From contig CAWFKI010000005.1 in assembly GCA_963816345.1 (NCBI GenBank), positions 607,572 to 671,571 of the forward strand: a DNA stretch of 64,000 bases, given 5' to 3'. The position numbers were made by a program, and so were the translations under genes. Shown here one piece after another: positions 1 through 64,000 of the stretch (positions within the stretch are counted from its first letter, which is position 1; every line of letters starts with the position of its first letter). Source of the DNA: an uncultured Bacteroidales bacterium. Lineage in GTDB: Bacteria; Bacteroidota; Bacteroidia; Bacteroidales; VadinHA17. Below the pieces are notes generated by a model. That model made no database searches. It was given only the letters and a program-made list of their open reading frames with translations, and was not told the DNA's origin.

Positions 1-127
1 CATTATAAACCACAGAAGTTGCACGGAGTAACACCGGGTAGTTAACGGAGAAATAGCATTACCCCTCTTTTTCTTTTTTTATATTATTGTTTTATTATCT
101 TTATTTTCTGAATCTAATACCCTGATT

Positions 128-1702
128 ATGTCAATTAAAAAAGTCACACTATCAGAGAGCATTAAGCTCTATGCACTTACATTATTGAGGATTGTGATTG
201 GCTGGCATTTCCTTTACGAAGGAATTTCCAAGGCATTTACTCCCGGCTGGTCCTCTGCCGACTTCCTCTCAATTTCCAACTGGATCTTTGCCGGCCTTTT
301 CCACTGGATTGCCGGCAATCCGGCGGTTCTCGGGGTTGTTGACTTCATGGTTACCTGGGGACTGGTATTGATTGGATTGACCCTGTTCACAGGATTGTTT
401 GACAGGATTTCAGCCATTGCAGGAATGGCTCTGATTGCAATGTTCTGGATAGCAAATCCGCCTCTGACAAGACTTGATTTTGGGGTGCCCCATGAAGGGA
501 ACTACCTTGTGGTTGACAAAAATATTGTTGAGTTCTTTGCATTGCTTGTCCTGTCACTGTTCCCTACAGGGAAGTATCTCGGTCTTGGTGTGTTCCTGAA
601 GGGGAAGAGTCATATGATAAATCCAGTCAGAGTGAATCCTGAACCTGCCGTGCAGGTTGAACAGGCAAACGGGAACGAAAACGTAAAGCTTGACCGCCGG
701 AGTGTCATACGTGGCTTATCAGCGCTTCCTTTCCTGGGAGTATTTGGCTATGCCGTTCTCAAACAAAAGCAATGGGAAAGCTATGAGGAGAAAAACCTGG
801 TTGACTCTGTCACAGGGGCGAGTGCAAAAGTATTTAACAATGCGAGTCTCAAAGAGCTGAAAGGCAGGATTCCTATGTCAAAAATAAAGGAGGTGCCATT
901 AAGCCGGGTAATACTTGGCGGTAACCTGCTATCAGGGTATGCACATTCGCGTGATCTGATTTATGTTTCTCAGCTTGTAAAGGCATACCATCAGAAGGAA
1001 AAGATCTTTGCCACTCTTTTACTGGCGGAGGAATGTGGAATAAATACGTTGCTTACAAACCCTATATTGTGTTCACTGATAGATGAATACTGGAAAAGAG
1101 GGATCGGGAAAATTCAGTTTATATCTGATTGTGCAGGTCTGCTCTATGATGATAAGGGATCATCGCCAATGCCTTTTGACCAGTACATCTCAAAGGTAAA
1201 AAGAGCCATCGACGGAGGCGCCGTCGCCTGTTATATACAGGGAGAGACTGCAGATTATTATATGGGGAACGGAAAACCGGATGCTATTGCAAAAGTTCTT
1301 GATCTTATTAAGCAGAATGGGATCCTTACCGGGATTGGTGCGCATAAAATTGAAACTATAAAAGCCTGTGTGGATGCAGGATTTCAACCTGATTTCTGGA
1401 TGAAAACACTTCATCATCTCAACTATTGGTCTGCAAAAAGCCCTGAATGGCATGATAATATTTTCTGCGACAATCCCGCGGAGACTATTTCATACATGAA
1501 GTCCCTTCCTCAGCCATTCATTGCATTCAAGACGATGGCGGCCGGTTCAATTCTTCCTAAAGATGGCTTCCGGTATGCCTTCGAAAACGGAGCCGATTTT
1601 GTTTGCGCAGGAATGTATGATTTTCAAATGGTTGAAGATGTCAATATAGCCTGTGATATTCTGAAAAGTGACATAAAACGTGAAAGGCCCTGGTATGCTT
1701 AG
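128..1702 (+). CDS. DoxX-family membrane domain fused to an uncharacterised ~330-aa soluble domain
   Basis: The N-terminal ~170 aa is hydrophobic with a DoxX-like start (LLRIVIGWHFLYEGISK). An internal twin-arginine-like stretch (LDRRSVIRGLSALPFLGVFG) follows. I cannot name the family of the C-terminal domain. Confidence 0.6.
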   Translation: MSIKKVTLSESIKLYALTLLRIVIGWHFLYEGISKAFTPGWSSADFLSISNWIFAGLFHWIAGNPAVLGVVDFMVTWGLVLIGLTLFTGLFDRISAIAGMALIAMFWIANPPLTRLDFGVPHEGNYLVVDKNIVEFFALLVLSLFPTGKYLGLGVFLKGKSHMINPVRVNPEPAVQVEQANGNENVKLDRRSVIRGLSALPFLGVFGYAVLKQKQWESYEEKNLVDSVTGASAKVFNNASLKELKGRIPMSKIKEVPLSRVILGGNLLSGYAHSRDLIYVSQLVKAYHQKEKIFATLLLAEECGINTLLTNPILCSLIDEYWKRGIGKIQFISDCAGLLYDDKGSSPMPFDQYISKVKRAIDGGAVACYIQGETADYYMGNGKPDAIAKVLDLIKQNGILTGIGAHKIETIKACVDAGFQPDFWMKTLHHLNYWSAKSPEWHDNIFCDNPAETISYMKSLPQPFIAFKTMAAGSILPKDGFRYAFENGADFVCAGMYDFQMVEDVNIACDILKSDIKRERPWYA

Positions 1703-2987
1703 GATTATTAGGTTTCGGATTCTTCCTGCTTTACTGATCATATATTTCCTTTCTTCCCCTGATATGACTGGCCAGTCCAGCCGGGTAAAATTAGTAAGAT
1801 CAGATAAATCCTGGATTCTTCAGGTTAACGGACATCCGTTTTATATAAAAGGAGTCGTGGGGAATGAGTATCTCTCTAAAGTGAAGGAATATGGAGGAAA
1901 TTCAATACGGATCGGATGGCACAGGAAAGAGCTCGATGAAGCCCGTAATCTTGGGCTTAATGCTCTCGTAAATCTGCCGGCAAATGCTGAACGGTATGGT
2001 ATGGATTATAATGACACTGCGGCAGTCAGAAAGCAGACTGACGGAGATAATTTCAATCGTAAAAAAAACAAAAGATCATCCTGCAGTTCTTATGTGGGCA
2101 ATCGGAAATGAACTTGATTTTATACCGCCGCTTAAACCGTTCAATCCAAAGGTCTGGGATGCAGTAAACGAGGCAGCCAGAGCAATCCATGCTATAGACC
2201 CTGACCATCCTGTAATGACCGTTATCGGAACCAGCATGATGGATAAAGTTGCGGATATAGTGAAGAGATGTCCCGACCTTGACCTTCTGGGAATTAACAC
2301 GTATGGTGATATTTATACTCTCCCTGAAACCCTTGCAAAATATGGCTGGACAAAACCTTATCTTATTTCAGAGTGGGGACCCGATGGCTACTGGGAGGTC
2401 AGGAAAACTTCATGGGGAGCTCCTTATGAACAGACAGGGCTGGAGAAATACCTTTGCTACGAAAAGAAATACAAAACAGCTATAAGCTCTCAGAAAGAAC
2501 AGTGTCTTGGATCCTATGTTTTTTACTGGTCGGGATTTAAGCAGGAAACCACCCATACCTGGTTTTGCATGTTTGATTCAACGGGACTGGAATCCCCGCT
2601 GATTGGTCTGATGCATTATATGTGGACAGGTAAAAAAACCTCCAATTCGGCTCCAATTGTCGATTCCCTGAATATCACGGGTTTTGTAAGGTATCAGGAT
2701 ATAGTCCTGGAAAAGGGAAAAGGTCAGAGTGCACAGGGTAACAGCTCAGGATATTGATAATGATAAGCTTGTCATATAAATGGGAGATCAGGCCGGAGGC
2801 AAAATATGCTTCCTATGCCGGACAGGGCGAGGTGGTGCCAAAACCAATACCTGGTCTGATTTCGGGAAAATCAGCTGTTATAAGTTTCATGCCTCCTGCT
2901 GAAACCGGAGCTTACAGACTCTTTGTCTATGTATATGACGGTAATGGCCATTTTTCGACCGGCAATCTTCCATTTTATGTCAGATAG
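1680..2987 (+). pseudogene. Clan GH-A (beta/alpha)8 glycoside hydrolase (GH2/GH5-like) with C-terminal Ig-like domain, interrupted by about three frameshifts
   Basis: The N-terminal piece has a signal peptide. ORFs 1680..2111, 1984..2757 and 2754..2987 read as one protein across frames. It has the catalytic-type motif HPAVLMWAIGNELDF. Frame changes lie near 2035-2045, 2712-2722 (A4G3A4 run) and 2770-2778. The third frame supplies VRVHRVTAQDIDNDKLV, which links the pieces. Confidence 0.7.
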
Positions 2988-4407
2988 ATGAGAAAGTACT
3001 TCAAACAAATCAGTCAGGATTTAGTTTATCGTTTATTATTAGTCAGTATGGCAGTAATATGCCCTGTATTGGTATTTGCCCAATCCCATCCCATGCCAGT
3101 GCTCCCCGATACATCACTGTTGGGGCAATACACTTCGAGAACCATGAACCTGCTGCATCATAGTACACCCGGGGAAAAAAACAAGGTAAAGATCTTAGTC
3201 TACGGTCAGTCAATAAGTGAGCAGGAATGGTGGCTGGAGGTGAAGCGGAGTGTAGAAACACGATTCCCTGATGCCGATATCATCATGCAGAATAAGGCTA
3301 TAGGAGGATTCTCAACCCAATACCTGTATAAAACCGTTGAGATGGATGTCAGTTCTTTTTATCCGGATCTGGTACTGCTCCATATATACGGAAATATTAA
3401 CGATTATGAGAAGGTTCTGAAAACAATCCGGAGAAGAACCGCAGCTGAAGTTGCAATAACAACTGACCACTATACCGGAGAGAACAGGTGGAGCGATACA
3501 ATGTCATACTATTTACTTCCTGCACTGGCCGAAAAATATAAATGTGACCTGATAAATATACGTGATCCCTGGAAAGCATATCTTAAGGACAATAATCTTG
3601 AACCCTCCGCCCTTTTAAAGGATGGCATACATCTCAATGATTATGGAAATTTTCTGATGGCAGAACTGATTAAACCTCTTTTTTGTTTCAAAGCCCGCTT
3701 TGCCTGCGATCCCTTCAACCTGATGACTATATATAAAAACGGGAAAGATTTTAACTTTAATGGCGATACCCTCGCCCTTTCATTTCATGGAAACAAAGTT
3801 GATGTAGTTATTGAAACTACCGGGATAATCTCCCGGCGATTCCGCAAAAATCCTGCTGGACGGACAGGCTCCATCTGGTTTCCAGGGATGTTATTATATG
3901 TCACGTCCCTATTCCGGTAATGGAAAGGAATGGCCATGGAATCTGCCTGCAATGATAAGGGTAAGACATACTGAACCATGGGTTTCGGAGGAGTGGTCAT
4001 GCATTTTCACTGAAGCAATTGCACCCTATAATGATTTCAGTTTTAAAATTGCAGGATCCGTTACAGGCAGTGATGGCAGCGGGAGAGGCTCCCGTGATTT
4101 TGTCTCAAAGTCGGGAAGGGTGATTATTGATAAGGGTGATGCTGAAAATGGGGGTGACTGGCATCTGAACAGGTCATACAAGGTATTGAAAACCATTGTC
4201 AGCAAAGGTGATACGGTAAAGTGGAAAACCTATTCGATAAGTACCGATACCTTTGTTCCTGCTTCTGAAAATGACTCAGAAAGGGAAAATATTACAATCC
4301 TCTTCCAGGGAGTTCCCAACACAAACCATATTTTAAAGATTATTAAAACGGGGCAGAACTTTCCCAAAATTTCTGAAATAAGAGTTTACAAACCTTTTAT
4401 ACTGTAA
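2988..4407 (+). pseudogene. SGNH/GDSL-family hydrolase with C-terminal beta-rich domain, one frameshift
   Basis: It has a signal peptide and SGNH blocks (ILVYGQSIS, GGFST, DGIHLNDYGNFLMAE). The reading frame switches near 3826-3835: frame 0 ends VDVVIETTGII, and frame 1 continues SPGDSAKILLDGQAPSGFQGCYYMSRPY into ORF 3898..4407. Confidence 0.7.
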
Positions 4408-4496
4408 GAGACCGGTGGATATGCCGGACACTATTGGCGAGCTTTGTAAAGAAAAGGGTTATTTTTATATTACGATCGATATAAATATTATTTGAT

Positions 4497-5498
4497 ATGG
4501 TACTTGTAGAAAATTATGCACTGGCTGTCACGCTGTGTGCTGTTGCGATGGTATGCTGGGGCTCCTGGCAGAACACCCAAAACCTTATAGGAAAAACATG
4601 GCGTTTCGAACTTTATTACTGGGATTTTTCTGCAGGGATCCTGGTCTTTGCGCTGCTTATGGCTTTCACATTCGGAAGCATGGGTAATCAGGGCAGAAGC
4701 TTTCTGGCTGATCTCAGACAGGCTGATCCGGGCAATTTGCTTTCTGCGGCGCTCGGGGGTGTTATCTGGAACATAGGTACTCTGTTGCTCGTAGCTGCAA
4801 TTTCCATTGCAGGTATGTCGGTTGCTTTCCCTATTGGCGGTGGGATCGGATGGACTCTGGGGATCCTTATAAATTATATCGGCAAGCCGGAAGGAAGTCC
4901 GCTCTTCCTGTTCAGCGGCACGGCATTCATTGTCGTAGCTATATTACTGAGCATGCAGTCGTACAGGAAACTTGCCATATACCAGAAGAAACCTACACTG
5001 AAAGGCATCCTTCTCTCATTAATGGCTGGTCTCTGTATTGCATTCTTTTACAGGTTTGTCGCATCGGCTCTTGCGACCGATTTTTCACCGGCTGAGGCTG
5101 GCAAGATAAGTTCATATACCGCAGTTGTCTTTTTTTCAATTGGGGCACTGATCTGCACAGCAGTTTTAAATCCGTTTTTCATGGCGCGACCTGTACAGGG
5201 CGAACCGGTAAAAATGTCTGAATGGTTCAGGGGAAACTCATCAACCCATCTTCTTGGAATGCTCGGGGGAGCCATATGGTGCCTTGGAAACTCTGTAAGC
5301 TTCATGGCAGTGGGCTCAGCCAGTCCCGCAATTTCTTATGGTTTAAGCAATTCGGCGCCTGTTGTTGCAGCGTTGTGGGGCATTTTCGTATGGAAAGAGT
5401 TCAGGGGGGCTCCTGAAGGGACCAACCTCCTTCTCAGTCTGATGTTTGCATGTTATCTTGCGGGCCTGGTCTTTATAGTATATTCAAGGTTTGCATGA
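4497..5498 (+). CDS. DMT-superfamily sugar transporter (GRP/RhaT-like), about 10 TM segments
   Basis: The 333-aa protein is hydrophobic throughout. Its two-half architecture is typical of GRP/RhaT-type sugar permeases, and it sits among glycosidases. Confidence 0.55.
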   Translation: MVLVENYALAVTLCAVAMVCWGSWQNTQNLIGKTWRFELYYWDFSAGILVFALLMAFTFGSMGNQGRSFLADLRQADPGNLLSAALGGVIWNIGTLLLVAAISIAGMSVAFPIGGGIGWTLGILINYIGKPEGSPLFLFSGTAFIVVAILLSMQSYRKLAIYQKKPTLKGILLSLMAGLCIAFFYRFVASALATDFSPAEAGKISSYTAVVFFSIGALICTAVLNPFFMARPVQGEPVKMSEWFRGNSSTHLLGMLGGAIWCLGNSVSFMAVGSASPAISYGLSNSAPVVAALWGIFVWKEFRGAPEGTNLLLSLMFACYLAGLVFIVYSRFA

Positions 5499-5590
5499 TG
5501 CCAGGATATATTCACCAGCCTGAGGTCTTTCCGGGAAAGATGTGGAGTGATTGATTAAAAAAAGATTATTAATTACGAAAAAATATTTTT

Positions 5591-6994
5591 ATGATAAAAC
5601 TGTTTACCTCCGTAATCACATTTATTGTATTGGCATTTACCTGCTATTCCCAGGAAAATAAATGGGTAGGACCTTCAGCGGATTTCTCTCACGGGAAACT
5701 GAAAATATCAGAAAACAGGAGATTCCTTGTTTTTGAAGACGGAACTCCTTTCTTCTATCTTGGCGATACCGGCTGGGAATTATTCCACCGTCTGAACAAG
5801 GATGAGACGGAAAGATATCTTGAAAACCGCCGGGCGAAAGGATTCACCGTTATACAGGCGGTGGCGCTTGCAGAACTTGACGGATTGAATACTCCGAATG
5901 CTGAAGGGAATAAACCGCTGATCGGTAATGATCCGCTGAAACCGGACGAAGCATATTTCTCGCATGTGGACTGGGTCATACGAAAGGCTGTTGAGAAGGG
6001 AATCTTCATCGGGCTCCTTCCGACATGGGGTGATAAGGTTGACCCTATGAAGTGGGGAAAAGGTCCGAAGATCTTCAACAAAGATAACGCATACAAATAC
6101 GGACAGTGGATAGGTAACAGGTATAAAGACTTTCCCAACATTATCTGGATTATAGGCGGAGACCGTGACGGTGGAGGTGACAATAAACCTGTCTGGGATG
6201 CAATGGGAGAAGGAATAAAATCGGTTGACAGGAATCACCTGATGACATTCCACCCATCAGGGGAACACAGCTCTTCCGATTGGTTTCAGAACAGTTCATG
6301 GCTTGATTTCAATATGTCTCAGACTGGTCATGGCCAGCGCAGTTACGCAATCTATAAGAGGATTATAGTGCGCGATTACAATTTAAAACCTGTGAGACCC
6401 TGTTTTGACGGCGAGCCAAGGTACGAAGATCATCCGGTCAACTGGAACCCGGAGGTGCTGGGCTGGTTTGATGATGCCGATGTACGGCAGGCTATGTACT
6501 GGGATCTCTTCAGTGGCGGATTCGGACATACCTACGGATGTCATCCCGTCTGGCAGATGCTGGCCCCGGGAAGGGAGGCTGTAGGTCTTGCACGTCATAA
6601 CTGGTATGACGTACTTGATCTTCCGGGTGCCTCTGATCTGATCCACGCGAGAAGGTTGATGGAATCCCATCCTTTTATTTCAGGAATACCTGATCAGGAG
6701 TTGATCGTTCCTGCATATTACCCTGAAACAGATTATGTTGTGGCCACAAGGGGAGACGGGTATGCTTTTGTGTATTTTCCTGCCGGATCGGCGGCTGAGA
6801 TAAAACTGGACAGGATAGGAGCAAAGACAATTAATGCATATTGGTTTGATCCACGGACAGGAGAGACAAAAGCAACGGAGAATATTCCCGGAACAGGAAT
6901 AAGGAAGTTTTCACCACCCACAGCAGGACGGGGAAATGACTGGATACTTGTTCTGGACGATGCATCAAAAAAATTCAAATCACCGGATAAGTAG
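5591..6994 (+). CDS. GH140-like glycoside hydrolase (DUF4038 catalytic domain plus collagen-binding-like C-terminal domain)
   Basis: It has a signal peptide and the DUF4038 hallmark FEDGTPFFYLGDTGWELF...RRAKGFTVIQ. The C-terminal region (GYAFVYFPAG...AYWFDPRTGE) is typical of the appended beta-sandwich. Confidence 0.75.
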   Translation: MIKLFTSVITFIVLAFTCYSQENKWVGPSADFSHGKLKISENRRFLVFEDGTPFFYLGDTGWELFHRLNKDETERYLENRRAKGFTVIQAVALAELDGLNTPNAEGNKPLIGNDPLKPDEAYFSHVDWVIRKAVEKGIFIGLLPTWGDKVDPMKWGKGPKIFNKDNAYKYGQWIGNRYKDFPNIIWIIGGDRDGGGDNKPVWDAMGEGIKSVDRNHLMTFHPSGEHSSSDWFQNSSWLDFNMSQTGHGQRSYAIYKRIIVRDYNLKPVRPCFDGEPRYEDHPVNWNPEVLGWFDDADVRQAMYWDLFSGGFGHTYGCHPVWQMLAPGREAVGLARHNWYDVLDLPGASDLIHARRLMESHPFISGIPDQELIVPAYYPETDYVVATRGDGYAFVYFPAGSAAEIKLDRIGAKTINAYWFDPRTGETKATENIPGTGIRKFSPPTAGRGNDWILVLDDASKKFKSPDK

Positions 6995-6996
6995 TC

Positions 6997-7809
6997 ATGA
7001 GGCTGGGAATAAGTTCATACACTTATACATGGGCAGTGGGAGTCCCGGGATGGGTTCCCCCGCAACCTTTATCGGCTTATGATCTCGTTGACAGGGCCAT
7101 GGCTTACGGAATAAAACTGGTGCAGATTGCTGATAACCTGCCTCTGGAGGAGATGACCAGGGAAGGCCTGGAGGATCTGTACAATTATTCCAGCCGCCGT
7201 GGTGTCGCAATTGAGATGGGAAGCAGGGGATTGACCCCTGAACATACCCTCAAATGTCTTGACACAGCTGAAAGGATTCATTCCCCGATTCTGAGAATGG
7301 TTATCGACAAACAGGGTTTTGAGCCTGATATTCAAAGTATTATTAAAATAATTTCTGATCTGATCCCTGAATTGAGCTCCAGGAAAATAAGGCTTGCAAT
7401 TGAAAACCATGATCGTTTAAAGGCCCACCAGTTTGCAGAAATTATCAGCTCTGTCAACACTGAATGGGTAGGTATTTGCCTTGATTCAGTTAACTCAATG
7501 GGTGCAGGTGAAGGTTTTGATGAGGTCGCAAATATTCTTATCCCCTTTACAATCAACCTTCATATTAAAGATTTCACAGTCCGGCGGGTTTCTCACAAAA
7601 TGGGAATAATTATCGAAGGCGCTCCGGCGGGAAGCGGGATGTTGAACATACCGGGCCTGGTTTCATCACTTTCGGAAAGAGGAAACTGCAAAAGTGCAAT
7701 TCTGGAGCTATGGACACCACCGGAGACCCTTCTTGCAGAAACGCTCCTGAAGGAAGAAAACTGGGCTTCGGAAAGTATCGGATATCTGAAAATTTTATTT
7801 TCTATCTGA
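6997..7809 (+). CDS. Sugar phosphate isomerase/epimerase (xylose-isomerase-like TIM barrel)
   Basis: 270 aa with no signal peptide. The MRLGISSYTY start and the internal ENH..., CLDSVNS and HIKD metal-ligand-type positions are typical of AP-endonuclease-2/xylose-isomerase-like TIM barrels. Confidence 0.7.
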   Translation: MRLGISSYTYTWAVGVPGWVPPQPLSAYDLVDRAMAYGIKLVQIADNLPLEEMTREGLEDLYNYSSRRGVAIEMGSRGLTPEHTLKCLDTAERIHSPILRMVIDKQGFEPDIQSIIKIISDLIPELSSRKIRLAIENHDRLKAHQFAEIISSVNTEWVGICLDSVNSMGAGEGFDEVANILIPFTINLHIKDFTVRRVSHKMGIIIEGAPAGSGMLNIPGLVSSLSERGNCKSAILELWTPPETLLAETLLKEENWASESIGYLKILFSI

Positions 7810-7853
7810 AAAACTGAATGGCATAAACTTCAATATCGTTTAAACCTCAAAAT

Positions 7854-8888
7854 ATGGCTGATTTAAAATTCGCAGTACTTGGCTGCGGTTTCTGGTCAAA
7901 ATTCCAGATTGGAGCATGGAGTGAACTGGAAGGAGTTCAACTCGTTGCAGTATATAACCGGACTGTGGCAAAGGCCAGGCAAATAGCAGATTACTTTAAT
8001 ATTCCACGGGTTTACGATAATCCTGAGGAGCTGCTCACAAAAGAAAAGCCTGATTTCGTTGATATCATAACCGATGTTGATACTCATGCCCGTTTTGTTG
8101 AGATGGCTGTGGATCACGGGATTAAATATGTTATCTGTCAGAAGCCCATGGCTCCTGATTTTGAGACTGCCAAAAGAATGGTAAAATTATGCAGTGATTC
8201 GGGCACCAGGCTTTACATACACGAGAATTACCGGTGGCAGGCTCCTGTCCGGAGATTCAGGCAGATCCTTGATTCCAGTGTAATCGGAAAGCCATTTAAG
8301 GCCAGGGTCTCATTCCTGTCGGGTTATCCTGTTTTTGACAACCAGCCTTTTCTTAAGGACCTGGATCATTTTATTCTTACAGATATGGGATCGCATATAC
8401 TGGATGTGGTACGTTTCTTTTTTGGTGAGTGCGAATCACTCTGGTGCCAGACAAGAGCGGTCAGTCAGGGAATAAAAGGAGAGGACCTTGCCGTAATGCT
8501 GATGGAAATGAAAAACGGCATGGCGGTCTATACTGAGATGTCGTATGCTTCAATTGTTGAACATGATACGTTTTCCACTCTCAATGTACTTGTAGAGGGT
8601 GAAAAGGGATCTGTTTTTCTGGGACCTGATTTTGAGATCCGGACTACAACCAGGGAGGGAACTATATCTGAGACTGTCAGGTTTCCCTCATATTCCTGGG
8701 CTGACCCTGATTATATTGTCAACCATGAAAGCGGAATTCATGTAAACCGTAACATTCTTGATGATATCAGAGGTATTGGGAAAGCGGAGAACAGCGGCGA
8801 AGATAACCTTGAGACTGTAAGACTGGTCTGGGCCGGCTACCGGTCTTCTGAAACAGATTCGAAGATTCAGTTAAAGGATTTTAAATAA
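7854..8888 (+). CDS. Gfo/Idh/MocA-family NAD(P)-dependent oxidoreductase
   Basis: It has an N-terminal Rossmann motif (KFAVLGCGFWS), the EKP-type motif (ICQKPMA), and family-typical length and C-terminal domain. Confidence 0.8.
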   Translation: MADLKFAVLGCGFWSKFQIGAWSELEGVQLVAVYNRTVAKARQIADYFNIPRVYDNPEELLTKEKPDFVDIITDVDTHARFVEMAVDHGIKYVICQKPMAPDFETAKRMVKLCSDSGTRLYIHENYRWQAPVRRFRQILDSSVIGKPFKARVSFLSGYPVFDNQPFLKDLDHFILTDMGSHILDVVRFFFGECESLWCQTRAVSQGIKGEDLAVMLMEMKNGMAVYTEMSYASIVEHDTFSTLNVLVEGEKGSVFLGPDFEIRTTTREGTISETVRFPSYSWADPDYIVNHESGIHVNRNILDDIRGIGKAENSGEDNLETVRLVWAGYRSSETDSKIQLKDFK

Positions 8889-8959
8889 AGTAACGGGAAA
8901 GTATAGCGTCTTTAATTACCGATAAGCAAATATCTATAAACCTTTATAAATATCTTATT

Positions 8960-9787
8960 ATGCAAAAAGTCGTTCTGGCTGGCGCCGGTGGCAAAATGGG
9001 GCTTCGGCTGACAAATAATCTGATGCATTCTGAATATCAGATGTCCTACCTTGAAATCAGTCCCTCAGGGATTGATAAGTTAATGGAGAAAGGTGTTGCA
9101 GTCTCGGAAGCCGGAGGTTGCATTCCTGAGGCTGACATTGTTATACTTGCCGTACCGGATGTTGCACTTGCCTCAGTATCAGCGGAGATAATTCCAAAAA
9201 TGAAAAGCGGCGCTCTCGTGGTAACCCTTGATCCTGCCGCAGCACTTGCAGGGAAACTGCATAAAAGGTCAGACGTTGCATATTTCATAACCCATCCTGC
9301 CCATCCCTCAATCTTCAACTGGGAGAAGGATGAGGAGAAAATGCATGACCATTTCGGAGGTGCATCAGCCAAACAATCCATAGTTTGCGCGTTGCTGGAT
9401 GGGTCTGAAACGGATTATCTGAAGGGTGAAAAGCTTGCCCGCACATTTTACGGACCGATCTACCGTTCGCACCGGATCACTGCTGAACAGATGGGCCTTC
9501 TTGAGCCAGCTCTGGTTGAGACGCTTGCCTCTACCTGCATATATGTGATACGCCAGGGGCTGGATGAGGTAATTAAACGGGGTGTTCCGCCTGAAGCTGC
9601 CAGGGACTTTCTGCTGGGTCACCTCAGAATACAGTTAGCGGTTCTGTTCAACGAATTGCCGGGTGCAGTATTCTCGGATGCTGCCAATAAAGCGCTTCAA
9701 CGCGGACTGAAAGAATTTATTAAGGAAGACTGGAGGAAGGTATTCGACCCCGAAAATGTAAAAGATCAGATAGAATCCATAACCTGA
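8960..9787 (+). CDS. NAD(P)-binding Rossmann oxidoreductase with 6-phosphogluconate-dehydrogenase-like C-terminal helical domain
   Basis: It has a GxGxxG start (VVLAGAGGKMG), a short Rossmann domain, and then a helical domain. The substrate is unknown. Confidence 0.55.
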   Translation: MQKVVLAGAGGKMGLRLTNNLMHSEYQMSYLEISPSGIDKLMEKGVAVSEAGGCIPEADIVILAVPDVALASVSAEIIPKMKSGALVVTLDPAAALAGKLHKRSDVAYFITHPAHPSIFNWEKDEEKMHDHFGGASAKQSIVCALLDGSETDYLKGEKLARTFYGPIYRSHRITAEQMGLLEPALVETLASTCIYVIRQGLDEVIKRGVPPEAARDFLLGHLRIQLAVLFNELPGAVFSDAANKALQRGLKEFIKEDWRKVFDPENVKDQIESIT

Positions 9788-9794
9788 ATCTGAT

Positions 9795-11090
9795 ATGAAA
9801 CGTCTTGCTAACCTGTTCATTACTTTTCTGATCTTTTCAGTCATCTCTGTTTCTGCTGACTGTCAGGGAATTATTCTGAAACAATCTGTTGCCTGCGGGA
9901 TATATAAAAAAGGGAAGAAAATATCTGTGACAGCTTATCTGCAGGAACCTCATGGTGATTCACTGCATATCAGGGTATTAAAAAATAATCTTATTGAGCT
10001 TCAAAATAAAACAATAAGTATTGAAGGCGACAGTCTGCGGGTCTTTGAAGGTTCATTCAGGGAACCCTGTTCCATTATTGTTGAAGCGGTATCCGGGGAA
10101 GACAAATCAAGTATCGGTCTTGTAGTTGAACCCCGGAAGATAAAACCCGGCGGTAAGAGGCCGTCTGATTTTAAGTCCTACTGGGAGGATCAGAGGAAAA
10201 TTCTGGAAGTGCTGCCTATGGATGTCAAAACCGCAAAGGTAGGTGAGGAGTATGTCGCTTCCGGTTACTCATGCGTTGATGCGGAGATCAGCTGTCCTGG
10301 TCCCAGACCGGCCAGGGGATATTTTGCCAAACCTGCAATAGCCTCACCGAAATCTTTACCTATAGTAATCCTTGTACATGCTGCGGGAGTAAAGGGATCA
10401 TGGTGCAGGTCTGAACCGGGCAATGCAATGAAATATGCGCTGATGGGGGCTCTCTGTTTTGATCTGAACGCCCATGGAATGCTGGACGGACAGCCGGACA
10501 GCTATTATGATGAACTGGAAAAAGGCGAGCTGAAGGATTATTTCTATCAGGGGTTGACAAGCAGGGACGATTTTTACTTCAGGGGCATGTATCTGAGACT
10601 CATGAGGACAATAGATTTTCTCACAAGGCAACCGGAGTGGGACAGGAAGAGAATCCTTGTGATCGGGGAAAGCCAGGGAGGAGGTCAGGCGCTTGTTGCT
10701 GCAGGACTGGATAAGAGAGTAAGTGCTGCCGTAGCTATTGTTCCTGCAATGTGCGACTGGCTGGGGCCACTCGCAGGACGAGAAGCAGGCTGGCCACAGC
10801 CGCTTAATGCAGATGTCCCACGCGACGAGGTAATAAAAACCGTACCATACTTTGATGCTGCTAATATATTGAAATGCTCACGGAGTATACTATTTGTTGA
10901 GATCGGCCTGATTGATATGACATGTCCTTCAACCTCGGTCTATGCTGCAATAAATCAGTCAAGAGGCAGGAAGATCGTTTACCCGGTACCATACAGGGAA
11001 CATCACCAACCACAAAATTCTATGAGCGAAATATGGCAGGAATCTGTGTATCTTCCACGTGAGAATTTTATTAAAGAATATTTAAAATAA
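9795..11090 (+). CDS. Acetyl xylan esterase / cephalosporin-C deacetylase-like (CE7/AXE1 family) with N-terminal extra domain
   Basis: It has a signal peptide. AXE1-like blocks are present: YFRGMYLRLMRTIDFL, the nucleophile elbow GESQGGGQAL, and VPAMCDW. Confidence 0.7.
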   Translation: MKRLANLFITFLIFSVISVSADCQGIILKQSVACGIYKKGKKISVTAYLQEPHGDSLHIRVLKNNLIELQNKTISIEGDSLRVFEGSFREPCSIIVEAVSGEDKSSIGLVVEPRKIKPGGKRPSDFKSYWEDQRKILEVLPMDVKTAKVGEEYVASGYSCVDAEISCPGPRPARGYFAKPAIASPKSLPIVILVHAAGVKGSWCRSEPGNAMKYALMGALCFDLNAHGMLDGQPDSYYDELEKGELKDYFYQGLTSRDDFYFRGMYLRLMRTIDFLTRQPEWDRKRILVIGESQGGGQALVAAGLDKRVSAAVAIVPAMCDWLGPLAGREAGWPQPLNADVPRDEVIKTVPYFDAANILKCSRSILFVEIGLIDMTCPSTSVYAAINQSRGRKIVYPVPYREHHQPQNSMSEIWQESVYLPRENFIKEYLK

Positions 11091-11110
11091 AGAACTGCAT
11101 CAGATAAATT

Positions 11111-12370
11111 ATGAAAAGAAGAGACTTTTTCCGGATCTCAGCCTCAGGGTCACTGGGATTACTTGGAATGGGATTGCCGGATTTCCGGCCGGCAGGGACT
11201 ATGACAATTCCATCAGATCTTAAGATCACAAAGATCGAAACAGTAAGGTTTAAAAATGATCTCTGGATGTGGATAAGACTTCATACCAATGCCGGAATTA
11301 TCGGTACGGGGGAAACATATCCCTTTAATGAAGCCAACTCATCAGTGATAAAAGATCTTGAATGGCACAGCTGGGCAGGGAAGCTGTTGGGTGCCAATCC
11401 GCTGGAGATTGAGCAGATATGGGAAAGAATTTACCGTCAGGATGCGTTTAATGTATCCGGAGGTGCCGAGATGCGGGCATTATCGGCCATAAATATCGCA
11501 CAGTGGGATATTATGGGTCAGGTGTGCAAGATGCCATTGTATCAGCTGCTGGGAGGATCATATGAAAAGAAAATAAGAGTATATAATACTTATACGAACA
11601 GCAGGGCGATAAATGGATGGACCCTTGAGAATGATATTGAAAAGATTGCAAAGTTTCTTGCAGATCAGGGGATTAAAGCAATAAAGTTTTGTCCTTTTGA
11701 TAAAGTTGCAGCACGCAATAACGGGGAATATATCTCAAGAGATGATATGAATGAAAGCCTTGAATGGATAAAAAGGGTCAGAGACACTACAGGAAATGAT
11801 CTTGAAATAGGCTGCGAATTTCATAGTATGTGGAATTTACCCAGCGCCATCCGCATAGCCAGGGAGCTGGAATCCTACGATATTCTTTTTCTTGAAGACA
11901 TTCTGCTGCAGGATAATATGCAGGCATATGTTTCACTTAACCAGGAGACAAATATCCCTCTGGTAATCAGTGAACGGCTGGCTTCAAGATATGGCTTCAG
12001 GGAGATGTTCGAATCAAAAGCAGGTTCAATAGCAATGTATGATCTTACATGGTGCGGGGGCATTTCTGAAGGCAAAAAGATCTCAGATATGGCAAATACT
12101 TATTATATCCCCACAATGATGCATACGGCAGGTGGTCCGGTTTTGTGGTATGCATCGGTGCATCTGGCTGCCGCAATCACCAATCTGTTTTTTGTTGAAA
12201 GTGTTTATCCGTCATGGCATGACAGGGATCCCCGTTTCTTTGATAATTCTCCGCAGGTAATAAAAGGTATGGTACTTCCGCCTGATTTGCCTGGGCTGGG
12301 ACTGAAATTTAAAGATGGACTCTTCGCACAAAATGACATTATTACAGAAACAATTGCAGAACTAAAATAG
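11111..12370 (+). CDS. Enolase-superfamily (mandelate racemase/muconate lactonizing) enzyme with Tat signal, probable sugar-acid dehydratase
   Basis: It has a twin-arginine leader (MKRRDFFRISASGSLGLLG), the MR/MLE N-terminal capping domain (GIIGTGET, ALSAINIAQWDIMG, PLYQLLGG), and a barrel with the FLED acid ligand. Confidence 0.8.
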   Translation: MKRRDFFRISASGSLGLLGMGLPDFRPAGTMTIPSDLKITKIETVRFKNDLWMWIRLHTNAGIIGTGETYPFNEANSSVIKDLEWHSWAGKLLGANPLEIEQIWERIYRQDAFNVSGGAEMRALSAINIAQWDIMGQVCKMPLYQLLGGSYEKKIRVYNTYTNSRAINGWTLENDIEKIAKFLADQGIKAIKFCPFDKVAARNNGEYISRDDMNESLEWIKRVRDTTGNDLEIGCEFHSMWNLPSAIRIARELESYDILFLEDILLQDNMQAYVSLNQETNIPLVISERLASRYGFREMFESKAGSIAMYDLTWCGGISEGKKISDMANTYYIPTMMHTAGGPVLWYASVHLAAAITNLFFVESVYPSWHDRDPRFFDNSPQVIKGMVLPPDLPGLGLKFKDGLFAQNDIITETIAELK

Positions 12371-12386
12371 TCAGAACCTTCTTCTT

Positions 12387-14102
12387 ATGAAAAGAAAATT
12401 ACTGATCGAAACTCTTATTCTTTTTATTATCACCTGCTACGGTTGCAGGCAGGAAAACAGAGCGATCCTTGCCGGTAAAACAGGGTCTGAAGAAAAGGAG
12501 ATTCCCCACCTTGAAAGACAGGGTAGAGCTATTCGGCTTGTAGTTGAAGGTAAACCTTTTCTTATGTTATCCGGAGAGCTCCACAATTCGACCTCCGGAG
12601 GATTAAAATATATCAGGCCTGTATGGCGGAAACTGGCTGATAAAAACCTCAATTCGGTCATTGCTTCTGTTTCATGGGAGCTTGTTGAACCGGAAGAGGG
12701 TAAATTTGATTTCACACTTGTTGACAGTATAATAGGAGGGGCAAGGCAAGCCAATCTGAAGCTTGTTCTGATCTGGTTTGCCAGCTGGAAGAATGCCGGC
12801 TCTGTATATATTCCATCATGGATCAAGAGAGACTACATAAGATACCCCAGGGTAAAGGATGAGCAGGGAAGGCCACTGGAAATCCTTTCCACCTTTGGCG
12901 GTGCCTCCATGGAAAAAGATGCCGCTGCTTTTGCAGCGCTTATGCGCCACATAGGGGAAGTGGACAGCTTAAATAATACCGTAGTAATGATGCAGGTTGA
13001 AAATGAGGTTGGAGTACTTGATATTACAGGTAAATTACCGGGAAGTGCAAGAAGGGATTTCAGTGAACAGGCAAATGCAGCTTATAACGGAGAGGTACCG
13101 GCCGAACTGATAAGCTACCTCACTGCCCACAGGGATAGTCTGTTCCCTGAGCTATATAAAGTCTGGTCTGAAAACGGTTTCAGAACTACGGGAACATGGG
13201 AGGATGTATTTGGCAAAAGCAAATTCAGACCCGATCAGCAAGAGTGGAAATTTTACTCCTATTATACTGAGGAGTTGTTTATGGCCTGGAATTATGCCAG
13301 GTATATCGGGAAAGTTGCAGCAGCAGGGAAAAAAGAATACCCTTTACCTATGTATGTTAACGCCTGGCTTAAACAACCGTTTACATACTGGCCGGGAAGA
13401 TACCCGTCAGGAGGGCCTCTCCCGGAGGTTCTTGATGTCTGGCGCGCCGCGGCTCCCTCAATAGATTTTATTGCCCCCGATATATATACTGATGAATTTA
13501 CCTGGACGTGCATGGAGTATAAACGAGGCGGCAATCCGCTGTTCATTCCTGAAACAATCGGAGGCAAAACAGGCGCTGCAAGAGCATTTTATGTGATCGG
13601 TGAGTACGATGCAGGATGTTTTGCTCCTTTCGGCATTGATAATCCTGTAAATGCAGTTAATGATCCTCTTGACGAGAGTTATGCTGTTCTCGGAAAAATG
13701 GCTCCGGTAATACTTGAATATCAGGGAAAGGGTGCCATGAGGGGAATCCTCACAGATGTAAGGAGCCCTGTTCAGCATTTTGAGCTTGGAGATTACAGCA
13801 TGGAGGTTAAACTTGATGTGGGCAACGGGAATGAGATTGCCGGGGGTCTTATAATACAGACCGGACGGGATGAGTTTTTCTGCGCCGGAAGAGGATTTGA
13901 TATTTTCTTTAGTCCAAAAAACGATTCAATGCGAATCGCTTTGGACAAAGTTGATGAAGGAACTTTTAAAGCCGGCAGCTGGATGGCTGAGAGAAGGCTG
14001 AATGGGGATGAAACACACGCCAGCACTTATGACGGTACTGGTCTCAGGTTCCCGCAAGGGAAGGTATCTGTTCAGAAGGTCTCTCTGTACAAGTACAGAT
14101 AA
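12387..14102 (+). CDS. Beta-galactosidase-like clan GH-A hydrolase (GH35/GH42-like catalytic domain plus DUF5597-like C-terminus), lipoprotein
   Basis: It has a lipoprotein-type signal (LFIITCYGC). The motifs LSGELHNS, SWELVEPEEGKFDF and MMQVENEVG (catalytic NE) are present. Confidence 0.65.
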   Translation: MKRKLLIETLILFIITCYGCRQENRAILAGKTGSEEKEIPHLERQGRAIRLVVEGKPFLMLSGELHNSTSGGLKYIRPVWRKLADKNLNSVIASVSWELVEPEEGKFDFTLVDSIIGGARQANLKLVLIWFASWKNAGSVYIPSWIKRDYIRYPRVKDEQGRPLEILSTFGGASMEKDAAAFAALMRHIGEVDSLNNTVVMMQVENEVGVLDITGKLPGSARRDFSEQANAAYNGEVPAELISYLTAHRDSLFPELYKVWSENGFRTTGTWEDVFGKSKFRPDQQEWKFYSYYTEELFMAWNYARYIGKVAAAGKKEYPLPMYVNAWLKQPFTYWPGRYPSGGPLPEVLDVWRAAAPSIDFIAPDIYTDEFTWTCMEYKRGGNPLFIPETIGGKTGAARAFYVIGEYDAGCFAPFGIDNPVNAVNDPLDESYAVLGKMAPVILEYQGKGAMRGILTDVRSPVQHFELGDYSMEVKLDVGNGNEIAGGLIIQTGRDEFFCAGRGFDIFFSPKNDSMRIALDKVDEGTFKAGSWMAERRLNGDETHASTYDGTGLRFPQGKVSVQKVSLYKYR

Positions 14103-14117
14103 TCCGGTATTTTTCTG

Positions 14118-14163
14118 TGCACCCTGATGCTGGCGCCGGTTTTTAACCGGTGCCAGCGGTGCA
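14118..14163. terminator. Long GC-rich hairpin between convergent genes (candidate bidirectional terminator)
   Basis: tgcacc-ctgat-gctggcgccgg-tttttaa-ccggtgccagc-ggtgca forms a nested inverted repeat. It lies 16 nt after the stop at 14102 and before the convergent gene end at 14241. There is no strong U-tract. Confidence 0.4.
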
Positions 14164-14240
14164 TTATGTCTGAACGGGAAGTATGGTAATATCTGTCACT
14201 ATTACATCCAGACCGCCATACCGGCAGCGCCACCGTTCAA

Positions 14241-15729
14241 TTAACTCCAGAGCCGGTCGTGTGATTGTTTTTCATCCCATTGAGGGGTTGGTTCAAAGAA
14301 TCCCTTATCCCTGGGACTCAGGTGTTTCTTCACCTCTTCCTCATTGAGCTCAATGCCGAGTCCGGGCGCATCAGTCGGTACATTGGCAAATCCTTTGGAA
14401 ATTAATGGCTGACTGCCTGTAGGTCTGACAAGGCTTTCCCACCATGGGAGGTCAACACTGTGATGCTCAAGGGCCAGGAAGTTCTGAGTTGCAGCTGCAC
14501 AATGAACATTTGCCATAAATGAAACCGGTGTCCCGGCCTGGTGCATTGCCATTGCGACTCCATGCTCTTCAGCGTAATCTCCGATCTTCTTGGTCTCCAG
14601 CAGCCCGCCGGCAGTAGCCAGGTCAGGGTGGACAATATCAACGGCATGTATATCTATCAGCGGCCGGAACCCTTTTAGAAGATAGATATCTTCACCTGTT
14701 ATTACCGGTGTTTCCAGAGCATCAGAGATGGTTTTCCATTGGTCAGTCAGTTCCCATGCAACAATATCTTCCATCCAGGCCAATCTGTATTTTTCCAGGG
14801 CTTTGCCCAGGCGGATACCGTTGTTCAGGTCAAAATGGCCGAAATGATCTGTCGATAGCGGTATCTCATAACCTATCATGCTTCTGACATGGTCCACTAT
14901 CTTGGCCAGTTCGTCAAGCCCTTTATCAGTTATCTGAACCTGCGGTGAAGGGATGTTTGGTATTTCCATATGACATGTAGGATTTCAGATCATACTGACC
15001 CTGTGCTCCATCCCAGAATTTGGTGTTTACCAGAGTTCCGGGTATATTCCTGAGCTCTTCGATTGATACATCCATTTTCAGCCAGGTGTATCCCTGCTCC
15101 TCCGTACGGTACTTTATGAGTTTCATCTGTTCAGCAGGGTCATCGTGTGTAGGAGTATCAGCATATAACCTTACTTTATCCCGGTATTTTCCGCCAAGAA
15201 GCTGCCAGGCAGGGACACCATAAGCTTTCCCGCAAAGATCCCAGAGAGCCATTTCAACCCCGCAGACTCCGCCTCCCTGGCGTCCGTCACTGCCAAATTG
15301 CCTGATAACTTTGAATATCATTTCAACGTTGCATGGGTTGAGGCCAAGTATCCGGCTTTTCAGCATGAGTGCATAGCGGGGATCGGCCCCGTCTCTCACC
15401 TCACCAAGACCATAAATTCCCTGGTTCGTATCAATTCTTATAATTGCAGTCCCTCCAAGAACCGTTGTCAACGCGTAGCGAAGGTCAGTTATCTTCAGAT
15501 CAGACGGGCTTGAGGCCCTCTTAACCTTTGATGTCGTCTGTGCAATGGTATCCTCCAGTGACATATGCATCATTCCTCCCAATGCTATTCCTCCTACTGC
15601 TGCTTTCCTGAGAAAGCTGCGGCGGTTATTGCCCGTCGAAGGGTTAACGGTTTCTTCCCTGGCGGCCCTCTCTTCTACTACCTCCTTTTTCCGGATCTTC
15701 TCACTTATCTTGTTTATGATACTTTTCAT
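14241..15729 (-). pseudogene. Enolase-superfamily dehydratase (D-galactonate/D-mannonate dehydratase-like) with Tat signal, one frameshift
   Basis: ORF 14926..15729 has the Tat leader NNRRSFLRKAAVGGIALGG and the capping domain GIYGLGEVRDG, VEMALWDLCGKAYGVPAWQLLGG. ORF 14241..14969 supplies the barrel (LAWMEDIV, HQAGTPVS). The pieces overlap by 44 nt in different frames, with the junction near 14955-14975. Confidence 0.75.
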
Positions 15730-15776
15730 TTTACCTGGATATATACATTTATTTATGAATTTTTTTGTCGGACTGA

Positions 15777-16710
15777 TTAGTAGTTCCTCTCTTTCAGGTA
15801 ATTATCTAATTCCTGCTTTGTCATTGGCAATTTGCCGGGATACTTGTTTAACCAGTCAAGGAAATCCTTTTTGATCTCCTCGGTCCATTCGCTGTCAATC
15901 TGACCGGCCAGGTATTTCTTCTCCTGCAGGCGCTGATGACCAAATTCATCACGTAATGCTGTTACTTCAGATGTAAGAACCAGATCTTCAACGAGGTAAG
16001 CAGGAATAAAGATCACTCCGTATTTTTTCGCCAGGACTACGTCTCCGGGGAGGACTATAGCGCGTCCCACACGGATCGGTGCATTGATTGATGTAAGCAT
16101 CATCTGACTGATATATGAAGGATCAGCTCCTTTGATCCAGCCATTGAATCCCTTGATCTCTGTCAATCCTTCCTGATCCCTGACGCCGCCGTAAAAGATA
16201 ACACCTCTCTGGGATCTGCTGTAGATTGAGTTGCCAAGGTTATCGCCTATTAAAGTGCCATCAGCTATTTTATCATATCCGTCTGCTACATAGACATCAC
16301 CGGTTGTAAGCATATCGATCGGCCATGAATTAGTCCCACCTTTCTGAGCCCTGTTTTCTTTTTTACCCTGTTCTTTCACATATGTTTCAAGATCCGGCCT
16401 CAGAGGCATGTACTGTGCAGTTATAACACGTCCGGTCATAGCTTCATCAGGATGGATTATCGTCCAGTTTCCTTCGAACTGGTTCATAAATCCTTTATTG
16501 CGCAAAACACCCCAGGCCTCCTCGAGAGATATGTTCTTTAATCTTTCAAGAATGGCATCAGGATACCTTTGGCCTTCCGTCAGCAAAGCGCTCACCTTTC
16601 CATTCAGGAGTCAGTGCCTTGATATACTCAGGTGATGAACCTACGTTCTGGGCATAGGTCAGAAGCCAACCCATTAAAAATGTAGCAAGGAAAAATAGTC
16701 TCTTATTCAT
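15777..16710 (-). pseudogene. RraA-family / HMG-aldolase-like protein with Sec signal peptide, one frameshift separating the signal peptide
   Basis: ORF 15777..16595 has the RraA-like core (GDVYVADGYDKIADGTLIGDNLGN...GGVRD). An ATG at 16710 opens a 50-codon frame, MNKRLFFLATFLMGWLLTYAQNVGSSPEYIKALTPEWKGERFADGRPKVS*. This frame joins the main frame (..YPDAILERL) by a 1-nt shift near 16560-16572. Confidence 0.7.
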
Positions 16711-16999
16711 AGTTTCAGTTTTAAATGATGGTAAATATATTTGTTATAGTTGGATTAGGGGTTCTCAAGTTGTTAAATATTATTAAAAAAATGCACCTGC
16801 GAATCGCCGCTTTTCCCTCTGTTGACCCCATAACACACTGTCATCCTGAGTTTTTATCCAAAGTTTTGTACTTCTGGTATAATGACAACCAGAATCAATT
16901 AATTTTGTACGGGTTACACAAGCATGACCTTCGCTTTAGCAGTGCCACGAGGAATCTCAAACTCCTGTCAGTCGTCAGGTATGTTTAAAGATGGTTCTC

Positions 17000-17230
17000 G
17001 CCCCGTAGGGGCATAATAACATAACACAGGGCAACGCCCTGTGTAAAAACGCTCTCTTCTTACCCCAAAGCCCCGTAGGGGCGGAATAACAAAACACCGG
17101 AAGATCCATTTCGTCTGATCCTCTATGGCTGATGGTATCACTTTATTACGCCCCTACGGGGCTGAAGGAGAGGGAGGTACCATCAGGCAGGGCTCCGCCC
17201 TGCCCTATAATATGTAAGGCCTACGGCCTT
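17000..17230. repeat. Cluster of six GC-rich 3-nt-loop hairpins (REP-like palindromic units)
   Basis: The six hairpins are:
- GCCCC-GTA-GGGGC at 17000-17012.
- The same hairpin at 17070-17082.
- Its inverted copy GCCCC-TAC-GGGGC at 17150-17162.
- CACAGGGC-AAC-GCCCTGTG at 17025-17043.
- GGCAGGGC-TCC-GCCCTGCC at 17186-17204.
- AAGGCC-TAC-GGCCTT plus a T-run at 17216-17232.
The GCCCCGTAGGGGC units are each followed by an RKAATAA tail. Confidence 0.7.
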
Positions 17231-17775
17231 TTGCTCACCACTTCCATTTTAGTAATCACTGAGCCTTTCTTGTAAATTGAAACGGGTACTATCTTTAATG
17301 CAGACGCGAGTATATTTGGGTAGAAAACCAGAATCATAAACCTTGTTTAATTGCATTCTTCAAATGGCGCATAGTTGCCTGCTTCCGGTTATGTTTCCGG
17401 AAGATTAAGCTTCTTAAAATATAATTAGCTTATAATGTGTAGTTTACAAATGTTGTCATTAGTAGCGAAGCGAAGGATCTCACACTCCCGTTACATGTAC
17501 ACTTCCAGCGATCTTGCCATATTCATTTCTGCCATCCTGCAGGGCTGCTAATTGCGGGTGATATTTGTTGGCCAGCTCCCGGTCACACTTTATTATAAGT
17601 TGGTGAAATTTTAATAAATTTATATAATCAGAATTAAATCCAGTCAGAATTTAACAGTGAATTTTGCAGCATCCGGTCATTGTTGACCGTCATTACTCAA
17701 AAAAGATAATGTTTTCCTGGTTTGAGATTCCCGGCCGGAGCTGACAAATCATACTCTGAAACATAAGTTATAATC

Positions 17776-20136
17776 ATGAATGCATCAATTTTCAAAACCT
17801 CGCTAAGAAATATAGGAAGGAACAAATTATTGTCATTTCTTAATATTGCAGGCTTAACAGCAGGGCTTGCGGTGGCTATCCTGATATTCAACTATTCATA
17901 TCAGGAATTCCAGGCAGATAATAAGCAGAACAAAGAGGGAAATGTCTATGTCGTTATTAACAATAAATCTGCGCATGTTCACTATGAAATGGCGTCCCTG
18001 CTAAGGGATCAGGTGGCAGGCATCAGATATGTTACCATGGTTGAGTCACATGCCAGGAATGAATTCATTTTGAAGTACAGGAATAACCAGTCCGTGAGAA
18101 GCGATATAATTTTCGCGGATAGCAATTTCACCAGAATTTTCAACTTCAGACCGGTATCAGGAAATATTGAAGAGGCCCTAGCTGCGCCCCGGTCGATTAT
18201 TCTTACTGAAAGCGAATCGAAGAGATTATTTAATAATGAAGATCCGATAGGAAAAATCCTTTCGCTCAGGGGAACATATGAATTTTTTGGCAAAAGCGAT
18301 GTGGAGGTGAAAGCCGTTATTAAAGACCTTCCTGAAAACTCAAATCTTCAGTTTAAGGCAGTAGTATCGCATCTGACTGCTTCGGCTATGATGCCATGGA
18401 TCAAAGAATGCGTCTGGTCCTGTTCAAATGTTCAGAATTATGTGCTCCTGCAAAAGGGTGTGGATCCGGGAAATCTTGCATCAGAAATGGACAGGGAACT
18501 CAGACCGCTGATTCCTCAGGAAATTAAATGTGATTTTTCTCTTCTTCCTTATAAAGAGGTTTATTTCTCCTCCATCAGGGATGATTTTAAGCACGGGAAC
18601 ATAAAACTTATTTATACCCTTGGCGCAATAGCATTTCTGATTGTGCTGATAGCAGTTATAAACTACATTAATCTGTCAGTAGCCGGGTCGGCAAAACGTC
18701 ATATAGAAGTTGCTGTACGAAAGATAGTCGGAGTCAGACCCATTATGCTTGTCGCCCAATTTTTGGGAGAATCTGTTCTGATAAGTTTTATTGCGATGGT
18801 CCTCGGGGTATTTGCAGCATACCTCCTGACACCATCAATAAATAATCTCTCCGCAATTCATTTGCCCGAAATTCCCATCGGCTCCTCCGGTTTCTGGCTC
18901 ATACTGACAGGAATTTCCATTTGTATCGGAATATTTGCAGGGCTTCTGCCGGCAATCAGCTTTAACAAATTCAGACCAATATCTCTGATAACAGGAAGAT
19001 CAAACAGCAATAGTGCCGGTATAAATATTAAGAGAGGTCTGATCGTCTTCCAGTTTATTATCTCCATAATATTAATTATTTGTACGATAACTGTTACAAG
19101 GCAGCTTTCTTACCTGAGAAATACCAGCATGGGTTTCAATTCAGAAAACGTTGTAAACATTAAATTATCTCCTGAAGTTAAAACTGAAGTTTTTAAGGAC
19201 AAATTACAGCATATTCCGGGTGTTGCATCCATATCTTTTTCGAGATGGTTCCCGGGTAATATCCAGGAAAACTGGAGTATGGACTTGATTTCAAACGGAG
19301 TTGAAAAGGTGGTGGAATTTGCTACAGAAAATGCAGATGCCTTTTATATTGACATGATGGGGCTGCAGATAGTTCAGGGCAGAAACTTTTCAGACAGTCT
19401 GAAAAGTGATGCCGGTTCTGCTATTTTGAACGAAGCGGCAGTAAAAGCATTCGGACTTGAAAATCCTCTTGATGCAAGCTTTCAGGATCATGGTAAAGTA
19501 AAAAAAATAGTCGGAGTAGTGAAGGACTTTAATTTCGAATCGTTGCATCACAGGATCAGGCCTCTGGTAATTTTTTGTGCAGATAAAGACTTTTTCAGCG
19601 CCAATGTCAAAATGGCAGCCGGGAACTTTAGTGAGGTTTCGGGAATATTAAGCAATATCGGAGAATCCTGGAATGAGGTCTCTCCAAACTATCCTTTTGA
19701 ATTTAAGTTCATTGATCAGACAGTCGAAAATCTTTACAGATCTGAGGTCATATTTGAAAAGATCTTCAGGGCCGGATCCTTTTTTGCAATTTTTATTTCC
19801 TGTCTGGGCTTATTCGGGCTGGTACTCAGTTCAACCGAACAACGCAGAAAAGAGATCGGGATCAGGAAAGTATATGGGGCCAGGATCAATGAAGTACTCC
19901 TGATGCTGAACAGAGACTTTATAAAATGGATATTTATTGCCTTCCTGATTGCAAGTCCTGTGGCCTGGTATTTAATGAATCAATGGCTGAAGAATTTTGC
20001 GTATAAAAGTGCTTTAAGCTGGTGGATCTTTGCTCTGGCCGGCCTGATGGCTTTGTCCATAGGTTTACTGACAGTCAGCTGGCAAAGCTGGAAAGTGGCC
20101 AGACGAAACCCGGTCAGAGCGCTCAGGCATGAGTAA
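17776..20136 (+). CDS. ABC transporter permease, MacB/FtsX-like (two FtsX modules with periplasmic MacB_PCD-like domains)
   Basis: 786 aa. It starts with N-terminal TM1 (FKTSLRNIGRNK). Two 4-TM FtsX-type blocks are separated by large soluble loops. The C-terminal RRKEIGIRKVYGA motif is typical of FtsX permeases. Confidence 0.85.
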   Translation: MNASIFKTSLRNIGRNKLLSFLNIAGLTAGLAVAILIFNYSYQEFQADNKQNKEGNVYVVINNKSAHVHYEMASLLRDQVAGIRYVTMVESHARNEFILKYRNNQSVRSDIIFADSNFTRIFNFRPVSGNIEEALAAPRSIILTESESKRLFNNEDPIGKILSLRGTYEFFGKSDVEVKAVIKDLPENSNLQFKAVVSHLTASAMMPWIKECVWSCSNVQNYVLLQKGVDPGNLASEMDRELRPLIPQEIKCDFSLLPYKEVYFSSIRDDFKHGNIKLIYTLGAIAFLIVLIAVINYINLSVAGSAKRHIEVAVRKIVGVRPIMLVAQFLGESVLISFIAMVLGVFAAYLLTPSINNLSAIHLPEIPIGSSGFWLILTGISICIGIFAGLLPAISFNKFRPISLITGRSNSNSAGINIKRGLIVFQFIISIILIICTITVTRQLSYLRNTSMGFNSENVVNIKLSPEVKTEVFKDKLQHIPGVASISFSRWFPGNIQENWSMDLISNGVEKVVEFATENADAFYIDMMGLQIVQGRNFSDSLKSDAGSAILNEAAVKAFGLENPLDASFQDHGKVKKIVGVVKDFNFESLHHRIRPLVIFCADKDFFSANVKMAAGNFSEVSGILSNIGESWNEVSPNYPFEFKFIDQTVENLYRSEVIFEKIFRAGSFFAIFISCLGLFGLVLSSTEQRRKEIGIRKVYGARINEVLLMLNRDFIKWIFIAFLIASPVAWYLMNQWLKNFAYKSALSWWIFALAGLMALSIGLLTVSWQSWKVARRNPVRALRHE

Positions 20137-20155
20137 ATATTTGCACTAATTAACC

Positions 20156-20827
20156 ATGGAAAATATGATACAACTTACCAATATTGATAAATATTATGAT
20201 TCAAAGTTCCAGCGGACATATGTATTGAAATCAGTTGACCTGGAAATAGAGGAGGGCGGGTTTTACAGCATTATGGGGCCCAGTGGTTCAGGAAAATCGA
20301 CCTTACTGAATATTATAGGCCTGCTGGATAAACCGTCTGCAGGAGGGTATTCACTTTACGGTAAATCAGTTCTGGAACTGAAGGAATCAGCACTGGTCGA
20401 CTACCACCGTAATTTCATGAGCTTTATTTTTCAGGCCTATCATCTGATCGAAGAGATGACAATTTATGAGAACGTTGAAACTCCGCTGGTATACAAGGGT
20501 GTTAAAAAAAGTGACCGTCAGTCAATCGTGGCTGAACTGCTCGACAGATTTAATATTGTAGCTAAAAAGGATCTGTTCCCGCAACAGTTATCAGGCGGTC
20601 AGCAGCAGCTGGTGGGTATTGCACGCGCTATTGCAGGGAAACCGAAACTGCTGCTTGCCGATGAACCAACGGGGAACCTCCACAAAAGTCAGGGTGAAAT
20701 GATAATGGGTGTACTCAGGGAACTGAACAATGAGGGTATGACAATCATCCAGGTGACCCATAACGAAAAATTTGCCCGTTATGGAAAACGGATCATCAGG
20801 CTTGAAGACGGAATGATCAGGGTCTGA
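20156..20827 (+). CDS. ABC transporter ATP-binding protein (MacB/LolD-like)
   Basis: It has Walker A (GPSGSGKST), the Q-loop, the ABC signature LSGGQQQ, Walker B (LLLADEPT) and the H-loop (VTHN). Confidence 0.9.
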   Translation: MENMIQLTNIDKYYDSKFQRTYVLKSVDLEIEEGGFYSIMGPSGSGKSTLLNIIGLLDKPSAGGYSLYGKSVLELKESALVDYHRNFMSFIFQAYHLIEEMTIYENVETPLVYKGVKKSDRQSIVAELLDRFNIVAKKDLFPQQLSGGQQQLVGIARAIAGKPKLLLADEPTGNLHKSQGEMIMGVLRELNNEGMTIIQVTHNEKFARYGKRIIRLEDGMIRV

Positions 20828-22202
20828 ATTGAATATTCCTTGCAAACGAATTTATCCTGATATCAGCATCATTGATACTTTTAAGGACTTTATCACCAAC
20901 CCTGCAATTCTCGAATTCAATATCCTCTGCAAGGTTATCAGGCGAATAGCCTCTGATAATAAAAGGTTTGGTTTTATTTTCCCATTGTACGTTCTTCAGG
21001 AACACCCCTTTTATATGACCGGGAGGATCTGTACCGTACAATGAGCCATCGGTAACTATAAGCTCCAGGTTCTTAAACTCAACCTGATTCTCCACCCTGA
21101 TATCCTCAAAGTGTATATTACGAACCATGGCAGGCCCGTCGCAAACAATGCTGAAGGCCGAGTGTCCCTGAGTGCGGCCGTCACCCCGTGCATAAAGAAT
21201 ATCGCAGTTTTTTACAAAAATATTTTCCACGGGACCTCCGTTAAGCTCATATCCGATTGTTACACCATCGCTGCACGCCCAGCCGACCATGACGCAATTG
21301 GAAACAAAAATGGAATCTACCCTCAGTTTGTTGTTCCCCGATTTTATAGCGACACAATCATCACGGCACCGCATAAAGCAATCATCAATTGTAAAGTTGG
21401 TACATGAAACAGGATTTATACCGTCAACGGAGTATATTGCCTCGTAACTGAATACTTTAACATTACGGTAACTGCTGTTGTGACAGTCTGTCAATGTATT
21501 GGTCCATCCCTTCGTATTCCGGATAAAGATGCCGCTGACATTAAAGCCGTAGGAGCCGGATACCTCAATCTTTCCCTGTATTATCCCTCGTCCGGTAATA
21601 GTAACATTCTTAAGATCCTTCCCATAGATATCACTATTCACAACCGCCCCGCCTGCAATATACATGGTCATATTGCTAACAAGATATATTTTTCCCGGGT
21701 TATGAACCCCCGGGCCGTAATATATAACTCCGGGATCGCCTTTTTTCGGAGGATTTATTTCAAGAGGATTGGCAAAGATTGCAAGATGCGTGAGATTGTT
21801 TATCTCAACGTAAAGCTTCTGGGGACCCTTTATTGTAAAGGATATTTCAGATCCGTTGACGGTCGCTCTGATATCGCGGCTTTTCGGCCGGATTACAAAT
21901 GAATCTATATTCACATTTGCCTTAATTACTATTTTTACCTCGCCTGAACAGGAAAAGTTTGCCACGTTCAGGTCTTCCATCTCCCTGCTTCCGTAAAGGC
22001 TGTAATCAAAGCTTTTCAGGTTGCTTCCGATCCTTTCAACCCATACCTGACTGTCATCAGCAATGAGTGTAAAATCAGGACTGGTAATAAGTCCGGGCGG
22101 TGCCGGATATGTAACGATTTCCGCTGAAGCATAACGAATATTTATAAATGGCATAATCAGAAGAAATACAATTGAAAAAACATACCGGGTTCCAATTTTC
22201 AT
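20817..22202 (-). CDS. GH28-like right-handed beta-helix glycosidase (polygalacturonase/rhamnogalacturonase-like)
   Basis: It has a signal peptide. GH28-type blocks SVDGINP and RCRDDCVAIKSG are present, along with repetitive beta-helix coil periodicity. Confidence 0.7.
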   Translation of the reverse strand: MKIGTRYVFSIVFLLIMPFINIRYASAEIVTYPAPPGLITSPDFTLIADDSQVWVERIGSNLKSFDYSLYGSREMEDLNVANFSCSGEVKIVIKANVNIDSFVIRPKSRDIRATVNGSEISFTIKGPQKLYVEINNLTHLAIFANPLEINPPKKGDPGVIYYGPGVHNPGKIYLVSNMTMYIAGGAVVNSDIYGKDLKNVTITGRGIIQGKIEVSGSYGFNVSGIFIRNTKGWTNTLTDCHNSSYRNVKVFSYEAIYSVDGINPVSCTNFTIDDCFMRCRDDCVAIKSGNNKLRVDSIFVSNCVMVGWACSDGVTIGYELNGGPVENIFVKNCDILYARGDGRTQGHSAFSIVCDGPAMVRNIHFEDIRVENQVEFKNLELIVTDGSLYGTDPPGHIKGVFLKNVQWENKTKPFIIRGYSPDNLAEDIEFENCRVGDKVLKSINDADIRINSFARNIQFRP

Positions 22203-22552
22203 ATTTTATCCTCCCTGGTTTTTAAAAATTCTTTTCTCAGCGGGCAAAAGCTGTCAACCAATCGTACATGATTACTCATAATCTGAATGCAATGGGGGAT
22301 CCCTGAAGGAACTGTTATCAGATCTCCTTTCATAAGATGGTATTCCTCTTTGCCCTTAATAAACAGCAATTCTCCCTCGGCTACAAATGTGATCTGTTCA
22401 TGATCATGTGAGTGGGGGATTTCCGGATGTTCCATCGGCCCGGCTGTAAATTCATAAACGGCTACCATCAGGTTTTCAAGGTGAGCTACCGTTCTCTCAC
22501 GACCGGGAGATAGCTTCTCGCGAATAATATTGTTTTCTTTTTTTTGCGTCAT
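22199..22552 (-). CDS. Cupin-domain protein
   Basis: 117 aa with cupin motifs (PHSHDHEQITFVAEGE ... GDLITVPSGIPH). A 4-nt overlap with the downstream GH28-like gene suggests translational coupling. Confidence 0.7.
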   Translation of the reverse strand: MTQKKENNIIREKLSPGRERTVAHLENLMVAVYEFTAGPMEHPEIPHSHDHEQITFVAEGELLFIKGKEEYHLMKGDLITVPSGIPHCIQIMSNHVRLVDSFCPLRKEFLKTREDKI

Positions 22553-22584
22553 GTCCTGAAGGAGTTACTGATTTGCAGAAATAT

Positions 22585-24594
22585 TTATCTGGCTGAGTGA
22601 CTGAATGTGAGAGTCTGGCCGCCCTTAAGACCGGGATTGATAAACTCAAGCTTTACACGGGTCACACCCTTAGGCCAGTAGCTCTTTAAAACCCTGTCAG
22701 TAATATCTATATACTCAATCTGGGGTTTCACGGTTTTCGGGTCGTAACTCATATCAAGAGAGAAACCCTCCCCGGCAAAGTTCAAAAGACCTGGCTTCAG
22801 CTCCGTTACTTTACAGTATGTAATTAAGTTTGAACTTGTAACAGACTTTTTAATTCCGGCTAATTCGTACTTATCACTTATTGTAAAGCTCTTACCCCGG
22901 TTCAGGGTATAGCTCCGTATCCAGCTTTTTACAAGTGCCTCCCCGGGATATGCTCCTGCTATATCAGTGGAAAACCTTGCAGTTTTTGAGTTTGCAGTGA
23001 ATGAAGTATTCCCTGCCTTGTAGTTCGCTCCGTCTTTCTGTTCCGTACCGTTGATTACAGGAAGGTTATGAAATGCCGACTGCATCGTCCATATTTCGTA
23101 ACGCGCCGGACTGAATGTCTTTGCTGTATATTCTTCCCGGCCAAGGTCAATAATGCATGGTTTCCCGTCGTAATACATTACACAGGAGCCGACATCATTG
23201 TGGTTATGGCTCTCATCATTAAAGCCCCCTTTTGCCCCAAAAAAGAATCCCAGGTAACTTCCTTCCCTGTCGCGTGCACCAGCCACCTCTGTCTCCGGGA
23301 GCCAGAAATCAGCCACAAGCGCTTCTTTTGGAGCTGCAGTTCCGACCTCTTTCAGTAACCCGAGATTTCTGATCTGATCGCAAATTTTACCTTCAAAGCT
23401 GTGATCACCGAATTTATTAAGCCTGGCAAGATATGCGCCAAATTGCTGCATTGTCAGATCATTAATTGCTTTGCCATATCTGTAAACAGTGGAGGCGTCG
23501 CCTGTTGTCGTTGCATCTGCATCTGCGAAATTTATAAAATAAGGTGCGTGAATGTTGACTTTATAGAAGTAGGAACCTATGTTCTTTATCAGTGAGTTAT
23601 CAAACACATCAAACTTCCCGCCGGTTGCATCTTTAAGCATTTCCAGGCTCTCATACAGAAGTGCACCTGCTGCTCCCCAGTAGGAAGGACCCTCATCGCA
23701 ACCGCCATCATCCGAATACCCGTTAAGGAATTTATCGAGTGAATTTATTATCTTTTCCACTGCAGCCACTTTTTTTGCAGGATCGTTTTCAATAAGAAGA
23801 AAGCAGTTCAGCATATTATAATTGATCCACGGATTCCAGTTATTCGGCCGACCTCCTTTAAACCCCATATACCAGAAGTCATCCCGCGTAAAATAGGGGG
23901 TGAGCGCCTTATTCATTATTTCCTGCTTCAATCTTGCCGTGATCAGGGGATGGATTTTATCAAACTCATCCTTAAAAAGATATAAGGTCCATGAGAGATC
24001 ACATGCTATCTCTCCGACCCCCAGATCGACAAACGGATCGTTTATATCAGGCAGGCCGGCGCCAGCTTTCTGGGAGCCAAGATGGGCTGACCATCCCCAC
24101 CAGGTCTGTTCGCTAAAGTACCAGACGGCATTAACTATCTGATCCATAAACCGGCCGTTCCCCTCAATAAGTTCCCCCATGACCAGGGCATTAAGTGCAT
24201 CGCTGCAGGCAGCATAGGCCTCCTGGCGCCGGTCCCCGGAACGGATAAATTCCAGGTAATCAGTGGCCTTTACTACTGGCCAGTTATAGTTAAGATAACG
24301 TTCTGCCTTGTTAATATATTCCTGCCGGATACCGGAGGGCAGATTTTGCCAGAAGTTTCTATCCTTATATCCGGGAAGGGTGATCCAGGAGTTGTCAGTA
24401 ACAAGCACCTTTGCCAGATCAATTGTTTTTGCCTCGCCTGCCAGGATGTTCCTTTCCTTTGGATTCAATTCTGCAGATACTGCAATGGATGCAAAAATGA
24501 AAACCAGAGCAAAGCAGGTTGTAAATATGGGTTTCATCCCCGGGATAAATCTTTTCATAACGCTGGGAATAAAATAATTGTAAAAAAAAAGCAT
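22585..24594 (-). CDS. Heparinase II/III-family polysaccharide lyase-like protein
   Basis: It has an (alpha/alpha) toroid-like N-terminal half and the C-terminal heparinase II/III block DESHNHNDVGSCVMYYDGKPCIIDLG...WTMQSAFHN. The signal peptide begins at the internal MKRFIPGMKPIF, so the true start may be 24558. Confidence 0.75.
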   Translation of the reverse strand: MLFFYNYFIPSVMKRFIPGMKPIFTTCFALVFIFASIAVSAELNPKERNILAGEAKTIDLAKVLVTDNSWITLPGYKDRNFWQNLPSGIRQEYINKAERYLNYNWPVVKATDYLEFIRSGDRRQEAYAACSDALNALVMGELIEGNGRFMDQIVNAVWYFSEQTWWGWSAHLGSQKAGAGLPDINDPFVDLGVGEIACDLSWTLYLFKDEFDKIHPLITARLKQEIMNKALTPYFTRDDFWYMGFKGGRPNNWNPWINYNMLNCFLLIENDPAKKVAAVEKIINSLDKFLNGYSDDGGCDEGPSYWGAAGALLYESLEMLKDATGGKFDVFDNSLIKNIGSYFYKVNIHAPYFINFADADATTTGDASTVYRYGKAINDLTMQQFGAYLARLNKFGDHSFEGKICDQIRNLGLLKEVGTAAPKEALVADFWLPETEVAGARDREGSYLGFFFGAKGGFNDESHNHNDVGSCVMYYDGKPCIIDLGREEYTAKTFSPARYEIWTMQSAFHNLPVINGTEQKDGANYKAGNTSFTANSKTARFSTDIAGAYPGEALVKSWIRSYTLNRGKSFTISDKYELAGIKKSVTSSNLITYCKVTELKPGLLNFAGEGFSLDMSYDPKTVKPQIEYIDITDRVLKSYWPKGVTRVKLEFINPGLKGGQTLTFSHSAR

Positions 24595-24665
24595 CAGAAA
24601 TCCGTTGCGTAAATATATTGATTTTCTTCGTTCGCCGTTAAAAAAGTCTTTTGCACCTCCGGGTT

Positions 24666-24836
24666 CTACGCTCTTTGCCCTGTGCCCCGTGCCCTGTGCT
24701 CCGTGCTCTGTGCCCTGTGCCCTGTGCTCCGTGCTCTGTGCCCTGTGCCCTGTGCTCTGTGCCCCGTGCCCTGTGCTCTGTGCCCCGTGCCCTGTGCCAT
24801 CCGCTCCCCGTTCTTCCGTCTTCTGTCTTCTGTCTT
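24666..24836. repeat. 7-bp tandem array, about 24 units, consensus CYGTGCY decaying into CTTCYGT
   Basis: I parsed this by hand in register from 24666: ctacgct ctttgcc ctgtgcc ccgtgcc ctgtgct ccgtgct ... There is a perfect 28-bp higher-order duplication (24694-24721 equals 24722-24749). There is also a 21-bp duplication (24750-24770 equals 24771-24791). Confidence 0.9.
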
Positions 24837-24935
24837 CAAAAAGTCAATCTTTTCTCATATATTTGATTACCTCAGTTTTTAAATGGGATACCGGATTATT
24901 GGATAGAAGTTTATAATAAAATTTAACTGCGGAGT

Positions 24936-26606
24936 ATGAAACTTAAGATTTTTTTACCGGCAACACTGTTTTTCATTATGATTCAGGCTGTTAAAGCGGA
25001 ACCACTTCATCAGTGGGAGGTGTTCACTGTCTCATTTACATCAGGGAAGATTTATTCAAATCCCTACAGCGATATCCCTGTCGCGGGTGGGGATGATCTG
25101 CTGAAGGTGACCTTTCTGGGGACGGGAGGTGAGGCAATGAATAAGAAAATTACAGTAGTCGGATTCTGGGATGGCGGTTCTGTATGGCGGGTCAATTTTA
25201 CAGCTCCCTTCACCGGCAGCTGGAAATACAGCAGTCAGTCGGCCGACAGGAAGATGAACGGCAAAAAGGGAAGCTTTGATGTAGTGGCATGGACTGAGGA
25301 AGAGAAGAATGCCGTTCCTGTAAGGCACGGTTTCATAACTGTGAAAAATGATGGCAAACAGAGTGGCCATTATTTTGAATATTCCGACGGTCACCCTTTT
25401 CTCTGGATTGGTGACACCTGGTGGAACTGGACTGACGGGAGGATCCATTTTGATTCATTCAAAAAGCTTGTCGATAACAGGGCGGAGAAGGGTTTTAACA
25501 TTGGTCAGCTCTTTGTCCCGGGGAACGGCTGGGGCATTGAGAGCTCCATGCTGGATACGACCTACAATATTCTGGATACCGAACATGTGAAGAGGGTGGA
25601 GGAGATGATCAGGTACGCAAATTCAAAAGGCATTACGGTATGGATACACGGATGGTGGAGCAGGCCTGATCTGAAGAGCAGCGTAGGGGCGGAAAAGATC
25701 GAACGCTGGTGGCGCTACCTGATACATCGTTTCGGAGCATACAATGTGATATGGGTTCTTGCCGGTGAATATAATATGAATAATTATGGTGGCTTCAGTC
25801 TTGACTTCTGGAAGAAACTGGGGAGCATGATAAAGAAAGAGGATCCTTATAACAGGATTGTGGGTGTCCACAGTACGCCTCCTTTCTGGGAAGGTGGTGC
25901 GGAAGCTCCTCAATGGGCAACCGGGAGTGTTTTGAATCAGGAGCCGTGGCTGGATTATAACCAGAGCCAGGTTGGCCACGGCAGGTATGCGAATGAGATG
26001 ATCCCGTTGGTTGTGGCGGAAGAGTACAGTCTCAGTCCTGCCAAACCTATTGTTGTGACTGAACCATGGTACGAATTTATTGAGGGTAATCCGACCGGGA
26101 AAGATATCAGGTTTGGGGCATGGTCGGCAATTCTCTCAGGTGCAGCAGGGCACTCTTACGGGGGAGGGCATGTATGGCTGGCAAGTGTTCCGGAATCGCC
26201 TGCAGGTGAAGGAGACTGGCCTATGGAGAAAGGATTTGACCGGACCACATATGATTATGAAGGAGCGGTATCGATGAAGAACCTGGCAGGGTTCTTCAGG
26301 GATGTAAAGTGGTGGAACATGGCGCCGCATCCGGAGCTGGTAAAGGAATATCCGCAGCCTTTCTGCCTTGCGGATCCCGGGAAGGAATATGTTTTATATC
26401 TGAGGTATGCGGGGATGGTGAAGGTTAAAATGGATCAGCCGGCCACTTCGGGAAAATATCTGTACAGGTGGTTTGATCCGGCTTCGGGTAAATTCTCAGA
26501 AGAGAAGAGCTTTCAGGGATCGGATATGCTTGAATTTCATTGTCCCGAATCATTCCCTGCTGTTCCCGGCTATAAGGATTGGGTTCTTTATATCAGAAGG
26601 CTTTAA
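24936..26606 (+). CDS. GH140-like glycoside hydrolase (DUF5060 N-terminal domain plus DUF4038 catalytic domain)
   Basis: It has a signal peptide and a DUF5060-like beta-sandwich (VVGFWDGGSVWRVNFTAPFTGSWKYSS). The DUF4038 hallmark SDGHPFLWIGDTWWNW...AEKGFNIGQ follows. It is a paralogue of 5591..6994. Confidence 0.75.
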   Translation: MKLKIFLPATLFFIMIQAVKAEPLHQWEVFTVSFTSGKIYSNPYSDIPVAGGDDLLKVTFLGTGGEAMNKKITVVGFWDGGSVWRVNFTAPFTGSWKYSSQSADRKMNGKKGSFDVVAWTEEEKNAVPVRHGFITVKNDGKQSGHYFEYSDGHPFLWIGDTWWNWTDGRIHFDSFKKLVDNRAEKGFNIGQLFVPGNGWGIESSMLDTTYNILDTEHVKRVEEMIRYANSKGITVWIHGWWSRPDLKSSVGAEKIERWWRYLIHRFGAYNVIWVLAGEYNMNNYGGFSLDFWKKLGSMIKKEDPYNRIVGVHSTPPFWEGGAEAPQWATGSVLNQEPWLDYNQSQVGHGRYANEMIPLVVAEEYSLSPAKPIVVTEPWYEFIEGNPTGKDIRFGAWSAILSGAAGHSYGGGHVWLASVPESPAGEGDWPMEKGFDRTTYDYEGAVSMKNLAGFFRDVKWWNMAPHPELVKEYPQPFCLADPGKEYVLYLRYAGMVKVKMDQPATSGKYLYRWFDPASGKFSEEKSFQGSDMLEFHCPESFPAVPGYKDWVLYIRRL

Positions 26607-26833
26607 GGCATGAAGTATCTGATGATCTGAATTATGGTCAATACATACTGTTTATCTTCTGTTGATAGTCAACTCATTAATTGACTTTACGAATTCATAA
26701 TGCAATTCAATAAAAATATTTAACTTGTGGTACAATGTGAGAGTCAGGCAAAAGCATAATAAAGAGTATGTTGTGGGGATAATATTTGCAGGTGCTTCTG
26801 TGACTGACGGGGCGGGAGCGTCGGCGGAGGGGA

Positions 26834-26964
26834 GAGCGTAGAGCGTAGACATTGCCAGCCGTAGCTTCTATTACCTGCAGAGTATTATCAAGTGAGAAAG
26901 CGAAGGCTGGGCGTAGAGTAAAGAGATTAGTAATCGGTATTCAGTATTCGGTAATCGGTAAGTT
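26834..26964. repeat. Composite intergenic element: heptamers (GAGCGTA x2), 17-nt core, 31-nt variable insert, GGCTGGGC, then heptamers (GTAATCG/GTATTCG x5)
   Basis: The core ATTGCCAGCCGTAGCTT (26851-26867) is the exact reverse complement of 40123-40139. AGCGAAGGCTGGGC matches the reverse complement of 40078-40091 with one mismatch. A 12-bp palindrome, cctcccgggagg, follows at 26975-26986. Confidence 0.8.
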
Positions 26965-27178
26965 CAGAGAATCTCCTCCCGGGAGGGGCAGGGGTGGGTT
27001 TAAGCTAAGGAGAAGTAGTTAGTAAGCAGTACTTGGTAATAGTATCAACTTTTCTTGACCTTAACAGGAGAAGATTCTAACCTGTAACAGTTGCTTTCTC
27101 GAACAGTTTGGTTAAAGTGTGCGTTAACAGGCATCAGACCTTTAAAATCAAATTTGTATTTTAAAAAACAGGCCATTT

Positions 27179-28399
27179 ATGAAAACAGTCAAATTACTCG
27201 CATTAATTTTATTCTTTACAGAAATGGCTTACTCGCAAAACACAGATGATGTGGTCATTGCAAAAAGAATCAGGATAACTTCGGCCATACTGAGTGAGGA
27301 ACGGACAATTTCCGTTTCTACTCCAAACGGTTATAATGAATCGAAGGATTCTTATCCGGTGCTGTATGTCCTGGATGGAGAGACCGCAGTCATAGGACTC
27401 CTGAATTATTTATCTGACTATGGTGTGTGTCCCAAACTGATTATTGTCTCTGTTGAAGGAGTCAACCCTTCAAGGGATATGTTTCCATCCAGGCCAAAAT
27501 ATAGCAGAGGTACACAACCGGCAAAACCCTGGTATAACAAAGAAGAGGATAATAATTTAAGAGCCTCCTTGCCCGGTGAAAAATTGGGAGAGGCAGATAA
27601 TTACCTCTCATTTATTGAAACAGAGCTTTTCCCTTTTATCGAAAAAAACTACCGTACGGTCCCTTACAGAATTTGTTGTGGTCATTCAAAAGGCGGTCTC
27701 TGCGTAACCCATGCTTTCCTTTCCCACACTGATATGTTTAATGCCTTTATTGCTCTAAATCCTTCTCTTTATTGGGACGACGGATTAGTGCTGAAGACTG
27801 CAGAACAAAAACTCACAAGCCTGAACCTTAAGCACAAGCTGTTTTATTTCGATATAGGAGGTAATGAAGTTCCTTCTACTATTGGAGATGCATTTGCTTT
27901 TGCCCGGATAATAAAAGAAAATGCCTCTGCAGACCTGAGATGGAAACTTGACTATCTGGCTAATGAAAGCCATAGCAGCGGGACAGCTGTCGGGATTATT
28001 AATGCACTGAAATTTATTTATGATGGCTGGGATTTTGATATTAACAAAATAAAGCGGGAAGGGGTAGCAGCTATTGATAGTTTTTATAAGAATCTTTCAG
28101 AAAGGTATGGATACAGGATTTCATACGATGCAGCTCTGTTGAATAATTATGGGTGGGGTTATGTACGTGATGGCAGGCATGAAGAGGCTATAAAAATATT
28201 CCGGGAAAATGTCCGTAGATTCCCTGATTCACCTGATGCGTACAACTACCTTGGGGAAGGATATCTGGCAGCCAATCATATTGAAATGGCAATTAAGAGT
28301 TATGAAAAGGCAATAGAACTGGCAACATCTTCAGAGGATGATCAAAAAGTGGCTTTTTTAAAGAGCCGGATCGAAAGTATCAAAGCAGGTAAAAAGTAA
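27179..28399 (+). CDS. Secreted alpha/beta-hydrolase esterase (esterase D/IroE-like 'putative esterase' fold) with C-terminal TPR repeats
   Basis: It has a signal peptide, YPVLYVLDG, and the nucleophile elbow CGHSKGG. The C-terminal ~90 aa has a TPR pattern (AYNYLGEGYLAANHIEMAIKSYEKAIEL). Confidence 0.7.
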   Translation: MKTVKLLALILFFTEMAYSQNTDDVVIAKRIRITSAILSEERTISVSTPNGYNESKDSYPVLYVLDGETAVIGLLNYLSDYGVCPKLIIVSVEGVNPSRDMFPSRPKYSRGTQPAKPWYNKEEDNNLRASLPGEKLGEADNYLSFIETELFPFIEKNYRTVPYRICCGHSKGGLCVTHAFLSHTDMFNAFIALNPSLYWDDGLVLKTAEQKLTSLNLKHKLFYFDIGGNEVPSTIGDAFAFARIIKENASADLRWKLDYLANESHSSGTAVGIINALKFIYDGWDFDINKIKREGVAAIDSFYKNLSERYGYRISYDAALLNNYGWGYVRDGRHEEAIKIFRENVRRFPDSPDAYNYLGEGYLAANHIEMAIKSYEKAIELATSSEDDQKVAFLKSRIESIKAGKK

Positions 28400-28564
28400 A
28401 ATTCCCCTTTTTTACCTGCCCGGCCATCATGTGACAACTATTCTGTAACTTTATGATTTTAATAAAGATAAATGAGCCCTGCTTATATCATAAATAGCTA
28501 TACTTACAGACCTGAGGCGAATGCAGGGAAAAGACAAAAATGAATTTATTAACAGGACACAATT

Positions 28565-30220
28565 ATGAAGAATACGCATAAAACCAGGAAAGAGCTATTA
28601 AAAGAGTTGCGGGAATTGCAACAAGAGAATGATTCATTAAAAGCATTAAATACTGATGTTCCCAAATTTAATAACTCGGAGTCGGATCTGGTTGTTTCCG
28701 AAATGCGCTACCGGAGGCTTTTTGAATCCGCAAAAGATGGCATTCTCATTTTGGAGGCAGAAACGGGTAAAATTGTTGACGTGAATCCATATTTAATAGA
28801 TTTATTAGGTTTCTCTTATGAAGAATTTATCGAAAAAGCAATTTGGGAAATAGGTGTTTTTAAAGATATATTTTCCAATTATGATAAATTTTTAGAATTG
28901 CAGAAAGAGAAATATGTACGTTATCATAATTTACCACTTGTAACCAAATCCGGACGTAAAATTCATGTGGAGTTCGTCAGTAATGTGTATCTGTCTAATA
29001 ATAAAAATGTTATTCAATGTAACATTCGCGATATTTCCCAACGGATTGCAATTGAATCAGAGTTAATAGCAGCTAAAGAAAAGGCAGAAGAAAGTGACCG
29101 GCTTAAAACCGCTTTTCTTACCAATATGAGCCATGAGATACGCACTCCCATGAACGGGATTCTTGGATTTACCGAGCTTTTAAGAGAACCAAACTTAACC
29201 AGTGATGACCAACGGGATTACATTCAAATCATCCAGATCAGTGGGGCACGCATGCTTAATACTATCAATAATATTGTTGATGTTTCGAAGATTGAATCGG
29301 GACTCATCAAAGTTGTTATTTCCGAGACTAATATTAATGAGAAAACGAAATTCATTTATAAATTCTTTAAGCCGGAAGCTGATTTTAAAGGTCTGCAGTT
29401 CTCAGTTAAAAACAGTCTGACAACAGATGAGTCCTTTATTAAAACAGACAATGAAAAAGTCTATGGGATACTGACTAACCTTGTTAAAAATGCCATAAAG
29501 TTTACTTATGATGGCTTTATTGAATTCGGCTATGTGAAAAAGGGCAGGTATCTTGAATTCTTTGTTAAAGATACGGGTGTAGGCATTCCGGAGAATCAGA
29601 AGGAACTGATTTTTGAGAGATTCAGACAGGGTAGTGAAAATCATAACCGTGGTTACGAAGGCAGCGGACTGGGATTATCCATAGCGAAATCTTATGTAGA
29701 GATGCTTGGTGGAGAAATATGGTTGGAAAGCGAAGAAACCAAAGGCTCAACATTTTATTTTACTATTCCTTACATTGATGCATCGAATGAAAAAACAGAA
29801 ATAATAAATGCTGATACTACAGAATATAAAGGAGTTGAGTTAAAAAACCTGAAAATTTTAATTGTCGAGGATGATGAAATATCTTATTCGCTTCTCTCCA
29901 GAATGCTTAAAAAAATAAGTAAAGAAGTTTTACATGCAATGACAGGGGTTGAAGCCATAGAGGCTTGCCGGAATAATCCTGATCTCGATCTGGTTTTAAT
30001 GGACATCAGAATGCCGGTTATGGATGGAAATGAAGCAACCCGAAAAATCCGGGAGTTTAACAAAGATGTAATCATTATAGCTCAGACTGCATATGCATTC
30101 CCGGGCGATAAAGAAAATGCTGTTGAAGCCGGAAGCAATGATTATATTTCAAAACCAATTAATATGAGCCTGCTTTACGAGTTAATCAAAAAACACTGTA
30201 AAAAAATCAGTAATGAATAA
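28565..30220 (+). CDS. Hybrid sensor histidine kinase/response regulator (coiled coil, PAS, HisKA, HATPase_c, REC)
   Basis: It has a PAS domain (YRRLFESAKDGILILE), the H-box SHEIRTPMNGILG, the N and G boxes (NLVKNAIKFT, DTGVGIP, GSGLGLSI), and a receiver domain (ILIVEDD...LMDIRMPVMDG...K). Confidence 0.9.
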   Translation: MKNTHKTRKELLKELRELQQENDSLKALNTDVPKFNNSESDLVVSEMRYRRLFESAKDGILILEAETGKIVDVNPYLIDLLGFSYEEFIEKAIWEIGVFKDIFSNYDKFLELQKEKYVRYHNLPLVTKSGRKIHVEFVSNVYLSNNKNVIQCNIRDISQRIAIESELIAAKEKAEESDRLKTAFLTNMSHEIRTPMNGILGFTELLREPNLTSDDQRDYIQIIQISGARMLNTINNIVDVSKIESGLIKVVISETNINEKTKFIYKFFKPEADFKGLQFSVKNSLTTDESFIKTDNEKVYGILTNLVKNAIKFTYDGFIEFGYVKKGRYLEFFVKDTGVGIPENQKELIFERFRQGSENHNRGYEGSGLGLSIAKSYVEMLGGEIWLESEETKGSTFYFTIPYIDASNEKTEIINADTTEYKGVELKNLKILIVEDDEISYSLLSRMLKKISKEVLHAMTGVEAIEACRNNPDLDLVLMDIRMPVMDGNEATRKIREFNKDVIIIAQTAYAFPGDKENAVEAGSNDYISKPINMSLLYELIKKHCKKISNE

Positions 30221-32084
30221 GAACAGAGAGGAATCATTACAGTCAAACGAAGAAAAATTCCGGATAATAACGGAAAATTCGGCAGATGCCATTTTTATAA
30301 CTGATCAACAGGGAAAGTATACATATATCAATAAGGCAGCAGCAGAAATGCTTGGTTATTCATCAGAAGAGATAAAAAGCAAGACAATCGCAGATCTGGC
30401 ACCACCAGACAAAAGAAAGGAATATCTTGAGTTTTTTAAGCAGATATTAAGTGTCGGTAAGGGTTTTACTGAAATTGAACTTTTGAAAAAAGACGGCAAT
30501 TACATATCTGTCGACTTAAACATTGTTTTATTACCTGATGGTTTTGTATATGGAAGTTGCAGGGACATTTCCAAACGTAAGAAAGCATTGACAGATTTAG
30601 CGGAATCATTTCAGTTCAATTCACAAATCATTAATAGTATAGATCAGGGTGTTGTTGTTTATGACAGTAATCTGCGTTATTCCCTGTGGAATGCCTTTAT
30701 GGAAAAATTAACAGGAATTCCCGCTTTGCAGGTTTTAGGTAAAAAAGCCATTGAAATATTCCCTTTCCTGGAAGAGGCTGGCGTAATTAAAGACATTCAA
30801 AGGACATTAAATGGCGAGATCATCGATGCCATTGATTTTTCCTTTAATTTGCCCGATTCCAAAAAATCAGGTTGGGCATCACATAAAAATGTGCCTTTAC
30901 GAAATGTAAATGGAGAAATTACCGGGGTTATCGGGACCGTTTATGATATTACTGAGCGAAAGATGCTGGAAGAAAGCCTGAAGAGTACAAATGAACGGTT
31001 CGTCCTTGCAACTACTGCTGCTTCCATAAGTGTTTGGGAGCATGATTTTATTACAGACATTATTCAGATAGATGATAATTTTAATAAGATATATGGCATT
31101 ACTCAAAACAATTATCAAATCGGAATTAACCAGTTTAATGAATTAATTCACCCCGATGATTTTGATATTATTAAATTTAATATTGAAGAGGCAATAAAAT
31201 CGGATAAAAATATGTACTTTGAATTCCGGATTATCAGAACTGATGGTAATATCAGAAATATCAGCGCTTATGGCAGAATAGTAAAGGATAAAACTAATAA
31301 ACCTGTAAAGTTCATTGGTGTAAATACGGATATAACTGATATTAAGAACGCCGGACTGGCAATTAAAGAAAATGAGAGACTGTTGCTTCAGCTTAATGCC
31401 GATAAAGATCGCTTTATATCAATTCTTTCACACGATTTAAGAAGTCCGTTTAATAACCTGCTTGGTTTATCTGACGTTTTGAATGAAAATATCCGTCAAC
31501 TTGGAATTGACGAAATTGAAAAACTCGCAGAACAAATTAAAAAAACAACGCGAAGCGCTTTTAATTTACTTGAAGACTTATTGATGTGGGCAAAAACCCA
31601 GCAGGGCAGGATCCCTTTCAATCCGCAATTAATAAGTTTCAGGGATGTTTGTATGAATATTCTTGAACCACTTAATCCACTTGCTGATGCAAAGGTCCTC
31701 ACAATTAATTTTTCAGCGCCGGATGAAACAAATATATTTGCGGATATTGATATGATAAAAACCGTACTGAGAAATCTTGTGTCAAATGCAATAAAATTTA
31801 CCAACACCGGTGGTGCAATTAATATTATTGCTGAGGAAAATTCTGAAAATATTACTATATCAGTCTCAGATAATGGTATCGGAATAGCTCCTGGTGATTT
31901 GACGAAACTTTTCAATATATCTGAAGTTCTTTCAACAAAAGGGACAGCAAATGAGAAAGGAACAGGTTTAGGATTATTGCTTTGTAAAGAATTCATAGAG
32001 AAACATAAAGGTAAAATATGGGTTAAGAGTGAAGTTGGAAAAGGCAGTGATTTTATATTTACATTGCCAGTATTTACCCCGTAG
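30213..32084 (+). CDS. Multi-PAS sensor histidine kinase (three PAS/PAC modules, HisKA, HATPase_c), no transmembrane segment
   Basis: PAS starts are at FRIITENSADAIF, QIINSIDQGVVVYD and RFVLATTAASISVWE. The H-box is SHDLRSPFNNLLG, and the ATPase boxes are NLVSNAIKFT, DNGIGI and GTGLGLLLC. It overlaps the upstream kinase by 8 nt. Confidence 0.9.
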   Translation: MNKNREESLQSNEEKFRIITENSADAIFITDQQGKYTYINKAAAEMLGYSSEEIKSKTIADLAPPDKRKEYLEFFKQILSVGKGFTEIELLKKDGNYISVDLNIVLLPDGFVYGSCRDISKRKKALTDLAESFQFNSQIINSIDQGVVVYDSNLRYSLWNAFMEKLTGIPALQVLGKKAIEIFPFLEEAGVIKDIQRTLNGEIIDAIDFSFNLPDSKKSGWASHKNVPLRNVNGEITGVIGTVYDITERKMLEESLKSTNERFVLATTAASISVWEHDFITDIIQIDDNFNKIYGITQNNYQIGINQFNELIHPDDFDIIKFNIEEAIKSDKNMYFEFRIIRTDGNIRNISAYGRIVKDKTNKPVKFIGVNTDITDIKNAGLAIKENERLLLQLNADKDRFISILSHDLRSPFNNLLGLSDVLNENIRQLGIDEIEKLAEQIKKTTRSAFNLLEDLLMWAKTQQGRIPFNPQLISFRDVCMNILEPLNPLADAKVLTINFSAPDETNIFADIDMIKTVLRNLVSNAIKFTNTGGAINIIAEENSENITISVSDNGIGIAPGDLTKLFNISEVLSTKGTANEKGTGLGLLLCKEFIEKHKGKIWVKSEVGKGSDFIFTLPVFTP

Positions 32085-32163
32085 ACAAACTTTGATCCGT
32101 TACGAAACCGGGAAACTCAATCAATAAGGTACAACCACCACAATAACCTAAGACATTAAGAAT

Positions 32164-32379
32164 ATGAAAACAAAGCCTGATAAAGCGTTTCTTGATTCAA
32201 TGAGTAAAAACCCCGCCAATTGGAAAGGAATCTTCTATGTCAATCGCAAAGACCCACGGTTAATAGTTCCTAAATTAAATCCGTCACTTGGCTGGACCTT
32301 CAACTTTGCCAGTCCATATCCTTATATAACAATCGTTTGTGTTATCCTGATTATAATTGCAGCCAATTACTTTTTTTAA
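32164..32379 (+). CDS. Small membrane protein (DUF5808-like)
   Basis: 71 aa with the motif WKGIFYVNRKDPRLIVPK...GWTFNF followed by one TM helix. The family assignment is from memory only. Confidence 0.45.
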   Translation: MKTKPDKAFLDSMSKNPANWKGIFYVNRKDPRLIVPKLNPSLGWTFNFASPYPYITIVCVILIIIAANYFF

Positions 32380-32625
32380 CTTATTGGCCGGTTTTACCTG
32401 TCCATAGTCCCGGTTTTACCTGGCGATGGGGTCAGGTTATTCAAAGATGGCCTGCCGGAACAGAATTTGAAATTAATAAACTCAAAACAATTTGATTCAG
32501 GACTGATTCAGCTTCAGTACGATCTTGATGACAATAAAATTCAGCCCGGCCCGGATAAGGGCGGCAACTGACGTTACTGCCTTCAGCTGGTATTCAAAAC
32601 ACTGCCAGTCTGAAATAGAAAAGAT

Positions 32626-32667
32626 TTTGATAATTCTAAATTAGTATATACTTTTGTGGTATACTAA
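32626..32667 (+). promoter_or_regulatory. Bacteroidota-type promoter (TTTG, 19 nt spacer, TAnnTTTG) overlapped by an 8-bp inverted repeat, candidate toxin-antitoxin operator
   Basis: TTTG is at 32626-32629 and TACTTTTG at 32649-32656, 22 nt before the ATG at 32679. The inverted repeat TTAGTATA (32641-32648) / TATACTAA (32660-32667) brackets the -7 box. Confidence 0.5.
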
Positions 32668-32678
32668 ATAAATATACA

Positions 32679-32909
32679 ATGAAGACTCTTTCTCTCAAAC
32701 TCGATGACAATATCTTTGACGAAACCGAAGTTATCCTGACTAAGGTTAAAAAGTCAAGAAACAGATATATAAATGAGGCTGTTGATTACTATAACAAAAT
32801 CAATAAACGAACCCTGATTGCCAGAAAATTAGCCCTCGAATCAAGGTTAGTCAAAAATGAATCCTTAGCAGTCCTTTCCGAATTTGAAGAATTAGGGGAT
32901 GAAAATTAG
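32679..32909 (+). CDS. Ribbon-helix-helix (CopG-like) antitoxin
   Basis: 76 aa with an N-terminal beta-strand and two helices (LSLKLDDNIFDETE...SRNRYINEAVDYY) and an acidic C-terminus. It overlaps the toxin gene by 11 nt. Confidence 0.7.
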   Translation: MKTLSLKLDDNIFDETEVILTKVKKSRNRYINEAVDYYNKINKRTLIARKLALESRLVKNESLAVLSEFEELGDEN

Positions 32910-33243
32910 ACAATTCGACATCTGGATTGCTGACCTTGAACCTCAGCGTGGAACAGAAACTGGCAAAGTCAGACCTGTCCTGATAGTTCAAACCAACCTT
33001 CTCAAAGATCATCCTTCTGCTATTATTTGTCCGATCACAACAAATGTTGCCCCTGACAGCGATATTTTAAGAGTCCACATTAAAAGAGAGACTGCAAATC
33101 TGAAGCGTGACTCTGATGTGATGATTGACCAGATCAGAGCCATCGACAAAAGACGACTTACTTCAAAGGTCGGAGAGTTGCCCCGTAACCTGCAACAAAC
33201 AGTAAAAGAGAATATTAGAATAGTTCTTGACCTGGACTTCTAA
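32899..33243 (+). CDS. MazF/PemK-family endoribonuclease toxin
   Basis: It has PemK hallmarks: FDIWIADLEPQRGTETGKVRPVLIVQ, ICPITTN and MIDQIRAIDKRRL. Confidence 0.85.
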   Translation: MKIRQFDIWIADLEPQRGTETGKVRPVLIVQTNLLKDHPSAIICPITTNVAPDSDILRVHIKRETANLKRDSDVMIDQIRAIDKRRLTSKVGELPRNLQQTVKENIRIVLDLDF

Positions 33244-33254
33244 ATAATACATCA

Positions 33255-34565
33255 TCAGCGTATGGCAAACTTTTCGTAATGAAGCCTTTGTTTTGTTACT
33301 CCCAGCTTCCTTAAAGTCGTCACTGTTTTTAACATCATCGGCGGGGCGCCACAGATAAAGAACTGACCCTTCTGAAAATTATCAACATACTTTCTGATCC
33401 TTTCAGCATCAACATGTCCTTTTTCACCCTGCCAGTCATCCTGTTGTGACAAGATATGTACTATTTTCAATGATGTCAGTTCCGTAGCCATCCTGTTCAG
33501 CTCATCCTCAAATACGATATCCTTTTCCGTTTTATTCCCCCAGAGCAGGACAATATTCATTTTTAATTTTTTATCAAAGATGTACCTGATCATACTGATA
33601 AACGGGGTTATTCCTATGCCAGTGGCTATAAGTATAAGATCATCAGTATCGTAATTAAGGAAGCTGAATATCCCATATGGTTCTTCTATATAAGCATAAT
33701 CTGTAATCCGGGTATTGCTGATTGTGGATGTGAAATCACCTGCTGATTTAATACTGACAGACAGCCTGCTACGCGTGGGACTCGATGATATTGTAAATGG
33801 GTGCGATTCAGATATAATTCCAGCTCTGACAAGTCTTATGATCATGAACTGACCGGGCTTAAAATCCGGAAAATTTCCATTGAAAAAAAGAGTACATATA
33901 TCGTGATTTTCCTGAAGCACTTCCGCTACAGGATAAGGATGATTCCTGGTATGAATTCTCATGCGGACTTTATATACCAGTACTATCACAAAAATGCAAA
34001 ATAAGAACGACCAGAAAATTTTTAAAACAACTATAGCCCTGACGTCGCTGTCTATCAGGAAGCTATGAACAAACGCCAATGGAAACACTATATAAGCTAT
34101 TTTATGAACATTTTTCCAGGTTTCATATTTCAGGTTAAAATGTTTGTATATCAGGGCAGCTCCGGCAGCCAGGCATAAAAGAAGTAACGTTGTTTCCCCG
34201 ATTATTCTTAATGGAGTGAAAAAATGAAAATCCTTATCCTGCAGCCTGGAACCCGTAAAAAGCAATAAAGGATGAATTAAAATCAGTATAAGACCAATCT
34301 TTCCGCACATCCTGTGAATAATAAAAAGCCTGTCCAGTCCGATACCTCTTTCGATCAGTATTATCTTTGAGCTCAGTACATACTGTAACAATATAAAAAC
34401 AAACCCGGAAAGAGCGAAAAGCCTTCCTACGCTATGAATATATTTACCAGGCAGATTAACTACCGGTGATACTCCGGGTCCCAGTGTATGCAACCATAAA
34501 ATGGCCGGAATGCTGATGAATATCGCTATGCTAACAAGTAAAGCCTCTCTTTTTATATTTTTCAT
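33255..34565 (-). CDS. Ferric-reductase/NADPH-oxidase-family flavocytochrome (6-TM ferric reductase domain, FAD-binding domain, NAD(P)H-binding domain)
   Basis: The N-terminal TM domain has conserved His pairs (IHRMCG, IHPLL, HKIAY, FVHSF). The FAD motif is HPFTISSSP. The NAD(P)H motifs are ATGIGITPF and FICGAPPMM. Confidence 0.8.
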   Translation of the reverse strand: MKNIKREALLVSIAIFISIPAILWLHTLGPGVSPVVNLPGKYIHSVGRLFALSGFVFILLQYVLSSKIILIERGIGLDRLFIIHRMCGKIGLILILIHPLLLFTGSRLQDKDFHFFTPLRIIGETTLLLLCLAAGAALIYKHFNLKYETWKNVHKIAYIVFPLAFVHSFLIDSDVRAIVVLKIFWSFLFCIFVIVLVYKVRMRIHTRNHPYPVAEVLQENHDICTLFFNGNFPDFKPGQFMIIRLVRAGIISESHPFTISSSPTRSRLSVSIKSAGDFTSTISNTRITDYAYIEEPYGIFSFLNYDTDDLILIATGIGITPFISMIRYIFDKKLKMNIVLLWGNKTEKDIVFEDELNRMATELTSLKIVHILSQQDDWQGEKGHVDAERIRKYVDNFQKGQFFICGAPPMMLKTVTTLRKLGVTKQRLHYEKFAIR

Positions 34566-34724
34566 CCTGGGAATGAGATGATCTGATACGATTGGACAGT
34601 TACTTATTCAAAGTTAGTTAAAATTGTTACGGCTGCAGGGGCACAGGCCAGAAATACTTTATAATTTTAATCCGCAAAAATTTTAAATTAAATTGAGCTT
34701 ATTATTTAACCATTATACCCTGCA

Positions 34725-35792
34725 ATGACTCTTACAGACCTTGGACTTACCGACGGGATAACTGACTTCATAAAAGACAACAACCTTTCCGGTTTTGCAC
34801 TCGGACGGGTGACTCAGGAACACAAGGAGAGATATGTCGTCTCGACCGGTGAAAATGAGTATGATGCGGAAATAACAGGTAATCTCAGATTTTCTGCCAG
34901 TTCGAGAGCCGATTTCCCATCTGTCGGTGACTGGGTAACAATGACTATTTATGAACCGGACCTTGCGATCATTCATAAAATATTACCACGTAAATCAGTG
35001 CTTGAACGTCAAACCGTCGGAAAATTTGGAGAGAAACAGATAATCTCCACAAATATTGATGTCGCTTTTATTATTCAATCCATTGACCACAACTTCAGTA
35101 TCAACAGGCTCGAAAGATACCTGACTATCTGCTATTCGGCTGATATTGAGCCCGTACTTGTAATCAGCAAAATAGACCTATCTACAGAAAGCGACATCGT
35201 GAATGTCAGAAAGATGCTTGAAATAAGGGATAAAAAAGTGAATTATATTCTGCTCAGCAACCTTACCCGGCTGGGACTTGACCAGATACTCGGGTTCTTA
35301 CAGAAAGGAAAGACATACTGTGTTGTAGGATCATCAGGCGTCGGAAAATCCACCCTGATTAATAACTTATTAAACAAGAATATTTTAAAAACCGGGCATA
35401 TCAGTCAGAGTACAAATAAAGGACGGCACGTCACTGACCACCGTGAACTATTTGTTCTGGAGAACGGGGGGATCATTATTGATACCCCCGGAATGCGGGA
35501 ACTGGGCATGACTGATAATATCGAAGGGATTAAAACAACATTCCAGGAGATTTTTGATCTGTCGCTTAAATGCAAATTTCCTGACTGCAAACACGTTGAC
35601 GAAACAGGGTGCAAGGTGATCCAGGCTCTTGATGAAGGCACGATTGACAGAGATTCTCTCGACAATTTCATCAAAATACAAAACGAGCAACAGAGATTTC
35701 AGGCTACAATTGTTGAGAAGCATAAAAAAGACAAAGCATTTGGGAAGATGCTCAAAAACTATAAAAAAGACATTAAGAAAAATAATTTCTGA
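34725..35792 (+). CDS. rsgA: Ribosome small-subunit-dependent GTPase A
   Basis: It has a circularly permuted GTPase order. The motifs are VISKIDL, GSSGVGKSTLINNL, GRHVTDHRELF, DTPGMRELG, and the zinc finger CKFPDCKHVDETGC. Confidence 0.9.
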   Translation: MTLTDLGLTDGITDFIKDNNLSGFALGRVTQEHKERYVVSTGENEYDAEITGNLRFSASSRADFPSVGDWVTMTIYEPDLAIIHKILPRKSVLERQTVGKFGEKQIISTNIDVAFIIQSIDHNFSINRLERYLTICYSADIEPVLVISKIDLSTESDIVNVRKMLEIRDKKVNYILLSNLTRLGLDQILGFLQKGKTYCVVGSSGVGKSTLINNLLNKNILKTGHISQSTNKGRHVTDHRELFVLENGGIIIDTPGMRELGMTDNIEGIKTTFQEIFDLSLKCKFPDCKHVDETGCKVIQALDEGTIDRDSLDNFIKIQNEQQRFQATIVEKHKKDKAFGKMLKNYKKDIKKNNF

Positions 35793-35891
35793 ATGCTGAA
35801 TTTTGAAACCGGAATCTCACAATGGTTTTGAGGCAGGCATTCTTGAGGTACATTTGAAGACTGGCCACGATTGTCCTGTTGAAACTGGTTC

Positions 35892-36932
35892 TTAAGCTTC
35901 AAAATCAATCATTGCTTTCATTACCCCATCCTTGTATCCTGCCACCAGGTCAAATCCTTCTTTTGTCTTTTCAAAGGGGAACCGGTGTGTCACCATATTG
36001 GCAACGCTGATCCTGCCGTCCTTCATCATTTCCAGGGCCGAATCCACGCAATCGACCTGCCTGCGGATAAACTGAAGCGAGATCTCTTTCCTTCGTGTCA
36101 GTTCAACGTTCACCGACCAGTGGCTGAACTCCGGGATTCCGACAACTATCAGCCTGCCGCCCGGCTTAAGTACTTCGACTGCCTGGTCGAAAGCCTCCTG
36201 CTGGCCGCAACATTCGAAAACCAGATCCAGTCCGGTACCTGTCTTTTGAATTATCTCTCCCGTAACATCTTCAACCAGCGGATTTATTACGCCAGCGGCA
36301 CCTTCCTTAAATGCTATTGCAAGCCTCTGATTGATCTTGTCGGTAACAAAAATTGAATCTGCCCCGGCTGCCCTGGCTGCCAGCATGACACTCATCCCGA
36401 TAGGTCCGAATCCGAATATTCCCGCTTTCATGCCTTTGACATCACCTGATTTTTTCACGGAATAGACTCCGATTGCCAGGGGTTCCGAGATAGATCCATG
36501 ATCGGGTGTAAGAGTCCCGCCAAGAGGAAAGCAGCTCTCCTCAGGCATCACAATATATTCCATCAGGCAACCCTCAGCCTGTCCGGGACAACCAAGAAAT
36601 CTAAGCTTGCGGCAGGTGTGATGTCTGCCGGAAAGACACTGGTCGCATTCCCAGCAGGGCATTGCAGGGTCAATGGCAATAATATCACCCGCCTTAACCC
36701 TTTTCACAGCCTTGCCTGTTTCAACAACGATCCCGGCCCCTTCATGACCGACCGTAAAAGGATATTTAACAACCTGTGAGCCGATCTGGCCTTCGGTATA
36801 GTAATGAATATCCGAACCGCAGATTCCGACGACAGTAATTTTTATTTTTACATCAGTGGGATTTACCAGGTGGGGTTCAGGAATCTCCTTCATCTCCATC
36901 TCCCTGATCCCTGTAAGCATCATTGCTCTCAT
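35892..36932 (-). CDS. Zn-dependent medium-chain alcohol/polyol dehydrogenase (sorbitol/threonine dehydrogenase-like)
   Basis: The motifs are GICGSDIHYY and GHEGAGIVVE, the structural-zinc Cys cluster CWECDQCLSGRHHTC, and the Rossmann motif GFGPIG. Confidence 0.85.
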   Translation of the reverse strand: MRAMMLTGIREMEMKEIPEPHLVNPTDVKIKITVVGICGSDIHYYTEGQIGSQVVKYPFTVGHEGAGIVVETGKAVKRVKAGDIIAIDPAMPCWECDQCLSGRHHTCRKLRFLGCPGQAEGCLMEYIVMPEESCFPLGGTLTPDHGSISEPLAIGVYSVKKSGDVKGMKAGIFGFGPIGMSVMLAARAAGADSIFVTDKINQRLAIAFKEGAAGVINPLVEDVTGEIIQKTGTGLDLVFECCGQQEAFDQAVEVLKPGGRLIVVGIPEFSHWSVNVELTRRKEISLQFIRRQVDCVDSALEMMKDGRISVANMVTHRFPFEKTKEGFDLVAGYKDGVMKAMIDFEA

Positions 36933-37222
36933 ATCATTTCAGTTATTTAATTTAATATAAACAGACTTAATCAAACCCGTGGCCGGAAAGCTGCATCCAT
37001 GACTGCCCAGCCAACCACCGGCCCCCTGACCTTAACGCCGCAGGTCAGGTATTCAACGGTTCCGTCAATCAATGACATTACTTTATTTTGTATCATAAAA
37101 GTAGTGAAACAAATGTGATTTTTGGAAAGGCCGGATAATATCTTATTTCAGTTCACGGATAAAAATAATTAAATTCACCCTCTGTTTGAATATTGCATAA
37201 CATTAAGATATATTTTGAAATC

Positions 37223-37765
37223 ATGAGAATATTGCATGAAGCTACAGTAGCCGTTGTAGTTGATATTCAGGAAAAGTTGCTGCCACACATTTATGATGGA
37301 GAGAGTCTTCTCAGGAACTGTCTGAAGCTGATTGAGGGTCTAAAGATTCTGTCAGTACCGTTGATCTTTACCCAGCAATATACAAAGGGGCTGGGACCAA
37401 CAGTGGCGCCTGTCGTGAAGTTAATCCCGGAATTTGAGCATATTGAAAAGAACTCCTTCAGTTGCTGCGAAGAACCTGCATTTAAAGAAAGGCTGGCCCT
37501 CACATCCCGGAAAAATGTAATTTTGTGCGGGATAGAATCGCATGTTTGCGTACTCCAGACATGCCTTGATCTTATTGATACGGGATATACACCGGTTGTT
37601 GTTGAGGATTGCGTATCGTCGCGGAAACCTGATGATAAAGCAGTCGCAATAGAGCGGATGAGGCAGGAGGGGGCAAGGATCACCACCCTGGAGAGCGTTC
37701 TTTTTGAGCTTACACGAAGAGCCGGGACAGATACTTTCCGGAGCATCTCAAAACTGGTAAAATGA
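37223..37765 (+). CDS. Isochorismatase-family cysteine hydrolase
   Basis: The motifs are VAVVVDIQEK and LCGIESHVCVLQT (catalytic Cys). I preferred the start at the second Met of ORF 37193..37765. Confidence 0.8.
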   Translation: MRILHEATVAVVVDIQEKLLPHIYDGESLLRNCLKLIEGLKILSVPLIFTQQYTKGLGPTVAPVVKLIPEFEHIEKNSFSCCEEPAFKERLALTSRKNVILCGIESHVCVLQTCLDLIDTGYTPVVVEDCVSSRKPDDKAVAIERMRQEGARITTLESVLFELTRRAGTDTFRSISKLVK

Positions 37766-37789
37766 AATGCGGATTAAAAGATTTAAACG

Positions 37790-38713
37790 ATGAGGAAAAT
37801 ATTTGGCATAGGGGAAACAGTTCTTGATATCATTTTCAAGGATGGACAGCCTCAGGCTGCAAAGGCCGGAGGATCGGTTCTCAACAGTGTGGTATCGATG
37901 GGACGCATGTCATTGCCTGTCTCGTTTATAAGTGAATATGGCGTTGATGAGGTAGGCAAGCTTATTGACAGATTCCTCAGGGACAATGGTGTCAATACAG
38001 CTTTTGTACATCGTTTCACTCAGGGCAGCACTGCCCTGGCCCTTGCTTTCCTGGATGAGAAAAATGATGCACATTACACGTTTTATAAGGATTTTCCGGG
38101 GAAAAGGCTTGATCTGGATTTCCCCGTCATTGCGAAAGATGATATAATACAGTGCGGTTCATTTTATGCAATCTGGCCGGAGATCAGGGATAAGTTCAAA
38201 AAATTCATCAGCAACGCCAGGGAAAAAGGAGCGCTTATTCTCTATGATCCTAATTTCCGCAAGTCTCACCTCTCAGAACTTGAGCTTCTCAAACCTCTGA
38301 TAGTTGAGAACATGAAGATGTCGGGACTGGTCAGGGGCTCGGATGAAGATTTTAAGAACATTTTTGGTGTAAATGGTCCTGATGAGGCATGGGATGTAGT
38401 AAAAGAGTACTGTAAGTGTTTGGTTTATACCGCGAATGAAAAGGGTGTTTTTGTGAGGACCCCTTCTTTTTCAGGAAGATTCCCGGTACAGAGAATATCA
38501 CCAGTCAGCACGATTGGAGCCGGCGATAACTTCAATGCCGGGATGATCACCTCAATTTACCGGAGAGATATAAAAAGAGAGGATATTGAAAAGCTGAAGC
38601 AGAATGAATGGTCTGAAGTTATTGCCACTGCCGTTGCATTCGCCACTCATGTCTGTATGAGCTATGAGAACTATATCTCACCTGAGTTTGCCAGTGAGCT
38701 GACGAACAGATAA
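37790..38713 (+). CDS. PfkB-family carbohydrate kinase (fructokinase-like)
   Basis: It has an N-terminal GE.V.D block, the GG dipeptide (AKAGGSVLN), and the C-terminal GAGDNFNAG anion-hole motif. Confidence 0.85.
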   Translation: MRKIFGIGETVLDIIFKDGQPQAAKAGGSVLNSVVSMGRMSLPVSFISEYGVDEVGKLIDRFLRDNGVNTAFVHRFTQGSTALALAFLDEKNDAHYTFYKDFPGKRLDLDFPVIAKDDIIQCGSFYAIWPEIRDKFKKFISNAREKGALILYDPNFRKSHLSELELLKPLIVENMKMSGLVRGSDEDFKNIFGVNGPDEAWDVVKEYCKCLVYTANEKGVFVRTPSFSGRFPVQRISPVSTIGAGDNFNAGMITSIYRRDIKREDIEKLKQNEWSEVIATAVAFATHVCMSYENYISPEFASELTNR

Positions 38714-38742
38714 GGGCCGGCTCTGTAATCCGGATTCAAAGA

Positions 38743-40005
38743 TCAGATAGGCCTGGCATTTGCCAGAAGATATTTCTCTGCCTCCAGTGACCATATGAAA
38801 TGGTTTTTCGACACAATTTCATGAAGCCCCGCATAGAATTTATCCTTCAGGCCCGGCTCCCCAAGCTTATTAAGAGCAACAAGCGGCATTGATATATTTG
38901 TGTAAATGAGTTTTTTACCCCCGGGAATACCCGGTAGGTTAAGGGTTGTATCCACGACGGCATCCAGACCGCCCACATGGGTGATCATGATTGCAGGATT
39001 TATTTTTCCTTCACCCATAAGCCTTAACGATTCCCGCATGTCATCGGTATTTCCCCCTGATGTCCCCACAATATGGGTAAATGCATAATGCACGTTATAA
39101 AAATTGAATTCAGCCCTGAATTCAGGATTTGTCGGTCCTGCGAAAAAGTTGAGACAGCCGTCAAAACCAAGTATCGCATCGGCCTGCTCAATCACTGGTT
39201 TAACAGGCGCAAATACGAAGACATCGTCAAATCCTGTCCCTCCCGTAATTTCACGCAGATGTCTGACAGGATCATTCATTCTTCCGGTATTGACATAGAT
39301 CAATCTTATTCCATCCTTTTCAGCCTGTTCAGGGGTGAAAAGCGATGACGCTCTCATAAGCCGGTTCTCATCAATATCTGTCACCACAAGCATTGAAGGC
39401 TTATGATCCTGATGCAGGGCGTAATCGATGGCGCCCAGTCCCATGGGCCCCACACCGGCAAGAATAGCCATTTTCCCTCCCTTTTTTATTCCCATTTCAT
39501 GCACATAGGTGCCAGGCGGAACATGGTAACTTGCATGAAATGCTCCTACTATGCAAGACATTGGTTCCGAGAGAGATGCAGGAAAAAATGCATCACCATC
39601 ATAGGGAAGAAGGCAATCAGCCTCCATCACGATTCTTGGTATGATAACATAGGTTGCATCTCCGCCGATGTAACGGAAGGAATACCCGGGAGCATTCAGA
39701 CTCCCTGTCTGATTCATTGCCGGTTGGATTGAAAATTTCTGGCCTGCCGTGAATTTATTCTTCCATTTCTCTCCGACCTCCAGGATCATGCCGGCAAATT
39801 CATGACCTATTATTGTCGGATTTATGTGGATATCATCCGGAACGCGCTTATGATCAGCACCCTGTATAGCAGCCTTGTGGGATGACATGCAGATGCTGTC
39901 GGAGATTACATGTGCCAGGATCTCATCATCCTTAAGTTCAGGAAGTTCAAATTCGTCAAGTCGAAGATCCTTCTTCCCGTAAATTCTGACTGCTTTCGTT
40001 TTCAT
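38743..40005 (-). CDS. Long-form Zn-binding MDR dehydrogenase (420 aa)
   Basis: It has a GroES-like domain with ICMSSHK and GHEFAGMILEV, and the Rossmann motif LAGVGPMGLGAI. It is longer than classical ADHs because of inserts. Confidence 0.8.
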   Translation of the reverse strand: MKTKAVRIYGKKDLRLDEFELPELKDDEILAHVISDSICMSSHKAAIQGADHKRVPDDIHINPTIIGHEFAGMILEVGEKWKNKFTAGQKFSIQPAMNQTGSLNAPGYSFRYIGGDATYVIIPRIVMEADCLLPYDGDAFFPASLSEPMSCIVGAFHASYHVPPGTYVHEMGIKKGGKMAILAGVGPMGLGAIDYALHQDHKPSMLVVTDIDENRLMRASSLFTPEQAEKDGIRLIYVNTGRMNDPVRHLREITGGTGFDDVFVFAPVKPVIEQADAILGFDGCLNFFAGPTNPEFRAEFNFYNVHYAFTHIVGTSGGNTDDMRESLRLMGEGKINPAIMITHVGGLDAVVDTTLNLPGIPGGKKLIYTNISMPLVALNKLGEPGLKDKFYAGLHEIVSKNHFIWSLEAEKYLLANARPI

Positions 40006-40044
40006 TATTATATCTTTTAATTTAAACCACGACCCACAAACTGG

Positions 40045-40175
40045 CTCTACGCTCTACGCTCGTCCCTGTGCCCTGTGCCCAGCCTCCGCTACAACCTTTG
40101 CTAAAGCTACGGTTGTCGAAGAAAGCTACGGCTGGCAATGCCTGTGCTCTGTGCTCTGAGCCCTGCGCCCTGCGC
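40045..40175. repeat. Composite intergenic element, inverted copy of the 26.85 kb element, flanked by heptamers (CTCTACG x2, CTGTGCC x2, then CTCTGTG/CCCTGCG)
   Basis: AAGCTACGGCTGGCAAT (40123-40139) is the exact reverse complement of 26851-26867. The internal part has the direct repeat AAAGCTACGG x2 and the ACAACC/GGTTGT inverted repeat. It lies between two same-strand genes (40005 and 40180). Confidence 0.85.
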
Positions 40176-40179
40176 TTTA

Positions 40180-42154
40180 TCACCCCAGCATCACCTGTCC
40201 CCCGGTGACGGGAACAGCCTGCCCTGTTTCATATTCCTGGTCGATAATATATAAAAGGGCCTTCATGACATCCTCCAGTTTACAGCCCCTCTTAATAGGG
40301 ACCTGGTCTTCATAAAATTTCCTTACATCCTCAATATTCTTTGCTCCGGGCACCTTACCTGTCTTAAGATACTGGACAAACAATCCGTTATGGGGATCTG
40401 ACCATAGGGGACCTTCATAAAAATTACCCGGGCAAATGGAATTTACTTTGATCCTGTAGGGAGCCAGTTCCATTGCAAATGACTGGGTGAGGCCAATTCC
40501 TCCGAATTTAGCACCGGCATACGCGAAGTTCCGGTTCGATCCTCTCAGCCCTGATTTGGAGTTGATCTGGATAATATCCGTAAAAGCCGGAGGATTTTCC
40601 TTGTTCTGAAGTTTCATAACTTCTGAAGCATATTTTACACAATGGAAGTACCCGTTATAGTTTACCTCAGTTGATTTTAAGAATACATCAGGATCCATTT
40701 CATCAAGCCCGCCGGCCTTTAATATCCCGGCATTTGCTACCATAAGATCAAGACCTCCGAATTCCTTTACAGTTGAGATTATCATCTCCTTCACCGACTC
40801 AGGATCTGCCACATCAGTTTTAATAAATACCGCATTATTGAATCTCTTATTCTTTATAAGCCCAGATACAAATGTTTTACCCGCTTTCTTCATTAAGATC
40901 GGCCACTACTACATTAAGGTTCATCGAATAGAGAGCCTCTGCAATTCCGGCACCAAATCCCTGGGCTCCGCCGGTAACAATGGCGATTTTATTATTAAGT
41001 CTGCTTCCCTGGCTGGCTGAAGCGTGAGACTTTTCTTCTGTAATTCTCAACCTCCCACTGATCAATAAATGCAACCTGGTCAGGGGTAAGGAATTTGATA
41101 CCTCCGCAGAGGCTTGCATAGTAGCTTATCCTTATGAAATCTTCATATACATCAAGAGCTGCCTCAGCCGAAGCATAGTTCTCAGCGAAGGCAAAGATCC
41201 CCATATCCTTTATTACAACTATCCTGGGTGAGTAACCATATTCGCTGATGAAATGCGGAAGCTGGTACCTGAAGGAATCCAGTATTTTTTCCGCCGTTGA
41301 TGAATGTTCTATGTAGAGATATCTTGTCTTGCAATAAACGATAATATCCGGTGTAAGAGGCAGTGAGATCTTATGAAACTCGATTTGGTTCTGATAAAAC
41401 CTGGCAATAACTGAATTATTTCTGAACCTCATAATCCCCTGGGCTTCGCCTGAGAGCAGGGCCCTTAAGCCGGGAAGAACTTTGTGAAGCAAAGGGTTAT
41501 AGGGCAGGGGATCAATTTCCGTCAGGGGAGTATCTGTTCTCCGATCTTTTGTATTATACCATTGTATATTTCCCTGATCTCCTGAGTTGTATCAGCGCCC
41601 ACAAATACCCCGTGGTTTTCAAGGAATATGATCCCCGGATCATTGGAGAGCTTCTGCCGGTAGTTTATGATCTCCGCCTCAAGTTTCTTAAAAAGAATAT
41701 AACCCGGATCGGTATAGGGTACGAAGAGTACAGTATCGCCGAATAGTTTGGCGGTCAGGTTCTTTGCATTCCTGCTGCAGAGTAGTCCGTTAATGATAGT
41801 AGGATGGAGGTGAACTACAAATCTGTACCGGATGATTTCATGGAGGGAAGTCTCAACGGATGGGCGTTTGTTTTTACCGGGATCAAGAATACTCAGAAAC
41901 ATATCACCCTTAACCTGCTCCTCCCTTATGGAGGGCTCATCAGAATAGGTTTTTGAGGATATGACATGAAGCTTTTCCCTGTCAAGTGCTACAAGGCTCT
42001 CCTCGGTCATTTCAGCCAGTGACTGACCGCTTGCCTTTATCCAGATGGTCCCATTATCCTTGAATGAGGTGTTTCCTCCTCCTGCTATGACATATTCCTT
42101 ATTATTTCCGTAGTGCCTCGATATTTCAATCAGTTCTTTTATTTCCGGCTTCAT
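40180..42154 (-). pseudogene. Bifunctional class II aldolase/adducin-domain plus short-chain dehydrogenase (rhamnulose-1-phosphate aldolase/SDR-like), split by three frameshifts
   Basis: Four consecutive ORFs read as one ~650-700 aa protein. They are 41522..42154 (AGGGNTSFK aldolase N-terminus), 40995..41492 (middle, WEVENYRRKV), 40877..41119 (SDR TGGAQGFG) and 40180..40893 (NAG...YAGAK... SDR core). The junctions are at the G4/C4 run at 41525-41528, the T4/A4 run near 41041-41044, and near 40880-40892. Confidence 0.8.
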
Positions 42155-42155
42155 T

Positions 42156-43391
42156 TTACAGCTTATTTAAGTAATATTCAATAACCAATTGTCCAAGATT
42201 TACCAGCTCGCGCCTCTGTTTCTTACTGTTCGTTCCATCGGGCAAAACATAACCCTGTCTTCCGTCAGCTCTGAGATACTGATGTGCAGCGATGACACAT
42301 GCCCCTTCCCACGATATTCTCTTTAATGATTCATCGAGCTGCACAGCACCTCTGGCTGTAACTGTCAGAGGAATCATTTCAGGGGTATTATGTTCGGTGC
42401 CAAATGTGATTATAAATCCTTTATTATGGAAGAATTCAGCAAAATCTTTCAGAATTGAGAGATCATTCCTGCCGGGAATCAATTCAATGCACTCAACGCC
42501 AAACTTATTTAGCGACATGTATAGTTTCTCAGGGTCTGCTTCAAACTCCGTATACCTGCCCGAAGGATCATCCAGCAGCACAGGGTAGCAGGGTATTCCT
42601 CCTGCCCCGGTTATTATCCTGATGATCCGTGAGAGCTCGAGAAATGATTTTTCATCCTCCTCAACAAAAGCTGCCCCGCCGCTTTTAAGAAGATTTGACC
42701 TTATTTCATTCTCAAGGGCAGATGGATCTGATAACCCGGTTTTAGATTTTTTATTGCCATAAAGGGTCTCCAGGAATAGAAGCTGATCCTCCGGGGATGA
42801 AAAATTTTCGAGGGCCAGATTCTTCACAGCTTTGGCCAGATGCCGCTCGCGGACAAGATCCTTTGCATATTTTTTCTTTATAGTATCATATGAAAGCGAA
42901 AGAGAAGGATAGTGAGCGCTGATGAGGATGTTAAGCCTGGATATCATTGCCTGCATCTGAAGCTGGCTCTCCCTGATGACTTTTTTAAGCTGCCTTTTAT
43001 GGATCCATCGCGAATGGAATGGATAATCCAGACCTTTGCCGGAGAAATATATTCTTCCGGGGTTATTGGGATCATTTATCCTTATCCCTTTTTGCTGTTC
43101 ATTTTTCATGAGTCCGATAAACTCAACATTAAAAAGAGGGAAAATTTTGTTGGCCACACATCCGTTGTGAAATGATTGATAGCCATCCGTCACATAAAAA
43201 TCGTTAATTCCGAGCAGAGCAATATTTTCATTCTCAGCCATCCTGAAAATCGTCTCAAGATCAGGAAAAGCGCTGAATGAATAAGGAGTATGTATATGAC
43301 CGTTTACCTCCCGGTACTCCGGTACCGGGACTCCCTTCATCTCTTTTATTATCTTGTCAAAAACCGGGAATCCAGAAAGAAAATTATTCAT
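42156..43391 (-). CDS. PHP-like metal-dependent phosphoesterase-fold protein, function unknown
   Basis: It has an N-terminal HxH (VNGHIHTPYSFS) and later GTEHN. There is no signal peptide. Only 1 nt separates it from the downstream aldolase/SDR gene. Confidence 0.5.
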   Translation of the reverse strand: MNNFLSGFPVFDKIIKEMKGVPVPEYREVNGHIHTPYSFSAFPDLETIFRMAENENIALLGINDFYVTDGYQSFHNGCVANKIFPLFNVEFIGLMKNEQQKGIRINDPNNPGRIYFSGKGLDYPFHSRWIHKRQLKKVIRESQLQMQAMISRLNILISAHYPSLSLSYDTIKKKYAKDLVRERHLAKAVKNLALENFSSPEDQLLFLETLYGNKKSKTGLSDPSALENEIRSNLLKSGGAAFVEEDEKSFLELSRIIRIITGAGGIPCYPVLLDDPSGRYTEFEADPEKLYMSLNKFGVECIELIPGRNDLSILKDFAEFFHNKGFIITFGTEHNTPEMIPLTVTARGAVQLDESLKRISWEGACVIAAHQYLRADGRQGYVLPDGTNSKKQRRELVNLGQLVIEYYLNKL

Positions 43392-43406
43392 ATTTGTTTT
43401 ATTTTA

Positions 43407-44051
43407 TTACCAACCAGTTGCTTCTGCAGGTACATCAAGAAGTGATGAACATATCCAGTCAGCTTCAGCCAGCGCTCCGGCCTCAAATGATGAGGTTACT
43501 GCGAGACATCTGCATCCTGCTGATCTGGCTGCTTTTATACCACTTACAGCGTCTTCAACCACCAGGCATTCGACGGGTTTCAACCCTATATCAGTGGCGG
43601 CTTTTATATAAATATCAGGGAAGGGTTTTTTATTCTCAACATCAAGCCCGTTTATAACAGCATCAAAAGTCTCCGGAGGCAATCCGATCTCCCTGAGGTT
43701 CACCAGCATCTTGACCCTGTCGGCACTTGTTGCAAGTGCAAGTCTGAGACCCTTTTTCCTGCATTCAGAGATAAACTCATGAGCTCCCGGAAGAGGAGAT
43801 AATTTACCCCTTACTATTATCTCATAAATTTCGTAGGTTCGTGCCTTGATCTTCTCAATATCAACCTTTATTCCATACTTTCCGGCAACCCCGCCCAGGT
43901 ACCTGTTCTCCCCCATACCGACAAAAGGATGAAAGTCTTCCGGGGTTACCATAACACCAAGTTCACTGAACATCATAATTGCCGCCTTACTGATAAAAGG
44001 TTCAGAATCGACAAGCACACCATCCATATCAAAAAGAACGCCTTTTATCAT
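43407..44051 (-). CDS. HAD-IA hydrolase (beta-phosphoglucomutase/sugar-phosphatase-like)
   Basis: The motifs are I (LFDMDGVLVDSE), II (ATS), III (K...) and IV (VVEDAVSG). Confidence 0.85.
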   Translation of the reverse strand: MIKGVLFDMDGVLVDSEPFISKAAIMMFSELGVMVTPEDFHPFVGMGENRYLGGVAGKYGIKVDIEKIKARTYEIYEIIVRGKLSPLPGAHEFISECRKKGLRLALATSADRVKMLVNLREIGLPPETFDAVINGLDVENKKPFPDIYIKAATDIGLKPVECLVVEDAVSGIKAARSAGCRCLAVTSSFEAGALAEADWICSSLLDVPAEATGW

Positions 44052-44686
44052 CGGAAACTTTTATCAATCTGAATTATTCTTGATTTGCTGAGAGCTTTTT
44101 TCTTCTTTGTCAGTTCGACTATGAGTGTCATTTTTGCAGCATTTTCGAGCACCTCAATTTTATCGAAGGCCTGCAGCAGGCTGGATCCGGTGGTAAGGAT
44201 GCCGTGGTTCTCAAGAAGAAGGATATCGGATTTCAACACATATTCGGCAGCAATAGTTGCCAGTTCTGCCGTACCCATCAGGGCATAGGGAACAAAAACC
44301 GGGTCACCCAGTATTGCGCGTGCCTCCGCCGTAAGGGTGGTACATATCCTGGCCTTTGTTGCAGTAAAGGCGGATGCATTCACAGGATGGGCATGTACGA
44401 TAGCTTTTATCTCTTTCTTTTTTCTGTAGATGGAGAGATGCATTTCAGATTCAATTGAAGGCCTGAGATCAGGTGTCAGATTTTCGCCCGTTACGCTCAT
44501 TACACCAACCTCTCTCCATCTCATTCTGCCCTTATCCGTAGCCGACGGAGTGATAATGATGATTTCATCACCGATCAGGATACTTATATTTCCTCCTGAT
44601 GTGGAAGTCAGCCCATGATTATAGAGGCGCCTCATAAACCTGGCTACCTCTTTCCGTTCAGCTTTATATTTTTTTGTCAGCTTCAT
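44048..44686 (-). CDS. Class II aldolase/adducin-family protein (L-fuculose-phosphate aldolase / ribulose-5-phosphate 4-epimerase-like)
   Basis: The motifs are TSGGNIS, the metal His cluster (VHAHP) and LLLENHGILTTG. It has 4-nt overlaps with both neighbours. Confidence 0.85.
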   Translation of the reverse strand: MKLTKKYKAERKEVARFMRRLYNHGLTSTSGGNISILIGDEIIIITPSATDKGRMRWREVGVMSVTGENLTPDLRPSIESEMHLSIYRKKKEIKAIVHAHPVNASAFTATKARICTTLTAEARAILGDPVFVPYALMGTAELATIAAEYVLKSDILLLENHGILTTGSSLLQAFDKIEVLENAAKMTLIVELTKKKKALSKSRIIQIDKSFR

Positions 44687-45480
44687 ACAACGGGCAAACT
44701 GACAAGGTCGATGATTCCATTGAGTATATAGTGAGGCCTGTACGGGAACTGGTCAATGCCTTTCCTGTCAGTAATACCGCTCAGTACCAGCAGAGTATCA
44801 ATCTCTGATTCAAGTCCTGACCTGACATCGGTATCCATCCTGTCGCCGATAACAATAGCTTCCTCCCTTTTGACCCCAAGCCTCTTAAGGGCTATCCGCA
44901 TCATGAGGGGATTCGGTTTTCCGACATAGTATGCCTTTTTCCCGGCCGCAATTTCAATGGGTGCGATGAGAGCCTTTGTGGAGGGAGTAATCCCGTCTTC
45001 CACAGGCCCGCTGATATCGGGATTTGTACCGATCAGCTTTGCTCCCCTTATCACAAGGTTTACGGCAAGTTCAATCTTTTCAAAATTATAGCCATGTGTG
45101 TCTCCTACAACGACATAGTCGGGATTCACATTATTCACAGTATAACCAACACTATACATGGCATGTATCAGGCCGGCATCGCCTATAATAAATGCACTGC
45201 CATTTGGTTTCTGGTTAGCAAGGAAGCTTGCTGTTGCAAGTGCGCTTGTGTAAAAGTGATCCTCTCCGACATCAATACCAAGTCTTTTCAGTTTTTCATG
45301 CAGCTCCCTGGGTGTACGCTCAGGTGAATTGGTGAGAAAGAGATATTTCTTTCCCGACTGCTCAAGCCATGTAACAAACTCAGTAACACCCGGAAGTAGC
45401 CTGTTCCCATGGTAAATTACCCCATCCATATCGATGATAAATCCTGATTTGGCTTTTATGTTTTCGACAATATTTTCCAT
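44683..45480 (-). CDS. HAD-IIA hydrolase (NagD-like sugar-phosphate phosphatase)
   Basis: The motifs are IIDMDGVIYHG, FLTNS, GKP and IGDRMDTDV. Confidence 0.8.
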   Translation of the reverse strand: MENIVENIKAKSGFIIDMDGVIYHGNRLLPGVTEFVTWLEQSGKKYLFLTNSPERTPRELHEKLKRLGIDVGEDHFYTSALATASFLANQKPNGSAFIIGDAGLIHAMYSVGYTVNNVNPDYVVVGDTHGYNFEKIELAVNLVIRGAKLIGTNPDISGPVEDGITPSTKALIAPIEIAAGKKAYYVGKPNPLMMRIALKRLGVKREEAIVIGDRMDTDVRSGLESEIDTLLVLSGITDRKGIDQFPYRPHYILNGIIDLVSLPVV

Positions 45481-45526
45481 ATCATTTAAAAATTTCAGCG
45501 CAAAGATACCAATGATTTAGTTCATT

Positions 45527-48500
45527 TTATAAATCCTTTAATAATTGCCTTCTCTCTTCTTTAGCATACATAAGATGCAGTAATGTCGGGAAAACGATCA
45601 GCAGCAGAGGTAATGCAATCACAAAACCACCAATAACGGAAACTGCCAGCGGCTGATTCATCTGTGCTCCCGTACCGATGCCGGCAGCCAGAGGCATAAG
45701 TGCAATTATGGCTCCGAGAGCTGTCATTAGCTTCGGCCTTAACCGTGTGGAAATTGCAAAAACTATTGATTCATCAACAGTACCTTTTTTACGGTTAGTG
45801 GTGAATTGCTGGAATGTGAATATCGCATTCTCACCGATTATTCCCACTATCATTATCAATCCCGTGTAGCTGCCTACATTTAAGGGGGTATTTGTTATGA
45901 AAAGTGCAATAAGGCTTCCCGATAACCCAAGAACTGCAATAAAAAGAATGGCAAAGGCTGCCCTGAAATCCCTGAAAAGGAACAACATAAGTGTAAAAAC
46001 AAGCAGACTCGCCAGAATAAGGATCAGAAGCAGCTCGCTGAAGGATTTTTGCTGATCAGCATAGGCACCCCCATATTCTATATTATAGCCCGGAGGCAGG
46101 AATACCCTTGAATCAATAACTTTCTGAATCTCTTTCATCGCACTTCCAAGATCCCTGTTATTAAGCCTGGCAGTTACTATTGATACCGATTTAAGATTAT
46201 CCCTGTTGATCTCCGCCACTCCTTCTTTAAGCCTGACAGATGCCAGGTTCTCCATGGGTGTAAGCTTTCCTCCCGGAAGGAAGACGAACTGGCTTTTTAA
46301 ATTTTCAAGACTGCTCCGGGAGCTTTTCGGATAGATCATCCGGATGCCGGTCATCTGTTCCTTCTCGGGGATACTGCCAATTATGTTTCCTTCGACCATT
46401 GTCTGAAGCTGGAACTGGAAAGAGGAGGGGATCAGGCCATATTGTGCCAGCTTTTGCTGATCCGGAATTACTTCAATTGAGGGTCCGGCTATTATTATTC
46501 CATCAAATACATCTTCAACTCCCTCAATCTTTTCAACTTCCCCGGTAACCTGTTTTGCAAGGTCATTCAGCTTATCCCTGTCGCTGCCAAAGATCTTAAT
46601 CTCTATCGGCTGCACAGATGCCATCAGATCACCTAGCATATCACCTATAACCTGTCCGAAATCAATCTCAAGAGCAGGCTGTGTTGCCCTGATTTTTTGC
46701 CGGATATCATCTATTACCTCTTCGGTACTTCTTTTCCTGTTGTCTTTGAGCTGTATCAGGTAATCACCGTCATTGGGTTCAGTTATAAAAAATCCCATCT
46801 GCGCACCTGTCCTCCTGGAATATTTTGCTACTTCAGGAATCTTTACAATTATTTTCTCAACTTCAGTCAGTATCCTGTCAGTCTCATCAAGCGATGTCCC
46901 GGCGGGAGCTTTATAATCGAGGACAATAGAGCCCTCATCCATTTCGGGAAGGAAGCCTGTTTCCATCCCCGGAAGAATGAAAAGGATCGATCCAAGGAGA
47001 ACAAGTATGAACAGGATGCTCAGATATGATCTTTTCAGGAAAAACCCTACCCAGTTTCTGGTTTTGGTCAGCTTTACCCTGGCGGATTTCCTCTCTGTTG
47101 AAAAGGAAATTATCTGGGAGAGCCATATATAGATAACCGGCAAACCGAGCCAGGTAACAAAAAATGAGCAAACCAGTGTAATGACCATTGTATTTGTAAG
47201 AACATTGAAGTAGGCTCCTGCCACTCCTCCAAGCAGCATGAAGGGAATAAATATCACTATTGTGCTGATCGAAGATCCTACCATCGATGGGAACAGGTAT
47301 TTTATAGCCTGAAAGACGAGCTGATCAGAAGGTTGTTCCGGAAATTCCTCGTGTGTCCTGTGGATTTGTTCCACTACCACCACAGCATCGTCAATTATTA
47401 ATCCGATGGCAGCGGCAATGGCCCCGAATGTCATAATATTAAGTGTATATCCGGCACTGTAAAGAACAATAATTGTAAGAAGCAGGGTGACCGGGATTGT
47501 GATGAGGATCGTCAGGCTTGCCTTGAGAGACCTCAGGAACATCGTTGCCACAATTATGGCAAGTAAAAGCCCCAGCCACAAGCTGTCATTTACACTTTTG
47601 ATTGCTTTTTTGACAAAATCTGCCTGATCATAATAATAGGAAATACGGACATCTCCGGGAAGCAGTTTTTCGAGCTCACTTTTTTTTGAGGCTACGCTCT
47701 CTGAGAGTTTTATAAGATTGGCACCAGGCTGTTTAAGGATGGCAACAAGAAGGCCCTGCCTGCCATTTGCATTGATCCTTGTATATTCCACCTTTTCCTG
47801 TACGCTCACCGAGGCCACATCCTTAATTCTGATTAATCTCCTGTCATCATTGCGCAGCACAACGTTTTCGATATCGCTTAAGCTGTAAAGTCCTGCATCG
47901 GTAATACTGAGATATAACCTGCGGTAATCATTGATAAATCCGTTTGATGTAATAAAATGGCCCTGGCTGAGTACATCTTTTATATATTCCGGAGTAATAG
48001 ATAATGTGCTCATTTTAAATTTATTAAGCTCAATCCAGTACTCCTTGGTCTTTCCCCCGATAATACCGACGGATGATACGCCTTCGATCTGTGACAAAAA
48101 GGGCTTTACAGTATATGTGGCAATAAGATTAAGTTCAATCGGTGACCGTGTGTCACTTTCAATCGTAAATCCGATGACGGGAAGTATTGAGGGATTCATC
48201 TTCTCAACCTGAATAAGGAGATCGGGGGGAAGGCTGTTTCTTATCTGTGCCACCCGCGACTCAAGCATCTGCTGATTGACATTGATATCGGATCCCCAGT
48301 TCAGAAATGCTGAAATCTCACATGTTCCCCTGCTGGTGGCACTCCTTAATATTTTAAGGTCGGGGATCTGCTTTATCGCATCTTCAAGAGGCCTGGTGAC
48401 GGTTATCATCATTTTGTCAACCGGCTGTTCACCGTTATCGGCAATAACCTTTAACTTCGGGAAGGTGATCTCCGGGAACAGGGAGACCTGCATCTGACCG

Positions 48501-48580
48501 TAAAGAAATAATCCCCCCACAATAATGATAGCCAGAATGACAGAAACAGGATTCTTATGTGATATGAAAATATTCTTCAT
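45527..48580 (-). CDS. RND efflux transporter permease (AcrB/CzcA superfamily)
   Basis: 1017 aa with 12-TM topology and two large periplasmic loops. The conserved TM4 block is GLIIDDAVVVVE. Confidence 0.9.
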   Translation of the reverse strand: MKNIFISHKNPVSVILAIIIVGGLFLYGQMQVSLFPEITFPKLKVIADNGEQPVDKMMITVTRPLEDAIKQIPDLKILRSATSRGTCEISAFLNWGSDINVNQQMLESRVAQIRNSLPPDLLIQVEKMNPSILPVIGFTIESDTRSPIELNLIATYTVKPFLSQIEGVSSVGIIGGKTKEYWIELNKFKMSTLSITPEYIKDVLSQGHFITSNGFINDYRRLYLSITDAGLYSLSDIENVVLRNDDRRLIRIKDVASVSVQEKVEYTRINANGRQGLLVAILKQPGANLIKLSESVASKKSELEKLLPGDVRISYYYDQADFVKKAIKSVNDSLWLGLLLAIIVATMFLRSLKASLTILITIPVTLLLTIIVLYSAGYTLNIMTFGAIAAAIGLIIDDAVVVVEQIHRTHEEFPEQPSDQLVFQAIKYLFPSMVGSSISTIVIFIPFMLLGGVAGAYFNVLTNTMVITLVCSFFVTWLGLPVIYIWLSQIISFSTERKSARVKLTKTRNWVGFFLKRSYLSILFILVLLGSILFILPGMETGFLPEMDEGSIVLDYKAPAGTSLDETDRILTEVEKIIVKIPEVAKYSRRTGAQMGFFITEPNDGDYLIQLKDNRKRSTEEVIDDIRQKIRATQPALEIDFGQVIGDMLGDLMASVQPIEIKIFGSDRDKLNDLAKQVTGEVEKIEGVEDVFDGIIIAGPSIEVIPDQQKLAQYGLIPSSFQFQLQTMVEGNIIGSIPEKEQMTGIRMIYPKSSRSSLENLKSQFVFLPGGKLTPMENLASVRLKEGVAEINRDNLKSVSIVTARLNNRDLGSAMKEIQKVIDSRVFLPPGYNIEYGGAYADQQKSFSELLLILILASLLVFTLMLFLFRDFRAAFAILFIAVLGLSGSLIALFITNTPLNVGSYTGLIMIVGIIGENAIFTFQQFTTNRKKGTVDESIVFAISTRLRPKLMTALGAIIALMPLAAGIGTGAQMNQPLAVSVIGGFVIALPLLLIVFPTLLHLMYAKEERRQLLKDL

Positions 48581-48584
48581 AACA

Positions 48585-49517
48585 TCACTCCTTTGTTATC
48601 GAAATCCGGGCAGTATCAGAGAGCCCGTAATTACCCGTAAGGATAAAACGGTCTGAAGAACGAAATACAGGAGCAGTTATCTCCACCTCTTCACTGTTCT
48701 CAAATCCTTTGTTTACAGGAATTTTTATTGCAGTGGTATCATTGATAACCTTCATAACCCAGAATTCAGTCTGGGTTTCATTGCCCAGTACCGCGTCCCT
48801 CGGGAATACCTGTGCACTGTCATTTATAGATTTGATAAGGGTCATAGTGGATATCAGATTAGCGGGAATCCTTTCTGCCCCGGCCGGTTTTATCACATAT
48901 TTAACTGTCTGCGAGAGAATATCCATTTCCGGGAGTTTTCCCGTTATGGTTCCTTTAATCTTTCTTTTGTCGGGCAGCAGAATTGTACAATTTTTGTTTT
49001 TATCGATATACCTGTTCAGCTCGAACGGGACTTCAAGTATGAAAACCAGACTGCTCTGGTCTGATACGCTGGCCAGTTCATCGCCTTCAGCAACAAAATC
49101 CCCCTTCTGATACGAAACGCTGCTTACTACCCCGGGCCGGGATGCAAATATATTGATCAGCCCTTTAAAGGACAGGCTGCTGTCGGCACCTGTATTATTG
49201 ACAAGAGCCATTGCCTCCCTGGTCCTTATTGTAAAAAGAAGCTGGCCGGCTCTGACCAGATCACCCTGGCGGGCAAGACTATTTTCTATAGTGCCGGTAG
49301 TAGAAGCTCTGATAATGTTTTTGTTCAGATAGGAGCTGACTGCAGGCAGATCAACCGAGGAAAGAATGGGTTTTATATAATACCGGGTCAGAGTAACAGG
49401 TGTAATTGTCTCCTGATCTCCACCGGAAGAAACACTGGCATGATTACATGATAAGGATATCAGAATCATCATTGCAAGTAAAAACGGAAGGAAAATTATT
49501 CTGTATAAAGTAAACAT
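48585..49517 (-). CDS. RND efflux periplasmic adaptor (membrane fusion protein), lipoprotein
   Basis: It has a lipobox (LISLSC) and the biotinyl-lipoyl-like/beta-barrel pattern (GDLVRAGQLLFTI ... GDFVAEGDELASV). It is positioned between the OMP and RND genes. Confidence 0.8.
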   Translation of the reverse strand: MFTLYRIIFLPFLLAMMILISLSCNHASVSSGGDQETITPVTLTRYYIKPILSSVDLPAVSSYLNKNIIRASTTGTIENSLARQGDLVRAGQLLFTIRTREAMALVNNTGADSSLSFKGLINIFASRPGVVSSVSYQKGDFVAEGDELASVSDQSSLVFILEVPFELNRYIDKNKNCTILLPDKRKIKGTITGKLPEMDILSQTVKYVIKPAGAERIPANLISTMTLIKSINDSAQVFPRDAVLGNETQTEFWVMKVINDTTAIKIPVNKGFENSEEVEITAPVFRSSDRFILTGNYGLSDTARISITKE

Positions 49518-49528
49518 CGGATTGTTGA

Positions 49529-50779
49529 TTACTGGGTCAAAAGAAAATTCATTTCATTGATAACCTCTGATTTACGAATATTGGTAAGGTTCAGATTCCT
49601 GCTTATTGCCTTGAAATTTTTAATGGCATTTATATATTCTGTCATCATTATATTACCTGCTTCAAGTTGTTCCTTCAACGATCTTACAAGCTGATCAGAG
49701 ATTTTCAACTGGTCCTCCATCCTGGCAGATATTGCATTCAATGAAACCAGTTCATCGTTAAGTAGCCTGATCTGCTGATAGTACTGGTTTTTATAAGCAT
49801 TTTCATACCCCATTCTGCTGTTTTCATTAAAACCTAGCTTATGTTTTTGAATATCTTTCTGGTTTCCGTCAAAAACGGGGATGTTAAGACTTACCCCCGC
49901 ACTATATCCGAAGTGCTGATAGAAGTTCCAGGGAGTACTTGTCAGAAAGCCGGCATCGGCGAACCAGCTTATTTTTGGTTTATAGCTTATATCGACTGCC
50001 ATTTTTGCATTTTCGATCCTCATACTGTCAATCTGAAACTGAATATATGAAGGATTTTTAGAAATTTCAGGACTGCCTCTGAGAGTCAGCAGAGGCTCTT
50101 CAAGATCATACAATAACGAATCATCCATCCCGCATAGCTGGTTCAGCATCAGCAGATCTGTCCGGTACTGGCTTTTAAGCTGATCGACAAGGATTTCCTG
50201 CGATTGGGTTTCCACAATAAGCGCCAGATAATCTGTCTGCTTTGCAAGTCCGCTTTTTACAAACAGACTGACAATCTCATTTTCTTTCAGGAAAAGCCCG
50301 AGAAATGATTTGTTGAACTGAAGATCCTTAAAATCGGAGAAGGCATTCAGGTACCCGCCGGTTATGATCCTTACAAGTTCGGTTGTCGAGATTCTTGATG
50401 TGTTGCGTACATATTTCTTATTAAGTGCAACTGCCTCATACCTGTTTTTAAGTTCACTCCCGTTGAATATTCTCTGGGTAACGCCCATTACGGCAGTATA
50501 ATTACCGCCATCGGTTATTACTTCATCGTATCCGAAATTATTATAATGGGGTGCATACAACAGTTGTGATCTTGCCTCCAGTGCCGGTTTTTTTGCTGCT
50601 TTAATCAGAAGGCTGTCATCAGTTGCTGAGCTGAGCTGGTTCCTGTAATCTTTAAGCAGCGGGCTGTTCTTCAGCCCTTCATTGAGGTAGTAATCAAGAT
50701 TCCGTAACTGATTTTGAGCAGAGATAATAAGTGATGAGATCAGAAGATTAAAACAGACCAGCAATAATTTTCCTGCCAT
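49529..50779 (-). CDS. TolC-family outer-membrane efflux protein
   Basis: It has a signal peptide and a two-repeat OEP architecture with a coiled-coil-rich sequence. It is the first gene of the OMP-MFP-RND operon. Confidence 0.8.
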   Translation of the reverse strand: MAGKLLLVCFNLLISSLIISAQNQLRNLDYYLNEGLKNSPLLKDYRNQLSSATDDSLLIKAAKKPALEARSQLLYAPHYNNFGYDEVITDGGNYTAVMGVTQRIFNGSELKNRYEAVALNKKYVRNTSRISTTELVRIITGGYLNAFSDFKDLQFNKSFLGLFLKENEIVSLFVKSGLAKQTDYLALIVETQSQEILVDQLKSQYRTDLLMLNQLCGMDDSLLYDLEEPLLTLRGSPEISKNPSYIQFQIDSMRIENAKMAVDISYKPKISWFADAGFLTSTPWNFYQHFGYSAGVSLNIPVFDGNQKDIQKHKLGFNENSRMGYENAYKNQYYQQIRLLNDELVSLNAISARMEDQLKISDQLVRSLKEQLEAGNIMMTEYINAIKNFKAISRNLNLTNIRKSEVINEMNFLLTQ

Positions 50780-50887
50780 ACCGGGTAATAATCAGGGAGA
50801 AAAGAGGTGCAATTTAAAAAAAAACGCTGATTACTGAAAAATAACCAAAATGAAATTTTCTCTTCACTCAACTCCCTTAAGGCAAAC

Positions 50888-53356
50888 TTAAACTCCCTCC
50901 TTATTCAGGGAGATAGATTTTCCGGTTGAAAAATCGTGTCTGACCTTATGTCCTTTCAGCGGAACGATCCTTTCATGTATTGCATCAAGTATCCAGTCAG
51001 GCTGCGGAAAGAAATATTCTTCCATTTCGTATGCCGGGGTGATCCAGTTTCGCGAACCGACGACCGTTGGGGGCGCATCAAGATAATCAAATGAGAGTTC
51101 AGTAATCGTCTGGGCCAGCTCCTTCAGAAAGGAGCCTCTTGCTGAGGCATCGCTTGCAAGAACTATTCTTCCGGTTTTTTTAACGGATTGAATAACCGGT
51201 TCGTAGTTGAAGGGGACGAGGGATCTGGCATCTATCACCTCTGCACTCATATTATATTTTTCCTTCAGGATCTCTGCTGCTTTGATTGCCGGGTAGAGTG
51301 TTGCTCCGATTGTAAGGATTGTTATGTCATCTCCGGCCAGTTTGATGTCAGGCTCCCCGAGAGGGATCTCATAGTACCCTTCAGGTACACCTCCGGCATG
51401 GAACATCTCACCGATATCATAAATCCTCTGACTTTCAAAGAATATGACCGGATCAGTTCCCTGCAGGGCGGTGTTCATTAAACCTTTGGCATCATACGGT
51501 GTAGCAGGGAAAACAACTTTTAGTCCCGGAATATGGGCTGTAAGGGATGACCAGTCCTGGGAATGCTGTGCGCCATATTTGGAGCCTACAGAGACCCTGA
51601 GAACAACAGGCATCCTGATAATATTCCCGCTCATCGCCTGCCATTTAGGCAACTGGTTGAACACCTCATCGCCGGAGCGTCCCAGAAAATCGCAATACAT
51701 TATTTCCGCAATGACTCTGCCTCCGCACATGCCATAACCAATGGCCGTACCGACAATTGCACCTTCTGAGATTGGTGAATTAAAGAGACGGTTGTAAGGG
51801 AGTGCTTCGGTGAGCCCACGGTAGACGGCAAACGCACCACCCCAGTCGCGGTTTTCCTCACCCCAGGCAGCAAGGGTAGGATCTTTATAAAACCTGTCGA
51901 TAATGGCTTCGAAAATACCATCACGGAACTGGTAAAGTTTCGCTTTGGACACAGGTTTCCCATCCCTGTCTTTGTAAAACCTCTCTTTATTTGCAAGGGA
52001 CTTAACTCTTGGATTCTCCTCAAGGGGTAACAACACTTCAGGGATACCATCTTCCATCCTGTCGACAGACCCGTTGGAAAACATCATCTTTCCGATACGG
52101 TCAGGATCATTTGCAAGGTTGATCCTGGGAGATATCTCATCATCTACGGCAAGTTTCAGAATATGCATCAGCAGCTCCCTGGTACCGACTATGGTTTCAT
52201 CAAGCTGATCCTGTGTTGCAAGACCTGCCTGAAGCAGCGATTTGCCGAATGAGATTATTGAGTCTTCCCTTGCCCATGCGTCTATCTCCTCCTTTGACCT
52301 GTAGGAAGATGCATCAGAGGGAGAGTGACCACTTATCCTGTAGGTCAGGGTATCGAGCAATACAGGTCCTTTTTTTTCTGCAAGGAGCTTCTTCTTACGC
52401 CTGAAAGCATCTATTACTGCAAGAGGATTATATCCATCAACCCTTTCGGCGTGCATAGCCTCAGGATTTACTCCGGCTCCCACCCGTGCAAGAGTATCAA
52501 AGCCCATTGTCTCGCCCATGGTCTGACCTCCCATACCATAGAGGTTGTTCATAAAGTTGAATATCAATGGTAAACCACCTTTGTACTCCCCTTCCCACAA
52601 TGTTTTATACTGATCCATTGTAGCAAAGCAGATCCCTTCCCACACCGGACCGCAACCCATGGAAGCATCGCCTATGTTGCAAACCACTATCCCGGATTTC
52701 CTGTTGATCTTTTTATAAAGGGCTGCACCGACAGATATATCACCTGAACCCCCGACAATGGCGTTATTAGGGTAGATCCCAAATGGTGTGAAGAAAGCGT
52801 GCATCGAACCTCCCAGTCCCTTGTTAAAGCCGTTCTCACGGGCAAAGATTTCGGCCAGTGCACCATATAACAGAAAATTTCCGGCCAAACCTTTTATGTC
52901 ACCATGGAACCCCTTTTCCACAACCTTAAGGGCAGAACCTCCGAAATAATTCTTCATCACCCGGTAGAGGTTGTCTTCATCAAGATGGTGGATCGCCGAC
53001 AGCCCCTTGGCAAGAATTTCCCCGTGGCTGCGGTGTGAGCCAAATATATAATCATCTGTTCCCAGAGTGTAGGCCATCCCGACGGCAGAAGCTTCCTGGC
53101 CGATTGAAAGGTGGGCCGGACCCGGGTGATTATAGGGGATCCCGTTGTACTCATTTGTAGTCTTTATCAGGTTGAGCATATTCTCAAATTCTCGTATAAC
53201 TACCATGTCATGATAAATCCTGAGGAAGTCTTCCCTGGTGAAGTTATTCTTTTCTTCTTCAATAGTTTTATTATACTGGTTTACAGGAATCTTAGCGAAC
53301 TCAATAAACTTCGGCCTGCGTACAACAGCCGGATTTATGTTTTGACTCTTTGGCAT
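50888..53356 (-). CDS. Fused alpha/beta E1 component of a 2-oxoacid (branched-chain/pyruvate-type) dehydrogenase complex
   Basis: The N-terminal half has the TPP-binding alpha subunit ([12 protein letters not shown]..., GG..NN). The C-terminal half has the transketolase-like beta subunit ([33 protein letters not shown]). Confidence 0.85.
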
Positions 53357-53433
53357 ATATTTCTTGTTTAATCCTTTGTTTTATTCTTTTCGATTGTTGT
53401 GGTCTTTCACGGAGTCTCTTCGTTCCTCCCTGG

Positions 53434-54666
53434 TCATCCCTTCAGAGTGAAACTCTCGATCTGTTCTTTGATCTCCTTCAGAAACAATGTAGCCGGGCCT
53501 CCGTCGATTGCCCTGTGGTCGTAGGTAAGGGAGAGCCCCATGTACGGAACGAATCCGAAAATATTGTTCCCCATGTCTGCCGGGCGGTTTATAATTGTGC
53601 AAACTCCAAGGATGCCGACCTGGGGAAGATTTATGACAGGAGTGAACATCTCAACTCCATAGTTCCCCAGGTTGGAAACAGTGAAGGTGGCTGAGGTGCT
53701 CCGGATAAGTTCAGGGCTTATACTGCCTTTCCTGCTTGACTCCACGATGGTCTTAAGAGCTGCGGAAAGTTCTTCAGGGTTCATCTCATCTGCATTTTTT
53801 ACTACCGGCACCATCAGCCCCCGCGGGGTATCAACAGCAATGCCCAGGTGAACCTTTCTGAAGGTTCTGATGCGGTCATCAAGGAAATGGCTGTTGGCTT
53901 CAGGGAATTTTTCCAGCGCCCTGACCACGCACCAGCAGACCATGTCATTCAGAGTGATATCATGTTTTGATTTACCCGAGGAGAGCAGCTCTTTGACCTT
54001 TTGCCGGGCTTCAAGAAGCCGGCGGACATCAGCGCTCATATGATGGGTGAGCTGGGCTGAGTTCTGCAATGAAGAGTGCATGGCCCTGGCAATAAGGTTT
54101 CTGACATTACTTAGAGGCTGTTCAGAGTATTCATCTGCAACTGCGCCCGAAGGCTTGATTTTTATTGCATTACCCGACAGGGCATTTTCAATATCTGTTG
54201 AAATGATTCTTCCGTTAGGTCCTGATCCATATCCTGAAAGACTTATGTAATCGATACCTTTATCGCTGGCAAGTCTTTTTGCCCTGGGTGAAATTCTGAT
54301 CCTCTTGTCAGTCGCGGTAGTGCTCTGAACCTGCGGGGGCGTATCTTTAACCGGAGTTTCCGGAGATTCCTTTTCCACAGGAGCGGCCGCAGCAGAGTGC
54401 TGAGGATTAAATGAATCCGCAGCTTCACCTGCCCTGCCTATCACGGCAACATTTGTAAGGACAGGGACCTCGGCACCTTCTCCAAAAAAAAGGTCCAGCA
54501 GGATCCCATCTGCAGGTGACTCAAGATCAAAAGCTGCCTTGTCAGTCTCATACGAGAAAAGAATATCACCGGCAGAAACACTTTCACCTTTCGATTTAAA
54601 CCATTTCGTTATTATACATGTCTCAACAGACTGTCCCTGCTTCGGCATTATTACAGCTATTGCCAT
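53434..54666 (-). CDS. Dihydrolipoamide acyltransferase (E2) of a 2-oxoacid dehydrogenase complex
   Basis: It has a lipoyl domain (ETDKA), an E3/E1-binding domain (ISPRAKRLASDKGID) and the catalytic motif DHRAIDG. Confidence 0.9.
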   Translation of the reverse strand: MAIAVIMPKQGQSVETCIITKWFKSKGESVSAGDILFSYETDKAAFDLESPADGILLDLFFGEGAEVPVLTNVAVIGRAGEAADSFNPQHSAAAAPVEKESPETPVKDTPPQVQSTTATDKRIRISPRAKRLASDKGIDYISLSGYGSGPNGRIISTDIENALSGNAIKIKPSGAVADEYSEQPLSNVRNLIARAMHSSLQNSAQLTHHMSADVRRLLEARQKVKELLSSGKSKHDITLNDMVCWCVVRALEKFPEANSHFLDDRIRTFRKVHLGIAVDTPRGLMVPVVKNADEMNPEELSAALKTIVESSRKGSISPELIRSTSATFTVSNLGNYGVEMFTPVINLPQVGILGVCTIINRPADMGNNIFGFVPYMGLSLTYDHRAIDGGPATLFLKEIKEQIESFTLKG

Positions 54667-54815
54667 TTTTTCCTGAGTTTTTATGTTTAAAGCACGTTTT
54701 AATTGATCTCCTGCTTTTGCCGCTGAATTTCAACTTGTTATAATAAGTAAATAAAAATAAGATGTTATGATGCCGATATTGTTAATTATCAGCGTTTACA
54801 AAAATAATTTAATTA

Positions 54816-54831
54816 ACTTGTATTAACAAGT
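54816..54831. promoter_or_regulatory. 16-bp near-palindrome ACTTGTATTAACAAGT, candidate GntR-type operator in a divergent promoter region
   Basis: The outer 6 bp are perfectly inverted (ACTTGT/ACAAGT) with a GT...AC core. It lies between the E2 start (54666) and the GntR-family gene start (54920). I saw no second copy. Confidence 0.3.
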
Positions 54832-54919
54832 AAAAAATAATATATTTACATAAGCATTCTTTAATAAGTGATTTCAGCGGGTATAAATATAAATTATCTT
54901 TTTATTATAGAATAATATT

Positions 54920-55636
54920 ATGGTCGTCCTTAAAACCATTCCTCAGTACAGGAGGCTTTATGAGGTTCTCAGAAAGCACATCCTTGATTCGGTCTATAAG
55001 GAAGGTGACCTGCTGCCTTCTGAAAATGAACTGTGCCGCTTATATGGCATGACACGTCCGACAGTCAGGCAGGCTCTCGGTACACTTGCAAATGATGGCT
55101 ATATCACTAAACACCAGGGGAAAGGAAGTATTGTGCATCACCTTACCAGGGAGATCGGAATCCTCTCGGTATCGGGTACTACTTCAGCTGTTGGTGACCG
55201 GAATCTGCAGACTAAGATTATTATAAAACCTATCCTGATGCAGTGGCCTCAGGATTTTATGTTTTCCCTTTCCGGTCTGGAAAAGGAATCCGGTTGCATT
55301 TATATGGAGAGGTTAAGGCTGCTTGATGGTCTTCCTATATTCTATGACATAAGCTACATAGCAAATATTAATCTTCCCCGGATAACAGCACGGCAGTTTG
55401 AGAACAGATCTCTCTTTCAGATACTCAGGGATCATTACGGCGTTGAGATAAAGGGCGGAGAGCAAAGGATCAAGGCAATCCCCGCCTCCGGTAGAATAAG
55501 CAGGTTCCTCAACCTGAAAAAAGCTCAGCCTGTTCTTCATCTTGAACGAAAGATGGAGACCAGCAAGTCGGAGCTTTTTCTTTATTCCTCTATTTTCTGC
55601 AATACCGGGAAGTATTCAATTTTCGGCAGGTTTTGA
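54920..55636 (+). CDS. GntR-family transcriptional regulator, HutC subfamily (wHTH plus UTRA effector domain)
   Basis: The wHTH motif is LPSENELCRLYGMTRPTVRQALGTLANDGYITKHQGKGS. The C-terminal ~150 aa is UTRA-like. Confidence 0.85.
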   Translation: MVVLKTIPQYRRLYEVLRKHILDSVYKEGDLLPSENELCRLYGMTRPTVRQALGTLANDGYITKHQGKGSIVHHLTREIGILSVSGTTSAVGDRNLQTKIIIKPILMQWPQDFMFSLSGLEKESGCIYMERLRLLDGLPIFYDISYIANINLPRITARQFENRSLFQILRDHYGVEIKGGEQRIKAIPASGRISRFLNLKKAQPVLHLERKMETSKSELFLYSSIFCNTGKYSIFGRF

Positions 55637-55794
55637 GATTTTTCAGGGCTGTCTTAAGGTGAAGATGATCTCATTTATCCTGGGACAGGCTATTCATTTG
55701 TTAAAAAATATCGGGATTAAACAGAAAAAGTTTTATTTTTAGGATTCCTAAAAATAGTATTTAATGATTCTATAATCAATAAGAAAACTACGAC

Positions 55795-57111
55795 ATGAAA
55801 GATCAGAAAAGTAAATGGTCAAGGCGCCGTTTCATTGGTTCCTCCGTTGCGGGAATAGCCGGAGCAATGTTCATCCCGGGTGTTATCGGCTCCGGATTAT
55901 CCAAAGGTGGTGATATCCGGCTGGGATTTATAGGGATGGGACGTCAGTCAATGTTTCTGCTTGACGGCTTCATCAGGATTCCGGGAGTGAAAGTTGTTGC
56001 AGGAAGTGATGTCTACGGCATAAAAAGGAAGCGTTTTGAGAAACGGGTAAATGCCTTTTATGCTGAGGCAGGGAAAGAGTCAAAGGCTGAAACATATGAG
56101 AGGTTTGAGGATCTGCTTGCAAGGAAGGATATTGATGCAGTGGTGATAGCAGTACCCGACCATTCACATGCCAGGATCGCCATAGCAGCATGCCGGGCAG
56201 GCAAGGATGTCTATCTGGAGAAGCCGATGACATTTACAATAAGGGAGGGTCAGGAACTGAAAAAAGTAGTAAGGCAGACAGGAAGGATCCTGGGCATAGG
56301 AAGCCAGCAGCGTTCTGATCCAAACTTTCAGCATGCCGTAAAACTGGTGCAGACCGGAGTACTTGGAAAAATAAGCCTGGTAAATGCATATGTCGGGGCG
56401 CCTCCGACTCCCTATAACCTTCCGGCAGAACCTATCCCTGCCGATCTGAACTGGGATGTCTGGCTGGGTTCACTACCTGTTGCGATTCACTTTAATAATC
56501 AGCTTGATCCTCCCATATCGCTTGATCCTGAGGAGGATGAGAAGCTATGGGGAGCCTGGCGCTGGTATAAGGAGATGGGTGGTGGTTTCACAACCGACTG
56601 GGGTGCTCATATGTTCGACATTGCACAGTGGGGACTGGGAATGGACAGGAATGGTCCTGTCGAAATATCACCCATAGGCGACGGCACGGAATATATGAAG
56701 TTTAAATATGCAGGTGGAACTGTCATGACTTCTGAACCATTTAATGCGGAACTGACCAAGGGCGTTAAATTCCGGGGTGAGAAAGGATGGATTGAAGTTG
56801 CACGGGGATTTTTCAATGCTTCCGACAAGTCATTTTATCCTCCTGAAGCTGAAAAGACGGAGGGACCTTACGAAACCAAAATACCACACCAGATAAATTT
56901 TATAGAATCGGTGAAGTCGAGGAAAGACCCTGTTGTCCCTGTTGAGATAGGCCACAGCAGCTGTACTGTCTGCAACCTTGGAAACATAGCCTGTGAACTC
57001 AAAAGAACAATTAAATGGAATCCGCAAACCGAAAAGTTCGTTGACGATACCGACGGTGCCGCCACAAAACTGATGCATTACGAGTACAGAAAAGGCTGGA
57101 AACTGCTTTAA
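55795..57111 (+). CDS. Tat-exported Gfo/Idh/MocA-family oxidoreductase
   Basis: It has a twin-arginine leader (WSRRRFIGSSVAGIAGAMF), a Rossmann motif (RLGFIGMGRQS) and the EKP motif (YLEKPMT). Confidence 0.85.
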   Translation: MKDQKSKWSRRRFIGSSVAGIAGAMFIPGVIGSGLSKGGDIRLGFIGMGRQSMFLLDGFIRIPGVKVVAGSDVYGIKRKRFEKRVNAFYAEAGKESKAETYERFEDLLARKDIDAVVIAVPDHSHARIAIAACRAGKDVYLEKPMTFTIREGQELKKVVRQTGRILGIGSQQRSDPNFQHAVKLVQTGVLGKISLVNAYVGAPPTPYNLPAEPIPADLNWDVWLGSLPVAIHFNNQLDPPISLDPEEDEKLWGAWRWYKEMGGGFTTDWGAHMFDIAQWGLGMDRNGPVEISPIGDGTEYMKFKYAGGTVMTSEPFNAELTKGVKFRGEKGWIEVARGFFNASDKSFYPPEAEKTEGPYETKIPHQINFIESVKSRKDPVVPVEIGHSSCTVCNLGNIACELKRTIKWNPQTEKFVDDTDGAATKLMHYEYRKGWKLL

Positions 57112-57238
57112 GGCACATAATATTCACCGGTAAATTTCAGCTTCACCCGGTAAAGTCAATGTGTCGCTCAGGCATTCATAAAGAATAGGGGCGGAGTCGT
57201 GTACTTCGCCAGGGGGTAATTTATTTTAAGATCCGAAG

Positions 57239-60037
57239 ATGATCCGATATTCAGGATTTATTGTCATGCTTATAACTGTTGCCGTTTTATTATCCGGCTG
57301 CAAAAGCAAAAGCAAAGACATCTATATTATCTCTGCTCCCGCAGGGAGTTTATATACGGGAATAAATAAAGATGGCATAACTGTCATTCCTAACGGCCGG
57401 TTACTTACACCCGCAGGAAAGAGCCTTGAAATTGCACCGCATCCTTTCGGTCTGATTCTAAGCAGAGACGGGAAGACCGCGGTTACAGCTAATTCAGGGA
57501 TAAATCCTCTTTCAATTTCAATTATCCGCAATATAACCTCCTCCCCGGAGATTATTCAGGTTCCACCCGGCTACTCTACAAACAAAGGAGTTATTGAATC
57601 CGTATTTATGGGTCTGGCAATCTCACCCGCAAACGATAAGGTTTATGTCTCTGCAGGACAGGATAACAAAATCCTTGTTTTTGACCTGGCAACAGGCCGT
57701 AAGACAGATTCCCTTGACTGCTCCGTATCGGAAGATGGGACCTCTTACCCCGATGGATATATAGGTGATATGGTTATCTCAGGAGACGGGAGTCACATCT
57801 TTGCTGTTGATCAGACAAATTTCCGTCTGATAATAGCAGACACCCGCCGGATGAAGGTGATTAATTCCGTACCTGTCGGAAGGTATCCATTCGGTGTTGC
57901 ACTTACCCGTGATGAGAAAAAGGTCTATGTGGCAAATGTCGGCATGTTCCGCTATAGCAAGATTGGAAATATCGAACAGGCCTCTGATTACAGTAAAGCC
58001 CTTAATTTTCCTGCTTTTGCGTACAATACCGTTGAGATGAGGAACGGAATTTTCAATGATTCGGTGAAAATTCCGGGACTGGGAGATCCGAATAGCGATC
58101 TTGCCTTCTCAGTCTGGGCGGTCTCGGTTGAAGACCTGTTGCACCCCCGGGTGGTTGCAAGGATCAAGACAGGAAACCTTGTGGGGCAAATGGTGGAAGG
58201 TATTCCGGCTGTAGGCGGATCTAGTCCGAATTCACTTGTAGCTACAGCTGATTATCTTTTTGCAAGCAACGGGAATAATGATAATATAACAGTAATTGAT
58301 ATTAAAAAGGATTCGGTAGTAAAAGAGATCTTTTTAAAGCCTCATGAGGCTGTAAAGCATTTTCGCGGGATAATTCCGTTCGGACTTGCAGTCTCACCGG
58401 ATGAGAGAAAACTCTTTGCAGCTGAGGCCGGTATTAATGCCGTTGCGGTAATAGATCTTCCATCCTTTGTGGTAAAGGGTCACATTCCCGTTGGCTGGTT
58501 TCCTTCAAAGATTCAGGTAACGCCTGATGGCAAAACGCTTATTGTTGCCAATGCCAAGGGCTTTGGGAGCGGTCCTAACGGAGGCAGGAATTTTATAGAG
58601 AAAGAGGAGGGTACCTATATAGGAAATCTGATGAAGGGTACAGTTTCCATTGTTGATATCCCCTCTGAAAGAGAGCTGAAAAAGATGACTGACCTGGTGA
58701 TCAGCAATAATTTTCTGATAGAAAAAGCAGGAGAGAAAAAAGCGGGCAGGGTGAATAATCCTGTTCCTCTGTACGGAGGTGAAAAGGAGTCTCCCCTTAA
58801 ATATATTGTCTTCATTTCCAAGGAGAACAGGACTTATGATGAAATATTCGGGCAGAATGTCAACGGGGACGGAGATTCTTCAATTGCTAGATACGGAAAC
58901 CATGTTTCCTTTTCAAACAGGGCAGGAACCAGAGTCGTAGAGGATGCAAGCGTGATGACCAACCATCTCGTGCTTGCTTCGCGCTTTGCCATGGCTGATA
59001 ATTTTTATGTCGACTCCGATGTTTCGGCAGACGGCCACCGGTGGCTGGTAAATACTTACCCGAATGAATGGGTTGAGACATGTACGCCCGCAGCCTATGG
59101 AGGGAACAGGGATTACCGTCCCTCATCCAAAGCTCCCGGGAGCCTGGCCATGAATGGGTCTGCAGGTGCAATATTCCCGGAGGATTATAATGAGTCGGGC
59201 TCAATGTGGGACCATCTTGAAAGGAATAAAATAGACTTTTTTAATTTTGGTTTCAGTGTGATGTTCGAACCAGCATTTTACGATGCTTCCTATAAAAAGA
59301 CAGGCATAAAGCAATTTGCGAACTTTCCTGTACCAACACCTCTGTTCAACAGGACATCAAGAAATTATGCAACGTATAACATGGGTATTCCTGATCAGCA
59401 CAGAGTGAACCAGTTTATAGGGGAGTTCAGGGAAAAGTGGATGGGAGAGGGGAAAAAAATGCCTCAGATGCTTACCGTAATAATTCCGAATGATCATGGT
59501 GCCGATGAACGCCCTGAGGCGGGGTATCCCTTCAGGGAGAGCTATATGGCAGATAATGATTTTGCTGTAGGCAGGATAGTGGAATTCCTATCCCATACCC
59601 CTTACTGGAAGCAGATGGCAATTATTATCACCGAAGATGATGCCCAGAATGGAGTCGACCATATCGATGCTCACAGGAGCATTCTCATGGTCGTCTCCCC
59701 ATATGCCAGAAAAAATTATGTCAGTAAAGTGCATTACAGCTTCGGAAGTATATTCAAGACATTCTGGGATATTCTGGGTCTTCCATACCTGAATCAATAT
59801 GATGCCGGGGCAACGGACCTGTCGGATATGTTTACGGTAGATCCCGATTTTACTCCATATACAGCCATGCCGCCAGACAAGAGGATCTTTGATCCGGAGA
59901 AGGCGCTTACTCCCCTGGATGAAAAATTCGACTGGAACGCCCTGAAGGAATCACCTGTTCTTGATGATCCGGAGGAGATGCCAATTGATCAGAAGGAAAG
60001 AGCTGTTTACAGGACTGAGGATCAGAAGAAAAAATAA
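57239..60037 (+). CDS. Lipoprotein fusing a YncE/YVTN-type beta-propeller to a phosphoesterase (PLC/AcpA-like) domain
   Basis: It has a lipobox (LLSGC). Repeated propeller blades are present (KVYVSAGQDNKILVFD, KVYVANVG, KLFAAEAGINAVAVID, TLIVANAKG). The phosphoesterase blocks are IVFISKENRTYDEIFG and ITEDDAQNGVDHIDAHRS. Confidence 0.75.
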   Translation: MIRYSGFIVMLITVAVLLSGCKSKSKDIYIISAPAGSLYTGINKDGITVIPNGRLLTPAGKSLEIAPHPFGLILSRDGKTAVTANSGINPLSISIIRNITSSPEIIQVPPGYSTNKGVIESVFMGLAISPANDKVYVSAGQDNKILVFDLATGRKTDSLDCSVSEDGTSYPDGYIGDMVISGDGSHIFAVDQTNFRLIIADTRRMKVINSVPVGRYPFGVALTRDEKKVYVANVGMFRYSKIGNIEQASDYSKALNFPAFAYNTVEMRNGIFNDSVKIPGLGDPNSDLAFSVWAVSVEDLLHPRVVARIKTGNLVGQMVEGIPAVGGSSPNSLVATADYLFASNGNNDNITVIDIKKDSVVKEIFLKPHEAVKHFRGIIPFGLAVSPDERKLFAAEAGINAVAVIDLPSFVVKGHIPVGWFPSKIQVTPDGKTLIVANAKGFGSGPNGGRNFIEKEEGTYIGNLMKGTVSIVDIPSERELKKMTDLVISNNFLIEKAGEKKAGRVNNPVPLYGGEKESPLKYIVFISKENRTYDEIFGQNVNGDGDSSIARYGNHVSFSNRAGTRVVEDASVMTNHLVLASRFAMADNFYVDSDVSADGHRWLVNTYPNEWVETCTPAAYGGNRDYRPSSKAPGSLAMNGSAGAIFPEDYNESGSMWDHLERNKIDFFNFGFSVMFEPAFYDASYKKTGIKQFANFPVPTPLFNRTSRNYATYNMGIPDQHRVNQFIGEFREKWMGEGKKMPQMLTVIIPNDHGADERPEAGYPFRESYMADNDFAVGRIVEFLSHTPYWKQMAIIITEDDAQNGVDHIDAHRSILMVVSPYARKNYVSKVHYSFGSIFKTFWDILGLPYLNQYDAGATDLSDMFTVDPDFTPYTAMPPDKRIFDPEKALTPLDEKFDWNALKESPVLDDPEEMPIDQKERAVYRTEDQKKK

Positions 60038-60052
60038 AAATGGGTCAAAGAG

Positions 60053-60136
60053 CTCAGGGCGAAGGGCGCCGGGCTCAGGGCGCAGGGCTCAGGGCTCAGA
60101 GCACAGGGCTCAGGGCAAGGGGCACAGAGCGGAGAG
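60053..60136. repeat. 7-bp tandem array, 12 units, consensus CNCAGGG (complement of the CYGTGCY/CCCTGNG family)
   Basis: I parsed this in register: ctcaggg cgaaggg cgccggg ctcaggg cgcaggg ctcaggg ctcagag cacaggg ctcaggg caagggg cacagag cggagag. It begins 16 nt after the stop at 60037. Confidence 0.9.
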
Positions 60137-60140
60137 ATAT

Positions 60141-60167
60141 AAAAAAGGGTGCCTTTTTGAGACACCC
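60141..60167 (-). terminator. Rho-independent terminator of the RRM/cold-shock transcription unit
   Basis: On the minus strand, the hairpin GGGTGTC-loop-GGCACCC (60147-60167) is followed by a U6 tract (A6 at 60141-60146 on the plus strand). It lies 26 nt downstream of the stop at 60193. Confidence 0.6.
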
Positions 60168-60192
60168 TCCACTGGTATAATTCTGAGTAAGT

Positions 60193-60390
60193 TTATTCTA
60201 CTCTTCTTACTTTAATAGCTACAGGTCCTTTTTCTCTCTGCTCTACCTCAAACTCTACTGTCTGACCCGCCTCAAGTTCGGTATGTGAAACCTCTAAACC
60301 AGAACGGTGGATAAAGATATCCTTTTCATCTTCTGTTTGAAGGAATCCATAACCTTTTACCCTGTCATACCACTTAACAGTGCCTTTCAT
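60193..60390 (-). CDS. Cold-shock domain protein (CspA family)
   Basis: 65 aa with RNP1 KGYGFL and RNP2-like IFIHRS. GTVKWYD is at the N-terminus. Confidence 0.9.
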   Translation of the reverse strand: MKGTVKWYDRVKGYGFLQTEDEKDIFIHRSGLEVSHTELEAGQTVEFEVEQREKGPVAIKVRRVE

Positions 60391-60410
60391 AGTTTTAGAT
60401 TTATTATTAC

Positions 60411-60734
60411 CTACCTGTAGTTATCTCTTCTGTTACCTCCGCCACCTCCTCTGCGGTCGTTATCTCCGCCTCTGAAATTACTTCTTCTGTCAGTTCTTTC
60501 GATAGATTCATTAACAATGATATTCCTACCGCTTACTTCAGCACCATTTAATTCTTCGATGGCTTTCTTTGCTTCTGCATCATTCGGCATCTCAACGAAA
60601 CCAAATCCTTTACTTTTACCAGAGTATTTGTCAATAATGATTTTTGCGGATGTCACTTCGCCATACTCTTCAAAGATTTCCTTTAATTCTGCTTCACTCA
60701 TTTTAAAATGAAGGCTTCCTACGTAAATGTTCAT
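60411..60734 (-). CDS. RRM-type RNA-binding protein with Arg/Gly-rich tail
   Basis: It has RNP2 (NIYVGSL) and RNP1 (KGFGFVEM). The C-terminus is RGGDNDRRGGGGGNRR. Confidence 0.9.
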   Translation of the reverse strand: MNIYVGSLHFKMSEAELKEIFEEYGEVTSAKIIIDKYSGKSKGFGFVEMPNDAEAKKAIEELNGAEVSGRNIIVNESIERTDRRSNFRGGDNDRRGGGGGNRRDNYR

Positions 60735-60984
60735 AGTTCAAATATTAATGTATTTATAAAACAGTGACAAAGGTCAGATTTATTTTTGAAAACTAAAAAT
60801 AAATCATCATAATATATTGTATTTAAATAACTTTTTGACATCAGCCATTTTTTTTGGTCTGAGAATAAGCGGTCCCTTTCAATGTTAATATTGATAAAAA
60901 AACAAAGAATTTAGACTTTTGTTCAGGGGGTGACTATTTATTTATATAAACAGGATTTTTTACTCACCTCTTCCCGCAAACTAC

Positions 60985-61013
60985 AGGCCGGCCGGAGAAC
61001 CGGCCTCTTTTTT
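60985..61013. terminator. GC hairpin immediately after the NYN gene stop, with the T-tract on the plus strand
   Basis: AGGCCGG (60985-60991) pairs with CCGGCCT (61000-61006). A T6 run follows at 61008-61013. It abuts the TAG (61015-61017) of the minus-strand gene. The orientation of the U-tract fits a plus-strand transcript better, so it may act bidirectionally. Confidence 0.5.
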
Positions 61014-61014
61014 C

Positions 61015-61788
61015 CTACTTCCAGTTCCTGATATAGATATGCTTAATATGGTTCTGACCTGATTCTCTTTCATCTATTTCAAAATCAAGTGATCTGATCA
61101 ATGGGGTAAGCTTGGGAAAACCGAAGTTCCTGGGATCAAAATCAGGTTGTTTCTTGAGGATAAGGTTACCTACATCCCCGAGGTAAGCCCACCCGTTCTC
61201 ATCAGCCAGGTCGGATATAGAAGTTGCAATAAGCCGTTTTACAATACCGGTTGCTGCAAGCGGACCTGTTTCCTCGCTCTTCCTCTTTTTCACAACAGGC
61301 CTGCCTCTCTTCTGAACTGCGGGAACCTGTTCAGTTACAGCAGCCGGGGCTGTCAGAATTTCAAGATAGATGAACTTGTCACATGCCACAATAAAGGGGT
61401 GTGGTGTCTTTCTTTCCCCGATGCCGATCACTTTCATGCCGGCTTCCCTTAATCTGGTGGCAAGCCGTGTAAAATCGCTGTCGCTTGAAACGATACAGAA
61501 GCCATCTACCTTACCCGAATAGAGAATATCCATAGCGTCTATTATCATAGCGGAATCGGTGGAATTTTTGCCTCTTGTGTAACTGTATTGCTGAACCGGA
61601 GTAATAGCATTCTCCAGCAAAACGGATTTCCAGCCGGCCACGGTTGGTTTTGTCCAGTCTCCGTAAATCCTTTTAAATGTAGGGGTTCCGTATTTTGCGA
61701 TTTCTTCCAGCATACCTTTGACATTGCTGAAGGGGATATTGTCAGCATCAATCAGAACAGCCAGACGTAAATCATTTAATGTATCCAT
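61015..61788 (-). CDS. NYN (LabA-like) nuclease-fold domain protein with C-terminal OST-HTH/LOTUS domain
   Basis: The NYN blocks are AVLIDADN, YGDW and IVSSDSDF. The C-terminal ~75 aa (GWAYLGDVGNLILKKQPDFDPRNFGFPKLTPLI) is LOTUS-like. Confidence 0.8.
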   Translation of the reverse strand: MDTLNDLRLAVLIDADNIPFSNVKGMLEEIAKYGTPTFKRIYGDWTKPTVAGWKSVLLENAITPVQQYSYTRGKNSTDSAMIIDAMDILYSGKVDGFCIVSSDSDFTRLATRLREAGMKVIGIGERKTPHPFIVACDKFIYLEILTAPAAVTEQVPAVQKRGRPVVKKRKSEETGPLAATGIVKRLIATSISDLADENGWAYLGDVGNLILKKQPDFDPRNFGFPKLTPLIRSLDFEIDERESGQNHIKHIYIRNWK

Positions 61789-61888
61789 GATTTTAACTTA
61801 ATAATTTTCTGCAAGTTACTCTTTTTGGCCGCAATAATCATAATATCAGACGGAAGAACGGCATTTTATGCTATAAATAGCAGGCATA

Positions 61889-63451
61889 TCATATCCCGGT
61901 CTCCCGGGACATTCTTAGCATCACCACTCCGTGCCTTCCAACTTCAGAGGTGAATTCATACGAAAAGCTGCCAAGATCTGTCTGTCTCCAGAGATCCCTT
62001 AATTTCTGTTTTCCTGATACTCCCAGCTGTGACCACGATGCAGTGACCTTTGCTGCCTTTTCTCCCCGGTTAAAGAGACCTACTGCAATTGATCCATCCT
62101 CAAGCGGTCTTTTCCATACCTCCAGGTCACCAACTTTTGATACCCTGTAACCAGGCTTACCCAATGGGTCCTGATCAACCTCAATAATTTCATCATTTGT
62201 AAGAAGTCTCAGGGTAAAATCATCCATCCTCGTTATATCGCCGCTGAAGATCAGAGGGGCTGCAACAATACTCCAGAGCGATACCTGGGTGTATTGTTCG
62301 TTCGGGGTGAGAGGGGTGGGTACTGTCTGTCCCTTCCAGTTACTCAGATAGCCAAGAAGCAGGTAGTCAGGGTCATTCCATCCACCCGGTCCGGCATAAA
62401 GGTGAAGGCTGTCCCTGCTGTAAACGTCAAATCCATCCCTGAAAAGGGCAGTCCCTATTCCTTCGAAAGATCCGCCAAGATCACCTGCTGTCCGCCAGCT
62501 CTGACCCCCTGCCTGCCTGCCCCATTTCCAGACATCTCCCATTCCATACTGGCAGAGATTCAGGACAATGTCGCGATTCTGCTTTTTAAGGATACTGCTT
62601 ATCAGAATATAAGGCTTCTGAAGATCCGGAAGTGTGTCTGTCCGTGCAATATCCGAATATGAACACCAGTCATATTTCAGGAAGTCATAACCCCACTCAA
62701 CATACCTGGCCACATCCAGTTCCTCATGACCATAAGCCGCAACATGCCCTGCGCATGTCAATCTGCCCGGTGAGGTATAGATCCCGGCTTTTAACCCCTT
62801 CGTATGGATATAATCAGTGAGTGCTGTCATATCGGGGAATCTCCTGTTGGAATTGATCATTCCCCTTTTATCGCGCGGCTCTCCCAAAAGGGTTGAGTCT
62901 GTTGAACCTGGTTTCACTGACCAGCAATCATCAATATTCACATACATATATCCATGATCCATCATTCCTGAATTTACCATAGCATCGGCGGCATCGCGCA
63001 TGATCCTGTCCGTCACATGATTCTCCCAGACATACCAGCTGTTCCAGCCCATGTGGGGAGTCAATGCCAGAGTGTCGCCACAGACGATCCTGAACTCCCG
63101 TTCAGCTGTTCCGAGTTCATTGGTGACCCTGAATGTGGTATGATAGGTCCCCGGTGTCACAAGCGATCCTGTTATAATACCGGTCTGCCCGTTGCATGAC
63201 AATCCGGAGGGTATATTTAATACCTCGAATGTCATCGGTCTTTTCCCTGTTGCAGGAATTTTAAACAGGAACGGTGATCCTGGCCTGACTCCGAATATCC
63301 TTGTTCCGTTTATTCTCGGTTTAGGCGATGGTTCCGGGGTGAGGATTACTTTAGCTTCGGTGAGGGAACCTCCTGTTTTGTTAACGCAGGAAAAAGTTAA
63401 ACAGGCCATAAGCCCGGAGGCAACAATTTTCGTAAACACTATTTTCTTCAT
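61889..63451 (-). CDS. GH27-family alpha-galactosidase-like lipoprotein with N-terminal Ig-like domain
   Basis: It has a lipobox (LTFSC). The GH27 blocks are TPHMGWNSWY, YVNIDDCW and LKYDWC. The C-terminal Greek-key domain (LEVWKRPLEDGSIAVGLFN) is present. Confidence 0.8.
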   Translation of the reverse strand: MKKIVFTKIVASGLMACLTFSCVNKTGGSLTEAKVILTPEPSPKPRINGTRIFGVRPGSPFLFKIPATGKRPMTFEVLNIPSGLSCNGQTGIITGSLVTPGTYHTTFRVTNELGTAEREFRIVCGDTLALTPHMGWNSWYVWENHVTDRIMRDAADAMVNSGMMDHGYMYVNIDDCWSVKPGSTDSTLLGEPRDKRGMINSNRRFPDMTALTDYIHTKGLKAGIYTSPGRLTCAGHVAAYGHEELDVARYVEWGYDFLKYDWCSYSDIARTDTLPDLQKPYILISSILKKQNRDIVLNLCQYGMGDVWKWGRQAGGQSWRTAGDLGGSFEGIGTALFRDGFDVYSRDSLHLYAGPGGWNDPDYLLLGYLSNWKGQTVPTPLTPNEQYTQVSLWSIVAAPLIFSGDITRMDDFTLRLLTNDEIIEVDQDPLGKPGYRVSKVGDLEVWKRPLEDGSIAVGLFNRGEKAAKVTASWSQLGVSGKQKLRDLWRQTDLGSFSYEFTSEVGRHGVVMLRMSRETGI

Positions 63452-63502
63452 TTTATGAGGTCATTATAATTATTGAAACTAAGTGACTAAAGTGACTGGA
63501 GA

Positions 63503-63970
63503 TTACCCTTTCCGCTTTCCGGTCATTTCATCAATCTCCAGCCTGAGAATTACAGTCCTGTCAAGAACTTTTTCATCGTATGAAAAATCACTCCTGCCGG
63601 AATAATGTCCCATTATGAAGCCAAGACCCGTCAACCGGGATTCCCTGTCTGCTATTACGGATATTCTGCCAAAGCCAACAACACTGCTGAATTTCATACC
63701 CCAGTCACAACCGTTACCCCCTTCATATAATTCGTGATCCGTATCGAATTCAAAGCAGACAAGATTATTTTTCTTCATGATATCAAGCTTTCTTCCCTCT
63801 TTTGCACAATGAAAAAAAAGGCATGGCTGGTCGCCACCTTTATAACCGAAATTCATTGTTACAATATATGGCGTGTTATTGTCTGCAAAAGCAACTCTGC
63901 ATACATCTGACCGTGAGATTATTGATTCCATGTCACGGATTTCATTGAGCTCTCTGTCACTTCTCCTCAT
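63503..63970 (-). CDS. Pyridoxamine 5'-phosphate oxidase-family flavoprotein (NimA/general-stress-26-like split barrel)
   Basis: 155 aa. MRRSDRE at the N-terminus is followed by a split beta-barrel pattern (CRVAF..NTPYIVTMNF...FHCA.EG.K) typical of this family. Confidence 0.8.
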   Translation of the reverse strand: MRRSDRELNEIRDMESIISRSDVCRVAFADNNTPYIVTMNFGYKGGDQPCLFFHCAKEGRKLDIMKKNNLVCFEFDTDHELYEGGNGCDWGMKFSSVVGFGRISVIADRESRLTGLGFIMGHYSGRSDFSYDEKVLDRTVILRLEIDEMTGKRKG

Positions 63971-64000
63971 TTTTACAGCTTAATTATTCTTATCTGTTCA

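Follow-up and report, generated by a model that had tools for sequence, protein, structure and literature searches.

Between the divergently oriented genes for a heparinase II/III-like lyase and a GH140-like glycosidase, a Prolixibacteraceae-like Bacteroidales genome carries an array of tandem heptanucleotides. We consider it probable that this focal array is a slippage-generated heptanucleotide SSR of the G3N4/C3N4 type, lineage-specific, dispensable and fast-evolving. The array has a higher-order repeat structure, and arrays of the same unit are dispersed over many genomes, mostly directly behind stop codons and so oriented that the sense strand is the G-rich one. Between close relatives whole arrays have been gained or lost, and an adjoining sub-array has changed its copy number. 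Positions refer to the window, i.e. the whole stretch of 64,000 nucleotides of DNA that was analysed.

Structure of the focal array

Counted in a single register from 24666, positions 24666–24840 hold about 25 in-register heptamers, made up of ~19 CYCYGTG-type units and a (TCTTCTG)3.7 tail. This agrees with the initial annotation, which had given about 24. The array is divided as follows:

24666–24798, minus strand: main heptamer array of ~19 units (sequence, TRF), C-rich on the plus strand (CCCTGTG, CCCCGTG, CTCCGTG, CTCTGTG) and G-rich on the minus strand (CACAGGG and variants), with a higher-order unit of 28 nt; absent from the relatives L443 and L442
24799–24811, no strand assigned: degenerate transition units (CCATCCGCTCCCCG) joining the two unit types (sequence)
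24812–24837, no strand assigned: (TCTTCTG)3.7 sub-array (TRF) abutting the conserved right-hand promoter block; orthologous to (CTTCYGK)n of L443 (~8 units) and L442 (~6 units)

TRF calls positions 24676–24798 twice, once with a period of 7 (17.6 copies, 84% matches) and once with a period of 28 (4.4 copies, 90% matches). The longest exact repeat inside the array measures 41 nt and is found at 24689 and 24717, i.e. at an offset of 28 nt. Exact 21-mers are located at both 24680 and 24757, and a 34-nt segment is repeated at a 21-nt offset with 97% identity. The higher-order structure described earlier, with units of 28 bp and 21 bp occurring twice each, is thus plainly present. At the transition from the main array to the TCTTCTG sub-array (24799–24811) the register shifts by at most 1 nt. 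When periods of 3–15 were tested across the window only 7 and 14 reached at least 34 of 42 sliding-window self-matches, and the tandem (GCYCYGN), repeated twice or more, occurs three times in the window versus 0.03 times in shuffles; the period-7 signal is therefore not due to chance.

Flanking genes and candidate promoters

The genes on either side and the promoter elements proposed for them are:

22585–24558, minus strand: heparinase II/III-like lyase gene, likely start 24558, first in-frame ATG 24594; orthologues of 657 aa with PF07940
24936–26606, plus strand: GH140-like gene (DUF5060 and Apiosidase), from ORF call, domain and protein matches
24610–24617, minus strand: candidate Bacteroidetes-type -7 box TATATTTA of the lyase operon, from motif match and conservation in both relatives
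24858–24865, plus strand: candidate -7 box TATATTTG of the GH140-like gene, from motif match, within a block (AAAAAGTCAATCTTTTCTCATATATTTGATT) kept in both relatives

The lyase start had been placed at 24594, but 24558 is more likely, since it yields the 657 aa called for the orthologues in both relatives. With this start the intergenic gap would measure 377 nt instead of 341 nt. Even of the shorter gap, which the array had been said to fill for the most part, it occupies ~175 nt, roughly half.

The flanking genes, the PL-type lyase operon on one side and the GH140-like glycosidase on the other, code for glycan-degrading enzymes and include no surface or host-interaction genes. The GH140-like protein shows at most 75% identity to any protein in the species-level genome collection. 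Its best matches come from Bacteroidales and Prolixibacteraceae MAGs, and a protein of Aquipluma nitroreducens shares 73% identity with it. The host genome is a Prolixibacteraceae-like Bacteroidales with a low GC content (43.5%). An exact-sequence protein look-up of five flanking ORFs for further assemblies of the same strain returned zero records. A short-read contig of 2101 nt from ERR11594405 (Logan), corresponding to about 24768–26868 of the window, encodes an identical GH140-like protein. One end of this contig lies inside the focal array and the other at the 17-mer core of array 2, so the heptamer repeats evidently break short-read assembly.

Both boxes match the Bacteroidetes -7 consensus TAnnTTTG, the minus-strand box having A in place of the final G. 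Judged by motif and conservation these are candidate promoter positions. Relative to both candidate -7 boxes the focal array is upstream; it does not reach into either candidate core promoter and, if the boxes are real promoters, is not part of a 5’-UTR. The presumed -33 region has the orthologous CTTCYGK sub-array as its immediate neighbour.

Comparison with two close relatives

Two relatives have the same gene neighbourhood as the window: L443 (= L362), with a GH140-like protein of 96% amino acid identity at ~93–95% nucleotide identity, and L442 (91% and ~90%). Both flanks of the focal array are conserved in L443 and L442, including the -7-like boxes on the minus and on the plus strand. The two candidate -7 boxes stand 240 nt apart in the window, compared with 171 nt (L443) and 350 nt (L442); neither the length nor the phase of this spacing is conserved. 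The (CTTCYGK)n array next to the right-hand block is found in all three genomes with ~4.7 units in the window, ~8 in L443 and ~6 in L442; all these copy-number differences are differences between species. The CCCTGTG array is restricted to the window among the three genomes compared. At its site the relatives carry an unrelated 66-nt segment with a hairpin, and L442 has 2.3 GGGCTCA units in opposite orientation.

The idea that the array expanded recently by slippage or unequal exchange fits the 41-nt exact repeat at the 28-nt offset and the absence of the main array at ~90–95% nucleotide identity. The arrays of the window and of L443 have similar starts (GGGTTCTACGCTCTTTGCC and GGGTTCTGTCTTCTGCC, respectively). 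Taken together with the near in-register continuity into the sub-array, this likeness suggests that the main array may have grown in place from a variant unit.

A further array, (GAAGACN)n, is located downstream of the GH140-like gene in both relatives and absent from the window. It has 7.6 units in L443, where it begins 6 nt after the stop codon, and 5.6 units in L442, ~150 nt after the stop codon. Comparison of L443 9137–9195 with L442 11650–11850 and window 26604–26760 shows that ~150 nt between the GH140 stop and (GAAGACN)n have been lost in L443. As a consequence the array begins 6 nt past the stop, which provides a concrete route by which an array comes to abut a stop codon. L442 additionally contains a gene for 849 aa (7379–9928, no Pfam match) between the lyase operon and the GH140-like gene, directly behind the conserved promoter-like block.

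Other arrays and hairpin cores in the window

Three further regions of the window contain heptamer arrays, every one of them intergenic:

26797–26849, plus strand: G-rich stretch, then (AGAGCGT)2.4 (array 2 region; TRF)
26850–26912, minus strand: core A, a hairpin element that reads GCCCAGCCTTCGC...AAGCTACGGCTGGCAATG on this strand (sequence comparison, folding)
26930–26961, plus strand: (GTAATCG)4.6 heptamer array (TRF)
26966–27003, plus strand: core B, in which the hairpin CTCCTCCCGGGAGGGG and the compact G-quadruplex motif GGGAGGGGCAGGGGTGGG overlap; near-identical copy in L443 16545–16582
40044–40080, minus strand: (GCTCTAC)2.6, then (CCCTGTG)2.4 (array 3 region; TRF)
40081–40140, minus strand: core A with a second hairpin nested in its loop (ACAACC-TTTGCTAAAGCTAC-GGTTGT), folding at -27.2 kcal/mol, z -2.3
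40141–40176, minus strand: (CCTGNGC)5 array (array 3), G-rich on the minus strand, starting 4 nt past the stop of ORF 40180–40893
60052–60136, plus strand: ~12 GGGCNCA-type units (array 4), G-rich on the plus strand, 15 nt past the stop of ORF 57239–60037, with canonical G4 motifs

All three regions had been listed as related to the focal array. This holds for 60052–60136, which has the focal unit in reverse orientation, and for 40141–40176, also of the focal unit. It does not hold for 26797–26961, which is built of different heptamers and tied to the focal class only through its period, a TCTACGC unit and the shared core. Positions 40044–40176 represent two short arrays of the same family (2.4 and 5 units) separated by a 60-nt hairpin core. 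Within the window the orientation of the arrays follows the local gene direction and not one replication strand; GC skew likewise follows gene orientation.

Array 2, read on the reverse strand, and array 3 have a common architecture of heptamers, GCCCAGCCTYCGCT, ~45 nt, AAGCTACGGCTGGCAATG and heptamers, with an exact 17-mer in the hairpin core. The simple form of this hairpin, GCCAGCC-TTCGCTGAAGCTAC-GGCTGGC, is present in two copies in the Bacteroidetes MAG L247. The 17-mer core AGCTACGGCTGGCAATG has 70 matches in the genome collection, and ~70 are expected by chance. Since the count equals the chance expectation, conservation of the core as a motif does not extend beyond this lineage, the two copies of L247 excepted. 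The hairpins have a conserved loop (TTYGCTRAAGCTAC) on differing stems (GCCAGCC/GGCTGGC; ACAACC/GGTTGT) and were observed at 26850–26912 and 40081–40140 of the window and at 4268–4284 and 6255–6271 of L247. In the window one copy is nested within the loop of another. In L247 the hairpin is part of a ~300-nt multi-hairpin element occurring twice within 2 kb, which has no Rfam match.

A second core (CTCCTCCCGGGAGGGGCAGGGGTGGGTTTAA) stands beside heptamers at 26966–27003 and has an almost identical copy in L443 at a non-orthologous site. The conserved element measures ~40 nt (CAGAGAATCTCCTCCCGGGAGGGGCAGGGGTGGGTTTAA), comprises a hairpin as well as a compact G-quadruplex motif and is flanked by different heptamer arrays in the window and at L443 16545–16582. 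Looser look-alikes adjoin arrays in L178, L442, L115 and L156. Searches of the whole window against Rfam at the gathering threshold gave zero matches; with E values up to 10, positions 24400–27300 gave chance-level matches only, and L247 likewise nothing meaningful.

Two observations apart from the heptamers were made in the window. A palindrome (GCCCCGTAGGGGC) occurs in three copies (two direct, one inverted), each with a ATAACAnAACAC tail, at 17000–17163. These copies are intergenic and precede the gene that starts at 17776; they make up a small REP-like hairpin repeat with no relation to the heptamers. ORF 40180–40893 (minus strand), upstream of array 3, begins with MKKAGKTFVSGL... and resembles a short-chain dehydrogenase without the usual N-terminal nucleotide-binding motif. 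ORF 40995–41492, also on the minus strand, is situated 100 nt upstream of it, and judging from the translation the two may be a split or frameshifted gene.

Dispersal and position of the repeats

On the G-rich strand the units of the family read GGGCACA, GGGCTCA and GGGGCAC, i.e. G3N4. Scans of the genome collection with (GCYCYGN)5 and (CCCTGWG)5 returned at least 120 matches each. Among the matches listed, GGGCWCA/CCCTGWG arrays were found in many low-GC Bacteroidales MAGs, several of them with multiple loci, and further hosts were Acidobacteriota, cyanobacteria (Phormidium, Aetokthonos), Lysobacterales, Rhodobacterales, Acetobacter, actinomycetes, Geobacter and others. With Proteobacteria and Actinobacteria included, the heptamer is present in at least five phyla. 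The arrays are frequently compound, having other short-period units alongside. As the initial annotation had proposed, this is a dispersed class and not a single microsatellite, the focal unit forming arrays elsewhere in the window and in many Bacteroidales MAGs. A scan of viral contigs with (CCCTGWG)5 yielded only 6 loci and hence no sign of phage carriage.

Unrelated long heptamer arrays were also seen in Bacteroidales MAGs: (ATACTGA)n in L169 (3403–3460), close to the published TAACTGA, and (AGGAGTA)10 in L111 (860–925). The constant feature appears to be the period of 7 and not the sequence of the unit.

The arrays are mostly located outside genes. Of the arrays in high-GC loci, 1 of 108 lies within a predicted ORF; heuristic ORFs enclose 9 of 86 arrays in low-GC loci, and that of the focal array is spurious. 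In low-GC loci, with ORFs called heuristically, the position relative to genes was tabulated for every TRF array whose period is a multiple of 7. Such a tabulation, as the initial annotation had suggested for related genomes, revealed a clear bias: within 30 nt after a stop codon, low-GC loci have 26 arrays with more G than C on the sense strand versus 2 with more C than G, and 7 arrays are near starts. Between convergent genes the array abuts the gene whose sense strand is the G-rich strand (7 of 7 pairs). The bias is weaker in high-GC loci, with 30 versus 16 arrays after stops and, upstream of starts, 12 versus 3 arrays in favour of G on the antisense strand. Arrays 3 and 4 of the window follow the post-stop rule at 4 nt and 15 nt after the respective stop codons. 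Terminator-like hairpins, as called by a crude detector, follow 4 of 31 post-stop arrays versus 106 of 982 ordinary stops, which is no difference.

A setting between divergent genes applies to 2 of 44 arrays, and the focal array is this rare case. Its orientation fits an upstream-antisense placement only relative to the GH140-like gene. Given that the family sits mostly behind stop codons and that the repeats of Rehm et al. 2015 (PMC4692102) are under-represented between divergent ORFs, the focal array has to be considered an atypical member.

G-quadruplex and folding potential

The focal array has 12 tracts of three or more G in ~19 units, the remainder being GAG variants, and array 4 has 10 such tracts in ~12 units. 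Canonical G4 motifs, defined by at least four G tracts and loops of at most 7 nt, number zero in the focal array, zero in array 3 and three in array 4. That the focal array is devoid of canonical motifs results from its 28-nt unit, in which two GGG units alternate with two GAG units; once loops of up to 12 nt are permitted, four G4 motifs are found. Single-strand folding of the array strands gave no defined structure (empty centroid), and including G-quadruplex energies in ViennaRNA changed the MFE by only 0.5 kcal/mol. G4 formation is thus plausible for some members by motif content, and is not a conserved property of the copies in the window.

Relation to described repeats

The initial annotation knew of no named repeat family to which the arrays could belong. 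They do belong with the long SSRs of Mrazek et al. 2007 (summarised in PMC4679880) and with the G-rich heptamers of Rehm et al. 2015 (PMC4692102), positional bias included. The latter are heptameric SSRs that form quadruplexes, the unit being GGGAATC in Xanthomonas and GGGGA(C/T)T in Nostoc, for which G4 and i-motif formation has been demonstrated in vitro (PMC4692102). They show the same bias towards positions after stop codons with the G-rich strand as sense strand, are under-represented between divergent ORFs, and have no link to phase variation and no function found (Rehm et al. 2015, PMC4692102). Like the present arrays, these repeats are tandem 7-nt units with a G3–4 tract, which in the focal array is confined to part of the units, and are intergenic, dispersed (in hundreds of copies) and positionally biased. 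In both cases copy number differs between close relatives at one gene pair, divergent ORFs are rare neighbours and no particular gene functions are associated. The present arrays differ in their unit, GGGCWCA, in their Bacteroidales host and in array length, which is not centred on four units but ranges from 5 to more than 20. In addition, the G tracts of the focal array are interrupted, with zero canonical G4 motifs, and it sits between divergent genes.

According to the survey by Mrazek et al. 2007, as summarised in later papers, period 7 is the dominant class of long SSRs in prokaryotes; these SSRs occur mainly in large high-GC genomes and in cyanobacteria, and slippage has been proposed as their origin (PMC4679880, PMC4692102). 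The arrays studied here share the period, the mostly intergenic location and the non-pathogen hosts with these SSRs, but the GGGCWCA unit and this lineage are not described in that survey, and the genome of the window is low in GC. Similarities also exist to the cyanobacterial STRR, heptanucleotides of Calothrix (cited in PMC4692102), and to the TAACTGA repeats (PMC4679880): all are intergenic tandem heptamers with several unit types side by side, found in some Bacteroidetes and cyanobacteria, and their long arrays are missing from the same site in close relatives. The unit sequences differ. TAACTGA repeats are mostly located just upstream of start codons (MacGregor 2015, PMC4679880), whereas GGGCWCA arrays are found mostly right after stop codons. 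The focal unit matches neither the STRR units named in these papers nor GGGGAYT and its host is a Bacteroidales, not a cyanobacterium; the CCCTGWG unit itself is present in the cyanobacteria Phormidium and Aetokthonos.

In the searchable literature we found no paper containing dimers of the GGGCWCA/CCCTGWG unit. What is new is the particular unit, undescribed in that literature; the kind of repeat, its distribution and its positional bias have already been published for other units.

Arrays 2 and 3 resemble enterobacterial REP/BIME mosaics in being small GC-rich hairpins of intergenic or intercistronic location that are repeated in the genome. Unlike REP/BIME, the hairpins are separated by heptamer arrays and occur in two copies in 64 kb.

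Origin and possible function

The focal array most likely would have grown in place via slipped-strand mispairing and unequal exchange. Multi-unit blocks of 28 nt and 21 nt would have been duplicated, probably starting from a variant unit inside the older (CTTCYGK)n array that the relatives still have. Arrays of this class are scattered through the non-coding DNA of the Prolixibacteraceae-like lineage, the same unit being found in many other bacteria. The focal copy would act as a length-variable, dispensable spacer between two divergent core promoters, presumably part of neither and needed by neither gene. Both slippage as the origin and the neutrality of the focal array we infer from sequence comparison. 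The post-stop, sense-strand bias, which is unexplained by pure neutral slippage, suggests selection or a directed process, and the recurrence of the heptamer across phyla likewise goes beyond slippage alone.

One explanation for such a bias would be a functional non-B-DNA or RNA element, in which the G-rich strand, as non-template DNA or as 3’-UTR RNA, forms G-quadruplexes or R-loops that aid the ending or the stability of transcripts. The focal copy would then be displaced and might insulate the promoters via G4 or i-motif. The G3N4 units, the canonical G4 motifs of array 4, the stop-codon bias of 26 versus 2 with all seven convergent pairs in line, and an array orientation tracking local gene direction instead of one replication strand all agree with this reading. 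So do the compact G4 motifs in core B, which adjoin arrays in two genomes, and the in vitro formation of G4 and i-motif by related heptamers (PMC4692102). However, the focal array and array 3 lack a canonical G4 motif, the focal array requiring loops of up to 12 nt, and the gain in G-quadruplex energy is only 0.5 kcal/mol (ViennaRNA). The bias is weaker in high-GC taxa (30 versus 16), arrays come and go between close relatives, which implies that no single copy is required, and Rehm et al. found no function (PMC4692102). We therefore regard this element as unlikely. A broader proposal, which we hold to be quite unlikely, is that GGGCWCA/CCCTGWG arrays constitute a cross-phylum functional 3’-end module of convergent or horizontal origin acting through G-quadruplexes or R-loops, or that they are laid down by a transcription-coupled process. 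The copy between divergent promoters would be a by-product, possibly an insulating one.

The focal array could also be a contingency locus at which gain or loss of 7 bp shifts helical phase and spacing of the divergent lyase and GH140 promoters, thereby switching or tuning expression. Its location between divergent genes would suit such a role, as would the CTTCYGK sub-array, which adjoins the presumed -33 region with copy numbers that vary from one relative to the next. There is a precedent for control of expression by heptamer SSRs in Haemophilus influenzae, where expression of the adhesin genes hmw1A and hmw2A is inversely proportional to the number of upstream ATCTTTC repeats; this repeat is transcribed within the 5’-UTR, pairs with a G-rich arm and is cut by RNase III (PMC12721329). 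The focal region likewise has a heptamer array upstream of a gene, and the pyrimidine-rich hmw unit resembles the TCTTCTG sub-array. In contrast to hmw, the genes beside the focal array encode enzymes, the array is located upstream of their candidate promoters, and nothing analogous to the 5’-UTR hairpin was seen. On motif evidence, which is provisional, it lies upstream of both candidate -7 boxes and not between promoter elements. The box spacing of 240, 171 and 350 nt does not conserve a phase, and relatives with intact promoter blocks do without the main array. These points lend no support to the earlier suggestion that copy-number change could retune both promoters by helical phase. Furthermore, most family members sit after stop codons and not in promoters, the repeats of Rehm et al. 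are under-represented between divergent ORFs and have no link to phase variation (PMC4692102), and the flanking genes encode polysaccharide-degrading enzymes instead of the surface antigens typical of contingency loci. A contingency locus is therefore very unlikely.

Still less probable is that the arrays are carried by, or represent the ends of, a small non-autonomous transposable element of the MITE or REP/BIME kind inserted between genes. An 8-bp direct repeat (AAAAAGTC) flanks the focal array, the hairpin core common to arrays 2 and 3 includes an exact 17-mer, the Bacteroidetes MAG L247 has two copies of a related core, and core B is also found in L443 at a non-orthologous site. Against it, the focal array has neither a core nor terminal inverted repeats, the 17-mer occurs at chance frequency (70 matches, ~70 expected), and the near in-register continuity into the orthologous sub-array (shift of at most 1 nt at 24799–24811) fits growth in place. 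Both copies of AAAAAGTC, the right-hand one as AAAAAATC, are present in the relatives without the main array. A target-site duplication was thus rejected, as the flanks pre-exist in L443 and L442, and with it the mobile-element reading fails.

Finally, we give next to no credence to the array being an artefact of assembly or coding for part of a Cys/Pro-rich repeat protein, although an open frame of 103 aa (ORF 24605–24916) spans it and the short-read contig with the identical GH140 protein breaks inside it: the frame starts with TTG, has zero Pfam matches and is without a counterpart in L443 and L442, for which reasons the coding reading was rejected, and an artefact is unlikely in view of the 3.18-Mb source contig and the orthologous sub-array in two independent assemblies, the imperfect units and structured higher-order repeats pointing the same way. 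Open frames across such arrays are to be expected, since G-rich heptamers lack stop codons in all frames, and the contig breaks inside the focal array and at core A are consistent with real repeats.

In summary, a lineage-specific SSR generated by slippage remains our preferred explanation of the focal array. For the lyase and GH140-like genes the result is mainly negative, as nothing points to a regulatory switch. In practical terms, arrays of this kind break short-read assemblies and give rise to spurious Cys/Pro-rich ORFs; they could also be used as strain markers. If the proposed 3’-end module were true, a stop-codon array with a G-rich sense strand would end or stabilise transcripts. Bacterial heptamer repeats are little studied and are now extended to Bacteroidales with the GGGCWCA unit, and the stop-codon and sense-strand placement of the Xanthomonas and Nostoc repeats also holds in these low-GC genomes. 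The question of why period-7 repeats accumulate, and why they do so just after genes, thereby becomes testable in another lineage.

Follow-up and report, generated by a model that had tools for sequence, protein, structure and literature searches.

A probable small palindromic repeat in the heptamer arrays of a Bacteroidales genome, and its hairpin family at tRNA ends

Two composite hairpins between genes

The window analyzed here is a stretch of 64,000 nucleotides (64 kb) from a 3.18-Mb contig of an uncultured Bacteroidales bacterium. It contains 2 copies of a short hairpin element, and both are intergenic. Locus 1 lies between open reading frames (ORFs) at 24936-26606 and 27179-28399, both on the + strand. 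Locus 2 lies in a 174-nt spacer between ORFs at 40180-40893 and 38743-40005, both on the - strand. The flanking genes encode an apiosidase-like hydrolase, an esterase, an SDR, and a Zn-dehydrogenase (ADH), and the 2 copies read in the sense of these genes.

The copies share a general form: C-A-T-T followed by GCCAGCC-GTA-GC…GC-GRA-GGCTGG. At locus 1, a CATT lead and a composite hairpin GCCAGCC…GGCTGG make up 61 nt (26850..26910, +). Its 5' foot (26854..26865, +) is an exact match to the 5' box of the family and comprises the GCCAGCC stem arm, a GTA internal loop, and a GC clamp; its 3' foot (26900..26910, +) mirrors this order with a GC clamp, a GAA internal loop, and the GGCTGG stem arm. The interior (26866..26899, +) consists of the linker TTCTATTA and a decayed inner hairpin (CCTGC AGAGT ATTA TCAAG TGAGA). 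At locus 2, the CATT lead and the composite hairpin occupy 62 nt (40079..40140, -), and an inner hairpin, CAACC-GTA-GC-TTTA-GC-AAA-GGTTG (40092..40115, -), sits inside the outer loop, with TTTCTTCGA as the linker between the two hairpins. The outer foot folds into a GCCAGCC/GGCTGG stem, a symmetric 3x3 loop (GTA vs GAA or GGA), and a GC/GC clamp; the inner unit of locus 2 repeats this architecture, with a change from G-C to A-T that is compensatory. Folding energies are -27.4 kcal/mol for the core of locus 2 (z = -2.8) and a weaker -18.8 kcal/mol for that of locus 1 (z = -1.0). The 3' foot is followed by GCGTAGAG at locus 1 and by GCACAGGG at locus 2.

Both copies are embedded in arrays of 7-nt repeats, as confirmed with TRF. 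At locus 1, the direct repeat GCGTAGA stands on the left as the final unit (26843..26849, +) of an array at 26833-26849, and again on the right (26911..26917, +) as the first unit of an array that extends to 26961 (GTAAAGA, GATTAGT, AATCGGT…). At locus 2, the direct repeat is GCACAGG: the copy on the 5' side (40141..40147, -) belongs to an array that reaches 40176, and the copy on the 3' side (40072..40078, -) to an array that reaches 40044. Removal of the element restores the heptamers to perfect register at both loci, leaving GCGTAGA GCGTAGA ^ GCGTAGA GTAAAGA at locus 1 and GCACAGA GCACAGG ^ GCACAGG GCACAGG at locus 2.

An earlier, sequence-only reading of this DNA had described the 2 loci as heptamer-flanked pairs of boxes around an unrelated insert, and much of that description stands. 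The exact 17-mer ATTGCCAGCCGTAGCTT is present at 26851-26867 (+) and 40123-40139 (-), and a search of the window allowing up to 3 mismatches returns these 2 matches alone, where 0.16 are expected. The second box, the 14-mer AGCGRAGGCTGGGC, is shared with one A/G difference; its positions are 26899-26912 (+) and 40077-40090 (-), the latter one nucleotide from the 40078-40091 first given. The box-to-box gaps are indeed 31 and 32 nt, and the 2 boxes can pair. Their pairing had been drawn with a bulged G, a detail that does not extend to the family, in which the kept pairing is CCAGCC/GGCTGG with the 3x3 loop GTA/GAA and the GC/GC clamp. The span assigned to the element was real, with ends slightly shifted from the true ones at 26850-26910 and 40079-40140.

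The interior requires a different description. The interiors of the 2 copies are about 50% identical by hand count and fall into homologous columns of a ten-copy alignment, made up of the 2 window copies and loci L031, L011, L026, L110, L113, L057, L091, and L128. These AT-rich copies (n = 10) have the consensus TTTGCCAGCCGTAGC-TTTCTTTGA-CCTnC-GnAGC-TTTA-GCGAA-GGAGG-nA-GCGAAGGCTGG, and their interiors share the linker TTTCTTTGA and an inner hairpin of the form CCNNC-GNA-GC-TTTA-GC-GAA-GGNGG. The interior of locus 1 keeps the homologous columns in decayed form: it can be aligned throughout with the inner units of L031 (of the same subtype), L110, L057, and others. The nesting seen at locus 2 recurs in L011, L026, L057, L091, and L110. 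The boxes do not clamp an arbitrary variable loop; what they enclose is a second, diverged copy of the hairpin, nested in the first. The near-equal spacing is kept because the composite, hairpin-in-hairpin element has a common descent, and a constraint on length does not hold for the family, where interiors span from 4 nt (TTTA) to more than 42 nt.

No Rfam family was found in the window at the gathering score, and a permissive Rfam 15 search of both window loci returned noise alone (E >= 1). Two resemblances to known RNA motifs were discarded. A sarcin-ricin (loop E) or K-turn motif in the GUA/GAA loop was rejected by reasoning: the loop is a symmetric 3x3, the bulged-G register breaks the outer stem, and the GGA in one window copy was counted against it. 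A likeness of AGCCGUA to group II intron domain V was dropped for lack of a bulge and of any remaining intron.

A hairpin family at tRNA and tmRNA ends

The comparison sequences are mostly metagenome contigs or metagenome-assembled genomes (MAGs). One genome per species was scanned, which gave 15 loci, most of them judged chance matches; 5 of the 15 (L007, L009, L010, L011, and L014) carry an unforced GCGAAGG before GGCTGG. In a Deltaproteobacteria MAG (L007) and a Pseudomonadota MAG (L009), the hairpin adjoins tRNA-His. L010 and L011 are from Bacteroidota, the second flanked by GTTGACC heptamers, and L014 is from an uncultured bacterium. In metagenomes, the pattern GCCAGCCGTAGC-N12-42-GCGRAGGCTGG matched at least 120 stretches. 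This search demanded an exact match at both boxes; the conservation of the foot is thus partly a matter of ascertainment, and the invariance of the boxes says nothing. The sequence-only reading had named the existence of just 2 copies as a finding that would count against it, and the family is instead very large.

A large part of the family is joined to tRNA genes. In 58 of the 125 copies listed, the hairpin and the CCA end of an intact tRNA or tmRNA gene share exactly 3 nt, in the layout tRNA-CCA|GCCTTCGC-[stem-loop]-GCTACGGCTGGC on the tRNA strand. The genes overlapped in this way cover 15 tRNA isotypes, tRNA-Sec, and tmRNA, and further copies abut tRNA 3' fragments. Neighboring tRNAs in the matched loci, which the search did not select, bear diverged variants of the hairpin. 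In one metagenome, 3 contigs share just a hairpin unit of about 90-180 nt, which lies downstream of a different tRNA in each, with one 90-nt unit behind all 3. Rfam annotation of 18 tRNA-adjacent loci yielded tRNA, rRNA, and glmS alone, and none of these covers the hairpins. The 64-kb window has no tRNA genes, and the window copies are therefore not tRNA trailers.

The smallest members define the unit. The minimal hairpin, GCCAGCCGTAGCTTTAGCGAAGGCTGG, has 27 nt in the form GCCAGCCGTAGC-TTTA-GCGRAGGCTGG; the window copies are composites of 57-58 nt. The tetranucleotide GTAG (GCC-GTAG-C) is invariant and sits inside the outer stem of 6-7 bp, not as an unpaired head; inner units carry GTAG, GAAG, or GGAG. 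A conserved foot and a freely varying distal part make up the hairpin unit. In the Bacteroidia lineage, the unit is a 61-62 nt composite, a hairpin nested in a hairpin, at the boundary of a heptamer unit.

The fold is maintained beyond the boxes. Among 108 distinct copies in a trimmed alignment, the 4 interior base pairs adjacent to the foot can form in 87, 81, 70, and 66% of sequences, and sliding the partner lowers pairing to 21-48% (vs 87%). Double-change cells in these pairs number 165 vs 86±8 in shuffles. In the ten-copy alignment, 6 of the 8 pairs of the inner helix have changed on both sides. The covariation that the sequence-only reading had proposed to look for is thus present both in the distal stem next to the foot and in the inner helix, and its description of the element as structured is borne out by a helix that extends into the interior with compensatory changes. 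Read on the GCCAGCC strand, G:T exceeds A:C, 54 vs 30.

An RNA motif would likewise be compatible with the covariation, the excess of G:T, and the conserved GNA/GAA loops. The hairpin could be the 3' trailer of a tRNA, paired with the CCA end and in control of 3' processing, or an intercistronic or 3' hairpin that stabilizes mRNA in the manner of a REP. Compensatory changes in 2 helices, the maintenance of purine-rich 3x3 loops (GNA/GAA), and the TTTA loop of minimal copies would all be expected of a structured RNA. Copies also lie inside transcription units: one in a 16S-tRNA-tRNA-hairpin-23S spacer, between tRNA-Ala and the 23S rRNA, and others between the tRNA genes of a Thr-Tyr-Gly-Thr cluster with an EF-Tu-like ORF after it. 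In addition, both window copies are in the sense of their flanking genes, and one metatranscriptome contig bears a tRNA and then a hairpin variant; otherwise, metatranscriptome contigs compared with a Verrucomicrobiota locus match essentially the tRNA alone, and a search of RNA runs for the window gave no match. An apparent bias toward the sense of the upstream gene (6/6 in an early count) was dropped after a systematic count at AT-rich loci gave 12 same-sense vs 10 divergent copies, and this even split speaks against a role in the transcript. Furthermore, the strand that is sense at tRNA genes (CCAGCCUUCGC, with pyrimidine mismatches) is antisense to the window genes. Rfam gave no match even at permissive settings, and the direct repeats, nesting, tandem copies, and hairpin-less spacers of close relatives described below are the marks of a spreading repeat rather than of a fixed cis-element. 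We consider a structured RNA of either kind unlikely.

The same loci bear on whether the hairpins end transcription. A GC-rich hairpin downstream of genes and tRNA genes has the look of an intrinsic terminator, but no T-run follows either window copy, and a terminator scan of 26550-27250 and 39900-40300 was empty. Copies lie inside clusters of co-transcribed tRNAs and upstream of 23S rRNA, and the hairpins are therefore not terminators. A chance product of repeat decay fares no better: the 17-mer occurs twice or more in 0/100 shuffles of the window, and the family has at least 120 metagenome loci elsewhere, in agreement with the earlier judgment that this is not random repeat decay. For practical purposes, both readings are refuted.

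Attachment at tRNA ends invites comparison with recombination sites. The function of integron attC sites depends on one folded strand, and the hairpin resembles them in that its paired base is conserved, its central spacer is unpaired, and its terminal structure varies in form and length. The 3' ends of tRNA and tmRNA genes are classical integration sites for phages and islands, and some copies are placed accordingly: copies lie beside tRNA 3' fragments, among them the single match in viral contigs (L145, at the contig edge), and one copy lies near an integrase fragment (L139). Yet the attC R-box consensus (GTTRRRY/RYYYAAC) and its L-box counterpart are absent, the base of the stem being GCCAGCC…GGCTGG. 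The window copies have no adjacent integrase, integron integrase included, and no cassette array; most copies have no recombinase nearby; and copies occur within tRNA operons and an rRNA operon. A folded-DNA recombination site, whether attC-like or a phage or island attachment site, is very improbable.

Insertion in register and spread as a repeat

The element has discrete ends. Its terminal inverted repeats, GCCAGCC…GGCTGG(C), carry an extra lead of 3-4 nt (CWTT) on one side. Removal of the element restores the heptamer register in L031, L091, and L077, as it does at the window loci. In L077, the element forms a tandem array with a 37-nt period, equal to a 30-nt element and one heptamer. Among the 126 copies listed with usable flanks, 11 are flanked by 7-nt direct repeats (at least 6 of 7 positions), against 2.5 expected when the right flanks are permuted among those copies. 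All 11 are of the AT-rich type with a lead of 3-4 nt (CWTT, CTT, or CCT). Within an array, a flanking 7-nt repeat is uninformative because any in-register insertion yields it automatically; the argument for target-site duplication rests on about 4 copies with little or no array, which are L010 (GGAAAAG / GAAAAAG), L025 (TTGCAGG / GTGCAGG), L113 (CCCCCTG / CCCCCTT), and L026 (ACAACTG / ACAACTT). At these copies, the flanking repeats look like a 7-bp target-site duplication. No target-site duplication was found at the tRNA-adjacent, GC-rich copies, which may therefore spread, or function, differently.

Relatives supply the corresponding sites without the hairpin. We compared spacers beside near-identical orthologues of the neighboring proteins, which their sources name as Bacteroidia, Bacteroidota, or Bacteroidales. 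Between the SDR and ADH genes, the spacer is 40 nt long in L147 and L148 (ADH identity 90%) and 59 nt in L149 (88%), with neither heptamers nor hairpin. It is 90 nt with a few heptamers in L150 (87%), and 464 nt with about 290 nt of heptamers in L146 (96-97%), and in both the hairpin is missing. The syntenic apiosidase-esterase spacer of L151 (93% identity) has other heptamers at its start and no hairpin. Conversely, many metagenome contigs match the hairpin alone and then enter other heptamers; at locus 1, contigs match from about 26850/26852 to 26912/26918 and then diverge. These hairpin-less spacers and other-context contigs make the hairpin and the arrays separable. Two metagenome contigs lack the interior (joint 40090>40122), which leaves the minimal TTTA hairpin, and an orthologous contig has one additional AGAGCGT unit.

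In 4 DNA metagenomes with relatives, contig depth over the hairpin exceeds that of the flanks about 7-fold at locus 1 and about 10-fold at locus 2, which indicates that the element is probably multi-copy in relatives. Judged from these comparisons of spacers and depth, the hairpin at both loci appears to be a recent gain or loss of a multi-copy element.

Taken together, the discrete ends, the 7-nt flanking repeats, the hairpin-less relatives, and the many contexts best fit a miniature mobile element, one of the options that the sequence-only reading had listed. We estimate a probability of about 70% that a small, palindromic, REP/MITE-like repeat, mobile now or until recently, left non-coding orphan copies at both loci. 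At the 2 window loci, the element probably has no dedicated function, and acts at most as a stable intergenic hairpin in a transcript. No transposase or nuclease gene for the element was identified in the 64-kb window, and no cognate autonomous IS with the same ends was seen at the loci fetched.

REP sequences and the BIMEs built from them offer the closest comparison; REPs tagged with GTAG are mobilized by RAYT (Y1) transposases (PMC3733652, PMC3116915, PMC3479197). The hairpin family resembles them in its short imperfect palindromes, a GTAG in the foot (here enclosed by the outer stem), its common G:T pairs, its intergenic or 3'-of-gene position, and its lineage-specific subfamilies. It differs in having one identical foot in several phyla, where REPs are usually restricted to a species or genus; in overlapping the CCA of tRNA and tmRNA by a fixed 3 nt; and in the 7-nt repeats that flank the Bacteroidia copies, since RAYT/IS200-type chemistry makes none. 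With the bacterial MITEs (Correia/NEMIS, RUP, ERIC, and Nezha), the family shares a small, non-coding, and multi-copy nature, inverted-repeat ends that fold into a hairpin, short direct repeats beside some AT-rich copies, and filled or unfilled sites that vary between relatives. Unlike them, the element is very small at 61 nt and has asymmetric ends with the CWTT lead on one side; it has no known parent IS or transposase, and its foot recurs in distant phyla in a fixed tRNA-end context. The element works like a REP or a MITE; membership in the RAYT-REP class is unproven.

To our knowledge, a palindrome downstream of tRNA genes is otherwise known solely from Methanopyrus kandleri. In that archaeon, CGTTA(N9)TAACG lies about 10 bp downstream of roughly half the tRNA genes, and its authors proposed it as a 3'-end maturation signal (PMC5217627). 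Both palindromes lie 3' of many, not all, tRNA genes in a genome, but the M. kandleri motif is archaeal, species-specific, and unrelated in sequence, with no CCA overlap and no associated gene. The arrays have a counterpart in the long simple-sequence repeats with a 7-nt period, such as the TAACTGA arrays of Beggiatoaceae, Cyanobacteria, and Bacteroidetes (PMC4679880), a class described by Mrazek et al. 2007 as summarized in the same source. Like those repeats, the flanking arrays are intergenic, head-to-tail, and variable in copy number between strains (the extra AGAGCGT unit; the ~290 nt in L146); they differ in unit sequence and in that they act here as landing sites for the hairpin.

A GIY-YIG nuclease gene beside the hairpin

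About 20 loci have an ORF of about 80 aa (MxxYHYVYxLxS…) 60-300 nt downstream of the hairpin, as read on the tRNA strand. It matches PF01541 (E ~1e-15), no NCBIfam model matched it, and among solved structures the UPF0213 protein BH0048 and SLX1 are closest to it. Homologues are named GIY-YIG nuclease and come from Verrucomicrobiota or Limisphaerales. We screened the ORFs near hairpins with a local HMM search for GIY-YIG only, which gave 22 matches; within the scope of this screen, the nuclease is the sole gene repeatedly linked to the hairpin family. Between the first hairpin and the start codon lies a second one in the opposite orientation, (C/T)CCGCC-(G/A)TAG…GGCGG(G/A)C, preceded by GCGAAGGCTG.

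Loci L071 and L076 have in common a 431-bp block (95% identity) with unrelated flanks on both sides; it contains 23 nt of a tRNA 3' end, the 2 hairpins, and the GIY-YIG ORF. In other phyla, the foot is the tRNA-proximal end of a GIY-YIG cassette of about 430 bp. A reverse test that started from 3 GIY-YIG proteins found a tRNA (or fragment), a hairpin, and the ORF at 3/3 loci, one of which is the L072 contig, so that 2 are independent. The 64-kb window has no GIY-YIG ORF, and none was seen at the Bacteroidota-type loci examined.

This arrangement extends the comparison with REPs. The opposed hairpins upstream of the gene resemble a REP doublet, itself an inverted pair, and a single nuclease-type gene is flanked by repeats in both systems. 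The gene here is a GIY-YIG nuclease, in contrast to RAYT; no RAYT was seen, in a screen with GIY-YIG profiles only. The literature searched for GIY-YIG together with REP, REPIN, or RAYT held nothing bar one chance word match, and that for GIY-YIG with tRNA or palindromes gave no relevant description.

How might the repeat spread? As a DNA element, its foot would serve as a protein-recognition module, read on a folded single strand or an extruded cruciform. An enzyme acting in trans would make a 7-bp staggered cut and insert the element, duplicating 7 bp; a candidate for this enzyme is the associated Slx1/UPF0213-type GIY-YIG nuclease.

A more specific and joint proposal, which we hold to be doubtful, is that the foot is the recognition and cleavage site of stand-alone UPF0213/Slx1-like GIY-YIG nucleases, that this partnership homes to CCA ends, and that a 61-nt derivative in Bacteroidia seeds the heptamer arrays. 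Nuclease and repeat would then form a second partnership next to that of RAYT and REP. Its targets in Verrucomicrobiota and other phyla would be the CCA ends of tRNA and tmRNA genes, and the 61-nt Bacteroidia derivative would be non-autonomous. Its 7-bp duplications and repeated rounds of insertion and excision, followed by slippage, could give rise to the heptamer arrays typical of these genomes. We know of no earlier proposal that links 7-bp target duplications to 7-nt arrays.

Few parts of bacterial genomes are as poorly understood as small palindromic repeats. The family described here combines the same 23-nt foot across phyla, a strict CCA junction, and a link to a tiny GIY-YIG nuclease gene. 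In Rfam and the literature searched, there is no description of the box consensus or of a hairpin fused to tRNA CCA ends across phyla, and literature searches with the box sequences returned unrelated primer matches alone. The in-register insertions suggest a testable origin for microsatellite arrays of 7-nt units, or at the least a rule by which such arrays are targeted. In practice, the hairpins and arrays break assemblies and make intergenic spacers differ in length between strains. Should the nuclease act on the hairpin, UPF0213/YhbQ-like proteins would gain a defined substrate, and the family would be a second example of a domesticated or selfish nuclease that maintains a population of repeats.

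Hairpins in stable-RNA operons and beside a tRNA fragment

The hairpin is found among genes of stable RNAs: in an rRNA operon it lies between tRNA-Ala and 23S rRNA, and in a Thr-Tyr-Gly-Thr tRNA cluster it occupies the spacers. The loci listed for these settings are L017/L035 (~598-713), L055, L085, and L094. Given these positions inside the operon and the cluster spacers, the hairpin must be co-transcribed with the stable RNAs. In L055, the tRNA cluster is followed by an EF-Tu-like ORF.

In L139 (6900-10250), only a 22-nt 3' fragment of tRNA-Thr precedes the GIY-YIG cassette, the ~430-bp block that combines a tRNA 3' end, hairpins, and an ORF for a nuclease of ~80 aa. A phage-integrase fragment lies 2.6 kb from the cassette. 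Possibly the cassette moves together with an island that has inserted at a tRNA gene, or marks the edge of one.

Palindromes and a split gene in the window

Small GC-rich palindromes cluster at 16990-17230 of the window, within a non-coding region of ~800 nt. The cluster comprises GCCCCGTAGGGGC, which occurs 3 times (once inverted) and also contains GTAG, CAGGGC-nnn-GCCCTG (twice), and AAGGCCTACGGCCTT (once); Rfam returned no match to it. Nearby, TAGTAGCGAAGCGAAGGATC (17461-17478) has no stem, resembles a collapsed GTAGC/GCGAAGG hairpin foot, and is similar to gatCGTAGCGAAGCGAAGattc, the flank of the Bacteroidota hairpin copy L010. Another GC-rich palindrome, CTCCTCCCGGGAGGGGCAGGGG (26971-26992), sits just past the right-hand array of locus 1, the plus-strand hairpin copy, and is matched separately by metagenome contigs.

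Near locus 2, the minus-strand copy, the aldolase/short-chain dehydrogenase region (40180-42154, minus strand) is divided among 3 ORFs, 41522-42154, 40995-41492, and 40180-40893. In the relatives L146 and L150, the 2 activities form a single 657-aa fusion protein; the split in the window may reflect a frameshift in the gene, or the region may be a pseudogene.

Heptamer arrays with and without the hairpin

Hairpin and heptamer are joined in a tandem repeat of L077 (4640-4790; period 37 nt), where a minimal hairpin, CCT-GCCAGCCGTAGC-TTTA-GCGGAGGCTGG, alternates with one AGCCCTG heptamer over 3 units, the last of them decaying.

Two further arrays of the window (24676-24837 and 60052-60127) lack the hairpin; they belong to one unit family (TGCCCTG/TGCTCTG, complement GGGCTCA/GGGCGCA) and run in opposite orientations, and a TCTTCTG array follows the first. 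In the close relative L146 (2540-3000), a ~464-nt spacer holds ~40 GGGCACG/GAGCGCA heptamers and then GTATTCG/GTAATCG units, the latter identical to units at locus 1. Families of heptamer arrays are common to different loci and genomes.
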